This document shows, piece after piece, positions 1-64,000 of a DNA stretch of 64,000 nucleotides; within the stretch, counting starts at the first letter, position 1, and the number at the start of each line of letters is the position of its first letter. This DNA comes from Auanema rhodensis. Lineage: Eukaryota > Animalia > Nematoda. Below the pieces are notes generated by a model. That model saw nothing but the letters and a program-made list of their open reading frames with translations, made no database searches and was not told the DNA's origin. The stretch is taken from NCBI GenBank assembly GCA_964057225.1, contig OZ059899.1:8246001-8310000 (forward strand), read 5' to 3'. The translations under genes and the position numbers were made by a program.

Positions 1-2766
1 CTTAAACGATGCAAATCGTGGAGAACTCGATGTCCTCGTATCTGGTAAGAATCAGCAAAAGCTTTACAAGCAAAACCCTGAATTTATAACCATAACATTG
101 ATAAAAAAAAATATATATATATAATTAACGTTTTCAAAATTAAACAAAATAATAAAATAAAATTTAATCTAATATTTTAGGTATTTCAGATATCATGCAT
201 GTTTCCCTCTCCCATATCTTTAATATTTATGTTATACTCTTTTCAATTTAGCATGTATTCCATTTCCTATTCCTTATTTACATGTTTATTTTTAATTTTC
301 TGCTTTTATAAATTAACTATCATACATGCTTTGAACATATTTTTTCAGATCCAAAAGGTGGCCCAGTTCCTGTTCGATGTTATAAACAACAAGATGATAG
401 TTATTGGGTTGAATTCACTCCAGAGCAAACTGGAACACATACGATTGAAGTTACATTTGGAGATGTTGCTGTATCTGGATCACCCTTCCGTTGTGAAGTT
501 GTGGATCCAAAGCAAGTTGTTGTCCGTGGAGTACCTGACAGCATTGTACTTCGTCATGCTACCACTTTTAATGGTAAAACAATCGCTGCAATGTCTCATT
601 TTCACATTGTTATTCAGTTAATCGTGGTGAAGCTGGAACTGGCGATTTGCTAGTTGATGTCACTGATCCATCAGGAACTCCATTGAAGTTAGATTTATTA
701 AAATCTCCTGGAGGGGAAGAACGATACACCTTCTTGCCTAATCAAACTGGTCCGCATAAGATAAACTTACGTATGTCTGGGTTCCAAGTTCCAGGTGAGT
801 AGTTTTAATAAATAAATTTTTATATGAAATATTCAGGTTATCCACAAACTGTTAATGTTGGAGAACAAGAATTACCAACCGTCTATGGTGCAGCTATTGA
901 TCAATCCATCAAGATCAATGAGCCAGCTAGTTTGATATTCGATCCTAAAAGTATGCACGGAGGTCTCAAAATATACGTTAATGGTCCACAAAATACTAAA
1001 ATCCATCACAACGTTATGCGTCGTCCAAACGGAACATCAGAAATCGTTTTCTATCCGGAAGAAGTTGGAATCCACAAAGTCAATATTGATTTCAACAACA
1101 AGCCTTTGAAAGGTTTCTTTAAAAATTGATTACCTAGTTCATGAAATAAATTGCAGGTAGTCCTTTCTCTGTTCAAGTAGTTGATCCATCTAAAGTTATC
1201 GTCAATGATTTGGACATGGATCGGGATGGATGTCTGCTTTTGCGATTGGGTCACAACAACATGTTTGACGTGGATGCTACGGCAGCCGGACCCGGTAAGT
1301 ATAATTTGATGAAATAGTTAAATACATAAATGTTTATCAATCAACTTGAATAGTATAAATTCATTCAGGCAAACTTCGTGCCGAAGTTCGAGATGCGGAC
1401 AACGTTTTGTTACGCGACGGTCCGGAAGTCGACGATCTCGGATACGGCAAGTATCGTGTAGCCTTCTCTCCACGTCAACCCGGACGGTATGAAAGCATCA
1501 TGTTCATGATTACAATTATAACTTTATGTTTTAGATATTCCATTTTCTTGTTCTGGAATGAATTACCAGTAGACGGAGCATATCCAGTTCGTGCTCGTTC
1601 CGGAAATGATGAATTACCCTCAACATCAAAACATACAGTGGCTCATACTCAACAAGTTGTGTCACATGGGCCATCTGGATCGACTGGAGCATCATCGTCA
1701 TCGCCTATCACCCATAAAAGGTAAACTGATTATTGAGATCATAGATTAATCTCTAAGAGAATTTAAAAATAAATAAAAGTTAATGTTCTCCTTTTCAGAG
1801 ACAAATCTAATTCATCTGCTGTTATGACTGCTTCTGCTGCTTCTAATAAGGTTTGTTGTACTTTCTTATTTTTCTAATTTATATTTGTTTAGGTTATGCA
1901 AGAGCCTAGCAATACACCAGCTGATTTGATCAATGTTGATGCCTCAACTCTGAAAATAGGAATAATCGGCGAAGAATTGAAAACTTTGATTGATACAAGA
2001 AGATCTGGACCAGGCCAACTATCAGCTCAATGCATGGGTCCTGTAAAACTAGCTTATTGTGAATTATATGATCATCGCGATGGAACCTATACTTTGAATA
2101 TTCGACCGGCTGAAGTTGGAAAACACACTCTGACTATTAAGTATAATGATGCTCATGTTCGAGGAAGTCCATTCCTTATTCATGTTTCTAATCCACCTGA
2201 TCCATCCAAGGTTCGAGTGTATGGACCTGGTGTTGAACACGGAATCCTTTCATTGTATGTTACAATCCTGTTTTTATTTTGTTTTACTATACATTTTCAG
2301 ATTTAAATCAAACTTTGTTGTTGAAACTCGTGGAGCAGGTGCTGGACAGCTGACTGTTCGAGTACGTGGTCCAAAAGGAGCATTCAATGTAGAAATGCAG
2401 CGGGAAAAGAAGAACGAACGCACAATTCATTGCAAATATGAACCAAGGGAACCTGGAGATTACCAAGTTGAAGTGAAATGGCATGGCGAGCATGTACCAG
2501 GAAGTCCATTCTTGGTGATGATTGTTGATACGGAGCAAGAATTATCCCGCTTTCTGCGAGGTGAAGCTCCATCACCATCTCCAGCAACACCATTTATTCC
2601 CCCTGGATGGGTAGGCCCTCCACCACCAATGTTTGGTGGCATGGGAGGACCTCCAGGAATGCGTGGACAACCTTATATGGTAGGATTACCATCACCAATA
2701 GGACCTATGGGCCCAATACCATATGGCGCTCCACCACCACCACGTCATAAAGGAAAATATCATTAA
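1..2766 (+). CDS. fln-2: Filamin (fln-2/jitterbug type), 3' part; 5' end lies outside the window. Exons: <1-44, 349-573, 618-794, 837-1112, 1157-1294, 1369-1486, 1535-1720, 1799-1850, 1893-2254, 2301-2766
   Basis: GT..AG introns join the exons in frame into tandem filamin Ig-like repeats (e.g. YWVEFTPEQTGTHTIEVTFGDVAVSGSPF, DHRDGTYTLNIRPAEVGKHTLTIKYNDAHVRGSPF). The last repeat, ETRGAGAGQLTVRVRGPKGAFNVEMQR...EVKWHGEHVPGSPFLVMIVDTEQEL, matches my recollection of Drosophila Jitterbug/C. elegans FLN-2. It is followed by a Pro/Gly-rich tail and TAA at 2764-2766. Orthologue assignment is from memory. Confidence 0.9.
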
Positions 2767-3211
2767 GAGAAAACAGATTATTGTTATAAACTAGTTAAAT
2801 TTTCAAAATTCTTCATATATATTATATATTATATAACTCCATTTCACATGTGATATATTATTAATTATGATAGTAATAGTAGCTCAATATACTGTCTACT
2901 TATCTTATATTTTTATTGTTTTCACAAAAACTTCATATTATACCATTACATCAAATCAATGAAATCCCTTCCATAATCTTTCTAATTACTCATCTGCCAA
3001 TTAAACCAAGAAGAAATTATTTTTGTTTTTCACTGCTCAGCCGAAATGTTTATTAGTTCATATATTCTATTTGTATATGGACATACTAGATTATATTTTT
3101 TCTTTTTTGAAATATATAAAAGATTATATTAAATATGTTTTATGAAATTATATATATGAGTGAAACAATATAATACTAAAATATCTAACAAGTACAAAAA
3201 GTTATAGAACC

Positions 3212-3512
3212 ACTGAGCGTCGTGGCGGGCGCTTGTGAGCCGGCTTCTAGGCAGTAGATGTTTGTGGATGAAGTGAGCTCAGGAGTTCTGGTTCAATTGT
3301 ATGCTACAACGACCGGGCGTCCAAGCCAAGCGTTGCGTCACCAGGGACTGACTTTCGAAAGAAAGACTGCCCCGGGTGGACAAGGAGAGGTGTAAGGCCC
3401 AGGCCCGCAAGGGAGCAAGCAAACGCCTCCGCGCGTTGCAGTGGTTGGATAGCGCCCATGAGTACTGTCTTCTGTCCAGCCTGAGCAACATCTTCAAACC
3501 AACCATCGTTTT
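3212..3512 (+). ncRNA. Metazoan SRP RNA (7SL), copy 1 of 42
   Basis: Colinear with metazoan 7SL over ~300 nt. 5' ACTGAGCGTCGTGGCGGGCGCTTGTGA compares with human GCCGGGCGCGGTGGCGCGTGCCTGTAG, and the Alu UGUNR motif is at 3234-3238. CAGGAGTTCTGG is present; helix 5 pairs GCTCAGG (3277-3283) with CCTGAGC (3480-3486). Helix 6 is CTTTC-GAAA-GAAAG (3352-3365). Helix 8 GGCCCAGGCCCGCAAGGGAGCAAG carries the SRP54-binding CAGG/AGCA loop and a GNRA tetraloop (human GGCCCAGGTCGGAAACGGAGCAGG). The 3' end CCAGCCTGAGCAACAT is followed by TTTT. Confidence 0.96.
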
Positions 3513-3520
3513 GAATTTTT
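3509..3520 (+). terminator. RNA polymerase III terminator (T4 then T5), repeated in every unit
   Basis: TTTT-GAA-TTTTT lies directly after the SRP 3' end. In units 14, 29 and 31 the second run is interrupted (TTGTT). Confidence 0.8.
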
Positions 3521-3533
3521 CAATCTCGAGCTC

Positions 3534-3563
3534 ATGTGCTGCAATTTGCGATATGTAGCACGT
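3534..3563. other. Spacer hairpin ATGTGCTGCA-N10-TGTAGCACGT (units 1-41)
   Basis: 10-bp stem (8 Watson-Crick pairs plus 2 G.U pairs on the + strand) with a 10-nt loop, extendable by CTC/GAG. Confidence 0.8.
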
Positions 3564-3581
3564 AGAGTAAGGTAGAGAACC

Positions 3582-6500
3582 ACTGAGCGTCGTGGCGGGC
3601 GCTTGTGAGCCGGCTTCTAGGCAGTAGATGTTTGTGGATGAAGTGAGCTCAGGAGTTCTGGTTCAGTTGTATGCTACAACGACCGGGCGTCCAAGCCAAG
3701 CGTTGCGTCACCAGGGACTGACTTTCGAAAGAAAGACTGCCCCGGGTGGACAAGGAGAGGTGTAAGGCCCAGGCCCGCAAGGGAGCAAGCAAAAGCCTCC
3801 GCGCGTTGCAGTGGTTGGATAGCGCCCATGAGTACTGTCTTCTGTCCAGCCTGAGCAACATCTTCAAACCAACCATCGTTTTGAATTTTTCAATCTCGAG
3901 CTCATGTGCTGCAATTTGCGATATGTAGCACGTAGAGTAAGGTAGAGAACCACTGAGCGTCGTGGCGGGCGCTTGTGAGCCGGCTTCTAGGCAGTAGATG
4001 TTTGTGGATGAAGTGAGCTCAGGAGTTCTGGTTCAGTTGTATGCTACAACGACCGGGCGTCCAAGCCAAGCGTTGCGTCACCAGGGACTGACTTTCGAAA
4101 GAAAGACTGCCCCGGGTGGACAAGGAGAGGTGTAAGGCCCAGGCCCGCAAGGGAGCAAGCAAAAGCCTCCGCGCGTTGCAGTGGTTGGATAGCGCCCATG
4201 AGTACTGTCTTCTGTCCAGCCTGAGCAACATCTTCAAACCAACCATCGTTTTGAATTTTTCAATCTCGAGCTCATGTGCTGCAATTTGCGATATGTAGCA
4301 CGTAGAGTAAGGTAGAGAACCACTGAGCGTCGTGGCGGGCGCTTGTGAGCCGGCTTCTAGGCAGTAGATGTTTGTGGATGAAGTGAGCTCAGGAGTTCTG
4401 GTTCAGTTGTATGCTACAACGACCGGGCGTCCAAGCCAAGCGTTGCGTCACCAGGGACTGACTTTCGAAAGAAAGACTGGCCTCCGCGCGTTGCAGTGGT
4501 TGGATAGCGCCCATGAGTACTGTCTTCTGTCCAGCCTGAGCAACATCTTCAAACCAACCATCGTTTTGAATTTTTCAATCTCGAGCTCATGTGCTGCAAT
4601 TTGCGATATGTAGCACGTAGAGTAAGGTAGAGAACCACTGAGCGTCGTGGCGGGCGCTTGTGAGCCGGCTTCTAGGCAGTAGATGTTTGTGGATGAAGTG
4701 AGCTCAGGAGTTCTGGTTCAGTTGTATGCTACAACGACCGGGCGTCCAAACCAAGCGTTGCGTCACCAGGGACTGACTTTCGAAAGAAAGACTGCCCCGG
4801 GTGGACAAGGAGAGGTGTAAGGCCCAGGCCCGCAAGGGAGCAAGCAAAAGCCTCCGCGCGTTGCAGTGGTTGGATAGCGCCCATGAGTACTGTCTTCTGT
4901 CCAGCCTGAGCAACATCTTCAAACCAACCATCGTTTTGAATTTTTCAATCTCGAGCTCATGTGCTGCAATTTGCGATATGTAGCACGTAGAGTAAGGTAG
5001 AGAACCACTGAGCGTCGTGGCGGGCGCTTGTGAGCCGGCTTCTAGGCAGTAGATGTTTGTGGATGAAGTGAGCTCAGGAGTTCTGGTTCAGTTGTATGCT
5101 ACAACGACCGGGCGTCCAAGCCAAGCGTTGCGTCACCAGGAACTGACTTTCGAAAGAAAGACTGCCCCGGGTGGACAAGGAGAGGTGTAAGGCCCAGGCC
5201 CGCAAGGGAGCAAGCAAAAGCCTCCGCGCGTTGCAGTGGTTGGATAGCGCCCATGAGTACTGTCTTCTGTCCAGCCTGAGCAACATCTTCAAACCAACCA
5301 TCGTTTTGAATTTTTCAATCTCGAGCTCATGTGCTGCAATTTGCGATATGTAGCACGTAGAGTAAGGTAGAGAACCACTGAGCGTCGTGGCGGGCGCTTG
5401 TGAGCCGGCTTCTAGGCAGTAGATGTTTGTGGATGAAGTGAGCTCAGGAGTTCTGGTTCAGTTGTATGCTACAACGACCGGGCGTCCAAGCCAAGCGTTG
5501 CGTCACCAGGGACTGACTTTCGAAAGAAAGACTGCCCCGGGTGGACAAGGAGAGGTGTAAGGCCCAGGCCCGCAAGGGAGCAAGCAAAAGCCTCCGCGCG
5601 TTGCAGTGGTTGGATAGCGCCCATGAGTACTGTCTTCTGTCCAGCCTGAGCAACATCTTCAAACCAACCATCGTTTTGAATTTTTCAATCTCGAGCTCAT
5701 GTGCTGCAATTCGCGATATGTAGCACGTAGAGTAAGGTAGAGAACCACTGAGCGTCGTGGCGGGCGCTTGTGAGCCGCCTTCTAGGCAGTAGATGTTTGT
5801 GGATGAAGTGAGCTCAGGAGTTCTGGTTCAGTTGTATGCTACAACGACCGGGCGTCCAAGCCAAGCGTTGCGTCACCAGGGACTGACTTTCGAAAGAAAG
5901 ACTGCCCCGGGTGGACAAGGAGAGGTGTAAGGCCCAGGCCCGCAAGGGAGCAAGCAAAAGCCTCCGCGCGTTGCAGTGGTTGGATAGCGCCCATGAGTAC
6001 TGTCTTCTGTCCAGCCTGAGCAACATCTTCAAACCAACCATCGTTTTGAATTTTTCAATCTCGAGCTCATGTGCTGCAATTTGCGATATGTAGCACGTAG
6101 AGTAAGGTAGAGAACCACTGAGCGTCGTGGCGGGCGCTTGTGAGCCGGCTTCTAGGCAGTAGATGTTTGTGGATGAAGTGAGCTCAGGAGTTCTGGTTCA
6201 GTTGTATGCTACAACGACCGGGCGTCCAAGCCAAGCGTTGCGTCACCAGGGACGGACTTTCGAAAGAAAGACTGCCCCGGGTGGACAAGGAGAGGTGTAA
6301 GGCCCAGGCCCGCAAGGGAGCAAGCAAAAGCCTCCGCGCGTTGCAGTGGTTGGATAGCGCCCATGAGTACTGTCTTCTGTCCAGCCTGAGCAACATCTTC
6401 AAACCAACCATCGTTTTGAATTTTTCAATCTCGAGCTCATGTGCTGCAATTTGCGATATGTAGCACGTAGAGTAAGGTAGAGAACCACTGAGCGTCGTGG

Positions 6501-9500
6501 CGGGCGCTTGTGAGCCGGCTTCTAGGCAGTAGATGTTTGTGGATGAAGTGAGCTCAGGAGTTCTGGTTCAGTTGTATGCTACAACGACCGGGCGTCCAAG
6601 CCAAGCGTTGCGTCACCAGGGACTGACTTTCGAAAGAAAGACTGCCCCGGGTGGACAAGGAGAGGTGTAAGGCCCAGGCCCGCAAGGGAGCAAGCAAAAG
6701 CCTCCGCGCGTTGCAGTGGTTGGATAGCGCCCATGAGTACTGTCTTCTGTCCAGCCTGAGCAACATCTTCAAACCAACCATCGTTTTGAATTTTTCAATC
6801 TCGAGCTCATGTGCTGCAATTTGCGATATGTAGCACGTAGAGTAAGGTAGAGAACCACTGAGCGTCGTGGCGGGCGCTTGTGAGCCGGCTTCTAGGCAGT
6901 AGATGTTTGTGGATGAAGTGAGCTCAGGAGTTCTGGTTCAGTTGTATGCTACAACGACCGGGCGTCCAAGCCAAGCGTTGCGTCACCAGGGACTGACTTT
7001 CGAAAGAAAGACTGCCCCGGGTGGACAAGGAGAGGTGTAAGGCCCAGGCCCGCAAGGGAGCAAGCAAAAGCCTCCGCGCGTTGCAGTGGTTGGATAGCGC
7101 CCATGAGTACTGTCTTCTGTCCAGCCTGAGCAACATCTTCAAACCAACCATCGTTTTGAATTTTTCAATCTCGAGCTCATGTGCTGCAATTTGCGATATG
7201 TAGCACGTAGAGTAAGGTAGAGAACCACTGAGCGTCGTGGCGGGCGCTTGTGAGCCGGCTTCTAGGCAGTAGATGTTTGTGGATGAAGTGAGCTCAGGAG
7301 TTCTGGTTCAGTTGTATGCTACAACGACCGGGCGTCCAAGCCAAGCGTTGCGTCACCAGGGACTGACTTTCGAAAGAAAGACTGCCCCGGGTGGACAAGG
7401 AGAGGTGTAAGGCCCAGGCCCGCAAGGGAGCAAGCAAAAGCCTCCGCGCGTTGCAGTGGTTGGATAGCGCCCATGAGTACTGTCTTCTGTCCAGCCTGAG
7501 CAACATCTTCAAACCAACCATCGTTTTGAATTTTTCAATCTCGAGCTCATGTGCTGCAATTTGCGATATGTAGCACGTAGAGTAAGGTAGAGAACCACTG
7601 AGCGTCGTGGCGGGCGCTTGTGAGCCGGCTTCTAGGCAGTAGATGTTTGTGGATGAAGTGAGTTCAGGAGTTCTGGTTCAGTTGTATGCTACAACGACCG
7701 GGCGTCCAAGCCAAGCGTTGCGTCACCAGGGACTGACTTTCGAAAGAAAGACTGCCCCGGGTGGACAAGGAGAGGTGTAAGGCCCAGGCCCGCAAGGGAG
7801 CAAGCAAAAGCCTCCGCGCGTTGCAGTGGTTGGATAGCGCCCATGAGTACTGTCTTCTGTCCAGCCTGAGCAACATCTTCAAACCAACCATCGTTTTGAA
7901 TTTTTCAATCTCGAGCTCATGTGCTGCAATTTGCGATATGTAGCACGTAGAGTAAGGTAGAGAACCACTGAGCGTCGTGGCGGGCGCTTGTGAGCCGGCT
8001 TCTAGGCAGTAGATGTTTGTGGATGAAGTGAGTTCAGGAGTTCTGGTTCAGTTGTATGCTACAACGACCGGGCGTCCAAGCCAAGCGTTGCGTCACCAGG
8101 GACTGACTTTCGAAAGAAAGACTGCCCCGGGTGGACAAGGAGAGGTGTAAGGCCCAGGCCCGCAAGGGAGCAAGCAAAAGCCTCCGCGCGTTGCAGTGGT
8201 TGGATAGCGCCCATGAGTACTGTCTTCTGTCCAGCCTGAGCAACATCTTCAAACCAACCATCGTTTTGAATTGTTCAATCTCGAGCTCATGTGCTGCAAT
8301 TTGCGATATGTAGCACGTAGAGTAAGGTAGAGAACCACTGAGCGTCGTGGCGGGCGCTTGTGAGCCGGCTTCTAGGCAGTAGATGTTTGTGGATGAAGTG
8401 AGCTCAGGAGTTCTGGTTCAGTTGTATGCTACAACGACCGGGCGTCCAAGCCAAGCGTTGCGTCACCAGGGACTGACTTTCGAAAGAAAGACTGCCCCGG
8501 GTGGACAAGGAGAGGTGTAAGGCCCAGGCCCGCAAGGGAGCAAGCAAAAGCCTCCTCGCGTTGCAGTGGTTGGATAGCGCCCATGAGTACTGTCTTCTGT
8601 CCAGCCTGAGCAACATCTTCAAACCAACCATCGTTTTGAATTTTTCAATCTCGAGCTCATGTGCTGCAATTCGCGATATGTAGCACGTAGAGTAAGGTAG
8701 AGAACCACTGAGCGTCGTGGCGGGCGCTTGTGAGCCGGCTTCTAGGCAGTAGATGTTTGTGGATGAAGTGAGTTCAGGAGTTCTGGTTCAGTTGTATGCT
8801 ACAACGACCGGGCGTCCAAGCCAAGCGTTGCGTCACCAGGGACTGACTTTCGAAAGAAAGACTGCCCCGGGTGGACAAGGAGAGGTGTAAGGCCCAGGCC
8901 CGCAAGGGAGCAAGCAAAAGCCTCCGCGCGTTGCAGTGGTTGGATAGCGCCCATGAGTACTGTCTTCTGTCCAGCCTGAGCAACATCTTCAAACCAACCA
9001 TCGTTTTGAATTTTTCAATCTCGAGCTCATGTGCTGCAATTTGCGATATGTAGCACGTAGAGTAAGGTAGAGAACCACTGAGCGTCGTGGCGGGCGCTTG
9101 TGAGCCGGCTTCTAGGCAGTAGATGTTTGTGGATGAAGTGAGCTCAGGAGTTCTGGTTCAGTTGTATGCTACAACGACCGGGCGTCCAAGCCAAGCGTTG
9201 CGTCACCAGGGACTGACTTTCGAAAGAAAGACTGCCCCGGGTGGACAAGGAGAGGTGTAAGGCCCAGGCCCGCAAGGGAGCAAGCAAAAGCCTCCGCGCG
9301 TTGCAGTGGTTGGATAGCGCCCATGAGTACTGTCTTCTGTCCAGCCTGAGCAACATCTTCAAACCAACCATCGTTTTGAATTTTTCAATCTCGAGCTCAT
9401 GTGCTGCAATTTGCGATATGTAGCACGTAGAGTAAGGTAGAGAACCACTGAGCGTCGTGGCGGGCGCTTGTGAGCCGGCTTCTAGGCAGTAGATGTTTGT

Positions 9501-12500
9501 GGATGAAGTGAGTTCAGGAGTTCTGGTTCAGTTGTATGCTACAACGACCGGGCGTCCAAGCCAAGCGTTGCGTCACCAGGGACTGACTTTCGAAAGAAAG
9601 ACTGCCCCGGGTGGACAAGGAGAGGTGTAAGGCCCAGGCCCGCAAGGGAGCAAGCAAAAGCCTCCGCGCGTTGCAGTGGTTGGATAGCGCCCATGAGTAC
9701 TGTCTTCTGTCCAGCCTGAGCAACATCTTCAAACCAACCATCGTTTTGAATTTTTCAATCTCGAGCTCATGTGCTGCAATTTGCGATATGTAGCACGTAG
9801 AGTAAGGTAGAGAACCACTGAGCGTCGTGGCGGGCGCTTGTGAGCCGGCTTCTAGGCAGTAGATGTTTGTGGATGAAGTGAGCTCAGGAGTTCTGGTTCA
9901 GTTGTATGCTACAACGACCGGGCGTCCAAGCCAAGCGTTGCGTCACCAGGGACTGACTTTCGAAAGAAAGACTGCCCCGGGTGGACAAGGAGAGGTGTAA
10001 GGCCCAGGCCCGCAAGGGAGCAAGCAAAAGCCTCCGCGCGTTGCAGTGGTTGGATAGCGCCCATGAGTACTGTCTTCTGTCCAGCCTGAGCAACATCTTC
10101 AAACCAACCATCGTTTTGAATTTTTCAATCTCGAGCTCATGTGCTGCAATTCGCGATATGTAGCACGTAGAGTAAGGTAGAGAACCACTGAGCGTCGTGG
10201 CGGGCGCTTGTGAGCCGGCTTCTAGGCAGTAGATGTTTGTGGATGAAGTGAGTTCAGGAGTTCTGGTTCAGTTGTATGCTACAACGACCGGGCGTCCAAG
10301 CCAAGCGTTGCGTCACCAGGGACTGACTTTCGAAAGAAAGACTGCCCCGGGTGGACAAGGAGAGGTGTAAGGCCCAGGCCCGCAAGGGAGCAAGCAAAAG
10401 CCTCCGCGCGTTGCAGTGGTTGGATAGCGCCCATGAGTACTGTCTTCTGTCCAGCCTGAGCAACATCTTCAAACCAACCATCGTTTTGAATTTTTCAATC
10501 TCGAGCTCATGTGCTGCAGTTTGCGATATGTAGCACGTAGAGTAAGGTAGAGAACCACTGAGCGTCGTGGCGGGCGCTTGTGAGCCGGCTTCTAGGCAGT
10601 AGATGTTTGTGGATGAAGTGAGTTCAGGAGTTCTGGTTCAGTTGTATGCTACAACGACCGGGCGTCCAAGCCAAACGTTGCGTCACCAGGGACTGACTTT
10701 CGAAAGAAAGACTGCCCCGGGTGGACAAGGAGAGGTGTAAGGCCCAGGCCCGCAAGGGAGCAAGCAAAAGCCTCCGCGCGTTGCAGTGGTTGGATAGCGC
10801 CCATGAGTACTGTCTTCTGTCCAGCCTGAGCAACATCTTCAAACCAACCATCGTTTTGAATTTTTCAATCTCGAGCTCATGTGCTGCAATTCGCGATATG
10901 TAGCACGTAGAGTAAGGTAGAGAACCACTGAGCGTCGTGGCGGGCGCTTGTGAGCCGCCTTCTAGGCAGTAGATGTTTGTGGATGAAGTGAGCTCAGGAG
11001 TTCTGGTTCAGTTGTATGCTACAACGACCGGGCGTCCAAGCCAAGCGTTGCGTCACCAGGGACTGACTTTCGAAAGAAAGACTGCCCCGGGTGGACAAGG
11101 AGAGGTGTAAGGCCCAGGCCCGCAAGGGAGCAAGCAAAAGCCTCCGCGCGTTGCAGTGGTTGGATAGCGCCCATGAGTACTGTCTTCTGTCCAGCCTGAG
11201 CAACATCTTCAAACCAACCATCGTTTTGAATTTTTCAATCTCGAGCTCATGTGCTGCAATTTGCGATATGTAGCACGTAGAGTAAGGTAGAGAACCACTG
11301 AGCGTCGTGGCGGGCGCTTGTGAGCCGGCTTCTAGGCAGTAGATGTTTGTGGATGAAGTGAGCTCAGGAGTTCTGGTTCAGTTGTATGCTACAACGACCG
11401 GGCGTCCAAGCCAAGCGTTGCGTCACCAGGGACGGACTTTCGAAAGAAAGACTGCCCCGGGTGGACAAGGAGAGGTGTAAGGCCCAGGCCCGCAAGGGAG
11501 CAAGCAAAAGCCTCCGCGCGTTGCAGTGGTTGGATAGCGCCCATGAGTACTGTCTTCTGTCCAGCCTGAGCAACATCTTCAAACCAACCATCGTTTTGAA
11601 TTTTTCAATCTCGAGCTCATGTGCTGCAATTTGCGATATGTAGCACGTAGAGTAAGGTAGAGAACCACTGAGCGTCGTGGCGGGCGCTTGTGAGCCGGCT
11701 TCTAGGCAGTAGATGTTTGTGGATGAAGTGAGCTCAGGAGTTCTGGTTCAGTTGTATGCTACAACGACCGGGCGTCCAAGCCAAGCGTTGCGTCACCAGG
11801 GACTGACTTTCGAAAGAAAGACTGCCCCGGGTGGACAAGGAGAGGTGTAAGGCCCAGGCCCGCAAGGGAGCAAGCAAAAGCCTCCGCGCGTTGCAGTGGT
11901 TGGATAGCGCCCATGAGTACTGTCTTCTGTCCAGCCTGAGCAACATCTTCAAACCAACCATCGTTTTGAATTTTTCAATCTCGAGCTCATGTGCTGCAAT
12001 TTGCGATATGTAGCACGTAGAGTAAGGTAGAGAACCACTGAGCGTCGTGGCGGGCGCTTGTGAGCCGGCTTCTAGGCAGTAGATGTTTGTGGATGAAGTG
12101 AGCTCAGGAGTTCTGGTTCAGTTGTATGCTACAACGACCGGGCGTCCAAGCCAAGCGTTGCGTCACCAGGGACTGACTTTCGAAAGAAAGACTGCCCCGG
12201 GTGGACAAGGAGAGGTGTAAGGCCCAGGCCCGCAAGGGAGCAAGCAAAAGCCTCCGCGCGTTGCAGTGGTTGGATAGCGCCCATGAGTACTGTCTTCTGT
12301 CCAGCCTGAGCAACATCTTCAAACCAACCATCGTTTTGAATTTTTCAATCTCGAGCTCATGTGCTGCAATTTGCGATATGTAGCACGTAGAGTAAGGTAG
12401 AGAACCACTGAGCGTCGTGGCGGGCGCTTGTGAGCCGGCTTCTAGGCAGTAGATGTTTGTGGATGAAGTGAGCTCAGGAGTTCTGGTTCAGTTGTATGCT

Positions 12501-15500
12501 ACAACGACCGGGCGTCCAAGCCAAGCGTTGCGTCACCAGGGACTGACTTTCGAAAGAAAGACTGCCCCGGGTGGACAAGGAGAGGTGTAAGGCCCAGGCC
12601 CGCAAGGGAGCAAGCAAAAGCCTCCGCGCGTTGCAGTGGTTGGATAGCGCCCATGAGTACTGTCTTCTGTCCAGCCTGAGCAACATCTTCAAACCAACCA
12701 TCGTTTTGAATTTTTCAATCTCGAGCTCATGTGCTGCAATTTGCGATATGTAGCACGTAGAGTAAGGTAGAGAACCACTGAGCGTCGTGGCGGGCGCTTG
12801 TGAGCCGGCTTCTAGGCAGTAGATGTTTGTGGATGAAGTGAGCTCAGGAGTTCTGGTTCAGTTGTATGCTACAACGACCGGGCGTCCAAGCCAAGCGTTG
12901 CGTCACCAGGGACTGACTTTCGAAAGAAAGACTGCCCCGGGTGGACAAGGAGAGGTGTAAGGCCCAGGCCCGCAAGGGAGCAAGCAAAAGCCTCCGCGCG
13001 TTGCAGTGGTTGGATAGCGCCCATGAGTACTGTCTTCTGTCCAGCCTGAGCAACATCTTCAAACCAACCATCGTTTTGAATTTTTCAATCTCGAGCTCAT
13101 GTGCTGCAATTTGCGATATGTAGCACGTAGAGTAAGGTAGAGAACCACTGAGCGTCGTGGCGGGCGCTTGTGAGCCGGCTTCTAGGCAGTAGATGTTTGT
13201 GGATGAAGTGAGTTCAGGAGTTCTGGTTCAGTTGTATGCTACAACGACCGGGCGTCCAAGCCAAGCGTTGCGTCACCAGGGACTGACTTTCGAAAGAAAG
13301 ACTGCCCCGGGTGGACAAGGAGAGGTGTAAGGCCCAGGCCCGCAAGGGAGCAAGCAAAAGCCTCCGCGCGTTGCAGTGGTTGGATAGCGCCCATGAGTAC
13401 TGTCTTCTGTCCAGCCTGAGCAACATCTTCAAACCAACCATCGTTTTGAATTTTTCAATCTCGAGCTCATGTGCTGCAATTTGCGATATGTAGCACGTAG
13501 AGTAAGGTAGAGAACCACTGAGCGTCGTGGCGGGCGCTTGTGAGCCGGCTTCTAGGCAGTAGATGTTTGTGGATGAAGTGAGTTCAGGAGTTCTGGTTCA
13601 GTTGTATGCTACAACGACCGGGCGTCCAAGCCAAGCGTTGCGTCACCAGGGACTGACTTTCGAAAGAAAGACTGCCCCGGGTGGACAAGGAGAGGTGTAA
13701 GGCCCAGGCCCGCAAGGGAGCAAGCAAAAGCCTCCGCGCGTTGCAGTGGTTGGATAGCGCCCATGAGTACTGTCTTCTGTCCAGCCTGAGCAACATCTTC
13801 AAACCAACCATCGTTTTGAATTGTTCAATCTCGAGCTCATGTGCTGCAATTTGCGATATGTAGCACGTAGAGTAAGGTAGAGAACCACTGAGCGTCGTGG
13901 CGGGCGCTTGTGAGCCGGCTTCTAGGCAGTAGATGTTTGTGGATGAAGTGAGCTCAGGAGTTCTGGTTCAGTTGTATGCTACAACGACCGGGCGTCCAAG
14001 CCAAGCGTTGCGTCACCAGGGACTGACTTTCGAAAGAAAGACTGCCCCGGGTGGACAAGGAGAGGTGTAAGGCCCAGGCCCGCAAGGGAGCAAGCAAAAG
14101 CCTCCTCGCGTTGCAGTGGTTGGATAGCGCCCATGAGTACTGTCTTCTGTCCAGCCTGAGCAACATCTTCAAACCAACCATCGTTTTGAATTTTTCAATC
14201 TCGAGCTCATGTGCTGCAATTCGCGATATGTAGCACGTAGAGTAAGGTAGAGAACCACTGAGCGTCGTGGCGGGCGCTTGTGAGCCGGCTTCTAGGCAGT
14301 AGATGTTTGTGGATGAAGTGAGTTCAGGAGTTCTGGTTCAGTTGTATGCTACAACGACCGGGCGTCCAAGCCAAGCGTTGCGTCACCAGGGACTGACTTT
14401 CGAAAGAAAGACTGCCCCGGGTGGACAAGGAGAGGTGTAAGGCCCAGGCCCGCAAGGGAGCAAGCAAAAGCCTCCGCGCGTTGCAGTGGTTGGATAGCGC
14501 CCATGAGTACTGTCTTCTGTCCAGCCTGAGCAACATCTTCAAACCAACCATCGTTTTGAATTGTTCAATCTCGAGCTCATGTGCTGCAATTTGCGATATG
14601 TAGCACGTAGAGTAAGGTAGAGAACCACTGAGCGTCGTGGCGGGCGCTTGTGAGCCGGCTTCTAGGCAGTAGATGTTTGTGGATGAAGTGAGCTCAGGAG
14701 TTCTGGTTCAGTTGTATGCTACAACGACCGGGCGTCCAAGCCAAGCGTTGCGTCACCAGGGACTGACTTTCGAAAGAAAGACTGCCCCGGGTGGACAAGG
14801 AGAGGTGTAAGGCCCAGGCCCGCAAGGGAGCAAGCAAAAGCCTCCTCGCGTTGCAGTGGTTGGATAGCGCCCATGAGTACTGTCTTCTGTCCAGCCTGAG
14901 CAACATCTTCAAACCAACCATCGTTTTGAATTTTTCAATCTCGAGCTCATGTGCTGCAATTCGCGATATGTAGCACGTAGAGTAAGGTAGAGAACCACTG
15001 AGCGTCGTGGCGGGCGCTTGTGAGCCGGCTTCTAGGCAGTAGATGTTTGTGGATGAAGTGAGTTCAGGAGTTCTGGTTCAGTTGTATGCTACAACGACCG
15101 GGCGTCCAAGCCAAGCGTTGCGTCACCAGGGACTGACTTTCGAAAGAAAGACTGCCCCGGGTGGACAAGGAGAGGTGTAAGGCCCAGGCCCGCAAGGGAG
15201 CAAGCAAAAGCCTCCGCGCGTTGCAGTGGTTGGATAGCGCCCATGAGTACTGTCTTCTGTCCAGCCTGAGCAACATCTTCAAACCAACCATCGTTTTGAA
15301 TTTTTCAATCTCGAGCTCATGTGCTGCAATTTGCGATATGTAGCACGTAGAGTAAGGTAGAGAACCACTGAGCGTCGTGGCGGGCGCTTGTGAGCCGGCT
15401 TCTAGGCAGTAGATGTTTGTGGATGAAGTGAGCTCAGGAGTTCTGGTTCAGTTGTATGCTACAACGACCGGGCGTCCAAGCCAAGCGTTGCGTCACCAGG

Positions 15501-18500
15501 GACTGACTTTCGAAAGAAAGACTGCCCCGGGTGGACAAGGAGAGGTGTAAGGCCCAGGCCCGCAAGGGAGCAAGCAAAAGCCTCCGCGCGTTGCAGTGGT
15601 TGGATAGCGCCCATGAGTACTGTCTTCTGTCCAGCCTGAGCAACATCTTCAAACCAACCATCGTTTTGAATTTTTCAATCTCGAGCTCATGTGCTGCAAT
15701 TTGCGATATGTAGCACGTAGAGTAAGGTAGAGAACCACTGAGCGTCGTGGCGGGCGCTTGTGAGCCGGCTTCTAGGCAGTAGATGTTTGTGGATGAAGTG
15801 AGTTCAGGAGTTCTGGTTCAGTTGTATGCTACAACGACCGGGCGTCCAAGCCAAGCGTTGCGTCACCAGGGACTGACTTTCGAAAGAAAGACTGCCCCGG
15901 GTGGACAAGGAGAGGTGTAAGGCCCAGGCCCGCAAGGGAGCAAGCAAAAGCCTCCGCGCGTTGCAGTGGTTGGATAGCGCCCATGAGTACTGTCTTCTGT
16001 CCAGCCTGAGCAACATCTTCAAACCAACCATCGTTTTGAATTTTTCAATCTCGAGCTCATGTGCTGCAATTTGCGATATGTAGCACGTAGAGTAAGGTAG
16101 AGAACCACTGAGCGTCGTGGCGGGCGCTTGTGAGCCGGCTTCTAGGCAGTAGATGTTTGTGGATGAAGTGAGTTCAGGAGTTCTGGTTCAGTTGTATGCT
16201 ACAACGACCGGGCGTCCAAGCCAAACGTTGCGTCACCAGGGACTGACTTTCGAAAGAAAGACTGCCCCGGGTGGACAAGGAGAGGTGTAAGGCCCAGGCC
16301 CGCAAGGGAGCAAGCAAAAGCCTCCGCGCGTTGCAGTGGTTGGATAGCGCCCATGAGTACTGTCTTCTGTCCAGCCTGAGCAACATCTTCAAACCAACCA
16401 TCGTTTTGAATTTTTCAATCTCGAGCTCATGTGCTGCAATTTGCGATATGTAGCACGTAGAGTAAGGTAGAGAACCACTGAGCGTCGTGGCGGGCGCTTG
16501 TGAGCCGGCTTCTAGGCAGTAGATGTTTGTGGATGAAGTGAGCTCAGGAGTTCTGGTTCAGTTGTATGCTACAACGACCGGGCGTCCAAGCCAAGCGTTG
16601 CGTCACCAGGGACTGACTTTCGAAAGAAAGACTGCCCCGGGTGGACAAGGAGAGGTGTAAGGCCCAGGCCCGCAAGGGAGCAAGCAAAAGCCTCCGCGCG
16701 TTGCAGTGGTTGGATAGCGCCCATGAGTACTGTCTTCTGTCCAGCCTGAGCAACATCTTCAAACCAACCATCGTTTTGAATTTTTCAATCTCGAGCTCAT
16801 GTGCTGCAATTTGCGATATGTAGCACGTAGAGTAAGGTAGAGAACCACTGAGCGTCGTGGCGGGCGCTTGTGAGCCGGCTTCTAGGCAGTAGATGTTTGT
16901 GGATGAAGTGAGCTCAGGAGTTCTGGTTCAGTTGTATGCTACAACGACCGGGCGTCCAAGCCAAGCGTTGCGTCACCAGGGACTGACTTTCGAAAGAAAG
17001 ACTGCCCCGGGTGGACAAGGAGAGGTGTAAGGCCCAGGCCCGCAAGGGAGCAAGCAAAAGCCTCCGCGCGTTGCAGTGGTTGGATAGCGCCCATGAGTAC
17101 TGTCTTCTGTCCAGCCTGAGCAACATCTTCAAACCAACCATCGTTTTGAATTTTTCAATCTCGAGCTCATGTGCTGCAATTTGCGATATGTAGCACGTAG
17201 AGTAAGGTAGAGAACCACTGAGCGTCGTGGCGGGCGCTTGTGAGCCGGCTTCTAGGCAGTAGATGTTTGTGGATGAAGTGAGCTCATGAGTTCTGGTTCA
17301 GTTGTATGCTACAACGACCGGGCGTCCAAGCCAAGCGTTGCGTCACCAGGGACTGACTTTCGAAAGAAAGACTGCCCCGGGTGGACAAGGAGAGGTGTAA
17401 GGCCCAGGCCCGCAAGGGAGCAAGCAAAAGCCTCCGCGCGTTGCAGTGGTTGGATAGCGCCCATGAGTACTGTCTTCTGTCCAGCCTGAGCAACATCTTC
17501 AAACCAACCATCGTTTTGAATTTTTCAATCTCGAGCTCATGTGCTGCAATTCGCGATATGTAGCACGTAGAGTAAGGTAGAGAACCACTGAGCGTCGTGG
17601 CGGGCGCTTGTGAGCCGGCTTCTAGGCAGTAGATGTTTGTGGATGAAGTGAGTTCAGGAGTTCTGGTTCAGTTGTATGCTACAACGACCGGGCGTCCAAG
17701 CCAAGCGTTGCGTCACCAGGGACTGACTTTCGAAAGAAAGACTGCCCCGGGTGGACAAGGAGAGGTGTAAGGCCCAGGCCCGCAAGGGAGCAAGCAAAAG
17801 CCTCCGCGCGTTGCAGTGGTTGGATAGCGCCCATGAGTACTGTCTTCTGTCCAGCCTGAGCAACATCTTCAAACCAACCATCGTTTTGAATTTTTCAATC
17901 TCGAGCTCATGTGCTGCAATTTGCGATATGTAGCACGTAGAGTAAGGTAGAGAACCACTGAGCGTCGTGGCGGGCGCTTGTGAGCCGGCTTCTAGGCAGT
18001 AGATGTTTGTGGATGAAGTGAGCTCAGGAGTTCTGGTTCAGTTGTATGCTACAACGACCGGGCGTCCAAGCCAAGCGTTGCGTCACCAGGGACTGACTTT
18101 CGAAAGAAAGACTGCCCCGGGTGGACAAGGAGAGGTGTAAGGCCCAGGCCCGCAAGGGAGCAAGCAAAAGCCTCCGCGCGTTGCAGTGGTTGGATAGCGC
18201 CCATGAGTACTGTCTTCTGTCCAGCCTGAGCAACATCTTCAAACCAACCATCGTTTTGAATTTTTCAATCTCGAGCTCATGTGCTGCAATTTGCGATATG
18301 TAGCACGTAGAGTAAGGTAGAGAACCACTGAGCGTCGTGGCGGGCGCTTGTGAGCCGGCTTCTAGGCAGTAGATGTTTGTGGATGAAGTGAGCTCAGGAG
18401 TTCTGGTTCAGTTGTATGCTACAACGACCGGGCGTCCAAGCCAAGCGTTGCGTCACCAGGGACTGACTTTCGAAAGAAAGACTGCCCCGGGTGGACAAGG

Positions 18501-18627
18501 AGAGGTGTAAGGCCCAGGCCCGCAAGGGAGCAAGCAAAAGCCTCCGCGCGTTGCAGTGGTTGGATAGCGCCCATGAGTACTGTCTTCTGTCCAGCCTGAG
18601 CAACATCTTCAAACCAACCATCGTTTT
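3582..18627 (+). ncRNA. SRP RNA (7SL) copies 2-42, one per unit (RNA runs from about unit start +6 to +306); 40 of these 41 are full length
   Basis: Same sequence and motifs as copy 1, with only scattered SNPs. The last copy is at 18327-18627. Expression of individual copies cannot be determined from sequence. Confidence 0.93.
4322..4567 (+). pseudogene. SRP RNA copy 4 with a 55-nt S-domain deletion
   Basis: The junction GAAAGACTG|GCCTCCG at 4479/4480 removes CCCCGGGTGG...GCAAGCAAAA (55 nt), which includes the helix 8 SRP54-binding loop and tetraloop. Confidence 0.85.
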
Positions 18628-18645
18628 GAATTTTTCAATCTCGAG

Positions 18646-18725
18646 CAAAAATCAAAACTATAACAAAATTACGTGCTACATATCGCAAATTGCAGCACGT
18701 AATTTTGTTATAGTTTTGATTTTTG
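18646..18725. repeat. 80-bp palindrome with perfect 32-bp arms (possible MITE-like element)
   Basis: CAAAAATCAAAACTATAACAAAATTACGTGCT (18646-18677) is the exact reverse complement of 18694-18725, around a 16-nt centre. It is followed by TA. The inverted repeat is certain; MITE identity is inference. Confidence 0.9.
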
Positions 18726-18813
18726 TATACAATGTATTATCGTTATAATTTGTCATTGTTTTCTTTTAATTTTAAAGTTTTGCAATAATTCATATTTAAA
18801 ACATTAAGAATGT

Positions 18814-18819
18814 TTTATT
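18814..18819 (-). promoter_or_regulatory. Candidate polyadenylation signal (AATAAA) of the RasGAP gene
   Basis: AATAAA on the - strand ~390 nt downstream of the stop codon. The motif is common in AT-rich DNA. Confidence 0.35.
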
Positions 18820-19206
18820 TGAATAAATTTCTATATGTAAATATAAACGCATCGTAGATGTCATCAGCAACGTACGAAAAAATTCCCGAATAGGAGATTA
18901 CAACGAAAAGCGCAGAAAGGAACTCATGTGAGTTATAAGAGGTTAAATCTGAGCATAGTTGTTTTGTAAAGCAAATTAAGTAGTGGATGGAAATAATGGG
19001 AAAAAGAAAATAGAGAAAATTGGGGAGATATTCAGAGATTAGTGGTGAATAAGCTTTATGTACAATAGTGATGATGCATCCGTGGATGGTAAGCTCGAAC
19101 AAAACTTATTAGGAATAACATAAAAATAAATAGAATTATATATATTCACGAAATATCACAAGTCTATACCCAGGTAATCACATTAGATCAAACAGAAGTT
19201 TCATGC

Positions 19207-22200
19207 TTATTGACAGGATTGAATAGGTTTAGGTGTCCGTTCGATAGAGGACCGGGAATCGTAGATTTTCTCGGATGCTCCAGTGGTAGATCGTTTATCT
19301 TTATCAGTTTTACTAGCGGCAGCTACGTGACGTTTTAATTCTTCATTTTCCAAAATTAACCTTTCAATAACACGTCGTTGATCTTCAATAATTTTTTCCT
19401 GCAAAAGCATTCATATTAAAATACTCTTATACTAATTAGGCACCTGGTCACTTATTACAGGAGGTTTTTCGTATAAATTATTATTCCATGTGTTTGGAAC
19501 AGCATTATCTCTTCGAGGAACAGCATTCGAGCGATCCCAGTCATCACCGGGAATAACATCTATTACAGTAGGCCGGAGCATCGCAGATGTCCGAGACATT
19601 CGTGGGTTTGTTCTCGGCATATTTGAAGTTCGTGGTGATATTTCACATTCGGAAGGGGTTCCATACATCTGTAAAAAACATTTAGTACAAAAAAAGAAAA
19701 AAACTAAATATTACTTGATTAGAGTATCCTGTATATGGTTCTTCATGTTCATAATTACTAGGGCTAGAGCTACGGTATATCGAACTGCTGTAACTGTTAC
19801 CATATCCAGATGGCCCCGGATGCATATCAGGAACAGAATTGGGACTATAGCCGGAATTGGCCATAGATAAAGTTCCCAAACGATCAACAGGGGATGATGA
19901 AGCAGATGAATTGCTATAGCTGCTGCTATGATTATTACTATGGTAGCCAGAAGAAGGAGGTAGGCTTCCTGTATCAGGACTTCCATCAATTCTTCGCTTC
20001 GACTTTCGCGATCGCATTCGTTCAGCTCTCAGCTAAAACAAAAGATAGTTAAAAATAAAACTGTCAATTTCTAAGTTACCTCGCTATCGCTATCAGTATC
20101 TCGAGCTTCACAGCTACTACTTGTTTTATCACTGGTTCTGCTACTTGATGTACCCGTCTCATCACTTAACCGTGCTAGATGACGGGAAGGTGTGGCCTAG
20201 AATAATAGGAATTAAAAAAGAGACTTGAAAAATTGAAAATTGAAGTTTGTGACTTTTTGAGGTTTTTGAGAAGTCATAGTGGATTATTGTCACCCATTTA
20301 TACTTTTTTAACTTTTTAAACACCCGAAAAAACGTAAAAACATAATTAAGCGATATTCACTAAATACTTACCACTAAAGCTGAGCTAGTCACATAATCGT
20401 CACTCGTCATTAAATGAGCTGCAGGGCGATTGCGCGAAACGACGGTGGCCTGTCCAGTTGGTGGAGTACTCCGATAGGCTGGTACATTTTCATTTCGTGG
20501 TCGAAGAACTGTTTGTTGTTGAGGACTATTCTCATAATCGCTACTTGCTTGATGCAGCATGGGTGAACTGCTAGGCATGCCTACAGAACGACGTTTGTGT
20601 TCCCGAAGGTCTCCCAGAATAGCCCTTAGATCAACCAATCGACGATCAATTGAAGCTTTCTCATGAATCTCTGGTGTCCATGACTCTTCGAGATATGTAG
20701 TCAGCAAGCTCAACTCCTTGCCAAGATCAACGTGAACGTCGGATCTCGATGGAGTATCGCAAGGCCCAGAGGAAATGAAAAGTAGGAAATCCTTCATTCG
20801 TTGCCATTCTCTTTCCACAAACTTATTCATGAACTCCATGTAATGTTCTTTTCCACCAAACTTAGTGAAGTTTGCGAGATTTTGAAGAGTCTTAGCAATA
20901 AGAGTCAAATTTCTAGCAGTTGTACTGGACGGATATTCCGTACACTGAAAAGGTTTAACAATAGGAATATATTATGAATGATAGATATTACCAGACTGAA
21001 AAGGCTAGGACTCAAAATAGCCGGACAGAGATATCGCAAGAAAATAGAAGACGAAATAAGCGTATCAGCTAGTCCACCACGTCCTTGTGCTTCTAATCTG
21101 TCTCGGAGTGTATAGAACACGTCGCGTAATTCAAGAGGAAGATCGTTCGTACTGAAATAAGTGCAAACAATAAGCTGTCAACGAATCAGAAGAAAGATTT
21201 AAGTGACAAATCGTTTAGCTATATATATATATATATAATTTTTTCATTCATTTATATATATATATGAGCGGCATCTTACCTATTAAGAATACAGGACCAG
21301 GCTTTTTCCACACAATCCATTAATAAAGTTCTATTACGTTCCAAGGTTGGTGGTGAAACAGAAGAAAGCTTTAAAGGATCTACTTCACAAGATTCCGTCA
21401 TTGAAAGTAAGTCTTGGGTTAAACTGCCTAGTGTATTCTAAAGAGCGGGTTTGAAATGGTCATGGCGTTCACAATCTAACCTGTAGATAGTCTTGCGATA
21501 CTAATTTCATATAGGCTTCCATAGCCTTAGTTGCTAAAGAGTTGCCACGGAACATCAAGTGATCATTATCTAAAATACAAAATGTTGATTTTAAGACCAA
21601 TCAATCTTACCCAGCAAATTTACTTCCGACATTATAAGATCGCACAAGAAGTCTTTAGCTAGCTTCTGTCGATGTAAAATACGCACAAGAGTAGTTGCGA
21701 GATCCTCTTTAGCTTTTACTGACAAAATAGGCTCTAGTTGAGCACATAGGGGTAAGTAGTTGTACGTAAGGAAATGAAGTAAGTCATCATAGGCTCGTAA
21801 AGGCAAAATCTCGACTGATTGCCATCGTGCTTTGATACGAATGGCTGGTTGATCCATTTGAGTGTTTTTAGCACCAAGAGCATGAACTAGACGATTTCCG
21901 GTATCACTTGTAGTAGTAACGGTATACCTGAAAAACTTAGATGTAGGTTGTTGATATTAATTTAAGCAGAATTTTTCTATTCGAATAGTTATTCGAAATA
22001 TTTAGTATTTTTTATTAATTCACAAAATTTCAAAGGAAATCATCCAGTTTTCTTCCAATAGTTACCTGCAGTAACTTCCGAAAATAGACGCTAAACGAAT
22101 ATAATTTTTCCTCAACCGGAATGTCCAACGCATAAAATTCGTTAAAACCCGGCGATCGTTAGAAAACTCTGCTCCAAACCCGTTGCCCTCAGAAGCAATT

Positions 22201-25200
22201 GTTAGAGGTAGAGCGAAGGATGGAGAAAAATAGAAACTATGCTCTCTATCCCGCTGCCGTCGCCCCATACCTATAGGAATGATACCTTATGCATGGGTGT
22301 TAATTCATCGATAACGACAATAAAATAACATAGAAACGTTTGAAAAGGATATATATATATATATAAATGTATAATGCAAACTAAAGATTATGAGGTACGC
22401 ACTATCGATGACTCCTCCCAAAGTCATCAGCAGTCACCCACGGAAAGCAAGCATTCTAGTTTAACTGTCTCTCTTCAATCGTCATTTGATCGGTAAACAG
22501 ACGCGATCGCAACTAATGAATCTTTTGCTCGAGATATGTTAAAGAATAATCATAAGTCAAAATTTCAATTATAGAAGTTCGCATTAACATCAAAAGAAAA
22601 TTAATTAGACGTTAGAAATTCAAACGATAGAATCTTCATAATCAGAACGGATAATAACATCATATGATAATATCTGTTAAGAAAAAGATGTATATAATCC
22701 TAAAAGTAGAGCAAATCAAGCAAACCATTACTAAATCAAAACGTTTTCCCGTCAACATGTGTTAAATCAAGTAGTTATCTTTCGATAAAGACTAAGATAA
22801 CACATTAGGTGATGTTACGACATATTGAATATTAGGGAAATTGTCAGAAAACAGAAATTAATTTTCAAGAATGCATTGAAGGAAAAACAGTTTTTAATTT
22901 ACGGTTCGAAAAATCAGTTCAATCAAATGCTAATGAAAATTGAAGAAGTCACGAAGAATATAAAAAAATTGGGTAAATGATGAAAGTATCAAGGAATTCC
23001 GAAAGTGCATAGTAAATATCATTTGAAGAAAAAGCCAAACGGTTCGAAATAGAAAACGTTATCAAGGGGGTTAGAAGCCAAGTTCTGAGAAGTCAGAAAC
23101 AACGAGCGACCCATATTTCATTTAAAATCGCCGATTTTATATCACGTTTAAGATAAGCATTCCTGTGAATGTTAGGCTAAACAACACTAACACTTCTGGA
23201 GTGAACCAGCTTTGAAATCTATAGTATTAGGCATGCCACCTTCTGGCTGTCACTGGGCTCGTCCTTGATTGTGGTACGCAACAGTAGCAAACCACAACTG
23301 TTGAAATCATTTCATTACCCCAGCCTTACTATGTTTCTCTCCATCTCCACCTCTAATACCGACTATAAATTGAACCTAAGTGCGCTTCTGAACCTTTGCT
23401 GTCTCCCATTTTCACTATCTCAGGGTCATTGTAATTAAAAAGAAGGTGGAGGAAAAAACCTCTCGCCAAACCATGCAATGACCGTCAGTATTAAAATATA
23501 AGGTGAAATCTGGTTGGTCTAAACAGTGCCCCCCGGTGACCAAATCTATTTGATTATTGGGTAAACACCCCATTATTCTAAACAAAAAAATGGAGAACTA
23601 ACCATCGTTCAACGGGATGTCTACTAGTAAGTTGGTCAATTCCAATCATTACATATCCAATCAATTGTGAACGATCTTTCTTTTTCTTTGGATCAGCTTC
23701 TCTATATATATTCACACATAGTTGCTCATATTTCGGAAGCATTCTGAATAAAATGAATTATTTACCATAATTGAACGGAAACTTACGGAAAATCAAAATG
23801 CTCTCCCCAAAATACGTTATCTGTTCTAGGTTTAGCTGTGGTTCGTGCATGCAATACCTTGTCAAGACATATTTCACAAAAATATCTGAATAATATCTCA
23901 TTATATTAGACTTAGAAATTACGAATACTGACCTTCGCTTAGCTGCTAATCCTTTTGCTTCTAATAGCCAAAGCTGCAAACAATTTTCTACTCTCCGCTG
24001 CAGATCTTGCCGCGGATTCATTGTCCTCCGAAGGCTGAAATAAAAAAGATGCTGAATTGAAAAAGTCAGAAATAGATTTCTTGTATTGATGAAAAGTAGG
24101 TATCAAAAAACAATGAAAATAGAGGCGATGTAAGTATGAAAAGTATACCGAAAATAAGAGAAGTGAGGTGAACCAGGTCATGGAACATAACATATGGGAA
24201 GGATAGTAAAAATTATTTTCGTGTATAAAAATAATTTGTTTCGATTGGTGACAATTGGAAAGACGAGCAAGAACTTTCATAATGGAACATCAAAAAACAA
24301 AATTCCAGATCTAATATAGTGCAATGAGAAGAACAATTACTTATGAAATCGATAGTTACGAAGAACAGAGGATCAAACAGAAAGTAATATCGGTCCTCAT
24401 AAGAAAAAATACTAAAATTAACTCTTCAATATTGCAGAGCAACATAATTAGATAATAGATGCAGAGAATAACAGTTTGCTAACAGCTGCTCAATGATCAT
24501 GTAGTATTGGCTCAGTATAAACCTCTATATGTATGTGAGATTGATGTGGCAAAACTAAACCTATGGAAGACAGGTGCACACAGCTGACCGGACGGACCAA
24601 CATAACAGATCACAAAAGGAAATAGCATATGCATACAGGGGTTACCGCTTTCTGTTAGATCCAATGCCACCGGTTTAGGACGTTGGCAACAACAAATAAT
24701 GGCCAAACCATTAATTTGCTTTACTTTACAAATAAGTCGCTCGATTTTGAGGGAAAAGGAGAGCAAGATAAAATAAAAATTAGATTAAGAGAATGGGCTC
24801 TCTAAGGCTTAATTATAGATGAGCAAGAAATAATTAAGATAACTCGATATAGAACTTATTTCATTTCATTTGGCACATAGTGTTTTGAAGAAAACGAGAG
24901 GAAACAGAAATCATGTTTCATGAGGTATTGATAACAAAAAATGAAACTAGTATTGAAAGTTCACAAGACAATTTCGCCGAAATCATCAAAGAAATGCGGA
25001 AATGTGAAAAGGGGAGAGTTATTCAAAAGAAAGTCTGCAGATTATTTGTAAAACTATAACCTATTTCAAATAAATAACGAGGGTAGTACAAAACTATAAG
25101 AAAAACTATGAAGTCATTCTCTGACGTAGACGGCAAACAAAGAGCTTCAGGGAAAGCTACAAACAGCATAGACAAAACTTGGTCGAACTATACAAGCAAG

Positions 25201-26348
25201 AACAAATAGGAAATAGTCTTGTAAATATGTATTTTCTCATAAATCTGTTATTCCATTAACGTGCTCGTACGGGAGCGCGAGAAAAAAAAGCTAATATTTC
25301 ATAAAAAGAGCATTCTTCACAATAGCGATAAGGAAGATCAAAGCAGATGGTTAATGTTCAGAAACCAGGTGACAAATACATCACTTTTGACGTAAAACAA
25401 GCACCGTCGCAAAACATCAGAAGGTTAGTTTGAAAATGTTGTGCCTCGGTAGCATTAAAAGACTAAGAAATACAGATTAGCAGAAAAATAATTCTACAGT
25501 TACAATTTAAATAATGATTGATTTGTGCTGTGGAGCTACATATAAGAGTAAGGGAAAGCTTCGCTATGCTTATAAATAATAAACCTACTGATAACTACAA
25601 GAGTAAGGCATGAGATGGAATTAACTCAATGTTACAAGCACATAACAAGGAGAAATAAAAATTATTTTTGTGTTGTTCACATTGACATCAAAACAATGAA
25701 AAGGTAAGAGGCTAAGAGTGGAATAACTCAGTTCTTGCTCTAAGAAGACCGCGTGGGCTACGTTAAACATTTGTACTACTGTATTATATTTGAATAGAAG
25801 CAACGTGTTGTGCGATAATGCACAAATAAATATGAGAGAAAGTCTAAAGCCATTTCCATCTCTAATTAGTAATAACAGTGTGATAAACGATAGACTAAGA
25901 AAAGTGGATTTCATACAAGATATGTCCAAAATTGTTGAAGATCTCTCAATGTTCAGCCTTGAAAGAAAATAAAAATCTGACAACAATAGAGATTGAAAGA
26001 AATTAGACGATTGAACTACAATTGACAGAAGAAGAGTCACATTGAATAGGATACATTAGAACAACTCTCATACAGAGTAAAAGATGTATTAACAAGAAAA
26101 AAGCTCTATCTATTTTTTTAATCCGAAATCAATCGTGTAGAAAACGAATAGAACGAGTCAGAGGAAATTGGTTTGAACTGGCTCTCAGTGCAAATCAAAC
26201 GAGACAGTTTACCTCCGAAATTTGATAAGGCGGATCAGGCGCAGCATGCCATAAGTCTTAAAGGAGGCCGAAAAAGTGAACGTATATAACAGAGCTGCTA
26301 TTTGAACCGGTTATTGACGAGAAAATATCATATAAAGCAGAGAGGTCA

Positions 26349-26388
<40 letters not shown>

Positions 26389-29300
26389 TCCAGAAACAAT
26401 TGAACGATAACAGATAAAAACAAAAAAAAAACGTTGGTACGGTACTATGTATATGAAACCAAAAAACACGAGCATATGTGATCTGTGTGAGAAATATGAA
26501 AGTATGAAAGAGACAAGGTCACTAACATTGAATCGCTCTTTCGTTATGTGAAGAACAGGATGAGCGATTGAAGAATAGCCAGAAAAGGCAACCCTTATGC
26601 TCTTGACCTGCAGATTAGTAACTGCGCACCGTAGAGATGTGCCAACTAGGCCAAACATAAAGCGAAATATGACTTTCAGGACACAAACAGAAGCAAATAA
26701 ATAATATCTCAAATTTTTCTTACTAAAAATAAGCAATCGATAAGTTTAAGTTCACCATGATGAGGGTGAAGTTTAGCAACAGAGTCAAAAAAATATAATG
26801 TAATATGATACTGTTGATAAACCCACATCTTCATAAGTACCCTAGAGGAAATATATAACAACTGGGTAGAACTGAGGGAATGAAAGAATGGATAAATCAT
26901 CTTTCCCAGTTTTGGAAAACAAATGGAAATAATATGAATCAGATTCTTTAAGAGTAATCTGTAATAAAAGGCGTATGAAACACGAAGAATATGAAAATAG
27001 AGAAAAGAGTGAATGAAAAATAGTGCACACCGTTTATGTGAACAACAAATCTCTGAATCATTCCTAAAAAAAAATGAACCCAAAATCCTTATGGGAAGTC
27101 TAGAGAAAATCCGCTTCAGTTACCACATATTGTGTTACACTTATTCTAATATTATCGAATGTAAGACTATATGCAATATTTCAATCTAATAAATACAAAA
27201 AAACATAACTGATCATCCACAATAAATCACTAAATACTTCTAACTTTTTTTCGTAAAAACATAAAATAGCTTTCTTGGATGCTACGCACATTTTGAAATA
27301 AATTAGCATAAATTTGCTTTATTAGTCTTACTATCTAGCTTGGCAAAGCTATAAAACGAAGTTTGAATGCCGAAAAGCAGAAAAAAGAGATAGGGAAAGA
27401 CAGATGTGGTTAGCATAAATCACTGTATGCTTTTGTTAATTGGTACGTCTTGTTCAATTTAGCATAAGGCAAGTTTCTAACTTCAAATACAACATTCACT
27501 GCCAAGAAAACCTAGAGTAATAGAAAAGCACGAACAGATGCAAATGGTTATGAGAAGAACTATTGAATGAAGCAACAAAACAATTCCTTAGAACTTTTAC
27601 AAAGATTATTAAACAGTAAAGAAATTGCCAAAATATCGTTTGAGAATAAGTTTAGTTCGACACGACGTTGTTAGATACATCTTCTATCATATTCAAACGA
27701 AAGAGAAGCGATCAAGGTCAGATTTTACATAACACTTTTGAGCTAGAAGCCAAGGAAAGATTTTATCTCATCTTCACCGTCCTGTTTCAGGCCTTTCTAT
27801 GAATTTTGAATAACTAATTACGAAATGCCAAGGACTACAAAGAGGAAATCAAATAAGCCAGAATACATAGGAAAAGAGAAAAAGAGATTGTAGTTAATGA
27901 AAACTTCAAACTTTAAAAAGCAATCTCAATATCAGGAGTCAAATATATCTAAATATATGTAGGAATATAGTAAGTTGCAATACAAGAGAAATACGACAAA
28001 TTTGCGATCAAGCGATTAAAGTTCACGAGAGCAGAGAATTCACTAAGCCTATAAGTAAAAAACGGAACGAAATGATCATTCTCGCATTTTGATAATTGTG
28101 ATATTTTATATGAGAATAGATTACATGACGGTAGTTATTGCCATGTTATGTCCACCATACAACACTCATTAACCGGAGGGGAGCGTTGGTTGGCCCGTTG
28201 TCCAATTGTTCAATCAATACTCAACGGGTCAACAAGGACAAACCTCACACAGATCTATAGGTAATGTCGATTTAACTTAAATAACGGAGATGCAACTTAA
28301 TTCATTACAACTTACAATCCAAAAAAATGGCTCAATAAGATGGCAACACTAGAAACTAACTTCGTCAAACGTCTTTGTGAGCAAAGAAACCGATGTGCCA
28401 TTTGTCTCATTTTATGTCCAATAAAACATCCCACGCCTGGTCAATCAGCTTACAAATTATTCAATTTGTTAAACAATCTGTTACGATATGAAAAATGATG
28501 GCAAAGAAATAAGCGGCAGAAATTATCACACTTTTAAGGTTTCCAACTGAAGTGGTTGAATGATTGAAACCTCGAAAATATGGAATAACAATAATGTTAA
28601 GATAAGAAATATACACAAAAAGCATAGAAGGCATAAGAGAAAGTGAAGAAAATATCTAACAAATCGAAAAAAGTTTAAAGTAAAACAAATAAAGCATCTA
28701 AGTCTGTTTTGAAATGATCGACTATGCTTTGTTACTTGAATTGGGAATGTCAGAAGAAAACGCCCATTTACATCATCTACCTAATAGCAATGAAGAAGAA
28801 AGGGGAATTGAAAGATGGGACGAGTAAGAATGAAGTTTTCTTTTCATATAACGAAGCGAATGGGTTCGAAAGAGGAAAAGAAATTAAACGAAAGTAAAAG
28901 ATTTAAAAGAACAACTTACTTCTCTATCCATTTTGCTTGTTCGGCTGGAGTGCGACAAGCATAATATGTATTTGCAACACGGAAACAATTTGGTACTGAA
29001 AGAACAGACGGGTGAACAGGATGTAATCTAGGATTTTCGTCTGGAAATAGGGCCGTAAATATTAGTCAATCAAAACTTCATTTACTGAGATCAATCATAT
29101 GAGAAGCTGTAGTGAAATTCAAAAGACTTTCATGAGATTTACTTGAGCGTAGTGATGGTAAAAAATCACGAGATTGTGAACTGTAATTGCGAGAACCATA
29201 TCCAACAGATAATAAATTTTCCTGTGATCGTTGGTGTGGAATATCAACTCTATTAAGTGTGCTGAAAAAAAATATAAACTTCTGAATACCAAATCTCTGA

Positions 29301-32300
29301 GAAAAAGTTGAATTTAACTTCATCACCGTAACTGTAATTATCAATTCATCGCTGACTTTCATAAATCACGATCAGGATAAATAAAGAACCCATTTTCTTA
29401 CCATTCATCGTCAGAGTTTATTGTGTAAGTTCCACAGAGGATCCTCATACGAAACATTTAAGAAGAAAGATCTATTCCAAGCAATTACCCCCCTTCCTAT
29501 CTAAAAATTCCACTTCAACATATTAGCAAGCATCATGAATTCATAAGACTTAATTATCTAATAAGATTGAGCTTAAGGAACTTAATACACAACTGAAAAA
29601 AAGCCAACTGAGCGTTTAGTGTCAGTGTAAATTCAGTTATGACGAGAGACGGAGATGTCTATTGCTCGTTTCTGGTTGGAGAGAAAAGAGAGAAAAGCGA
29701 TACATAGAAAGGAAAAGATCTATCTTCTGCTTTCAACTAGAAATGATTGAACAATATTTAAAAATTTTGCGCAGTTAAATTCAATTTGGTGCCAGCAAAA
29801 TTCTGAAAACTATTTTTTGCATAAGCATACATCAAATCCTCAACCAGTAGAAGCGTAGAATAAAACAGAACAGCCTACTACATATCAATAAAGAAAAAAG
29901 AATTAATACCACTGGGTAAAATGCTTGATTGAAACTAGTATTCAATCAACTTAACTAAGGCATTTCTTATCAATAATTTGAAAAAAGTATCAGATGGTTA
30001 TATGAAAAGAAAAAGAAATTTGGAAAGAGATGCTGAAAACGAATGGCTGCGAGGCCATCGTTTCGCCATAGAGGATAGAGGGATAGTCCAGTTTCGTTCA
30101 GGATAATGGGCACATAGCTATCCATCCTCGTTGACTCAATACTTTTAGGGCTGGATGATGGATAAGACCTCTTTCTTCCATTCTATTCGGCTTTGTCTCC
30201 TGCTACTGTATTACGGAGCGCTGTTGATGCCCTGGCCAGAATAGAGCGATTGTAATGTAGGCAACAAAGTCATCGTTAAATTATCCCCAAAACAAAAAAG
30301 GGAATTATGTTTAATCTCAAAATGAGCCAAGTAAGTTCAATTGACCCACTCACAGAATAACCTAGTTAAAAGACAATCATATGTCATCAACACGCAAATT
30401 ATTTTCCAGAATTTCATAACGAAGTAACATGCAAAACCTCAAAAGCGCATTGAGAATCCATGCTTTCAAATCCCACAGCAGGGAAACTATTAAAAACCGG
30501 CTGACAAGAAAAAGAAATGAAGAAACAAGTTCATAGTAAGATGTTGTCGTCAGGGTCAAGAAAAAGTGGGATGATTTGGTGTTTTGAATAGCTTACCGTT
30601 TTGATTTGTAAACAATGCGACCCCTGACCAGCCGGGGATTTGCAACACCCCGAGGAGGTGAGAGAGTACGCATTCAGTCCCTCTGAAGCACGAATTTTAC
30701 CTATGATGGTAAAAAGTTGGAACAAATTGAAGAATAAACGAAATACAAAGTAATGAAATGAACGTTGCTATAAACATTAGAAAACAAAACTTTTACTTAT
30801 TAACTACAAGCTTAAAGTATTTTATGAGATAAAAAAATTAAATGAGAAAATGAAAACAGAAAACATCAAACACACAAGTTTTCTAATTGCAATACAAACG
30901 ACACTTTTGGGTCAATTTTGATATGCATGATGATGTAGAGATAAAGACCGGTATAACGATAAAGGATAAGAGCGTGATTTGAACTATGGATAACTATATA
31001 CAGAAAGTGGAAATGACGAGAATGGCCGACTTCAATTAAACGATCTGAAGTTATCAGCCTTGCGCCCTCAAAGCAGCCAAAGTAAATTCATAAATTAAAA
31101 ATTTTGAACTAAGAAGCTGTAGAATAATTGATAAATAAAGTGCGCGCAGGGCAATATACTAAGGAATGTATAGGTAGGTGTGGAATGAAATAAAATCTTA
31201 ATGAGCCTAATAACAATCAAAAAAATTGAACAGAAGAACAAGGAAGCATAAATATATTAAACAGAGAATATTAATGTTTTTTTCTTTGGTTGCGGGCTTG
31301 ATCAGACAAAACTTATGCTCTTTTCAAAAAAGATAATGGCAAAGCGACGTCTTCTAATGTGTAATAGAAGAGTGATTTCTCAGCAAAAGCGACAAATGTT
31401 ACTGCCGACTCCAGATTTATGGCATATCTAAGAAAATAAACGGTTGTCCCAGACATGTGCAGATAAGATATAGAGCCTGCTATGCTTGAGGTATCACAGA
31501 CGTATCTGATTCAATGGCAAATCATAAATTAGCTAGTAAAATTCAAATAAAGCGAACTAAACAAAAGAAGGAAAAAAACTTCAAAAAGTCAATCAAAGAT
31601 CATTTACAAGTTTAGCGATTTTAAATGTTAGCCACAACTTTTTGAAAATAATTCTTAAGAGCTTTTGCAATATTGCATTTCAAATCGATACAAATCTTAA
31701 TCCAAAGAAATATAACATCGTGGATGAGAAAATAGGTACGTAGATCATACTGTACAAAAAACTTGTTAATCGAATTTGAGGAAAACCTCACAAGGTTCAG
31801 TTGAGATGGAAGATAGATTGAAACAGTTTTAATTGAATATATTATGTTCAACTGCTGATATATTATGCCATTGACACAATTTATGAAAACCGGTACATAG
31901 GGAATTCGCCTAAAGAGCAAATCTCAGATAATAATCTACTCGTTCTGCAACTTTTAGCCACTTTCACTGGCACTAAGTCCGATACATGCGGATGTATCAG
32001 ATGAAGTGAACACAGTAATCGATCAAGTACGATAAAGAGATAATATATCTTGTATATGATTATAAACATACGAACTTAGTATGATCAGTAATATATGAAT
32101 TTAAATATTGAAATGAGAAAAGTCCAATAACGATGCGTAATTGTCTCTAATCAAGATTTCATCTAATGTAGACCCAACCCCCCGCAGTTACGGCGATGTC
32201 ACTTCATTACAAAATGAAGTTATGTGAAGTAATTGGTTTGAAACTTTAAAACATAAATCTAAAGACACTAACTATTGCAATTCTCCAGAAACTGATGGTT

Positions 32301-35300
32301 GCTTTTCCAGCTTGCTGACACTCTTCGTCCTCTTCAGAGGATTCGTGCGGAAAGGACGCGCGAAGAAGTTCTTAAAATATTATGAATATTATAATAAAAA
32401 GCAAGTTAGTTGAGAAAAATGATTAAAAATTTACCGCTAATCGCTGGGGAGTAGTGGAATTTTCATCTGGAAGTGAGTTTTCCTGAAAAACAATTCGCAT
32501 CATCAGTTGCAAGAAATGGTCGGAAAATAGCCAGAAGAAAGGTGATGTTTCATTATAAAACAAAATCAATAGAAAAAAATATATATTGTAAATCGCTGTG
32601 ATCATAAAAGTTCCATGAAAACTATTCATAGTAGATATAAATAAAAATATTTTAATCATAGTCTACTAATGCTCTCTAACAGGTTTCGTAAATGTTAAAC
32701 ATTAATTGTTCCTTTTTTTGTCTGTGTATTGTAAAAATGCCCTTCTCTCAAAATGCGAATAAACATTTTTAAACCAATAGTCTCGATATGATAAATTCGT
32801 ATAGAGTCCATGGAGACATCATTCGAATTTTAGTTTTCCTGGACCTATTTGGATATGATAAATACATAACTAGGCGATGAATAATATATTCAAATATGTC
32901 GTCGTCAATTAGAAATGAAGAAATATAAGTCATTATGAGTGATAGAACGAGGATAATCATAGAACATAAGATAAACCCGCAAGATGATGATAAATTGAAA
33001 GAGAAGGAATAGGTGAGAGATTAAGTGAACAACATACCCCTAAGGCATTAGTTTGCGCTGAATTCAGATTGCTAGTAGATCCAGATGAGCCCCGTGGAGC
33101 TAAATGTAGATTGTGGGCTGAACTAGCAAGTGATCTGTTCGAAGTCCAACCATTGCCTCTACGTCTGTCCAAAGGCTCACATACATCATCGTTAGTAGTA
33201 TCTGAAAGAAAATTATATGAAAAATCAAGAATAATATTATAATATAAGTAGTGATGATTCATATCATTTTTATTTGTATTTTGTTATTTTAAGTAAATGA
33301 ATAGATAAAGCTCTTAGAGCTTAAACACTTACTAATTAACCGTAATAAAACTAATTGTTGCATTTGGACTAGACTGAGCATTTGGTTGAGTAGATAAGTT
33401 TTGAAGAATAATTATCAGTATAATCTTTGAAAGCTCAAAATCTGATTATACTGTCAGCAACTCTTAAGAGCAAATTCAATTTTGCCATTTTAGGCGTAAT
33501 ACTTAATATTACCCCATTATAATATATAAATTATAACTACATCGTATGTTTTAACAATATTATCAACTATATAGTATAATTAGCTAAAATACTTTTTTTT
33601 CATCAATTTTTCTAAAAATTTGAACAGACAATATAGAAAACAAATGAAGTAATTATCAAATTCTTTCATTGACATGATAAGTTAGCATCAACTAAAGTCA
33701 AACAGCATATGTAGCATATCAATATGATAGAATTGATTCATAATCGCCCTTTTATATATTTTTTTTTGTTTCTATTGATCTTATTCTTCGTTCCTTATTT
33801 AACATTCTATTTTTTAAATCCTAGATTTCACCGTTTGATAAGTGCTACTGGACAGTGATCCACAAAAGAAAAATGCTGTTATAGTCACGTGATCAATTTC
33901 TGTTTCATTTCGTTTGACCAGTTTTCATTTATTTAAGTAATGTTATTTCTCAAAATTATAAAATAATGATATGAGTAAAGTGATAATTAAGATTTAAAAA
34001 TTACATTGATTGACTTGTACTAATAGTAATATTCTCACATCTATTTGCAAAAGTAATCGTCTGTCTGATCTTCGTTCCGCTTATTCAATCACATTTTAGG
34101 AAGGGAGCAATTGGATTGTCTGATTGCTTTGCTTTTATATTTGAAGTAAACATGCTGGCCCCGGTACACAGGGGACAGGTTAATGTTGTACGAGAAATAA
34201 GTGATAGTAATCAAAGATTGAGTGAGCATAGTGCTCCTTAAATGTCCTTAAATGTGGGATTTGCAGATTCGTATTGTTTTTTTAAACAAAAAAAAATGGT
34301 GTTAGGGTGAGAGAACTGCTCCCTCAGAACGACGAAAACGTCGGAGAGCATAGATGCAAACGTTGTCATCGTGTTGGTGAAAAGCAGACAAGAAAACAGT
34401 CGTCTGACCACTCGAGAAGAAGCTGTTGCACGACGATCTTGTGTTGGCGAGCTATCTACCAACTCGCTTCGACATATATTGAGGAAGATGTCCGAGAGGA
34501 CCGGAACGAAAGTCTATTGTATACTTAGAAAATAAATGTTTATCTGACGGACTGTTCAATCAGATATGCTTCATCCCGTCTTCAAAAATTCCATGAAATT
34601 CATGAAATCAACATGAATTTTATCAAAACACTAGATAAAGACACTTATCTTGCAGACTATGCGACTAGATAATGCTTGATTATAAAAATGCTCTTCAAAC
34701 TAATCAGATTTTCATCAACTGACAATATGAACTGTGTGTTTACATTCCATTAGAATTTTTTTGATATATCGACAGTATGAAGTCCAGTTTTGAAGAAAAA
34801 ATTAATGATCATTATCGTTAATCATCATTAACTACAATCAAGCAGGCAACAGCTTCAAGCTATTCAATTGGAGGACATTTCATTTTGAAAAGCTATAGAT
34901 ATGGCTAGAAGAAAGAAAAGAACGCTTGGGTGAGACCGTCTATCATTTTATTATCAGCATCATCAACACCTATGTGCTTCATCAGACTTTGTTTCAAGTG
35001 ATAAAACTGGTGATCATACTGGAAGACAAGAACTGTTTATATTCTGCTTAGATAATTTAGATTCACAATATGGATATCAACCTCACACTGTGTCAGATTT
35101 ATACCATTCGATCTCACAGTTTATATTATAATTCTGATGAAATTTCGTTACGATTTAGAATAATCTGACGATCGTGCAGACAAATAACAAGAAAACTGAA
35201 CAAATCTCATGATTCTCAATCACAATTCCTCTTATCCGATGAATTGTCATCAGGATGCTCAAGGGCCATGAGAAAAAAATCATCGGTATTCTGCTAGATG

Positions 35301-38300
35301 ATTATGATGATGATGATGTAGCAGTATTCAGGGTCATATAGGGTGAACGAGGAGGAGGAGGAAGAGGAGGAGGAAGAGGAGAAGGATTAGGAGAAAGAAA
35401 AGAAAATTATAAATGATCAGACAAAGATTAGGATAGTGAACCTCTGAAAGCGTCACTGTTCTTTTATTCAATCTTTCATCAACCCCGTTCTTCCTTAATT
35501 CAGTAGAATAAAAAAAATTCAAATCTGAATTTTAAAAAAATAAAAAATAGCAGGCACGTTTCGATAAAGCCGACATCATCATGTCAATTTCGTTTCACTT
35601 TTTTTCATATGTCTCCGCCTAATAAAGATTTAAGAAAAGATGTAAGAAAACGGCGAACTAGCTCTATTAACTGTACACGTACGAAAAGAAAAAAAGTAAG
35701 AAAGAGATACGTCGCAGAGAACAAAAGCAAAAAATCGGCATGAGGAGAAAAGAACAGCCTATTTAGGTTCAATGTTTTTCTTACAGTTTACTTAGGAAAA
35801 AGTACTGTTTCCTTGTTCTTTGTTCAATTATCTGGACCATATATTAACGGATAGTTGTCAGAAATAAACAGTACAAGGCAATATTTTATCTCTATTAATA
35901 ACGTTGAGTCTATAAGAAGGTTATAATGACGAATAAGAGACGAGAGAAAAGGGTAGTAAAAGAGAGGAAAAGGAAAAAAAACAAGAAAACATAAGAGAAT
36001 CAGAGAAATTAGAATGATGATTGGGATAGCCTTCTTTAGATTATTATCTAATAGGTAAGCATCAGAATGGCATTTATAACCAACAATCTTCGTGACAATC
36101 TATTGATTACCGGGAAATGAGTTTGATTCTGTATGCCCATTAAGGAATATAAATTAAGTTTCTTGTTAAACAACATTTCCTTTCATCTCTAAATGTATAT
36201 AATACAGTCTGTTGATGATGTTAAGCTAAGCATACAAAATGAATCAATGTCAACAATCTGTGGAAATGTTAACTAGCTTACACAAGTTAAAGACTTAATC
36301 TTATGTACTTAATTTCATACGTAGTCAATAATTGGATTATATGTTTTCTTTTAACAATTTAGTTGTTACATCAAAATAATTTGACCTTTTCGGCTTTATT
36401 TTGAATATCAAAACATTACTGATAAGACCTCGTCTCCATAGATGATTCAGAAAATAAACACATGTATGCTGAATGACCTATCAAAAGTAGTAAAAAAATC
36501 TGATATATTCTATCAGAATAATGCATAAAGATATGTGTCCCCCCCCAAAAAAAAATAACACAGCAATCTATTGTAAAAAAATATAAAAAGAAAGTCAAAT
36601 GCAAGAAAAAAAGCAAATAATGAAATAAATCATAATGTAAAGATAGAACTATTGGATTACCTTTCTCAACAGATTAAGGTAAATTTAAAAAAAAAAGAAT
36701 CAAATGAAACGAATTCATGAAATTCAAGTCCATATCTAGATTCTAGGTATTGTTACATTTTTTTTACAAAAAAATCAGATTTCTTTCGTGATGTACCGCC
36801 ATATATGAAATCGATGATGACTAAAACTAACCTAATTCATAATCAATCGGTGGAATGTGTTCTTCTGGAATAATATTCAAAGAATATGTGCTATAGTGAT
36901 GCCACTTGGGACCAGAAGCTGGTGTAGTTCGGCGCATCGTTTGATATACTCTTTATACGCGACTGCCAGACCAAGTCAAATCACAAATAAATATAGTGGG
37001 AGGAGAGATTTGAGATGTACAATCTTTCCTTTTAGCTTTGCTTATTGCAAAATAAGCAACAACTTTGAGAATATATAGTTAGATGAACTAATAGTATAGA
37101 AAAATAAAATCAGTCAGTATTAGTCTAATTGTATAATAGAAGAGTGAATGTTCAGCAAGTAAAGCTCAATAATGAATATATCGATGATTCACTGTTCAGA
37201 GGCCGCAGGCTTGAAGTGCGACCGTAGATAGCGACGGATGATCTTGTACAAAGTGAACACAGACGCTACACTGCCTGCAAGATTTAGATGACCAACTAGC
37301 TTGGTTTAGGCTGGATAATCCGAAGTAGTACAGAAGGCCTTATGAGGCTCGAAACTGAAGTCAGGTCGCTTGTCGTTGCCTGTCCTGTAAGCCTAACGAC
37401 AACGGAAACAAGCCCTGAGCAGACAATATGCAGAACGTGATCGTCGTTGTTCTCGTTGTGAATAGATTCTAGTGTCCGATGCGTTAAAAGTGATTTGAAT
37501 AGATAACTAAGTCAAAATTTAGTAGATACGAAGAAGTTTTTCAAATCAGATTTTATATGCGATCGTCGCTGGCTAGCGTTGACAGAAGTGGGAAAATTGG
37601 AGTTAACGAACAACTCGAGACAGGCTAGTAGCAGATCTTCAGATGATCAGCCGACGATCAAGAGCTGACACCGTCTTGGCCGGTTGCTGCTATGGCTGGC
37701 CGTTCGCTCGTCCGTGGTCAGTAGGTCTCCGCCCGCCTGCCGCGCTCTTCGCGTCCGAGGTCGTGCAGCGGCGAATGCGACAACCCAGTGAGAAGTTGCG
37801 GACAGCCCATGAGGCTGTAATATGTGTGTGTGAGAAGGTAGTGATCATGGATGAATGTGATAATAATTATTTCGTGAATGCCTCGGTTTTCAATCTTTTC
37901 ACTTTTCCATCCCAATATCGCGGACTTCACACCTCGTCACAGTTCGTCATATTCCTGCTACCCCCGCAGAATGTGAATATATATATTTCTATTTTACTTT
38001 GCACTCTGCTTGGTATTCCGCTCCTACGCTTACTTCCGTTACTCAGAACCGCAACAGCGTAACTATAATAAAAAATGAAGCAAGATAAAAGGGAAAACAG
38101 AGACAGAAGATGAGAGAGAAAGTAGACAGCGAAATATGAGGGGAAACAGAAGAAATATTACAATTCAATTTATCATCATATTCTTTTGTTTCAATTATTT
38201 AATCAAGCGTATATGGATAAAATGAAAGTTTGTTCACCAACTATCTAATATAATGCATTCAAATGCCAATAACTATGCTATTATGATTAATTAAAAAAAA

Positions 38301-41227
38301 TAAAATTATGTGCATAGAAAGAGGATATGATAAAAATATTTAGATGTTGATCAAGAATTTGTTTCGTCTTTCATTTATATTAACGAATTAGAAAACATCA
38401 CAGCAGCGACTTGAACTCGGTTTAACTCCAATGTCAAATTTCAAGATAGACATTGTTATTTGTAATATAAAAACGAAGTGAAAGCAGAAAAAAAACTTTG
38501 TAGCTCATTAGTTTAAGTTTGAAATTACTTTTCTGCATGTTTCACAAAGTTTTCTACATAATTACATTTAAGTTAATCATTTATTTTGTTTACAAACTAA
38601 TTTATAATCCTCATCCCAAGGCCAATCTAAGGTAAAGACAATCCATTAACGTTGAGTATAGAACAATCAGATGATTCGTCCAGTAGTTCACTCAAGCATA
38701 TGAGATATTTGTCTCTATTTTTCAAAATAAAATTTGAACTTAAGAGCAAATTGGTAGAACTATGTGTGATAGATGTTATTCTATATATTTTTTTAATTTT
38801 ATCAATCTGTTCTTATCATGCTTTTACTCGATCTGTCTTCTTCTGTCAGTTCCCTCGGGTTCTTTTCTAGCTCTTAGCTTCAACTTCAAGTCCAATATGT
38901 TTTCACAGACAGCAAAGTTTCCAAAGGGAAAAGACTATGTAAGAATTGGTTAGCGTAAAAAGTATTGAAAACCAAACAGAATTCGATTATTCTTTTATTA
39001 GTTCTTGCCTAGAAGAATTAGAAAAATGAGAGATGTAGCCTAAGACTATAATGTTGAGCTTCTGCTGCATATTGCTCGATCGAAAATCATTTAGTATTTT
39101 TCAAAGTCGCAATATCTTACGGAGAAAGTAAGCAACAAACTTCTCTTTTTTTCTTCTTCGCCTTCTTCTCGACCCGTTGATAGAATACCAAACCTAACCA
39201 GATCCCAAGTCGTAAGGATAAGGAGGATAAAATTCACTTAACTGGATTCGTTTTAAGCTAGGGCTTCAAGGTAAATAGCACATGAAAATCAGATTCCATG
39301 TAGTTCAGTAGATTGAATTCATAGAAAAGGCAAAATGTGGATATAGATGCAATGCTTCATTGAGCTTTTCATTCTCAAATACTTTTTGAAGAATTATCTT
39401 TCTATCTTTAACCTGTCCCCTTCAAGAATTTAGAATTGAATTGAAAATAAATAACCAAACTTAAATCGTTCCTAACATAATAAATTATTATTGAATTATA
39501 TTATTCAATGTTGCTTCAAAATATTTTTTAAATAGATTAGCATAATTACATAAAAACTGCATCTACTACTGCTATCGTACATAACACAAAGGGCTACTGT
39601 TGAAATCTGCCAAGAGCTAACACATAAATTTTATTTATTTCTTCTATAAATGATATTGGAAATTGGAATAATTTGAATAATACTAAATATTGAATGAAAA
39701 CAAAAAAAAAGTTTTAAATGTTTTAAAATCTTTCAAGAATTTCCGTTTGAAGATTATATTGGCAAACGATTAGCGTTACGGGTTAATACCAGTTGACATT
39801 ACAAGGCTTAAATTGGATTTCAACTTTCTACTTTAAGCTTCAAACAAGTTATTGTTAACAGAAATTATTTGAATTGTATAGTATTTTATAAAAATTCGAT
39901 TATAAATAAAAATAATAAATTTGAAGAAGAAAAAAAAAGAATATTATCTAATATTCATTATTTAACATTGTTTTTGAAGGTGTGTCTAACTTTAATGTAC
40001 CATTAAGCATGTAAACGGTACAACGAAACCAAACTATTAGATTCGAAAACTATTAGGCAATACGAACCTGTCCAACGTATTCAAGGATTATCATAGCATC
40101 TATGAAAATGCGGCAGACATGACACTTTCATCTTTTACCATATATAAAGGAGAATAGAATCATTAAATGAAAGGGATTTACAAAAAAACATTAATGCTTC
40201 ATCTTTCAAATCATTTTTATATATTACAGTCGAATATTGAAGTATTTATAAGCTAATTGATACTATTTTTTATAAAACTGATATAATATACACCATTTTC
40301 AATGTTTTATATGCTATATATTACTCAATAACTTAGTTCAATGAAAACCATACGAAAAGCGGATAATGTGACAGAACAACTCAAGCTTCTCAAGCGAAAT
40401 TGACATGTAAGGGACGTCATTTAGTACGGATTGTGAAGTAAACGAGAAGAAAATAAGGATACTCAAATTTGCAACTTGTCTCTTTATTATAACTCTAAAT
40501 TACAATTCAAATAAAAAAAAATGATGTCGCGAGGGAAAAAATGTTTGGATTGTCCAATGATTGTTGATAATTATTTGAAAACTACTTGACCCAATATGAT
40601 TGTCAACTCGACTCAAAACGTTTTTTTCTCGGATTCATCAAATAGAAAAAAATTTGTTTATACACTTTACAACTTTATTTATAATTTTTAAATTAAGTTT
40701 TTTAGTATATTTCGTTTTGATCTCTTAATTATAATATTATTTTATATAAAGTTTTGAGAATGGTTTCCTCTGATATGCAAATAATATGAAGTAAATAGAA
40801 TAATGTTACATAATCTCAAAACATGTCTATCATATTTGCATCATAACTGATGAGACATAAGCTGACTTTTTAATTTTTCAGACTATACAGGGTTTTTTCA
40901 TATTCTAGTTATTTCTTATGTAAAGCATGTATAAATACATGTAAAATGTTACATAAAGTCAATCTATATTTATCCGAAAAACGTGTTTGAAATATTCGTC
41001 TCATAGAATTAACATAATAGTTACCAATCTATGAAAAAGTGAAAGGTATGAGTCAGGAGAGGGGGTTGATACCATTTTGAAAGAACCAAACACTACATAA
41101 ACATTGACTGTTCAAGTTGATAATGTTAATATCAGTTAGTTCAAGGAGTGTACACGTTGAGTTTTTCTGAGTCAAAGTGCGAACTCAGAAATGTTGTCGT
41201 CAGAGAGTAATAGAGAGAGAGACAAGT

Positions 41228-41283
<56 letters not shown>

Positions 41284-44200
41284 AAAGGTAAAAAAGCGAC
41301 AAAGAGAAGAATCAGAAGATTTTTCTGCCAAAGAAAAGAAAACATTTTACATCAATTGATGCACAGAAAACTCCTTCAAATAAATGGTAGGAGCATAGAG
41401 ACTAGGCGGAAAAAAGCACAAGCTCAATGACAAGACTTATTTGCTCATCGATGTTCTCAGCCTCAAACACTGTCGCGTCTCTTCAATTCTTTTAATCTTT
41501 TGACAGTTTCATATACCTTCCGTCATGTTTTCTTTTAAGAACAGGAACCTAGGTCTATTGAATCGTCTCACTTGATGCTCTTTCATACTGACTATTTAGA
41601 AATTCCAACACTAAGAAGAAGACATAAAGGAAAACATACTAAGACCTGACAAATAAAAGCTAATCATACATAAATGACGAGAAATGTAATTACTATTTAA
41701 AGAGTGAAATTGAAGTTTTCGAAATAACTCACTTAACTCACCTTCATCTATTGGTGAAATTAGAAATGGAATATCAACGTCATGATTTTCATCAGAAATT
41801 GCGTCTTCGAGCTGATGTTGACGGCGGCGACGTGCCAATGTGGAATTCTTCGTCACCGTCAACTTCACATAGATGGTTCGAATTCCATCCAAGAACCATA
41901 TTAAGAAATAGTAAGGTAAGCAAATAATACATAGCAGTAGATGAAGAAAACGAGAAGATGATGAGGTAGTTTCAGTGTAAGTTGTAGTAGTAGCAGTAGA
42001 AGTTGTCCTGCTCCTCGTCGTCGTTGTCGTCAGTGACGACGGGACCATCCTTTGTTCAAATGTATAGGATACAATTTTCCAGAAGGTCTTGTAAATGCTG
42101 CAGATGAAATAAATGCACACAAGTCTTATGATCTAAGCCAGGGGCACAAAACTGAATAACGGAGACGACAGTGGTCCGTCAGAGAGAAAGAAAGAGAGGC
42201 CGTTCACAGACCGGCTAGCCGAACAAGAACAAGAGAACGAGAGAAAGAGCAATGGAGAAATAGAAAGGAGAGGAGGGGTTGGAAAAAAGGAAAAATGAGG
42301 TAGGGCAACGAACAGAAGAAAAAAAGATGAAAAGGAAAAATGCGCGAAAAACATGGAATTATGAAGAGCAAGAGAGAGAAGGACAAAACATAAAGGGAAA
42401 CAGGGAGAAAGACAGATAGAAGGTGGGAGAGAGAAGGTAATGGTATTCCTGTTCCAGGTAGAGAATCAAAATCAAAATAAATATACAATATATGTAATAT
42501 GTATGTATGCATGAGAATATTGTAAAAATGCGAATGACATCATTTCGGTAAACTAAGATTGGCCAGCTAGACGAGTCGGAAGAAAAAATAAAATACATGC
42601 ACATGCATTGTATTGAAAGTGATTAGAGATTAAAAAAAGTAATGTTCTATATCATTCAGAAAATTCTATTTATATATATATTTTTTTTAAAAACAGGAAA
42701 GAATATCCAGGTAAGAAGATTGAAATTGAAAAATCAGGACATTTTCGCACATTTTTGGGTGTGAAATAGGCAGAAGAAGAATAGTAAGAAATCATATAAA
42801 CGCACAGATAGAGATAGAGAGAGATACATTTTGCCAAAAGAAATACGTTGTGAAACAATGCTTAACGCTTTTTCCGTATAAAAATATATGTTCTAATAAA
42901 AGACTAATATATTATTTATTACGTAAAAGACGGAAATGCTTGTGTTAAAAACTTAAAAAAAAAAAGAATTAGCCTATTTCTCAGTCTATAAAAATGTTCG
43001 AATGGTGATTCAATTGAGAGATGAGAAAGAAAAAGAGAATAGGCATATCCTAATAGAATAAACATTGGATATCCGAATGAATAGAAGAAGCTTATCGATA
43101 AAAAAAAGCATAAAAGTATCTTCATCTTCAATCCAACTAAGGATGAAATATTTTTCGATTCGATTCAATTAGATAAGCCCATACCATTTGCAAAGAGAAT
43201 TTAGGGGATGATATAAGCTTGATGTTGATAGACAAGCTAGGCATTGTTTGATGAAACATAGAGTTGATTGCTGCTGGATTATCAGCTCTGATAAAGAAGA
43301 CAATAACTGGATCAAATTAAATGAAAGCAAGTGCATTAGTCTAACTATACGTATAGTCTATTAAATTTTATATATTATAAAAAAAATCAATATTTCTAAA
43401 TTTACAAATTTCTTATAGCTATCTAGGCTAACTGCAGAATAACGCCAGCTAGACGACTAGGTGGTCGTTAGCCAATCGAACATTTCAAATGATCCAAACT
43501 ATTATACTAAATCCAACAAAAATCATCATGAGATTTTAATTATTTTTCCCAAAAGTATCATTTAGAAAACTGCTTTATGGTATAAAATGGGTTTATCTTT
43601 GTTTGAACAGTGCAAAGTACTGAAGTAGAATAATATGAATAATGAAAAAGTCGAACGGTATTTACTTTTTTTTAGATTAATAGCTTGAAAATAAAGAATT
43701 TATCGAGTATAGTAAAATAAAGTAAGATATGAGGTTAAGAACAAATGACTAATTTAGCACATAAGATAGAGAGAACGAGAGAGAGAAGAAGAGGACACCG
43801 GCAATAATGACTACTTAAGGTTCTTAAAACTGAAAAAAAAAGAAAAACATGAGTTTTCATATTTTCTAGACATGATCAAAGGTGCATAATAAACCGCAAT
43901 TTTCATGAGAAAACACAAAGGTAGTAAGAATGAGAGAAGATGAAGAATGAGAGAGGAGAAACAATAGGTGATCAAATACCATTTCATTTGAACTTTTTTT
44001 CTGATGAAAGAATAGTATATATTGAGTAATGTAAATCATAAGCCAAAACGGTTGGAAAAGAAAAAAATGGACATGGAGCTCGAGCGATGTTCATCAAAGT
44101 GTTACTTCGCCGTTCGTTCTTAACATCCAGGAAGGGTTCAGGATGATGAAAACTCCGCCTTCAACATTTTCTCTTCTTTTCCTTTACCCTCCGCCTATTT

Positions 44201-47200
44201 CATGTTGTTCCTCTTCAGTTCATAGACTATTTCTCTCCTTCTATCTCTCTTCATCACTCCCCACAATACTTCATCTGTTCCAAAACCAAGCGGATGTGTT
44301 TGATGATATCCTATACGACTTCGGCTGCTTTTTCTGTCTGCTTCTCGTCTTTATAGCAAAACCCATTCCATTCTACTTTCATTCAGGTCAAGCTCATTTC
44401 ATTTTTTTTATGTTGTCGTCGGTATAACTGGCTATCATTAATACAGATATACACTCAAAACTATCGGTAAGTTGATTTGCTAACTCATTTTCAATATTAG
44501 TAATTGGACTTAGTGCTGGCTTGAAATCAGTAACTATTTTGAACCAAGCATTTCTAGACAACTTGACCGTTATAAACTTCTCCAAAGCTGAGTAAAAACC
44601 GTGAAGAAATTTGATGTAATGAGACATTCGAAGTTGACAAGGCTAGTGAAGATGTCCACGACATCATTAGTGAAATGGAGCGGAGATAGAAACCATAACG
44701 TTACAGAGAATTGAACAATAGTTTCACAACCTTACAATTTACGATTCAAACTCAAAAAAGCAAAATGTGAAAAAAAGGAAGATAAAATACGACAAAGTGT
44801 GAAGAAAAATGAATAATGATAAAACCATTCTGTCTAGGTCAGTGAAGAAAAGAGAATAGTTTTCTTTTTTTTTTAATATTTTGACCAAAGTTTGAGTATG
44901 AAAAAGAAAAAAATATAGCAAGAAAAACGTTTTATTCGTCTTTATTCTTAAATACTTGTGAAGCTGCTTTCATCAACTATCGTTAAAAATGCATTGATAT
45001 ATAAGACAATTCACAAAAAAAAACTTATTGAACACGACGTATGAGAGTAAAATGATGTTCACGTTTATCTTTAGTGCATCACTTCTTCATCTTATATTTT
45101 TCTTCTTTTAACGAAATTCTCAACTATTTGGCTCACAAACATGGGGCTGTTATTAGATTGCATAAATGGCCAATCATTTTCAAAAATGTCCACAAGAGTG
45201 GAGATGAGAATAAAGTGCATGAGCATGAAGACGCCTACTGAACTAAAAATATAAATAACTTAAAATTTGCTTTTGCAGCCTTATTATGAAAAGCATAATT
45301 TATTTTGACATCAGACAATTGCTCTTAGCCTCATTATAGCGAAATTTACTTTTCATCTCTTTAGACTAAGCTTTTCCGTCAGCTTGTCAGGTCCGTACAA
45401 CATACAGATTGATGTTGCGGAACGAACATGCCAGCTGTAGATGTCCGATCCTGTGTCAGGTCAGGACATTGCAATCACAGGCAGCACCACGAGAGCCAGA
45501 CATACGACCATTGGCTAGCTAACTTCTTCCCCCACCCTCCCAAGAACCTATCGACATACAGACGTTTCATATCAGCTGAGAATAAGCATCTCAGCAGCTG
45601 ACAACAAGAACATTCATCTTTTCGTCTAAAAAAACTATTTCCTTGAGATTGAAGAAACGCCAGAAGCTTTTAGCTAGGTGAATGAATGAAAACAAGCTTT
45701 TTGAATTTTAAAATAAATTTCATCGAAATACAATAGTTTCTTATAAGAATATGTACAATAGAAAATTACTTTTCGTTAATTTTAAAGCATGAAAAACAAT
45801 ATAGATAATATAAATATCTAATACGTATAGACGAATAATGTATGTTAGTATTATTCATTTAATTAAATTGTTTCAATATGATAAATTTTTCATTAACTAT
45901 TTAAAATAAAATAAGAAAAAAAATTCAAAAAATATATTCTCCAAACTATATTACCAAAAATAAAATTATAATGATGAATAGTTATAATAAATAAGATTTT
46001 CTAGTATAGGAAGATAAACTATCAAAATAGATAGTACAATTCATAAAGTCGGAGGTCTCTACAGTAATTCAATAAAATAAGATAAGAAGTCCGTTTGATT
46101 CATTTATATGATTTCATATTAATGAATATAATATATAGATATATTACTTTGTAGTTATTATAACTATATAGTATAATATAAGTATAACTACAATACTCTA
46201 TGTATTAAATGTAAAACAATGACTAACCTCTTACACTCCCAAATCGGGATGGACTGAAGTCGTGATATTCCATCTGAATCATGATAATCTCATATCGTAA
46301 ATTAAATGAAGAAAACGAAACTACATACGTAAATGAAACTTTTTTTTAGACGCAAAAAAAACAAGAAAATGATAGGAAAATAAGAAACAAAAAGAAGACA
46401 TTGATTGAAGAAAATTGGATAATGATTACTGAAAAAAATGGAAAAGATTGTTTATATGGAATTATTAGAGCTGTAAGGAGTAAGCAGCACAGATTCATCT
46501 TGTGATTTTTCTTTTTGAGGTTGTGTGTATGAATTACTGCGAGAGAATGAAGAGATGAGGATTGAAAGAGAAACGGGCTGGTTCAATGAATGCCTACCAT
46601 GGCTTCTGGCTTGTTGGCCTTGACTTCCAGCAGTGATATCGAAGCACAAAGCCAGACGTCAGACTATACCATGTGGCAGTAAGAGGTGATGGTATTTGAG
46701 TCTTATTCTTCTTCTTCTTCTTCTTCTTGTCCTCTTCACATTGATGTCGTTGTCATTATCGTCAACTTTAACGTTGTAAGGTAAGAGGAATGAAAGAATG
46801 TAGTAAGACTATTCAAAACTTGACAGTAAAAATGGGTTTGTGTTGAAAATGAATTGTGGAAATAAAGCATTGAAAACACAAACGTGGAAATAGATATGTG
46901 ATAGATTGACAATGAATTAGCAAAAAAGAGAAAAGGTGGCGAGGTCGAGATTTCGAATTGCGAACCCTCATGTCAAACTATAGCTATAGCTTATAGGTTA
47001 TAGATATGATGATAGAAAATGGTCTAGTTTATAACAAATTTTTCTCGAAAAAAGAGCTTAGGAACTAGGTGATATCTTTAGAGGCGAGATCGAAACAGAT
47101 TAATGATTATATACTTCTTTAAGCGATTTGCGATATTCTCATTGACGGGGTCGGTCTTGAATTCGATGCTAAATGCAGACGTTGTCGTTATTGTCTACTT

Positions 47201-50200
47201 CGCAGTTGGCTATCTTGCAACGAGATAGGCCGTCTATAACCCATTCTCGCACTTTATCTCTCTACATTAACCGAAATTAGAATTGTTCCAAGGAATAGGA
47301 AGGAAAAAAACGGAAATACGTTTAAGGCCACCAGCTGTGAATGCAATGACCCTAGCGCAACAAATGATTTGAACGAAAGATCAGGCATTTCTGAAGAAAG
47401 AGAGAGAGAGAGAGCTGATACATTCTTAGAAATTGTTTCAACTGAGTAATCAACATATATGTTGAAAATATTATAAAAAGAACAAAAGAAAACTATTATT
47501 ATTATAAATATAAAACATTAGTTAATTATATTTATATATATAAATATAGAGAATATATGTTTATGATCAACTCATCAGACAGACACATTCATCAAGTGAA
47601 CGAAAAGAAAGATACAGGCAAAAATGGATAATGATCGTTTCAAACTATACCAAATAAGAACAAATGAAAGAACTAAAAATTTCAAAATGTTAGGTACACC
47701 AAAATATAATTAAATATTTAATTGGAACAAAAATTAGATATAAAAGACAATTCTTAGATCTAATTTGCTAGTAAATGATTCGAGCAAGCAAGGGTAGCAG
47801 GTGGCGGTGTCATTGAAAACAGTTTACGGGCGGCATATTCGATGATGGTTATTCAACTATCCGATGGCTGTTTGTCAACAGAAACTCTATGTTTCGGTTT
47901 TTATGACTATTAGCTCTTAGAGAAAAGAAAAGTGGTTGAGAACTGGAAAAACGAAAACTAACAAGAAGCTTAGAACTAAAGTATCGATAACGATGAAGAT
48001 TATAGAAATGAGACAACTTATATCTTATAAAAAACGATTTCATTTTCATTTGAACTAAAACATTAGAATGAACAATATACTCATTTTCAATAATTTAACT
48101 ATCAAAGAATGGCATGACGAATGGTCTTTGAAGTACCATTTTCAAGAACTTTGAATAAAATAGTTACAAATAGTATTAATTAACTATTATATTGTCTTAT
48201 TTTGGGTTTATTTAGCAGTTTAAACCTCTGAAACAGAAGAAAACTGTAGTTCAAAGCTTCAACATAAGTGAATAGTATCACTGATATTCGGAGCATTTCG
48301 AGTGGGTAGACGAGAATTTCAACAGTAGATTAGACAGTTTTCAAATGATGATAGGAAAACCATAGTGAAGGCTTCATACTATTGATGAATGTGAGAGATA
48401 TATAAGATATTAAATAGGAAAGGAGAAGAGCTTGTGACTACTTTCGGACTGCACCGATCTCTTCCTTAGACTTGGGTCGCGTGCCCAGTGACGGCTTTTT
48501 GACACTTTCGACAGCTGCGTGGCTGCGTAGTCTACAAACGGTTCTTTACCTTCCTATCCTCTGCAGGTTTTTTCAGATTGATCTCTTCATTCCAATTAGT
48601 ATAATAGCTGAGCATTATGTTAAAAGTCGTTTCAGATGAGGAAAGATATGACACGCTAGAGAATTGAGCCAAAAGAGCATGCGATGGACGAACATTAATT
48701 ATTCAAAAATAGATTAGAATAGACAAATTTTGGTAGATATGAGCAACAAGCTCAAACCAAAAGTTATCATTGAACATGAAAATCAAGATGTAACCCACTA
48801 AAATAACATTGAATGTGGAAGAAATTAGAAAGAAACGTATAAAAAAGGAATTCAATCGCCTTCTGCGAGCAGATGGCCATCTCAATAAACGACAGTCTTC
48901 CAAACAGAAGAGTAGGGAATACGTCCTCGGATACTCCACAGCACAAGGCTACGAGACATGCAGTGCTCATGACCATATCAAAACATAGTAGGAAAACAGG
49001 AGACTTTGGACAATCATTAAAACATACGAGACGGGACAGATGGTAGCGAAAGCCGTACAAACTAATTTTTCGAATTTCCCGAAACATCTCATCAAAAGCA
49101 GACAAAATATGATTGAATGTCAAAGTGACGAGATCAGCATTTAAGCCATGTCACAGTTAAAATCATGCGTTTGCGGAAAACAGGCTGAACAAGCTGGAGA
49201 GAGCGATAAGAAAGAGCAGCTTTTTCTTGAAATGAATCTAACGAGAGCTGCTGTTTCTTCGGTAGTCTGTTGGCTACACGACAGCAATAGCCGCTGCATG
49301 ATTGAACAAATCATGCGGTTGATTGTCGTTTGTCGTTCGTCGTTGTCGTATTGTTTCTTCTGGTTTAGTCCATGACCTCAGGCAATGATGAAAACGAGAG
49401 AATTATGGGACAAAAAAAAACATAAAGTAACAGTCGTCCAAGCGGATGACAATATAACATAAAAGATAGTGAAAGAAAGTATATGAAGTATGTAGACAAC
49501 AAGAAGAAGTGAGATTCTATACACGTATGGAACGATGAACATCAGTTGATGAAAAAACCAATCAGAGATGAATAACATCGAAGAGAGACGAAATGTAGAA
49601 TTCCGGTTCCGTTTTCACGGTAGGACTATGAGTCTAGGTGAGAACGACAGTGATACGATGAACAGAAGAGAGGCAAGAAAGAAAGAAGATGAAAAAGAAT
49701 GAAGGAGAATAGGAGGAAACAAATAAAGGTAAGGGTGTGATTTTGTGCCAACAGTGCAATCGGTTATACGAGAACGAAAAAAAGGAACAAAAAAAGAAAA
49801 ACGAAATTGAGGTAAAGAATGCTATGTTAACATACACATGGATGAGCTTTCTTTTTTTTTCACGTACTTTAAAGTCATTTAGATGGAACCGGAAACACAA
49901 GTGAGTTGTGAGTGGCATGAGATACCTATCAAGTATGAAATGGAACATTTTCAAAATGGCAGGATATTACATATATCCTATGATATCATAATATAATATT
50001 ATTTATATTATAGGTAATAGTATAGATGAATCAGTTAACTATAATGCTATTCACTAGTTCTTTTTCAGCCAGGTGGAATATATTGATGATTCAGATGAAA
50101 CTTTATTGTTCGATCAGTTAATGACTCATTTATAGTTTTCAAAGATTTTCTTAAAATGGAAACATTGAATAGACTGCTCAAGTAAGCCATTCAAAATAAT

Positions 50201-50541
50201 TTTGAAAAGAACAGAAAATCACGAAAGAGAAATGAAGTCAAAAATTAAAAATTTGAGTTCATGAACGCATATTCGACATCAACACAGAATGAAATCAATA
50301 CAGATTATTCAGATAAATATTGGAACTTTTCTGATTTGTTATATATAAAAATGAAAAAATAAAATATATGATATAGTAATACTTATATACTATATTCGAA
50401 CTATATACAGTAGTACATATTCCTATATTTATGAAGAAGACAAAAAATCAAAGCCATCAACTATAGAGAAAGAGGGATATACACAATAAGAAAATAACTT
50501 CATATAAAAGTTAAAAATAGCTTTCTTTAGTATATATGTTT

Positions 50542-50594
<53 letters not shown>

Positions 50595-53500
50595 CATATA
50601 TGTATATCACCTAAGCATTCGTTTCAATGTGAGCTACGTTTTTCTATTTGCTCAGTTTTCTGTTTCCTGACTGACACACGGCTTTCGAATATGCTATGAA
50701 AACGATAATGGGGAAGAGAAAACATTCATAAAATCATATTATACTTAACATATTAATAATTATAATTTTTAATTTTCAACTTAAAGCAAAGCTAGAAGTC
50801 GAAAACCTTGTTCTCAATTATTTTTTTTTGTTCTTCAAAACAAAAAGGGAAAAGGGCGGGTGAATTAGTGATCATGACAATCATTGAGAAAATTCCCTAA
50901 AAGAAAGTACACGAACATACGCAAGGAATGAGATAAGAAACACAAGGTTCATGGTAACACAGAGGATATCTAATGAGAAAGAGAGCGACAGAGCGAGATT
51001 GTAGAACGGTTGATACAGATATGAGCTATGAGACAACTTGAGGCAGGCTCATCAAAGATTAAACCAAGTTAACAATAAAAGAAATGAATCGGATAACGAT
51101 GGCCTTGTATCCTCACATCATATGGACAAGTCACAAACTAGTAAGGAATCATGAGACACCTTACAAGATGGTGATCAGCATACCGATTTAACATCACCAT
51201 CATGAATGAAATAGACAACTACATATGTATTATATGATGTAATTAAGTAATTATAAATAAAATAATAAATATAGAATAGATATCAATTGATTCATTTTGA
51301 TTGATTCACATTCAAGAGAGAATAATGAATTTAGAATTATTATATGATTATGTATTGTATATTTAATTAGAAACTAACAATATCATTGATTAATTGAAAT
51401 CTTAACATTAAGTTTGAAGAACAATTTCAAAAATAAATGCGAATTCGATATATGCGAAAGGTATGAGAGAAAGAGAATGTTTTAAATTTAAAAGGATTAG
51501 ACAGACATCTAGAAGATCAGTTTAATCAGATTACATCCGACTGGACCGGTACCAAGTGAGGCTGATCATTCAAAAGTATTGCTTCACATAATTCATAACT
51601 ATATATATATATATAATAGGAATAATTGATAATCATCTATTTTACTTTACATATAAATATACATATAAGCTAATAATATCATTACCATATAATATTTTAA
51701 TTATAATGTTATCGCATAAGCTCATTCAATTATATATCGATATGTGGAGATAATGTAAAACAAAACTTACAGCTTATTGTAATAGATCGTATCATTGGTG
51801 CTAGTTATATCACTAATTCGAATAGATGTACTGAACAAGAATGTGGCCAATACAGTGTATAGTTAGATTTAATAAATGAATAATATTAATTCAATATTTA
51901 GAAATAATTCGGCTTTTTATGAAAAATAATTTACCATTAAGGTATTTGCACTACCGAATTGACATTGGCACTGCAGAATATATAAATCTTTTCAATAAAA
52001 ATTGAAAGCAAATGTGTCTACGTCTATCTCTGTGTATGTATATATGATTGAGAATAAAAAAAAGGTTTGAAGCAGTATGTTGATGAATTGAGTCAGTTAA
52101 AGACTTGTGCTCAGCTACAGTTTACTTTGTATTTTGTAGTAAAAAAGGAGATTTTATGCCAAATATTGAAGGAAATGTTTTGAAAAAAAAAGATCGAAAA
52201 TAAACGTAGACGAGAATATGATTGGCAAAGGATGTTTAAGAGTTTCAGTTAGATGATATTGAAATGATTTTTTTGATCCAATTATCGGCGAAGGCGTTAA
52301 TTTGAATGAGAAAAAACTTATTGTAATCATTCATTCTATGATAGCAGTGAAAGAGATGTGTATTATGCTCTCGATTATACATTTAGCTTAATTAACAATA
52401 CTGACTGATGAATCATATCATTATTGTAATATCTTGTTTGAAATCATGAAATGGCAAATGTTTCAAGTTTATAAAAAAATTTTGGATTATACCTTATAAT
52501 CCATCTACTAGTAATTTGGCATGTATGACAGAATATGTTAACTGAGATGAAGAATGATGAGAAAAAAATATTTACAAGCAGTAAAAAGAGAAAAAGAAGG
52601 AAAAAAGTTAGATGGTCAACATCTGACAAGATATCATCATCACCAGTTTCCTCTAGAAATTTTTCTCTAATACCAACAATGGAATGGGCTTGAATCACAC
52701 TGTTTTACAGATATTTTCTAAAATGTAAATGTGTCCATCTATTTCTCTTCTCTCATCTAAATATGGCAAATTAGCGTGTCGGCCAACCAGTTACGAGTTA
52801 CGTATACTAGAAGACGATAGAAGTCTTCCACATCATAGATGACGTACGAGTGATGGACACATCTTTCCGCAGCATAATTATTCAGAAAGATGCATATAAC
52901 AGCAGCAGCAGTAATAGAAAAATTGAAGAAAACAGAAAATTCTGATTTCAAATGATGATATGCTAGTTAATTGATGTAATATCTATATGAACAAAAAGCA
53001 TAAAAATGATGAAAGCGAAAATAAGGTGAATAAATCATGCTTCAATATTCGATCGAGCTCTGAAGCATTAAACAGTGACTGATCAGTATTCATACAATGA
53101 AATCATGAAGCACTCCTTCAACTATTCGGGAAATAGCTTATATGGTCTGTTCTGGTTAAAGAAAATATATCTGCAAACATATATTGATGAATATAGACTA
53201 TGTTTAGACAAACTCAAGCAAATATTTTTAATCGTTTTTTTTATTCTATTCCTTTGTGTTTGAAACCTATCGAAACGATAAGATTGGCAATGACTAGAAG
53301 AAATGATAATAGGAGGAGTAACCAGACATTTTTCTTTTTTTTTTGTCTATTTCACTACATATCTGTTGATGGCTTAGGTAGATGAAAACTAGTTATATAT
53401 GCGAAAAAACTAATGTTCATCCTAATTGTAATCAAATGAAAAAAGATGTATCAAGCTTGTACCATGCTGTTGCATTCGAATGACAAGAAAAGTAGTATAT

Positions 53501-55479
53501 ACTTTATATGAATATGCCATATTATATTATAAATAATAACTTATACATCCTATAGATATACTTAAAGTATAATTAATGATATCAGTCCACATATTAATTT
53601 TATAATTTGCTTCATCAAATGTCAGATTATCCTGTACAATCTCTTGCTGTCTTCGTCATTTTTTCGTTTTCAAATCGAATCATTTCGTTGTTCATCTGAC
53701 AATGCTTCACCATCTCCTCTTCTATACATCAACACCCCACTTATCCTCAACAACATCAAGTCTCTTGTTCTCTCGTTTTCTCACTCATCAAACTTCGGCC
53801 TTCGAACCACTACTAGCCTTAACAAGACGTTGCGAACTATTGTCAGTGGTGATTTGAAAGTGTGATTCAGAAAAAAATTGAAAGATTTCTGTCCATAGGC
53901 ATGATTCATGATATTATATTTGAAATCTTAAATCATATATACCGCAAATGAAGTCAAATATATTATAATTATAAGTTAAAGTCCATATTAAAATAATTTC
54001 TTTCCCTAATTTATAATCATAATAGTTAATCAGAGTTAGATAAGTGCTAACTATTCACGATTATAATCAATTAATAGATCAATCATTAATGTCATTAACT
54101 GTTATTTCATCTTTTTAGAAGCAAACTGACCAGATAAATCACTAAATGTGACTGTCTGCTTCGTAGCACGTCGACGAATTGGAGGCAAGCGTGGACTGAG
54201 GCATGCATCGTTCAGATGATCGCAACTTCTACTCAGACGTTTGCGGATACCAGGAGCAGCGTCGTTAGCACGCCTTAGAGTCTTGGCACAATATCTGAAG
54301 AAATATATCGGAAATCGTAAAAACTGTTTCATCAGAAAACTGATTGACAAGTACAAAAGGCTTAATCTAACCTTGATCTACTAGGTCGGTTTTCAGAAAA
54401 AGCATCGTGTGGAGTGCGTGGCAATGGCATTGCAGGAGGAGCTAGAAATGCCTTCTGATTCTTGTTAGCTAGTTGATCAGAATGTGCCTTAGGAGAATAA
54501 CTTGAATAGCCAGAAGATGTTATGCTTGATATGGTAGACGTTGTAGAGTTGGCCGGATGTTTATATGATTTGATGTTTCTGTCGTTTATAGACAATGAAG
54601 CGGCTGATGACGACGTAGGTGAAGAGCCAGCCGTTGATGAGCCAGCTGTTGATGAGCAGAAAGAGCCGGATGACAAGATGTAGCCGGCGGAGGACGATGT
54701 CGACAAGGACGAGTAGCGGCCGGACGATGAAGACAAAGACGATAACGATGAAGACGAAGGCTTTTCCTCTTCTATAGACTGCCTGTCGATCCAGTTAATT
54801 TCTTTTCGCCTTGACTTTCGGTCAGCTACTTCTTCTACTTGTGCGGCCGTATGTAGGATTTTATCAGAACGACATTTGCTAGGCTCGACATCCTCGTCAA
54901 CATGAAGACTTGTCTCCGCCTTTATCGGCTGCTTGAAGGAGACACGTCGACCTGAGGGAGAATGAGTTTGCAAAGAACCGCTAGTGAGCTCCGTTTGTAT
55001 GTCATGTACTGTATTCATAGAACAAGTTTTACTAAGCTTCTTTGGATTCTTATCGGCAATGTCAAACGATATATAATCTGATGTATCATGATCAGAATCG
55101 CTATTTTCAATAAATATATCCATTTGAGAATTATGAAGTTGTCGTCGGCGTGTCGTGCAACTTCTGCTTCCGCTCATTCCATGAGAGCCGGTAATAGATT
55201 TGATAACATTATTACGTAATTTGGGTATATTTCCGCTAACAAGGAAAGAAAAATTTTTTTTAGAGCCATTAGGACTTTTTGGTAATTGTGGACTAATAGG
55301 CGATCCCACATCAGTAGATGTGCTACCTTCAGCTGACAGTAGTAAAGGGTGCGAAGCGTATCCTTCACGCAAACGACGTGATTCACGTCGTGAGAGCACC
55401 CGTGACATTTTCTGAAGATATGTAATGATGTACAAAAATTCTCATATAAATACGAGAGAAAATATAATACTATCAGAAT

Positions 55480-55541
<62 letters not shown>

Positions 55542-58500
55542 AATTCAGAGGGAGAAAGGGAAGGAGAAAAAGACGAAGTAGAGAAAGAGAGAAAAGAAAA
55601 TACAGAAGGGAAAGGAGAGATATAGAAAGAAAGAATATATACAAAAGGTTATACATTATATATAACACAACAAAAATAGAAACGGTTGAGATTAAGAAAA
55701 TAAGACAAAAGTGTTCGAGGGATGGAAGAGTGGAACAGATATTAATGAAGAAATAACGTTGTTAAAGCAAAAAAAGGGATATACAAGGCGACAAGATATA
55801 CATGAAGAGAGAACGAAATTAAGTGCAGAGATTTCTGACAGTCAGAGATTGTAGGTTAGAAAGAAATTTTTCTCATATGCTAAGAAGAATAAGAGACGAC
55901 AACTAAACAAATGTGAGGCTTCTATTGACTTTCAGCGATTTTTTCTTTCGAAACGAAGATCAAGCAAAGCGCCAAACTGCTGCATCATGACATAGTTAAA
56001 AGGTTAGAACAACTTTACATGAAAACAAATTGATACCCTCGGTACTGTTTTTGCTAATTTCGTTTAGTCGAGTCGCCAAAGAAAAAAAAATGAGAATAGC
56101 TACAATGAATAGCATGAATAGAGAAATTGAATTACGAGAAACAAGACAAGAGGTTTTCTTACGAATGCTAATTGAGGCAATGATAAGAAAAAAACTAGAA
56201 TGGACGTAGTAATAAGGAAAAAACTAAACTAAGCATAAGCCCAAGTGCAATTGACACATATTTTGGAACGTAATCTTGTTTAGCACATCACATATAAATG
56301 CTTCCGAAACAGGAGTTGAACTACCGCTTAGAATCTGATGTGTATGATGATACGAGCAGGTAAAACAAAAATTTTTGTCACGTTCGTTTACAGAACAGAT
56401 TACGGTATGGACACTCCAGTACGTAATCAGTATCGATAGTCTATGGACAGTCTAAGCGCATTAGACAATCACGTACATTGTTTTTTGAAATCATCGAAAA
56501 AGTGAATAAACATCGAAATATGAATGAGAGAGGAGATCGTTTCACTTTTTTCTTCTCAGCTCTTCAGTGTACCGCCTCTTCTCTCATCTTATATTACTAT
56601 ATGTGGAGAATCAAAAAACTAGTTATTATATGAGCTGTTAACTAGGTTTGATTCGATGAAAAAAAAAATCTCTACATAGTTAAATAGAAAAAAATATGTA
56701 CATATAGCTATGATATCATATGAAATTTTGAAAACAAAATAATTTTCATATGAAAAAGGTTAAACTACAATTGCTACGAATTCTGGAATGATAAGTCCAT
56801 TAAAGTTCATAACTTCCGAATAGTATAATAGCACTACAACAATAAATTACCTACCTGCTTGTCTAGTACAAATTACAACATAATTTTTTAGATATTTTTC
56901 AATTATATCTTAATGTTTTTTCATTTTTTCTCAAATTGCAATGTATTATTAGTTTGCCTTGTTTTTGTTTCTTGTGAAATGAAAAAACACGTACTTCGTC
57001 TGATCCGCACTGTGAAGAACGGCGTCCTTGATATTGGTGGCGGAATATCTGTCTGCAGAATATCATCTTCTCGAAGAGTTCGTAGAGTGCATCGACTCAT
57101 AGTATGATAGCCGGATAAAGGCTTTTTAGGGCCAACTACAAATAATAATAGTAACAATATTATAATTTCAATATAAATGATTTTAAATTTTACTTCTTGT
57201 AGGTACGTTCCAGTAGTTAGAAAAGGCTGAGCGTGAACCGTCTAAACGGATACGAAGTTGAGAAGCTCGGTAACGGATATCGTCCTATAAAAAGAAAACA
57301 ATCAAGTCAAATACTTTATATATTTGTATATAATTAATATAAAGTAAAGAAATATTGATATATTCTATCAATATTTTTAAAATATCGTATTGTATACAAA
57401 TTGTGTACCAGCATAAAACTATAGATTTCCTTTTCTTAAGGTTCAAAAAAGACTAAAGAGTCACACAACTTGTATTTTGTTGTTAATCAATACTATAATA
57501 GTATATTAGGTAAACAAATTCTTTGAAATGTAAGATTATACCTGAAAAATATTTAGATACTATTTGAATTTGTGAGAGAAAAAAGATTAATTACATGAAT
57601 AAAGAAGCAAAGAATAAATAGAATTGAATTTTAAAAGAAAAGGTTAAATAAAAAAAAAGAATTAAAATAATTTAAAAAATAAAATGAAATAAAATAAAAA
57701 AACAACAAAAAAAACTTGAACTAACCGGCTCCCATCGGTAGCAAATCAAACTTTTGTCATCAGAACGGCTGATACAATACCCTGGATGCCATGCACCGTA
57801 TCCAAGCTTAACAGGCATCCCGTTAGGCTGGCCGTCTAAAATGAAATTGAAATATATTATATAACATACATTATATTTGAAATATATTTGATTAATATGA
57901 TCAATTCTTAATGAATTAGTCATTGTTCACCTTTTTTTGGCCTATTTATCAATATGATGTAAGAGACAATAAAGACAAAAGTAGAGAAAAAAAGCTAATT
58001 GGTTATAACCATAAACAAGAAAGTATATACAAAAACTAAAAGAAATTTGAAAAAGAAATAAAAAAATGAAAATTTAGTAGAAAAGAATAACTGAATAAGA
58101 ATATATATAATTATTAATAGTTTTATAATATTATAACTAAAATATAAGCAGATTGAGTATAAACTAAAATACATTGAATGAAGAAGATATATGAGAGTCG
58201 GCTATAAGAAGTCAATTGGAATTGATAAATATAAGTGGATGAAGAAGCTATTGAAGGTTAAATGATGACAACGGCAATTGAGCTGAGTCAATACAAGCTG
58301 TCTGAATATATTGAGAACCAGATGAAAGCTGCCGAAAACTGTATTTACTAATTTTCAGGTAATAGGGCATGTAATTAAAAGAAACTGATTTAAATAACAT
58401 AATATATTTAGATAAAGATATAATGTATAATAAATAGTTAAAACAATCCATATAGAACGAAATGTTTATAGAACATGTTACTTGCATATTAGCATAACAT

Positions 58501-59933
58501 ATATTTATGCTAATGAGTAAGTGAAAGCAAGACAAGTAAAGAATATTCAAGTGAAATAAGAAATTAATATATATTATTTCAAATCTTGAATAGTTGAAAT
58601 TTTATTTATTATAAAAGATAAAAGACGTAACAAGTTATATACATATAGTATATGTAGCTTAAATGAATATATTACTTACTATGCGTTAGCTAAGTACTAG
58701 TTATATGTATAAGTCTTGTCATATAGCCTATATTCACATGCTATAAAACTGAAATTTCATTAAGACAAGGTATGGAAGCGAATGAAATGGTTTTTGTAAA
58801 TGACCTCTACCATTCTCATCCATAATTAGTTGGGAGGATTGCTGAGTGAAAGATTGGATAATGATTGAAAAAAGCAAAAACTTCAATGCAATTGTCTATG
58901 AGCCGACAGACAAAAAAAAGAAGAAAAGGATATGGGCATAAAGAAGTTTTGTGTTAGAAAAATGTAAAAAAAAGAACCAAATCATATTCAAATTTTCAAT
59001 TAAAGGAAACAATATATATAGAAAAATCTTTGTATTTACATATATAAAAGGGAGATATATGAATGATAGACGAAAAAAAATAAGTAAGAAGCGTTAGGAG
59101 GGGAAAAGATGCGGTAAAAATGTCATAATATAGTTAATTATCTATAAGATGATAAAGAATCAAAGACATAAAAAGCAATTTTTCGTTGCGAGCCTCTCCA
59201 GATCTATCCCAAATGCAATTCATCGAACATTAAAATTGACATTTCAAACTAAAGAAATAACGTTGGTTAACGATATAACAGGTTTGATGTTATATACATA
59301 CATATACGTAAATACAGATATGTATGTATCTAAAGATAACGTATCCTTTTTAAAAGAAAAAGAAATGTATGTTCTATTAGTTGAAAGAATAATAGTTAAG
59401 AAACAAAGTTACACTGAAAGCTTATATATGCTCTAATACTAAGCTTTTGTAGCCTGATGACATACATCAATTGACGCCGTTGAAATAAACTATAGAGAAA
59501 GGGATTTGAATTTACATAATCAATTGCTTATTCTTTCTTTACTAAATCTCTGAGGGATGTGCATTTAGGATGAGAATCAAGTATTAAAAGAAGAACTGTA
59601 TCAATATTTTGAAAAAATAAATATTAAACATCAAAAAATAATTAAAATATAATAGAATACTGAATATGATAGATAGATCAATGATGTTAATATTTTAACT
59701 ATTATATTATTTTTTAATATAAATATAAATAGATTTATATTAATTCAAACATCAAATTAAAAAAATATATTTTAACCTTATTACTTAATATAGAACTTGA
59801 ATAGTTAAAAGAAAATTAGTAATTTAAATTCATATTAAAGAAACTAACCGCAAACCATCAGCCATCCTTCGACGATAAATTCATGATTGTTTGACGGCAT
59901 TTCTGGCATTTTCAGGCTCGTCGACTTCGACAT
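19207..59933 (-). CDS. gap-2: SynGAP/nGAP/DAB2IP-family Ras GTPase-activating protein (split PH, C2, RasGAP, C-terminal coiled coil), longest isoform ~1174 aa. Exons 5'->3': 59933-59849, 57835-57726, 57284-57194, 57135-56995, 33201-33038, 32482-32435, 32370-32273, 29261-29086, 29040-28920, 24034-23933, 23885-23787, 23743-23603, 21927-21611, 21569-21481, 21437-21280, 21151-20992, 20944-20372, 20196-20080, 20032-19715, 19668-19444, 19398-19207
   Basis: The 21 exons have GT..AG boundaries and compatible phases, totalling 3525 nt with an open frame. Family motifs: [37 protein letters not shown] (PH); [22 protein letters not shown]...FWGEHFDF (C2); arginine finger [32 protein letters not shown] and [30 protein letters not shown] (RasGAP); [23 protein letters not shown] (coiled coil). 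Linking the four 5'-most exons across a 23.8-kb intron is inferred from phase and PH-like content. Confidence 0.88.
22066..22268 (-). CDS. Candidate internal alternative first exon giving an isoform without PH and most of C2
   Basis: TTCCTATAG acceptor 2 nt before the ATG, then 67 codons. The donor CAG|GTAACT is phase 2, compatible with the exon at 21927. Confidence 0.5.
26351..26386. repeat. (AT)18 microsatellite
   Basis: Direct reading. Confidence 0.95.
29402..29448 (-). CDS. Candidate short alternative first exon ([15 protein letters not shown])
   Basis: The donor TG|GTAAGA is phase 2, compatible with the exon at 29261. It is short enough to be chance. Confidence 0.3.
30597..30673 (-). 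CDS. Candidate short alternative first exon ([26 protein letters not shown])
   Basis: CTTCAG acceptor 9 nt before the ATG. The donor CG|GTAAGC is phase 2, compatible with the exon at 29261. Confidence 0.45.
41232..41281. repeat. (AG)~25 microsatellite
   Basis: Direct reading. Confidence 0.95.
41742..42048 (-). CDS. Candidate alternative first exon of the RasGAP with a hydrophobic segment
   Basis: [10 protein letters not shown]...[20 protein letters not shown]...ISPIDE ends at the consensus donor AG|GTGAGT in phase 1, compatible with the exon at 33201. Confidence 0.6.
50547..50592. repeat. (AT)~23 microsatellite
   Basis: Direct reading. Confidence 0.95.
54131..55408 (-). CDS. Alternative Ser-rich N-terminus of the RasGAP (exons 55408-54372 and 54294-54131)
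   Basis: A >1-kb open frame ([12 protein letters not shown]...) starts 3 nt after the acceptor CTTCAG. An intron at 54371-54295 joins it to a second exon ending TCT G|GTCAGT, which is phase 1 and compatible with the common exon starting at 33201. Confidence 0.75.
55481..55535. repeat. (AG)~27 microsatellite
   Basis: Direct reading. It lies ~70 bp upstream (- strand) of the Ser-rich alternative exon. Confidence 0.95.
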
Positions 59934-59991
59934 ATAGATAAATGAAAGCCGATCGCTTAGCAGTTCAAATCATCAAACAAACTTAGAGACT

Positions 59992-59998
59992 CTGAAAA
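59992..59998 (-). promoter_or_regulatory. TTTTCAG acceptor before the first coding exon (candidate SL1 trans-splice site)
   Basis: Perfect nematode acceptor 58 nt upstream of the ATG at 59933, with an in-frame stop between them. It could instead be a cis acceptor for a 5'UTR intron. Confidence 0.5.
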
Positions 59999-62149
59999 AG
60001 ATCAAGCTTAAACGAAAGATTAATAGTAAATTCAATTTATATATTCATACATAAAATTATAAAAAAATATAGTTAATTAGAATAAAATAATAAATTATAA
60101 AAAAAAATCCTCAGTATATCAAATAAAAAAATAATTAGTTGAAGCAAAATTAGAAAAACGAACCAGCTCTTGGAAAGTAAGAGATACAAATGAAAGTTAA
60201 AATGAAACCAAATGGCCTGCGTGAAAATGCACGTGAGATATGTACATATGCTAATAAGGTTAAACGAAACATAAAAAATGAATTTAGAATAATCTAGTAC
60301 AATTCAATGAAATTTATAGAAATATATGTATAATAAAGAAAAAATGTTAAATCTTTATTAAACATATATTATAATTTAAAAAATTAATAATTATAACAGT
60401 TACATACTATAATTTGTTTAAATTTATCAAGTATTTCATTTAATATTATATGTTATATTATAAATATTTATCAAAATGAAATACATTTTTTTTTGAATTA
60501 TTTCAATTAAAATTTGTTTTGTTTTTTATTTACATTTGAATAAAAAAAAATGGTTTTAATATACAATATGAGTTTCATATACTATTTGTATACACATAGT
60601 TAAGAGTGAGAATATAATACATATGTATATGTACATATACATACATGTATATGCATCCATATATGAAATATTATATAATATATTTATAAAATCATATATA
60701 AATATACATCTATGACATCATATGTAAGGAAAAAAAAACAAATTATTATTATTTTATATTATTTCTTTGATATTACAAAGTATACTAAGAAAATATTCGA
60801 AAATCGAATTAAGCGATTGGAGCAATAGCAATGAAGGAGATTAGACATTTGGTCATTTAATACTTCCCGTCAAATAGTTAGGACTTAATATTTGTGTTGC
60901 AACTATATTTCATTCATTTGACTAACTAACCATAAGATTATTTATACATATATGTATATAAATATGTATTAATACACATATATATTAGTTATAAAATATA
61001 TTTATTATATTATAATTATGTAAAATATTTTTCTTTTTTTTATGAGAAAAAGTTCAATTTATATAAAATGTTAAAATTCAAATTAACTTTCAGACAAATT
61101 TATATCGAAGTTTGAAAGAATAAAAAAACTGAATTAGTCTTATACATTGCAGCAGGGATTTCATAGATAGAAAGTAAAATAGAGAGATCCGATACTAAAA
61201 TAAGATATTTTATTTATAATGATTTGATGTCATGGTTACATGTATCTGAAATCCCTACATTTATAATAAATATCTAATAACTAATTATATTAACTTTAAC
61301 TAATCGAGTATGAAAACTTTTTGTTTCAAAAAAATCTTAAATGATATATTTAATAAAAAAAAAGATCAACAATCTTAATCACATATTGAATATACTATAT
61401 CAATTATATTATATATATATAATATAATAAACAAATAAATATATATAGTATAGTGAATATGAAAACTCTTTATAATTAAAAAGTTGTAATAAAATGAATA
61501 AAATAAAAGTTCATGAATTTGAAGATAAAGAAAGAATATTTTGATTGAATGTAGACATTGAATTAAAAAGTCAAGGACTATGCAAGACAATTAAATTTAA
61601 TTACAGATGTACCTAGCACTGGATATATACAGGATATTACTTAGAATATTGAACTGTGTTGATGAAAAAGATGAAATATGAAAGATATCTATATCATATA
61701 TATAGTTAAATATTAGAAACATGAAAAGATAGAAAACGAGCAATTAAAGGTCAAGTTTGATAAAAATTCTGCTTTTCGTGAAATGCAAAAGAAGAGCATT
61801 GTATTAGGTAACATTGAATACAAACATAATTTAACATCCAGAGCAATAGAAACTTCAATAAGCATTATACAGAGAGAGAGGGAGAGTTAAAGAAATGGAA
61901 CTAATAAAAATGAGAAAACATAGATGAATACAGAGAAAGAGATGGAATTGAAGAGAGAAAGAAAAAGAGAAAGAAGGAGAGAATGAAAATTTTAGAAATG
62001 GGAGAACAGGAAATTGGTTAGCAGGTATAAGGTAGAATTCAGGAAAACAGAGGCTAAAAGCAAGTGTATCCTTTATTATTTTTCTCTATGTCTCTCTGAA
62101 TAATGTATTTTTTTGCTATATCTAATATATCTTTCAATAAGAACGTTGA

Positions 62150-62400
62150 AAAGCTTGGAGTGTTTGCATCAGAAACCTCACCCATAGGTTGTCGCCACTT
62201 AATTTGAACGGTAATACCCCATTCATATTTACATAGTATCCAATTGTTGCTATAAATGTGACCCATTCCTTTTACGTTTCTCTTCTACATCTCTGATTCT
62301 CCCATCTTTCATATACTCTTTTGATATTCTCTCTCGAATATCTTTGTATAACTTCAATCTATCTAAGCCTAAGTTTTGTATCTCTGAGCTGGAGTTTACT
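62150..62400 (-). mobile_element. Possible decayed 3' fragment of an RTE-clade non-LTR retrotransposon
   Basis: The frameshifted translation LGLDRLKLYKDIRERI...IRDVEEKRKR / GHIYSNNWILCKYEW resembles the RTE C-terminal pattern (LG..RL...DIR.R...I.DV...RK..W.GH..R....W......EW) as I recall it. Boundaries are approximate. Confidence 0.4.
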
Positions 62401-63520
62401 CAGAAGTTGACTTCTACTTCTGTCTAATTCTCAGACATATTTCATCTAAAATTGAATACTTGCTCTTTGAGGCCTAACACTTTCTCATCCAGCTTTCTCA
62501 TTTACTCCCTCTCTCTCTCAATCTATCTGTATCTCTTTCTTCTTTCCTTTCTTGTTTAACCTGTCACAGACTATACAGTCCATAAAACATTATTATTGTC
62601 TTTATATAAACAATTATGTATAAGATTAGATACAGATCTGGATATTATGATTTGTTAATTTTAATTTAATATTAAAAACATAATATAAGTATGAATAGCT
62701 TAAATGAAATATGATAATTTCAATCAAAAACAAGAAATTTTAATTAGAAATACAAGCCTTGTTGAAATTATTTCATGAAAGAACATATAATTCTTATTAT
62801 AATATTGAATAATTATAATTAGTTGCAGTTAACACAGTAATACTGCGTTAGGAATCATATTTTCTTTTTTCTTTTACCGTTCGACCTCTCTCTATCGTGT
62901 TCGTTCTCATACATACATATGTTATAATGTAGTTTAAGAATTGAGTTCGTAATAAGTAAAGTTAAAAGAAAATTAATGAATAAATACGGAAATCTAGAAA
63001 AAGACAAGACATGTCATATGGATGGAGGTCATATCTAAACAAGATTGTCATGCCTTGTCATTATAATTTTTCTTGTTATTTTACTTCAATTTTCTTGTTA
63101 TAATAAATTATAAATTAGTATTGAGGCTATCAACAAGTTAAGTTAAAATACAAAGAAATAAAGAAAAGAAATTCATTTGAAAAATAAAAAAAAAGAAAGA
63201 AATCTTTTTAATATAGTATCATTCATCATCTAATACAGTCGAAGTAATGAAAATGAAAAATTATGATGTGGATGTTAGAAACCGCAAATAGCTATTACAT
63301 GAAGTATTGTGTTCAGAAGAATATATTCACGATGTCCTTGTCAGAAAATTATATCGTAAACGCCTCTACGCTATGCAAAACGGTTTACAGACATTGGGGG
63401 ACACGGTTTACAGACATTACATAATTTTAAGAAGAAAACTTTAAAAAGTTCTAGTTCATATAGCAAATATAAACTTTAGTTGACGAGTTAAGCAGATCTC
63501 GAAGAGCTCCTCACAGCCTT

Positions 63521-63548
63521 GGGGAGGGGGAGGGTAGAGGGTATAGGG
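63521..63548 (+). other. Potential G-quadruplex motif
   Basis: GGGG-A-GGGGG-A-GGG-TAGA-GGG-TATA-GGG gives five G-tracts with short loops in otherwise AT-rich DNA. Confidence 0.6.
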
Positions 63549-64000
63549 TAAAGAAGAGCACTTGATCGATTACATGTTGAAAAGGTAAACACAAAGAAAA
63601 GCATGAGTTCAGTTGCTATTACTTTCTAAAAAGAGCTTCAAATGTTAATTATAAATGTGATTAAATGAAAATAAGGTAAAATATATATTTATATTGAAAA
63701 ATATTTTAATAACTTAAATAAATATATATTTAGTTCAATGAATATGTATATAGAATAGTATAAATATATAAATATATGTATATACATATATATTTTGCTT
63801 CAGATTGAAATTTTTGAAATGAAGTATATCTACTAGTACAATTTGATTAATGCTTGTCCAGTTTTAGAAGAGAAACAAAACAAAATAAGTTGGAGAAAGC
63901 GGCAAAAAAAACAAAAAAGAATATAAATTTGCAGTAAGATTGACATTCAAAGAACAGATTTTGAATAATAGAAACTATGAATATTTCTTAAGAAAATATA

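What the first reader, a model, noticed from the sequence alone, without database searches (positions are those of the whole stretch)
3206..18646. A 42-copy, rDNA-like tandem array of full-length SRP (7SL) RNA genes
Seen: what looks like a 370-bp satellite is an intact 7SL gene (Alu domain, helices 5, 6 and 8, Pol III T-run) plus a 69-nt spacer, repeated 42 times head to tail at about 99% identity or better. It sits between the 3' ends of two convergent protein genes whose stop codons would otherwise be ~1 kb apart. Known: animals usually have only a few dispersed functional 7SL genes, with extra copies arising as retroposed SINEs or pseudogenes; tandem arrays are typical of 5S, SL1, U2 and rDNA. 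I do not know of a described SRP array of this size. Inference: this is either dosage amplification of SRP RNA (e.g. for oocyte stockpiling or heavy secretion) or a young satellite formed from a housekeeping RNA gene.
Basis: partly seen in the sequence, partly recalled or inferred. Interest (0 to 1): 0.9.

Follow-up and report, generated by a model that had tools for sequence, protein, structure and literature searches.

The report
Tandem array of SRP RNA genes
A worm chromosome carries 42 head-to-tail, almost identical copies of the gene for the RNA core of the signal recognition particle; the array is real, but it is one of two such arrays in a genome that keeps most of its abundant small-RNA genes in arrays, and whether it is used was not shown.

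Summary
Window 3206-18646 holds 42 head-to-tail units on the + strand. Forty-one are 370 bp; unit 4 is 315 bp. Each full unit is a complete Metazoa_SRP gene (RF00017, 198-207 bits against a cut-off of 70) followed by T-runs and a 69-nt spacer. Mean pairwise identity is 99.56%. Unit 4 has lost helix 8 and is dead.

The array is not unique. The genome holds 76 SRP genes at three loci: this array, a 33-copy 361-bp array on contig C6 (already noted by this scan as s1-401402), and a solo gene 295 kb upstream. The three gene types are only 84-88% identical. They differ largely by compensatory or pair-preserving changes, so each lineage evolved under structural constraint.

U1, U2, U4, U6, SL1-like and 5S genes are also arrayed in this genome, while RNase P and MRP RNA are single. 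Assembled contigs (no raw reads) from three studies reach from the left flank 30 nt into the repeat. They give rough unit/flank depth ratios of about 33, 45 and about 100.

Best reading (0.65): a working Pol III multigene array kept uniform by unequal exchange. Transcription was not shown. I found no paper describing SRP RNA arrays. Verdict: a new member of a known kind, of moderate interest.

The parts
3206..18646 (+). Whole array: 42 head-to-tail units (41 of 370 bp, one of 315 bp). It forms a 53% GC island in a roughly 33% GC background.
   Evidence: Tandem Repeats Finder starts the repeat at 3199, where similarity to the spacer begins (13 nt, imperfect).
3212..3509 (+). SRP RNA gene of unit 1, with private variants G85A and A213C. 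Its upstream sequence is unique flank, not array spacer.
   Evidence: RF00017 at 200.7 bits; variants. Contigs of three runs reach from the flank to 3235.
3582..3879 (+). SRP RNA gene of unit 2, identical to the array consensus and taken as the reference copy. It has the Alu domain (helices 2-4), helix 5, helix 6 with a GAAA loop, and helix 8 with a GCAA loop and the AGCA motif.
   Evidence: RF00017 at 204.8 bits over model positions 1-299; consensus; structure and pair table.
3879..3890 (+). Double Pol III terminator, TTTT-GAA-TTTTT (unit positions 298-309). The motif TTTTGA(A/T)TTTTTC is the only part of the spacer shared with the C6 array.
   Evidence: Read directly from the sequence. That 4 or more T residues terminate Pol III is established knowledge.
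3921..3927 (+). TATA-like box ATATGTA at -31 to -25 of the next gene (unit positions 340-346). It is invariant in all 41 spacers.
   Evidence: The U6 array of this genome has TTATGTAA at -31..-24, the C6 type has CAAATAGA at -30..-23 and the solo gene has GTATAACA at -31..-24. Promoter function is inferred, not shown.
4322..4636 (+). Unit 4, a dead copy. A 55-nt deletion of consensus positions 159-213 removes the 3' half of helix 6 and all of helix 8, the SRP54-binding site.
   Evidence: RF00017 at 129.3 bits; pairwise alignment.
5747..10926 (+). Units 8-21, the first copy of a multi-unit block. Its order of variant units is G32C, T138G, three consensus units, C67T, C67T+T307G, G220T+T336C and so on.
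   Evidence: One search lists the unit types. The order is non-random (0 of 2000 shuffles).
10927..16476 (+). Units 22-36, the second copy of the same block, with one extra consensus unit and a small internal re-duplication (units 31-32 repeat 29-30).
18327..18624 (+). Last SRP RNA gene (unit 42). It is followed by only 22 nt of spacer.
   Evidence: RF00017 at 204.8 bits; sequence.
18646..18725 (.). Terminal palindrome with 35-nt arms (97% complementary, 10 nt apart). Its centre, 18670-18698, is an inverted copy of spacer positions 325-353, which include the TATA-like box. It is unique in the genome.
1..3039 (+). 3' exons of a filamin gene (stop at 2764-2766) and its 3' UTR. A transcript-like contig ends at 3039.
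   Evidence: PF00630 hits; ORFs; contig of run X10.
19207..24021 (-). 3' part of a convergent RasGAP-like gene (stop at 19207-19209).
   Evidence: ORFs. The exon at 20905-21120 carries the [12 protein letters not shown] motif and matches PF00616 below threshold (23.2 bits, E 7e-5).

Best explanation
The stretch is a true tandem array of 41 structurally intact SRP (7SL) RNA genes plus one dead copy. It is one of three SRP RNA loci in this nematode genome.

**How each unit most likely works.** Each 370-bp unit is read as a self-contained RNA polymerase III transcription unit.
- A TATA-like box at -31/-25, probably together with internal control elements in the 5' Alu domain, would set the start at the A of ACUGAGCG.
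- Transcription would stop at TTTT, with a second T-run 4 nt further on as a back-up.
- The product would be an RNA of about 300 nt that assembles into the signal recognition particle.

**How the array is maintained.** It grew and is kept uniform by unequal exchange or gene conversion between units, including duplication of blocks of about 14 units. It belongs to a genome-wide habit of keeping abundant small-RNA genes in arrays, which points to gene dosage.

**Shown:**
- the array and its copy number to within a factor of about 1.3 (rough contig depth ratios only);
- the intact structure of the genes;
- evolution of this gene lineage under structural constraint;
- block duplication within the array;
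- the genome-wide pattern of arrays.

**Inferred:**
- Pol III transcription;
- the promoter role of the TATA-like box;
- use of this RNA in SRP;
- dosage as the reason for the array.
For: **Structure.**
- All 41 full units match RF00017 over the whole model at about three times the gathering score.
- The conserved motifs are in place: UGGC loop, GGAGUUCUGG, GNAR loop of helix 6, CAGG...GNRA...AGCA of helix 8, and GGAUAGCGCCC (alignment).

**Constraint on this lineage.**
- The three SRP gene types are 83.6-88.3% identical.
- Eight of 93 predicted pairs show changes on both sides that keep the pair.
- In the window lineage, 8 of 11 changed stem pairs stay paired: 4 are compensatory and 4 are single pair-preserving changes. 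By my own count of possible single substitutions, about a fifth of single changes would stay paired by chance.
- The unrooted branch lengths are 21 (window), 25 (C6) and 15 (solo), so this lineage is not accelerated.

**Variants within the array.** The commonest variant, C67T in 13 units, turns C-G into U-G and keeps the pair. G114A and T138G raise the Rfam score.

**Unit design.**
- The design is the same in both arrays although the spacers are unrelated: TTTT, 2-3 nt, then a T5-6 run.
- An A/T-rich box lies at about -30 in five independent upstream contexts.
- The hexamer TATGTA lies at the same distance upstream as in the U6 array.

**Reality of the array.**
- Contigs from three runs of three studies reach from the left flank 30 nt into the repeat, which is the overlap expected of such contigs.
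- The unit assembles as a circular 400-nt piece.
- Unit/flank depth ratios are 45 (X1), 32-35 (X5) and 89-109 (X6). A 7% side branch in X5 would fit G220T, which is in 3 of 42 units, but I did not confirm which variant it carries.
- Variant units occur in a repeated order (0 of 2000 shuffles).

**Genome-wide pattern.** U1, U2, U4, U6, SL1-like and 5S genes are arrayed, while RNase P and RNase MRP RNAs are single.
Against: - No direct evidence of transcription. All runs were assembled contigs. The one run guessed to be RNA holds the unit only at low depth (11.9, against 50.6 for the filamin mRNA) and with the spacer included. DNA carry-over or read-through could explain that.
- This type has the lowest Rfam score of the three (205 against 228 and 214 bits) and the most non-standard pairs (5 against 2 and 1).
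- Within the array, variable sites are no rarer in the gene than in the spacer (10/298 against 3/72, Fisher p = 0.72). Uniformity therefore reflects recent homogenisation, not visible selection.
- Four rare variants break a pair, and one unit is dead.
- The C6 array and the solo gene could supply all the SRP RNA.
- The spacer holds no recognisable upstream element beyond the TATA-like box, and that box was noticed after the fact.
Confidence: 0.65

Rival explanations
1. The array is a young satellite built from a housekeeping gene. A once-functional SRP RNA paralogue was amplified by the same unequal-exchange process that makes other arrays in this genome. The array is silent or contributes little, and working SRP RNA comes from the C6 array and/or the solo gene.
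For: - This type has the lowest Rfam score and the most broken pairs of the three.
- There is no excess conservation of gene over spacer inside the array.
- A dead copy and pair-breaking variants are tolerated.
- The possible RNA run holds the unit only at low depth and with the spacer.
- This genome amplifies many short units.
Against: - Most stem changes in this lineage keep pairing, so it was functional for most of its 16% divergence.
- 41 of 42 copies are intact.
- The terminators and the -30 box are invariant.
- The commonest variant preserves its pair.
- The array is present in runs of three studies.
Confidence: 0.25
2. The two arrays encode two deliberately different SRP RNA isoforms that are used in different tissues or stages, as with the oocyte and somatic 5S gene families of Xenopus. 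This would give specialised SRP populations. It is a special case of the functional reading.
For: - The two arrays are each internally uniform (99.6% and above) but 16% different from each other.
- Both kept their structure through compensatory change.
- Their spacers and upstream boxes differ.
- They lie at unrelated loci.
Against: There are no expression data of any kind. Differences between types fall mostly in helices 3-6, where sequence is free to vary. Divergent paralogues can arise simply from independent concerted evolution.
Confidence: 0.15
3. The array is an assembly artefact: one or a few genes wrongly expanded.
For: None found. Raw long reads could not be examined.
Against: - Unit contigs are about 33-45 times deeper than the single-copy flank in two runs of the same organism label or study.
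- A 7% side branch in X5 fits the 3-in-42 frequency of G220T, if that is the variant it carries.
- The ordered, block-duplicated pattern of variants is not what a mis-expanded repeat would give.
Confidence: 0.02
4. The copies are retroposed 7SL copies, that is SINE-like pseudogenes.
For: In mammals, 7SL expansions are retroposed and dispersed (PMC13197249; established knowledge on Alu and B1).
Against: - There is no A-tail and no target-site duplication.
- All copies are full length and head to tail.
- They share a spacer that includes non-transcribed upstream sequence.
- There are no dispersed copies: the genome-wide motif search finds only the three loci.
Confidence: 0.01

Closest known systems
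Tandem 5S rRNA and spliced-leader (SL1) gene arrays of nematodes, such as the roughly 1-kb 5S/SL1 repeat of Caenorhabditis elegans (from my own knowledge)
   Same: - Short units hold one small-RNA gene plus a short spacer that carries the promoter.
- All units point the same way.
- Tens to hundreds of copies stay near-identical through concerted evolution.
- 5S genes are also Pol III genes.
- This genome has such arrays too.
   Different: The gene is SRP RNA, for which I found no described array. The unit is very compact, with a 69-nt spacer. There are two separate arrays with different gene variants.
Tandem snRNA gene arrays, such as the human RNU2 6.1-kb and RNU1 arrays and the U1/U2 arrays of sea urchin and Xenopus (from my own knowledge)
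   Same: A housekeeping small-RNA gene is amplified head to tail, varies in copy number and is homogenised by unequal exchange. U1, U2, U4 and U6 are arrayed in this genome.
   Different: Most of those are Pol II snRNA genes with units of several kb. Here the gene is a Pol III gene in a 370-bp unit.
Mouse 4.5SH RNA gene array, a 7SL/B1-derived small RNA in a tandem repeat of several kb with hundreds of copies (array layout and copy number from my own knowledge). The abstract of PMC10137851, shown, describes its 7SL origin and its TATA-like box at -31/-24.
   Same: It is a 7SL-related Pol III gene in a long tandem array, with internal promoter boxes plus a TATA-like box about 30 nt upstream.
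   Different: 4.5SH is a short derivative with a new function, not a full SRP RNA. Its unit is kb-sized. Here every unit is a complete SRP RNA with both the Alu and S domains.
Ordinary animal 7SL genes, which are few and dispersed or in small clusters (for example human RN7SL1/2/3 and the two adjacent Drosophila genes), and the 7SL-derived SINEs Alu and B1
   Same: The RNA family and fold are the same (RF00017), and the Pol III terminator is the same.
   Different: Copy number here is 42 + 33 + 1, arranged in tandem and not retroposed. Mammalian Metazoa_SRP expansions are dispersed and linked to transposable elements (PMC13197249).
Xenopus oocyte-type and somatic-type 5S gene families (from my own knowledge)
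   Same: There are two separately homogenised arrays that encode sequence variants of one essential Pol III RNA.
   Different: Differential expression is documented for 5S. Nothing is known here.

Membership tests
Metazoa_SRP (Rfam RF00017), eukaryotic SRP / 7SL RNA | Covariance-model score above the curated gathering score, over the full model | tested here: met
   41 units score 197.8-207.0 bits against a gathering score of 70, over model positions 1-299. Unit 4 scores 129.3 bits with an internal deletion.
Metazoa_SRP (Rfam RF00017), eukaryotic SRP / 7SL RNA | Alu domain (helices 2, 3 and 4 with the UGGC loop) and S domain (helix 6 GNAR loop; helix 8 GNRA loop with the AGCA internal loop) | tested here: met
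   The alignment shows GUGGCG, CUUUC-GAAA-GAAAG and CAGGCCC-GCAA-GGGAGCA. Pairs are listed.
Metazoa_SRP (Rfam RF00017), eukaryotic SRP / 7SL RNA | Base pairs maintained by covariation among homologues | tested here: met
   Eight of 93 pairs show changes on both sides among the three paralogue types. In the window lineage, 8 of 11 changed pairs stay paired. Only three sequences were compared, and the structure was predicted from those same sequences, so the test is weak.
Metazoa_SRP (Rfam RF00017), eukaryotic SRP / 7SL RNA | Transcribed by Pol III into a stable RNA of about 300 nt that binds SRP9/14, SRP19, SRP54 and SRP68/72 | tested here: inconclusive
   T-run terminators are present. The only possible RNA run holds the unit at low depth together with the spacer, and contigs cannot show RNA ends or level. 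Protein binding cannot be tested with these tools.
Tandemly arrayed multigene family under concerted evolution (the 5S, rDNA and snRNA kind) | Head-to-tail units in one orientation, each holding a whole gene plus spacer | tested here: met
   42 units on the + strand at 370-bp spacing.
Tandemly arrayed multigene family under concerted evolution (the 5S, rDNA and snRNA kind) | Much higher identity within an array than between arrays or paralogues | tested here: met
   Identity is 99.56% within the array, against 83.6% to the C6 type and 85.7% to the solo gene. The spacers are unrelated.
Tandemly arrayed multigene family under concerted evolution (the 5S, rDNA and snRNA kind) | Traces of unequal exchange: multi-unit block duplications and copy-number differences between individuals | tested here: met
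   Units 8-21 are repeated as units 22-36 (0 of 2000 shuffles). Depth ratios of about 33, 45 and 100 in three runs hint at copy-number variation, but contig depths are rough.
Satellite DNA (non-genic tandem repeat) | The repeat unit has no gene function and variation accumulates without regard to function | tested here: inconclusive
   Units are intact genes, yet variable sites are as frequent in the gene as in the spacer. Expression is unknown.
7SL-derived SINE or retropseudogene | Dispersed copies with an A-rich tail and target-site duplications, lacking upstream flank | tested here: not met
   There is no A-tail, and the spacer is shared between units and includes upstream sequence. The genome-wide motif search finds only three loci.

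The most novel reading that the evidence does not exclude
This nematode makes two or three structurally distinct SRP RNA isoforms, 12-16% divergent, from separately homogenised loci: a 42-copy array, a 33-copy array and a solo gene. It deploys them differently, for example germline or embryo against soma, or high-secretion tissues. SRP would then be heterogeneous by design, as with the oocyte and somatic 5S genes of Xenopus. Arraying of abundant small-RNA genes would be a lineage-wide dosage strategy.
Probability: 0.15. Interest if true: 0.75.

Novelty: new member of a known kind. Interest (0 to 1): 0.45.

Why it matters
SRP RNA is normally described as a low-copy gene in animals, with extra copies arising by retroposition. 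Here essentially the whole SRP RNA gene complement (75 of 76 genes) sits in two compact arrays that carry different variants.

If the arrays are transcribed, three things follow:
- SRP RNA joins 5S, SL and snRNA genes as a family that can be organised and homogenised like rDNA.
- The locus becomes a natural system for asking whether SRP RNA dosage is limiting.
- It also allows a test of whether distinct SRP RNA isoforms coexist in one animal.

The 370-bp unit is also a minimal natural Pol III cassette (a 69-nt spacer with a -30 box and a double terminator). That could help define nematode Pol III promoters.

On the practical side, such arrays look like satellites to repeat maskers and are easily lost from annotation. 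In this genome that would hide nearly all SRP RNA genes.

Tried and rejected
- **Own-genome DNA search with one unit.** It returned only the solo gene, because words that are very common in this genome are skipped. I replaced it with a 15-nt motif search that found all 76 copies.
- **Metagenome scan with the same 15-mer.** It gave more than 120 single-match contigs, with no contig holding two copies. I take these as chance hits of a GC-rich word.
- **Single-sequence folding.** The MFE z-score is -0.07, no better than shuffles. Only the centroid resembles the SRP fold. The covariance-model score is the meaningful test.
- **Fixed-offset test for a higher-order repeat.** It was not significant (1249 of 5000 shuffles), because small insertions shift the register. 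Order-aware tests were significant.
- **Protein-coding reading of the array.** Rejected. In the stretch checked (3200-5400) the only ORF of 80 aa or more is one of 81 aa at the deleted unit, and 370 is not a multiple of 3.
- **Homoeologous or segmental origin of the two arrays.** Rejected. The flanks of the C6 array and of the solo gene share no DNA or protein similarity with the window's flanks.
- **The palindrome as a transposon end.** Not supported. It is unique in the genome.
- **Pfam on the larger minus-strand ORFs to the right.** No hit. Only the exon with the FLR..PA..P motif gives a sub-threshold RasGAP match.
- **tRNA scan of the window.** None found.
- **Reads.** Only assembled contigs were available, so transcript ends, strand and level, and spanning long reads, could not be examined.
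- **Literature.** Eight full-text searches found no paper on tandem SRP/7SL gene arrays. Matousek et al. 1999 (Gene 239:173, on hop 7SL gene organisation) is cited in PMC6212812 but is not in the library, so I could not check how those genes are arranged.
- **Organism.** Names were coded, so the species was not identified beyond a nematode with SL1-like genes.

Full report

Yes.
- Tandem Repeats Finder reports a 370-bp period from 3199 to 18646 with 99% matches and no indels. A 315-bp step sits near 4165-4794.
- Rfam cmscan at gathering thresholds finds exactly 42 matches in the 64-kb window. All are RF00017 Metazoa_SRP and all are on the + strand.
- Forty-one of them cover the whole model (1-299) at 197.8-207.0 bits, against a gathering score of 70. 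One, at 4322-4564, scores 129.3 bits.
- The 5' motif of the gene occurs 42 times at 370-bp spacing, apart from one 315-bp step.
- Full units differ from the consensus at 0-3 of 370 positions. Mean pairwise identity of 40 full units is 99.56%.
- The array is a 53% GC island in a background of about 33% GC.

**2. Anatomy of a unit** (reference copy 3582-3951)

- Positions 1-298 are the gene. Its Rfam alignment shows:
  - the Alu-domain UGGC loop;
  - GGAGUUCUGG in helix 5;
  - a helix 6 hairpin, CUUUC-GAAA-GAAAG;
  - a helix 8 hairpin, CAGGCCC-GCAA-GGGAGCA, with the conserved AGCA;
  - GGAUAGCGCCC.
- TTTT lies at 298-301 and a second run, TTTTT, at 305-309.
- The 69-nt spacer carries ATATGTA at -31 to -25 of the next gene.
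- No variant falls between -31 and -1 in any of the 41 spacers.
- Unit 4 has lost consensus positions 159-213, which is the 3' half of helix 6 and the whole of helix 8. It cannot be functional.
- Unit 42 ends 22 nt after its T-run.
- In the stretch checked, the array contains no ORF worth considering.

**3. Surroundings**

- Filamin repeats (PF00630) on the + strand end with a stop at 2764-2766.
- A transcript-like contig of run X10 ends at 3039. This probably marks the end of the 3' UTR.
- On the minus strand a gene has its stop at 19207-19209. One of its exons carries the RasGAP signature [12 protein letters not shown], with only a sub-threshold match to PF00616.
- Without the array the two stops would be 999 bp apart.

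**4. The array is not alone**

- A search of the window's own 181-Mb assembly with RF00017 found a better-scoring set of SRP genes on contig C6 (228.5 bits).
- A 15-nt Alu-domain motif with up to one mismatch finds 76 sites in the genome, all on the + strand of their contigs:
  - 33 on C6 at a 361-bp period;
  - 1 on C7 at 7,951,161;
  - the 42 of this window.
- Rfam confirms the 33 C6 genes (one cut by the locus end) and the solo gene at 214.5 bits.
- The C6 array is even more uniform than this one. The scan's first stage had already noted it (s1-401402).
- Identities between gene types are 83.6% (window against C6), 85.7% (window against solo) and 88.3% (C6 against solo).
- The spacers are unrelated apart from the terminator motif TTTTGA(A/T)TTTTTC.
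- The flanks of the three loci share nothing. These are independent loci, not duplicated segments.

**5. Is this gene type under constraint?**

- In an alignment of the three types, RNAalifold predicts 93 pairs, essentially the SRP fold. Eight pairs have changes on both sides that keep the pair.
- I sorted the changes by lineage:
  - The window type changed 11 stem pairs: 4 compensatory, 4 single but pair-preserving, and 3 pair-breaking.
  - The C6 type has 1 + 5 + 1, plus one gain.
  - The solo type has 3 + 4 + 0, plus one gain.
- By my own count of the possible single substitutions, random single changes keep a Watson-Crick or G-U pair only about one time in five. The window lineage therefore evolved as a working structured RNA for most of its divergence.
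- Its branch is not longer than the others (21, 25 and 15 lineage-specific sites).
- It does carry the most non-standard pairs (5 against 2 and 1) and the lowest Rfam score. Some relaxation cannot be excluded.
- The test is weak. It uses three sequences, and the structure was predicted from those same sequences.

**6. Variation inside the array**

- Thirteen sites vary: 10 of 298 in the gene and 3 of 72 in the spacer (Fisher p = 0.72). Uniformity is therefore due to recent homogenisation rather than to visible selection within the array.
- The commonest variant, C67T in 13 units, changes C-G to U-G.
- G114A and T138G raise the Rfam score.
- G220T (3 units), G119A (2 units), G135A and G71T each lower it by 5-7 bits.
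- Variant units come in a repeated order. Units 8-21 recur as units 22-36, with one extra consensus unit and a local re-duplication.
- No shuffle out of 2000 reaches the observed number of repeated neighbour pairs or the observed common subsequence.
- This is the signature of unequal exchange of blocks of about 5 kb. It also argues against a mis-assembled repeat.

**7. Independent samples** (contigs only; run and organism names coded)

- In runs from three studies, a contig with zero differences reaches from the filamin flank to 3235. That is 30 nt into the repeat, the overlap expected of such contigs.
- The unit assembles as a 400-nt circular piece (370 + 30).
- Unit/flank depth ratios are:
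  - about 45 in X1 (2089 / 46.4);
  - about 32-35 in X5;
  - about 89-109 in X6.
- In X5 a side branch at 7% of the depth lies where G220T would fall. G220T is in 3 of 42 units, but I did not confirm which variant the branch carries.
- The tool warns that contig depths are not copy numbers. The array is also GC-rich relative to its flank. I take these figures only as showing tens of copies, possibly variable.
- Run X10, guessed to be RNA, holds the filamin transcript at depth 50.6 and a circular unit contig at 11.9 that includes the spacer.
- Slight DNA carry-over (42 copies at about 0.3x each) or read-through transcripts could explain that. It does not show expression.

**8. Genome context**

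Own-genome Rfam searches show that arrays are the rule here for abundant small RNAs.

| RNA | Layout |
|---|---|
| SL1-like genes (54-62 bits, below the cut-off of 75, full length) | 252/504-bp spacing over about 360 kb of C3 |
| 5S | arrays on C3 |
| U6 | 226-bp units |
| U2 | units of about 2.46 kb |
| U1 | 727-bp units |
| U4 | units of about 472-490 bp |
| RNase P RNA | one match |
| RNase MRP RNA | one match |

- Earlier scan notes list the same U6 and SL arrays and a tRNA-Val array.
- The U6 spacer has TTATGTAA at -31..-24, the same place as ATATGTA in the SRP spacer.
- The C6 type, the solo gene and both first units also have an A/T-rich box there.
- That fits a Pol III promoter with an upstream TATA-like box, as described for the 7SL-derived 4.5SH genes in the abstract of PMC10137851. 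I noticed the motif after the fact, and its role is inferred.

**9. Edges of the array**

- The right edge is an 80-nt palindrome (35-nt arms, 97% complementary), unique in the genome.
- Its centre, 18670-18698, is an exact inverted copy of spacer positions 325-353, TATA-like box included.
- It suggests a hairpin-mediated event when the array end was formed or repaired. I did not resolve the history.
- The left junction shares only GTTATAG with the palindrome arm, which could be chance.

**10. Verdict**

- The array is real, and its units are complete SRP RNA genes.
- The best-supported reading (0.65) is a working Pol III multigene array under concerted evolution. It is one of three SRP loci and part of a genome-wide dosage-style layout.
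- The main rival (0.25) is that this array is a recently amplified, little-used paralogue.
- Retroposition and assembly error are excluded or very unlikely.

**11. Novelty**

- Tandem arrays of small-RNA genes are a well-known kind (5S, SL, U1, U2, 4.5SH).
- I found no report of SRP RNA arrays in eight full-text searches.
- In mammals, Metazoa_SRP expansions are dispersed and linked to transposable elements (PMC13197249).
- I class the array as a new member of a known kind. Interest is moderate, because the surprise is shared with many other arrays in the same genome and function is untested.
- The most novel reading still open is that the two arrays provide distinct SRP RNA isoforms for different contexts.

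Noticed in passing
window 18646-18725: An 80-nt palindrome sits at the right edge of the array (35-nt arms, 97% complementary) and is unique in the genome. Its centre, 18670-18698, is an exact inverted copy of spacer positions 325-353, including the TATA-like box. This suggests a hairpin or fold-back event at the array end.
   Followed up: partly
window 3193-3211: Only the last 6-13 nt before gene 1 resemble the array spacer (AAGTTATAGAACC against AAGGTAGAGAACC). GTTATAG also occurs in the right arm of the terminal palindrome. This could be a trace of how the array arrived, or chance.
   Followed up: no
G000 contig C6:11119549-11131400 (L011:7550 to L014:9398): A second SRP RNA array: 33 units of 361 bp, RF00017 at 228.5 bits, almost no variation, an unrelated spacer, and a collagen-like ORF upstream.
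   Followed up: yes
G000 contig C7:7951156-7951456 (L015:157-456): A solo SRP RNA gene of a third sequence type (214.5 bits) lies 295 kb upstream of the window array, with its own TATAA box at about -30 and a T5 terminator.
   Followed up: partly
G000 contigs C1, C3, C4, C5: - Arrayed genes: U6 (226-bp units, C1 at 6.375-6.386 Mb), U2 (about 2.46 kb, C1 at 10.96-11.28 Mb), U1 (727 bp, C3 at 15.86-16.06 Mb), U4 (about 472-490 bp, C4 at 15.50-15.56 Mb), SL1-like (252/504 bp, C3 at 6.74-7.10 Mb) and 5S (C3 at 12.1-13.5 Mb).
- Single-copy genes: RNase P RNA (C3:6203621) and RNase MRP RNA (C5:6962133).
- The SL1-like and 5S arrays are separate, unlike in C. elegans.
   Followed up: partly
G000 contig C3:6741531-7099372: The SL1-like genes match RF00198 over its full length but score only 54-62 bits, below the gathering score of 75. 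Standard Rfam annotation would miss them.
   Followed up: no
window 3578-3582 (loose ends in run X5): Run X5 carries a different organism label but the same flank contig. It has contigs in which an SRP-like 5' end is preceded by two upstream sequences not seen at the three G000 loci. SRP loci may differ between samples, or a second organism may be present.
   Followed up: no
window 3206-3605 (run X6): In run X6 (third organism label, identical flank) the unit/flank depth ratio is about 90-110, against 33-45 in the other runs. This may be copy-number variation, or GC bias at low coverage.
   Followed up: no
window 2301-3039: A transcript-like contig of run X10 covers the last filamin exon and stops at 3039. 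That places the likely polyadenylation site about 170 nt before the array.
   Followed up: no

Follow-up and report, generated by a model that had tools for sequence, protein, structure and literature searches.

A tandem array of SRP (7SL) RNA genes in a nematode genome stops at a long palindrome whose centre recurs, in inverted form, in every spacer of the array. The question that this locus raises is one of order: was the spacer copied from the palindrome, or was the palindrome built from a spacer? A preliminary description of the locus preferred the first order, in which the palindrome came first, the spacer was copied from it and amplification followed, and kept the second as a fallback. 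The choice matters because, if the palindrome came first, a whole Pol III array unit was built by templated inversion and then amplified. The window analysed here is the whole 64-kb stretch C7:8246001-8310000; contig C7 is ~21 Mb long and belongs to a 181-Mb nematode assembly.

The array is flanked by two genes whose 3' ends converge on it: on the left a filamin gene, with its stop codon at 2766, ~440 bp away, and on the right a RasGAP-like gene, whose last coding ORF extends down to 19207, ~480 bp to the right of the palindrome (Table 1). Both array flanks are single-copy in the genome, including the right flank from 18700 to 19200. TRF gives the array a period of 370 with 99% matches, and the 370-bp unit comprises a 298-nt gene, T-runs and a 72-nt spacer, with 0-3 positions per unit deviating from the array consensus. 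The Rfam family RF00017 has 42 matches in the array, scoring 198-207 bits with the exception of one at 129 bits (cut-off 70); the array units carry the full-length match above the gathering score by which a metazoan SRP RNA gene is recognized. The low-scoring copy is unit 4 (4320-4634), which is 315 bp long. A clean 55-bp deletion inside its gene, with a junction near 4480 that lacks microhomology, takes out part of the SRP S-domain and lowers the Rfam score, and the copy has probably ceased to function as a gene. Further on (window 5745-16474), units 22-36 repeat the succession of SNPs seen in units 8-21, a pattern indicating a putative recent duplication of a ~14-unit block (roughly 5.2 kb) within the array, of the type expected from unequal (sister-chromatid) exchange. 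Of the two modes of amplification named in the preliminary description, rolling circle and unequal exchange, it is the second on which the SNP pattern bears.

The palindrome is 80 nt long (18646-18725), with perfect 32-nt arms (32/32) around a 16-nt loop. The array stops exactly at this structure, as the preliminary description had stated: the final array base, C18646, is also the first base of the palindrome. The inverted-repeat finder agrees, reporting 35-nt arms (18646-18680 and 18691-18725) at 97% complementarity. The single-stranded DNA fold of the palindrome has an energy of -34.4 kcal/mol (z = -11.6 relative to shuffled sequence), and the palindrome is the sole long one within the window that is not an (AT)n tract.

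Table 1 Features of the array, its edges and its neighbours (positions are those of the window).
Feature	Position	Strand	Basis and remarks
Filamin gene, last exon region, left neighbour	2146..2766	+	ORF; PF00630; best matches are nematode filamins
Left flank of first gene, diverged in-register homologue of the spacer's last 30 nt	3176..3205	+	Alignment to spacer
Tandem SRP (7SL) RNA gene array, 42 copies	3206..18646	+	TRF and Rfam RF00017
Core of last complete spacer, representing all 41	18281..18309	+	Inverted-repeat finder, genome search, hairpin fold
Last SRP RNA gene of array	18327..18624	+	RF00017; followed by T-runs and the final array bases to CTCGAGC (18640-18646)
Palindrome left arm	18646..18677	+	Inverted-repeat finder; arm unique in genome
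Palindrome centre, 29 nt	18670..18698	-	Identical to majority spacer core
Palindrome loop, 16 nt	18678..18693	+	Spacer loop in flipped orientation
Palindrome right arm	18694..18725	+	Inverted-repeat finder
RasGAP-like gene, right neighbour	19303..24042	-	ORF; collinear tblastx match to relative contig L030, which has PF00616

Several searches bear on whether the palindrome belongs to a larger family. A search of the 181-Mb genome for the arm 28-mer, allowing up to 3 mismatches, recovers the two arms and nothing else, and BLAST of the 91-nt palindrome region against the genome returns the self-match only. No Rfam family matches at the palindrome, and there is no target-site duplication in its immediate flanks, which read TCGAG (left) and TATAC (right). 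Because arm, core and the two flanks do not recur outside this locus in the genome, the palindrome is not a mobile or dispersed element. A dispersed palindrome family, a foldback transposon and a MITE were thus rejected on the grounds of single copy number and the missing target-site duplication. A hairpin-primed (rolling-hairpin) replicon with flip/flop termini was also set aside: the palindrome is internal to a 21-Mb contig, with the array on one side and a single-copy gene flank on the other.

The part of the palindrome that relates it to the array is its centre. Each spacer has a core formed by a 5-bp stem, GTGCT/AGCAC, and a 16-nt loop, the hairpin fold of which is marginal (z = -1.7 to -2.5). 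The core of the last complete spacer (18281-18309) is 100% complementary to the palindrome centre (18670-18698) over 29 nt, one more than the 28 nt previously claimed, and the same exact reverse complement is present in every spacer apart from SNPs in the loop. There are 33 spacers with the majority core, 7 with T>C in the loop and 1 with A>G. Genome-wide and with up to 3 mismatches, the core 28-mer is found on the minus strand 41 times, once per spacer (33 exact, 8 with one loop SNP), and on the plus strand once, in the palindrome; a reversed control pattern has 0 matches genome-wide. Since the stem is self-complementary, it is only the 16-nt loop that is truly flipped, and this inversion holds relative to 41/41 spacers. 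The unit junction reads as the composite that was described, running from CTCGAGC through TCAT and the inverted palindrome core to the start of the next gene.

A diverged counterpart of the core is found at the opposite edge of the array. The stretch to the left of the first gene (3176-3205), which is outside any unit junction, is homologous in register with the gene start to the 3' part of the spacer, spanning the 3' half of the core loop, the right stem and 12 nt beyond. It matches the spacer at 18/30 positions (P = 3e-5 against the window background), and the 14 nt that overlap the core match at 11/14 (P = 9e-5). The left flank scores 17/26 in register, compared with 13/26 at the best of 712 other offsets against the unit. 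The preliminary description had considered that the 28-mer might be a normal flank of dispersed SRP genes. Taken literally this fails, as the 28-mer is confined genome-wide to the spacers and the palindrome, but the diverged left-edge copy fills that role.

The same upstream sequence is recognizable at a second locus. The genome's other SRP genes are a 33-copy array on contig C6 with a 361-bp unit and one single gene on C7 (C7:7951156-7951455, equivalent to L025:857-1156), situated 295 kb upstream of the C7 array, with a score of 214.5 bits and unrelated flanks; the single gene may be a conserved 'housekeeping' locus ancestral to the arrays. The un-homogenized upstream flank of the first C6-array gene (L013:1463-1497) matches the C7 spacer (window 3545-3579) in register at 19/35 positions (P = 4e-4), and it matches the C6 spacer at 17/31 (P = 0.0016). 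By alignment, the three SRP gene versions differ at roughly 10-15% of positions, as estimated by reading, and this divergence together with the C6 flank match implies that the upstream sequence predates both arrays. The comparison suggests that the C6 and C7 arrays may descend from one gene copy with at least 35 nt of upstream DNA. The in-register matches of the left flank and of the C6 flank argue that the core is ancestral; judged by sequence, its 3' half is inherited upstream DNA that predates both arrays, and not junction filler. The ~12 nt past the terminator, TTTTGA(A)TTTTT, are also common to the C6 and C7 arrays.

The core contains a TATA-like ATATGTA, ~30 nt upstream of the next gene. 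It resembles the TATGTA that lies ~25 nt upstream of each gene in a tandem array of U6 snRNA genes (C1:6375156-6386113; at least 48 copies of a 226-bp unit). From its position and this likeness, the core ATATGTA may be the TATA-like box of an external Pol III promoter. The possible reading of the core as an inherited promoter draws on just two array-edge flanks. The spacer and the region upstream of the single-copy SRP gene (L025) align at chance level (local p = 0.43, anchored global p = 0.18), and a homology between them that had been seen by eye (CTCATGT, ACGTAG..AAGGT) was dropped for this reason.

The two edges of the array differ in age. The left flank deviates from the spacer at 9/26 sites, whereas the palindrome centre deviates at 0/29 (Fisher p = 5e-4). 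Taken with the 32/32 identity of the arms, this contrast makes the palindrome much younger than the left edge of the array. Orientation gives the direction of change: the ATAT of the loop adjoins the right stem in the left flank and in the spacers, and the left stem in the palindrome. Because the left-flank homologue has the spacer orientation, the flipped copy in the palindrome is the derived one. The older left-flank homologue and the 0/29 against 9/26 contrast both speak against the order preferred in the preliminary description, and the left-flank homology and the youth of the palindrome make its fallback, a palindrome built from a spacer, the better reading. For this Pol III array the two edges thus have different relative ages, with an old and decayed left edge and a young and rearranged right edge.

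We consider it probable, by a modest measure, that the palindrome is a young by-product of the array and not its seed, produced by a single template switch at the terminal spacer. For the reconstruction, the ancestor was assumed to have a last unit that continued as consensus spacer through AGCAC, followed by the present sequence from 18699; the predicted ancestral allele is an ordinary terminal spacer joined to GTAATTTT. This ancestor derives from the 41 paralogous spacers, not from an orthologous outgroup, and the pre-event allele is hypothetical. A four-point template switch applied to it yields the observed 161 nt exactly. In this reconstruction, 30 nt are replaced by 52 nt, the order of the points is 1-3-4-2, and the microhomology is 1 nt on leaving and 5 nt on returning. 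Given the assumed ancestor, two switch points and a single copying of nearby sequence as its reverse complement account for the whole cluster of mutations. The position of point 2, ahead of point 1, requires an inter-strand switch (PMC7954356). The mechanistic class proposed previously, namely template switching or fold-back at a hairpin-prone site, stands.

In the proposed event, the array would have ended on its right side in the core of the terminal spacer, a weak hairpin, which abutted the unique AT-rich flank. A strand being extended by replication or repair synthesis would have departed from its template after CTCGAGC (C18646), annealed to the opposite-sense strand 1 nt past the future right arm and begun copying just left of G18725, through a 1-nt C:G microhomology; the first base of the left arm, C18646, is common to the array and accounts for this 1-nt microhomology. 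Copying backwards, it would have crossed the flank for 23 nt and then the whole hairpin, from the right stem through the loop to the left stem, before returning to the original template through the 5-nt AGCAC homology. The outcome would be the conversion of a 5-bp stem into perfect 32-bp arms, with the loop inverted. The left arm would then be new DNA, copied in inverted form from the right stem and the right flank; the right arm would be original sequence, in which the right stem of the terminal spacer core is joined to the unique AT-rich flank. The starting material is at hand in the array, where the 5-bp stem with its 16-nt loop is present as a shorter inverted repeat in 41/41 spacers, which are paralogues and not an orthologous pre-event allele. 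We infer the ancestral allele, the timing of the event, the acting polymerase and the promoter role of the core.

An orthologous empty site was sought with word searches using the filamin and RasGAP exons, and no close relative was found. In the best relative contig (L030, Logan run ERR7979893) the RasGAP gene is collinear, with 81% DNA identity in the single alignable exon stretch. Its downstream neighbour (L030:12500-12950) is different and is not filamin, and there is no SRP gene within 1.67 kb. Local gene order downstream of RasGAP thus differs between the two species, and this relative is too distant to polarize the event.

The template-switch model requires that the spacer core abut the AT-rich flank at the junction between AGCACGTA and ATTTT. 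Past AGCACGTA, the right flank has no in-register similarity to the rest of the unit. The possibility that the right flank is a decayed array unit was rejected, since no trace of the unit extends past AGCACGTA and the comparison of 18737-18754 with the 3' end of the gene gives p = 0.17. Left and right flanks show no significant homology to each other in either orientation (p = 0.40 and 0.15). The heptamer GTTATAG is present both left of the first gene (3200-3206) and in the right arm (18706-18712), each time 5-6 nt after GTA, at a place where the internal spacers carry GGTAGAG; this could be a shared ancestral state or chance.

Together, the left-flank homology and the right-edge core of the model imply that one and the same 14-nt stretch formerly bounded the array on either side. 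This leaves two possibilities: a right boundary that was already a secondary breakpoint, or an array that started between short direct repeats. Other array ends in the genome are relevant here. The right boundary of the C6 SRP array is sharp and of arbitrary phase, and the downstream end of the U6 array is an abrupt stop inside a U6 copy; the sharp, arbitrary-phase ends of these arrays suggest secondary breakpoints. A 6-bp inverted repeat, ATTGAA/TTCAAT, across the right junction of the C6 array (L026:644-660) was dismissed as chance, there being 8 such pairs per 221 nt in this AT-rich sequence. The core 28-mer and a terminal palindrome are both missing from the C6 array and from the single-copy SRP locus, and the U6 array end also lacks a palindrome. 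The idea that a family of such palindromes borders other tandem ncRNA arrays is therefore not sustained, as none occurs at the C6 SRP or U6 array ends and the arms are unique. The palindrome event leaves the origin of the array and the assembly of the repeat unit unexplained.

Other accounts of the palindrome must be set against a single replicative switch. The most serious, although an unlikely one, also has the spacer come first but invokes repair of a break by polymerase-theta-type end joining, possibly with the loss of distal units. A break in or beyond the last spacer would be followed by joining or extension of the flank-side 3' end on the spacer through GTA microhomology, snap-back on the new 8-bp stem, copying of 23 nt of its own flank and ligation to CTCGAGC. 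In its favour, the right boundary of the array is perfectly sharp and of arbitrary phase like those of the C6 SRP and U6 arrays, which suggests secondary breakpoints, the junctions have microhomologies of 1 nt (C/G) and 3-5 nt, and templated insertions derived from the flank are known in C. elegans (PMC7368036, PMC8654963). The difficulty is the loop, which plain snap-back would leave in spacer orientation; flipping it needs an extra switch to the opposite-sense strand of the duplex or the sister chromatid, so that this route has more steps than the single replicative switch that reproduces the sequence. The preferred order of the preliminary description can be given the form of a pre-existing, cruciform-prone palindrome downstream of a single SRP gene, which templates the first duplication junction before the unit is amplified, an inverted copy of its centre filling the junction as TCAT, 29 nt and 12 nt. 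We regard this as distinctly improbable, along with a milder variant in which the spacer hairpin would itself be recombinogenic and drive both the expansion of the array and the fold-back at its edge. In favour of the palindrome-first order, the exact 29-nt inverted match is no more than 25 nt from where the array ends, junctions are known to carry templated inverted fillers, and local alignment finds no relationship of the C7 spacer to the flanks or spacers of the other SRP loci, the C6 spacer included. Yet upstream of the first gene, at a place with no junction, there is an in-register homologue (11/14) for the 3'-terminal 14 nt of what would be filler, and the 18/30 match over the whole 30 nt upstream is highly non-random. 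Separation of spacer and palindrome at the birth of the array also predicts a divergence similar to that of the left flank (9/26), and 0/29 is found. The TCAT is left unexplained, and a 3' end at CTCGAGC would have its template further downstream in the same strand, out of reach of simple snap-back in cis.

Two further readings would remove the event or give it another meaning. Assemblers find array edges hard, and the palindrome is seen in the assembly only, at the edge of a 15-kb array of near-identical units; an assembly or consensus artefact is nonetheless very improbable, because the palindrome occupies only 80 bp between the array and a single-copy flank that runs into the collinear RasGAP gene, and because fold-back chimaeras at the read level are long mirror images, not short internal palindromes with base-exact junctions. 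Least probable of all is a functional or mobile element, whether a miniature foldback transposon, a hairpin-RNA gene, or a selected array boundary or fork barrier. The great stability of the hairpin and its position exactly at the array boundary would suit such an element, but no further copy of its arms exists in the 181 Mb at up to 3 mismatches, it has neither a target-site duplication nor an Rfam match, and the ends of the C6 SRP and U6 arrays are without anything like it.

The single template switch that we favour shares features with other systems in which inverted sequence is generated or maintained. Polymerase-theta end joining in C. elegans is documented to give flank-derived templated insertions and tandem-duplication junctions (PMC7368036, PMC8654963), and has in common with this locus a nematode setting, inverted sequence templated by the flank at a junction and microhomology of 1-5 nt. 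It differs in that the loop orientation of the palindrome takes an extra step. Typical polymerase-theta templated inserts are shorter than the tract copied here. The non-coding 'flip-flop' inversions of chloroplasts and the terminal hairpins of parvoviruses also combine an identical stem with a loop in two orientations. Unlike in those systems, the two orientations here are found at different places, in 41 spacers and in one palindrome; they do not alternate at a single site or at the ends of a replicon.

The closest likeness is to short-range template-switch mutations, comprising the Ripley quasipalindrome, Löytynoja-Goldman four-point and yeast arm-expansion cases. In these, as is proposed here, a short imperfect inverted repeat becomes long and perfect and its spacer is inverted; the proposed event also has in common with them two switches, small microhomologies, a copied tract within tens of bases and an inter-strand path. 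The four-point model and inter-strand events have been described (PMC7954356), and at yeast REG2 intermolecular switching turned a 5-bp inverted repeat into perfect 16-bp arms and inverted the spacer in one event (PMC8604942). The type of mutation is thus already known, and the palindrome is a fresh instance of it and no new mechanism. It is a natural example for which 41 paralogous copies provide a built-in 'before' sequence for one template switch. Compared with the yeast cases in coding sequence, in which the spacer changes by 2-5 bp, the 52-nt tract, 32-bp arms and 16-nt inverted spacer are larger, and the location, at the edge of an array of Pol III genes, is different.
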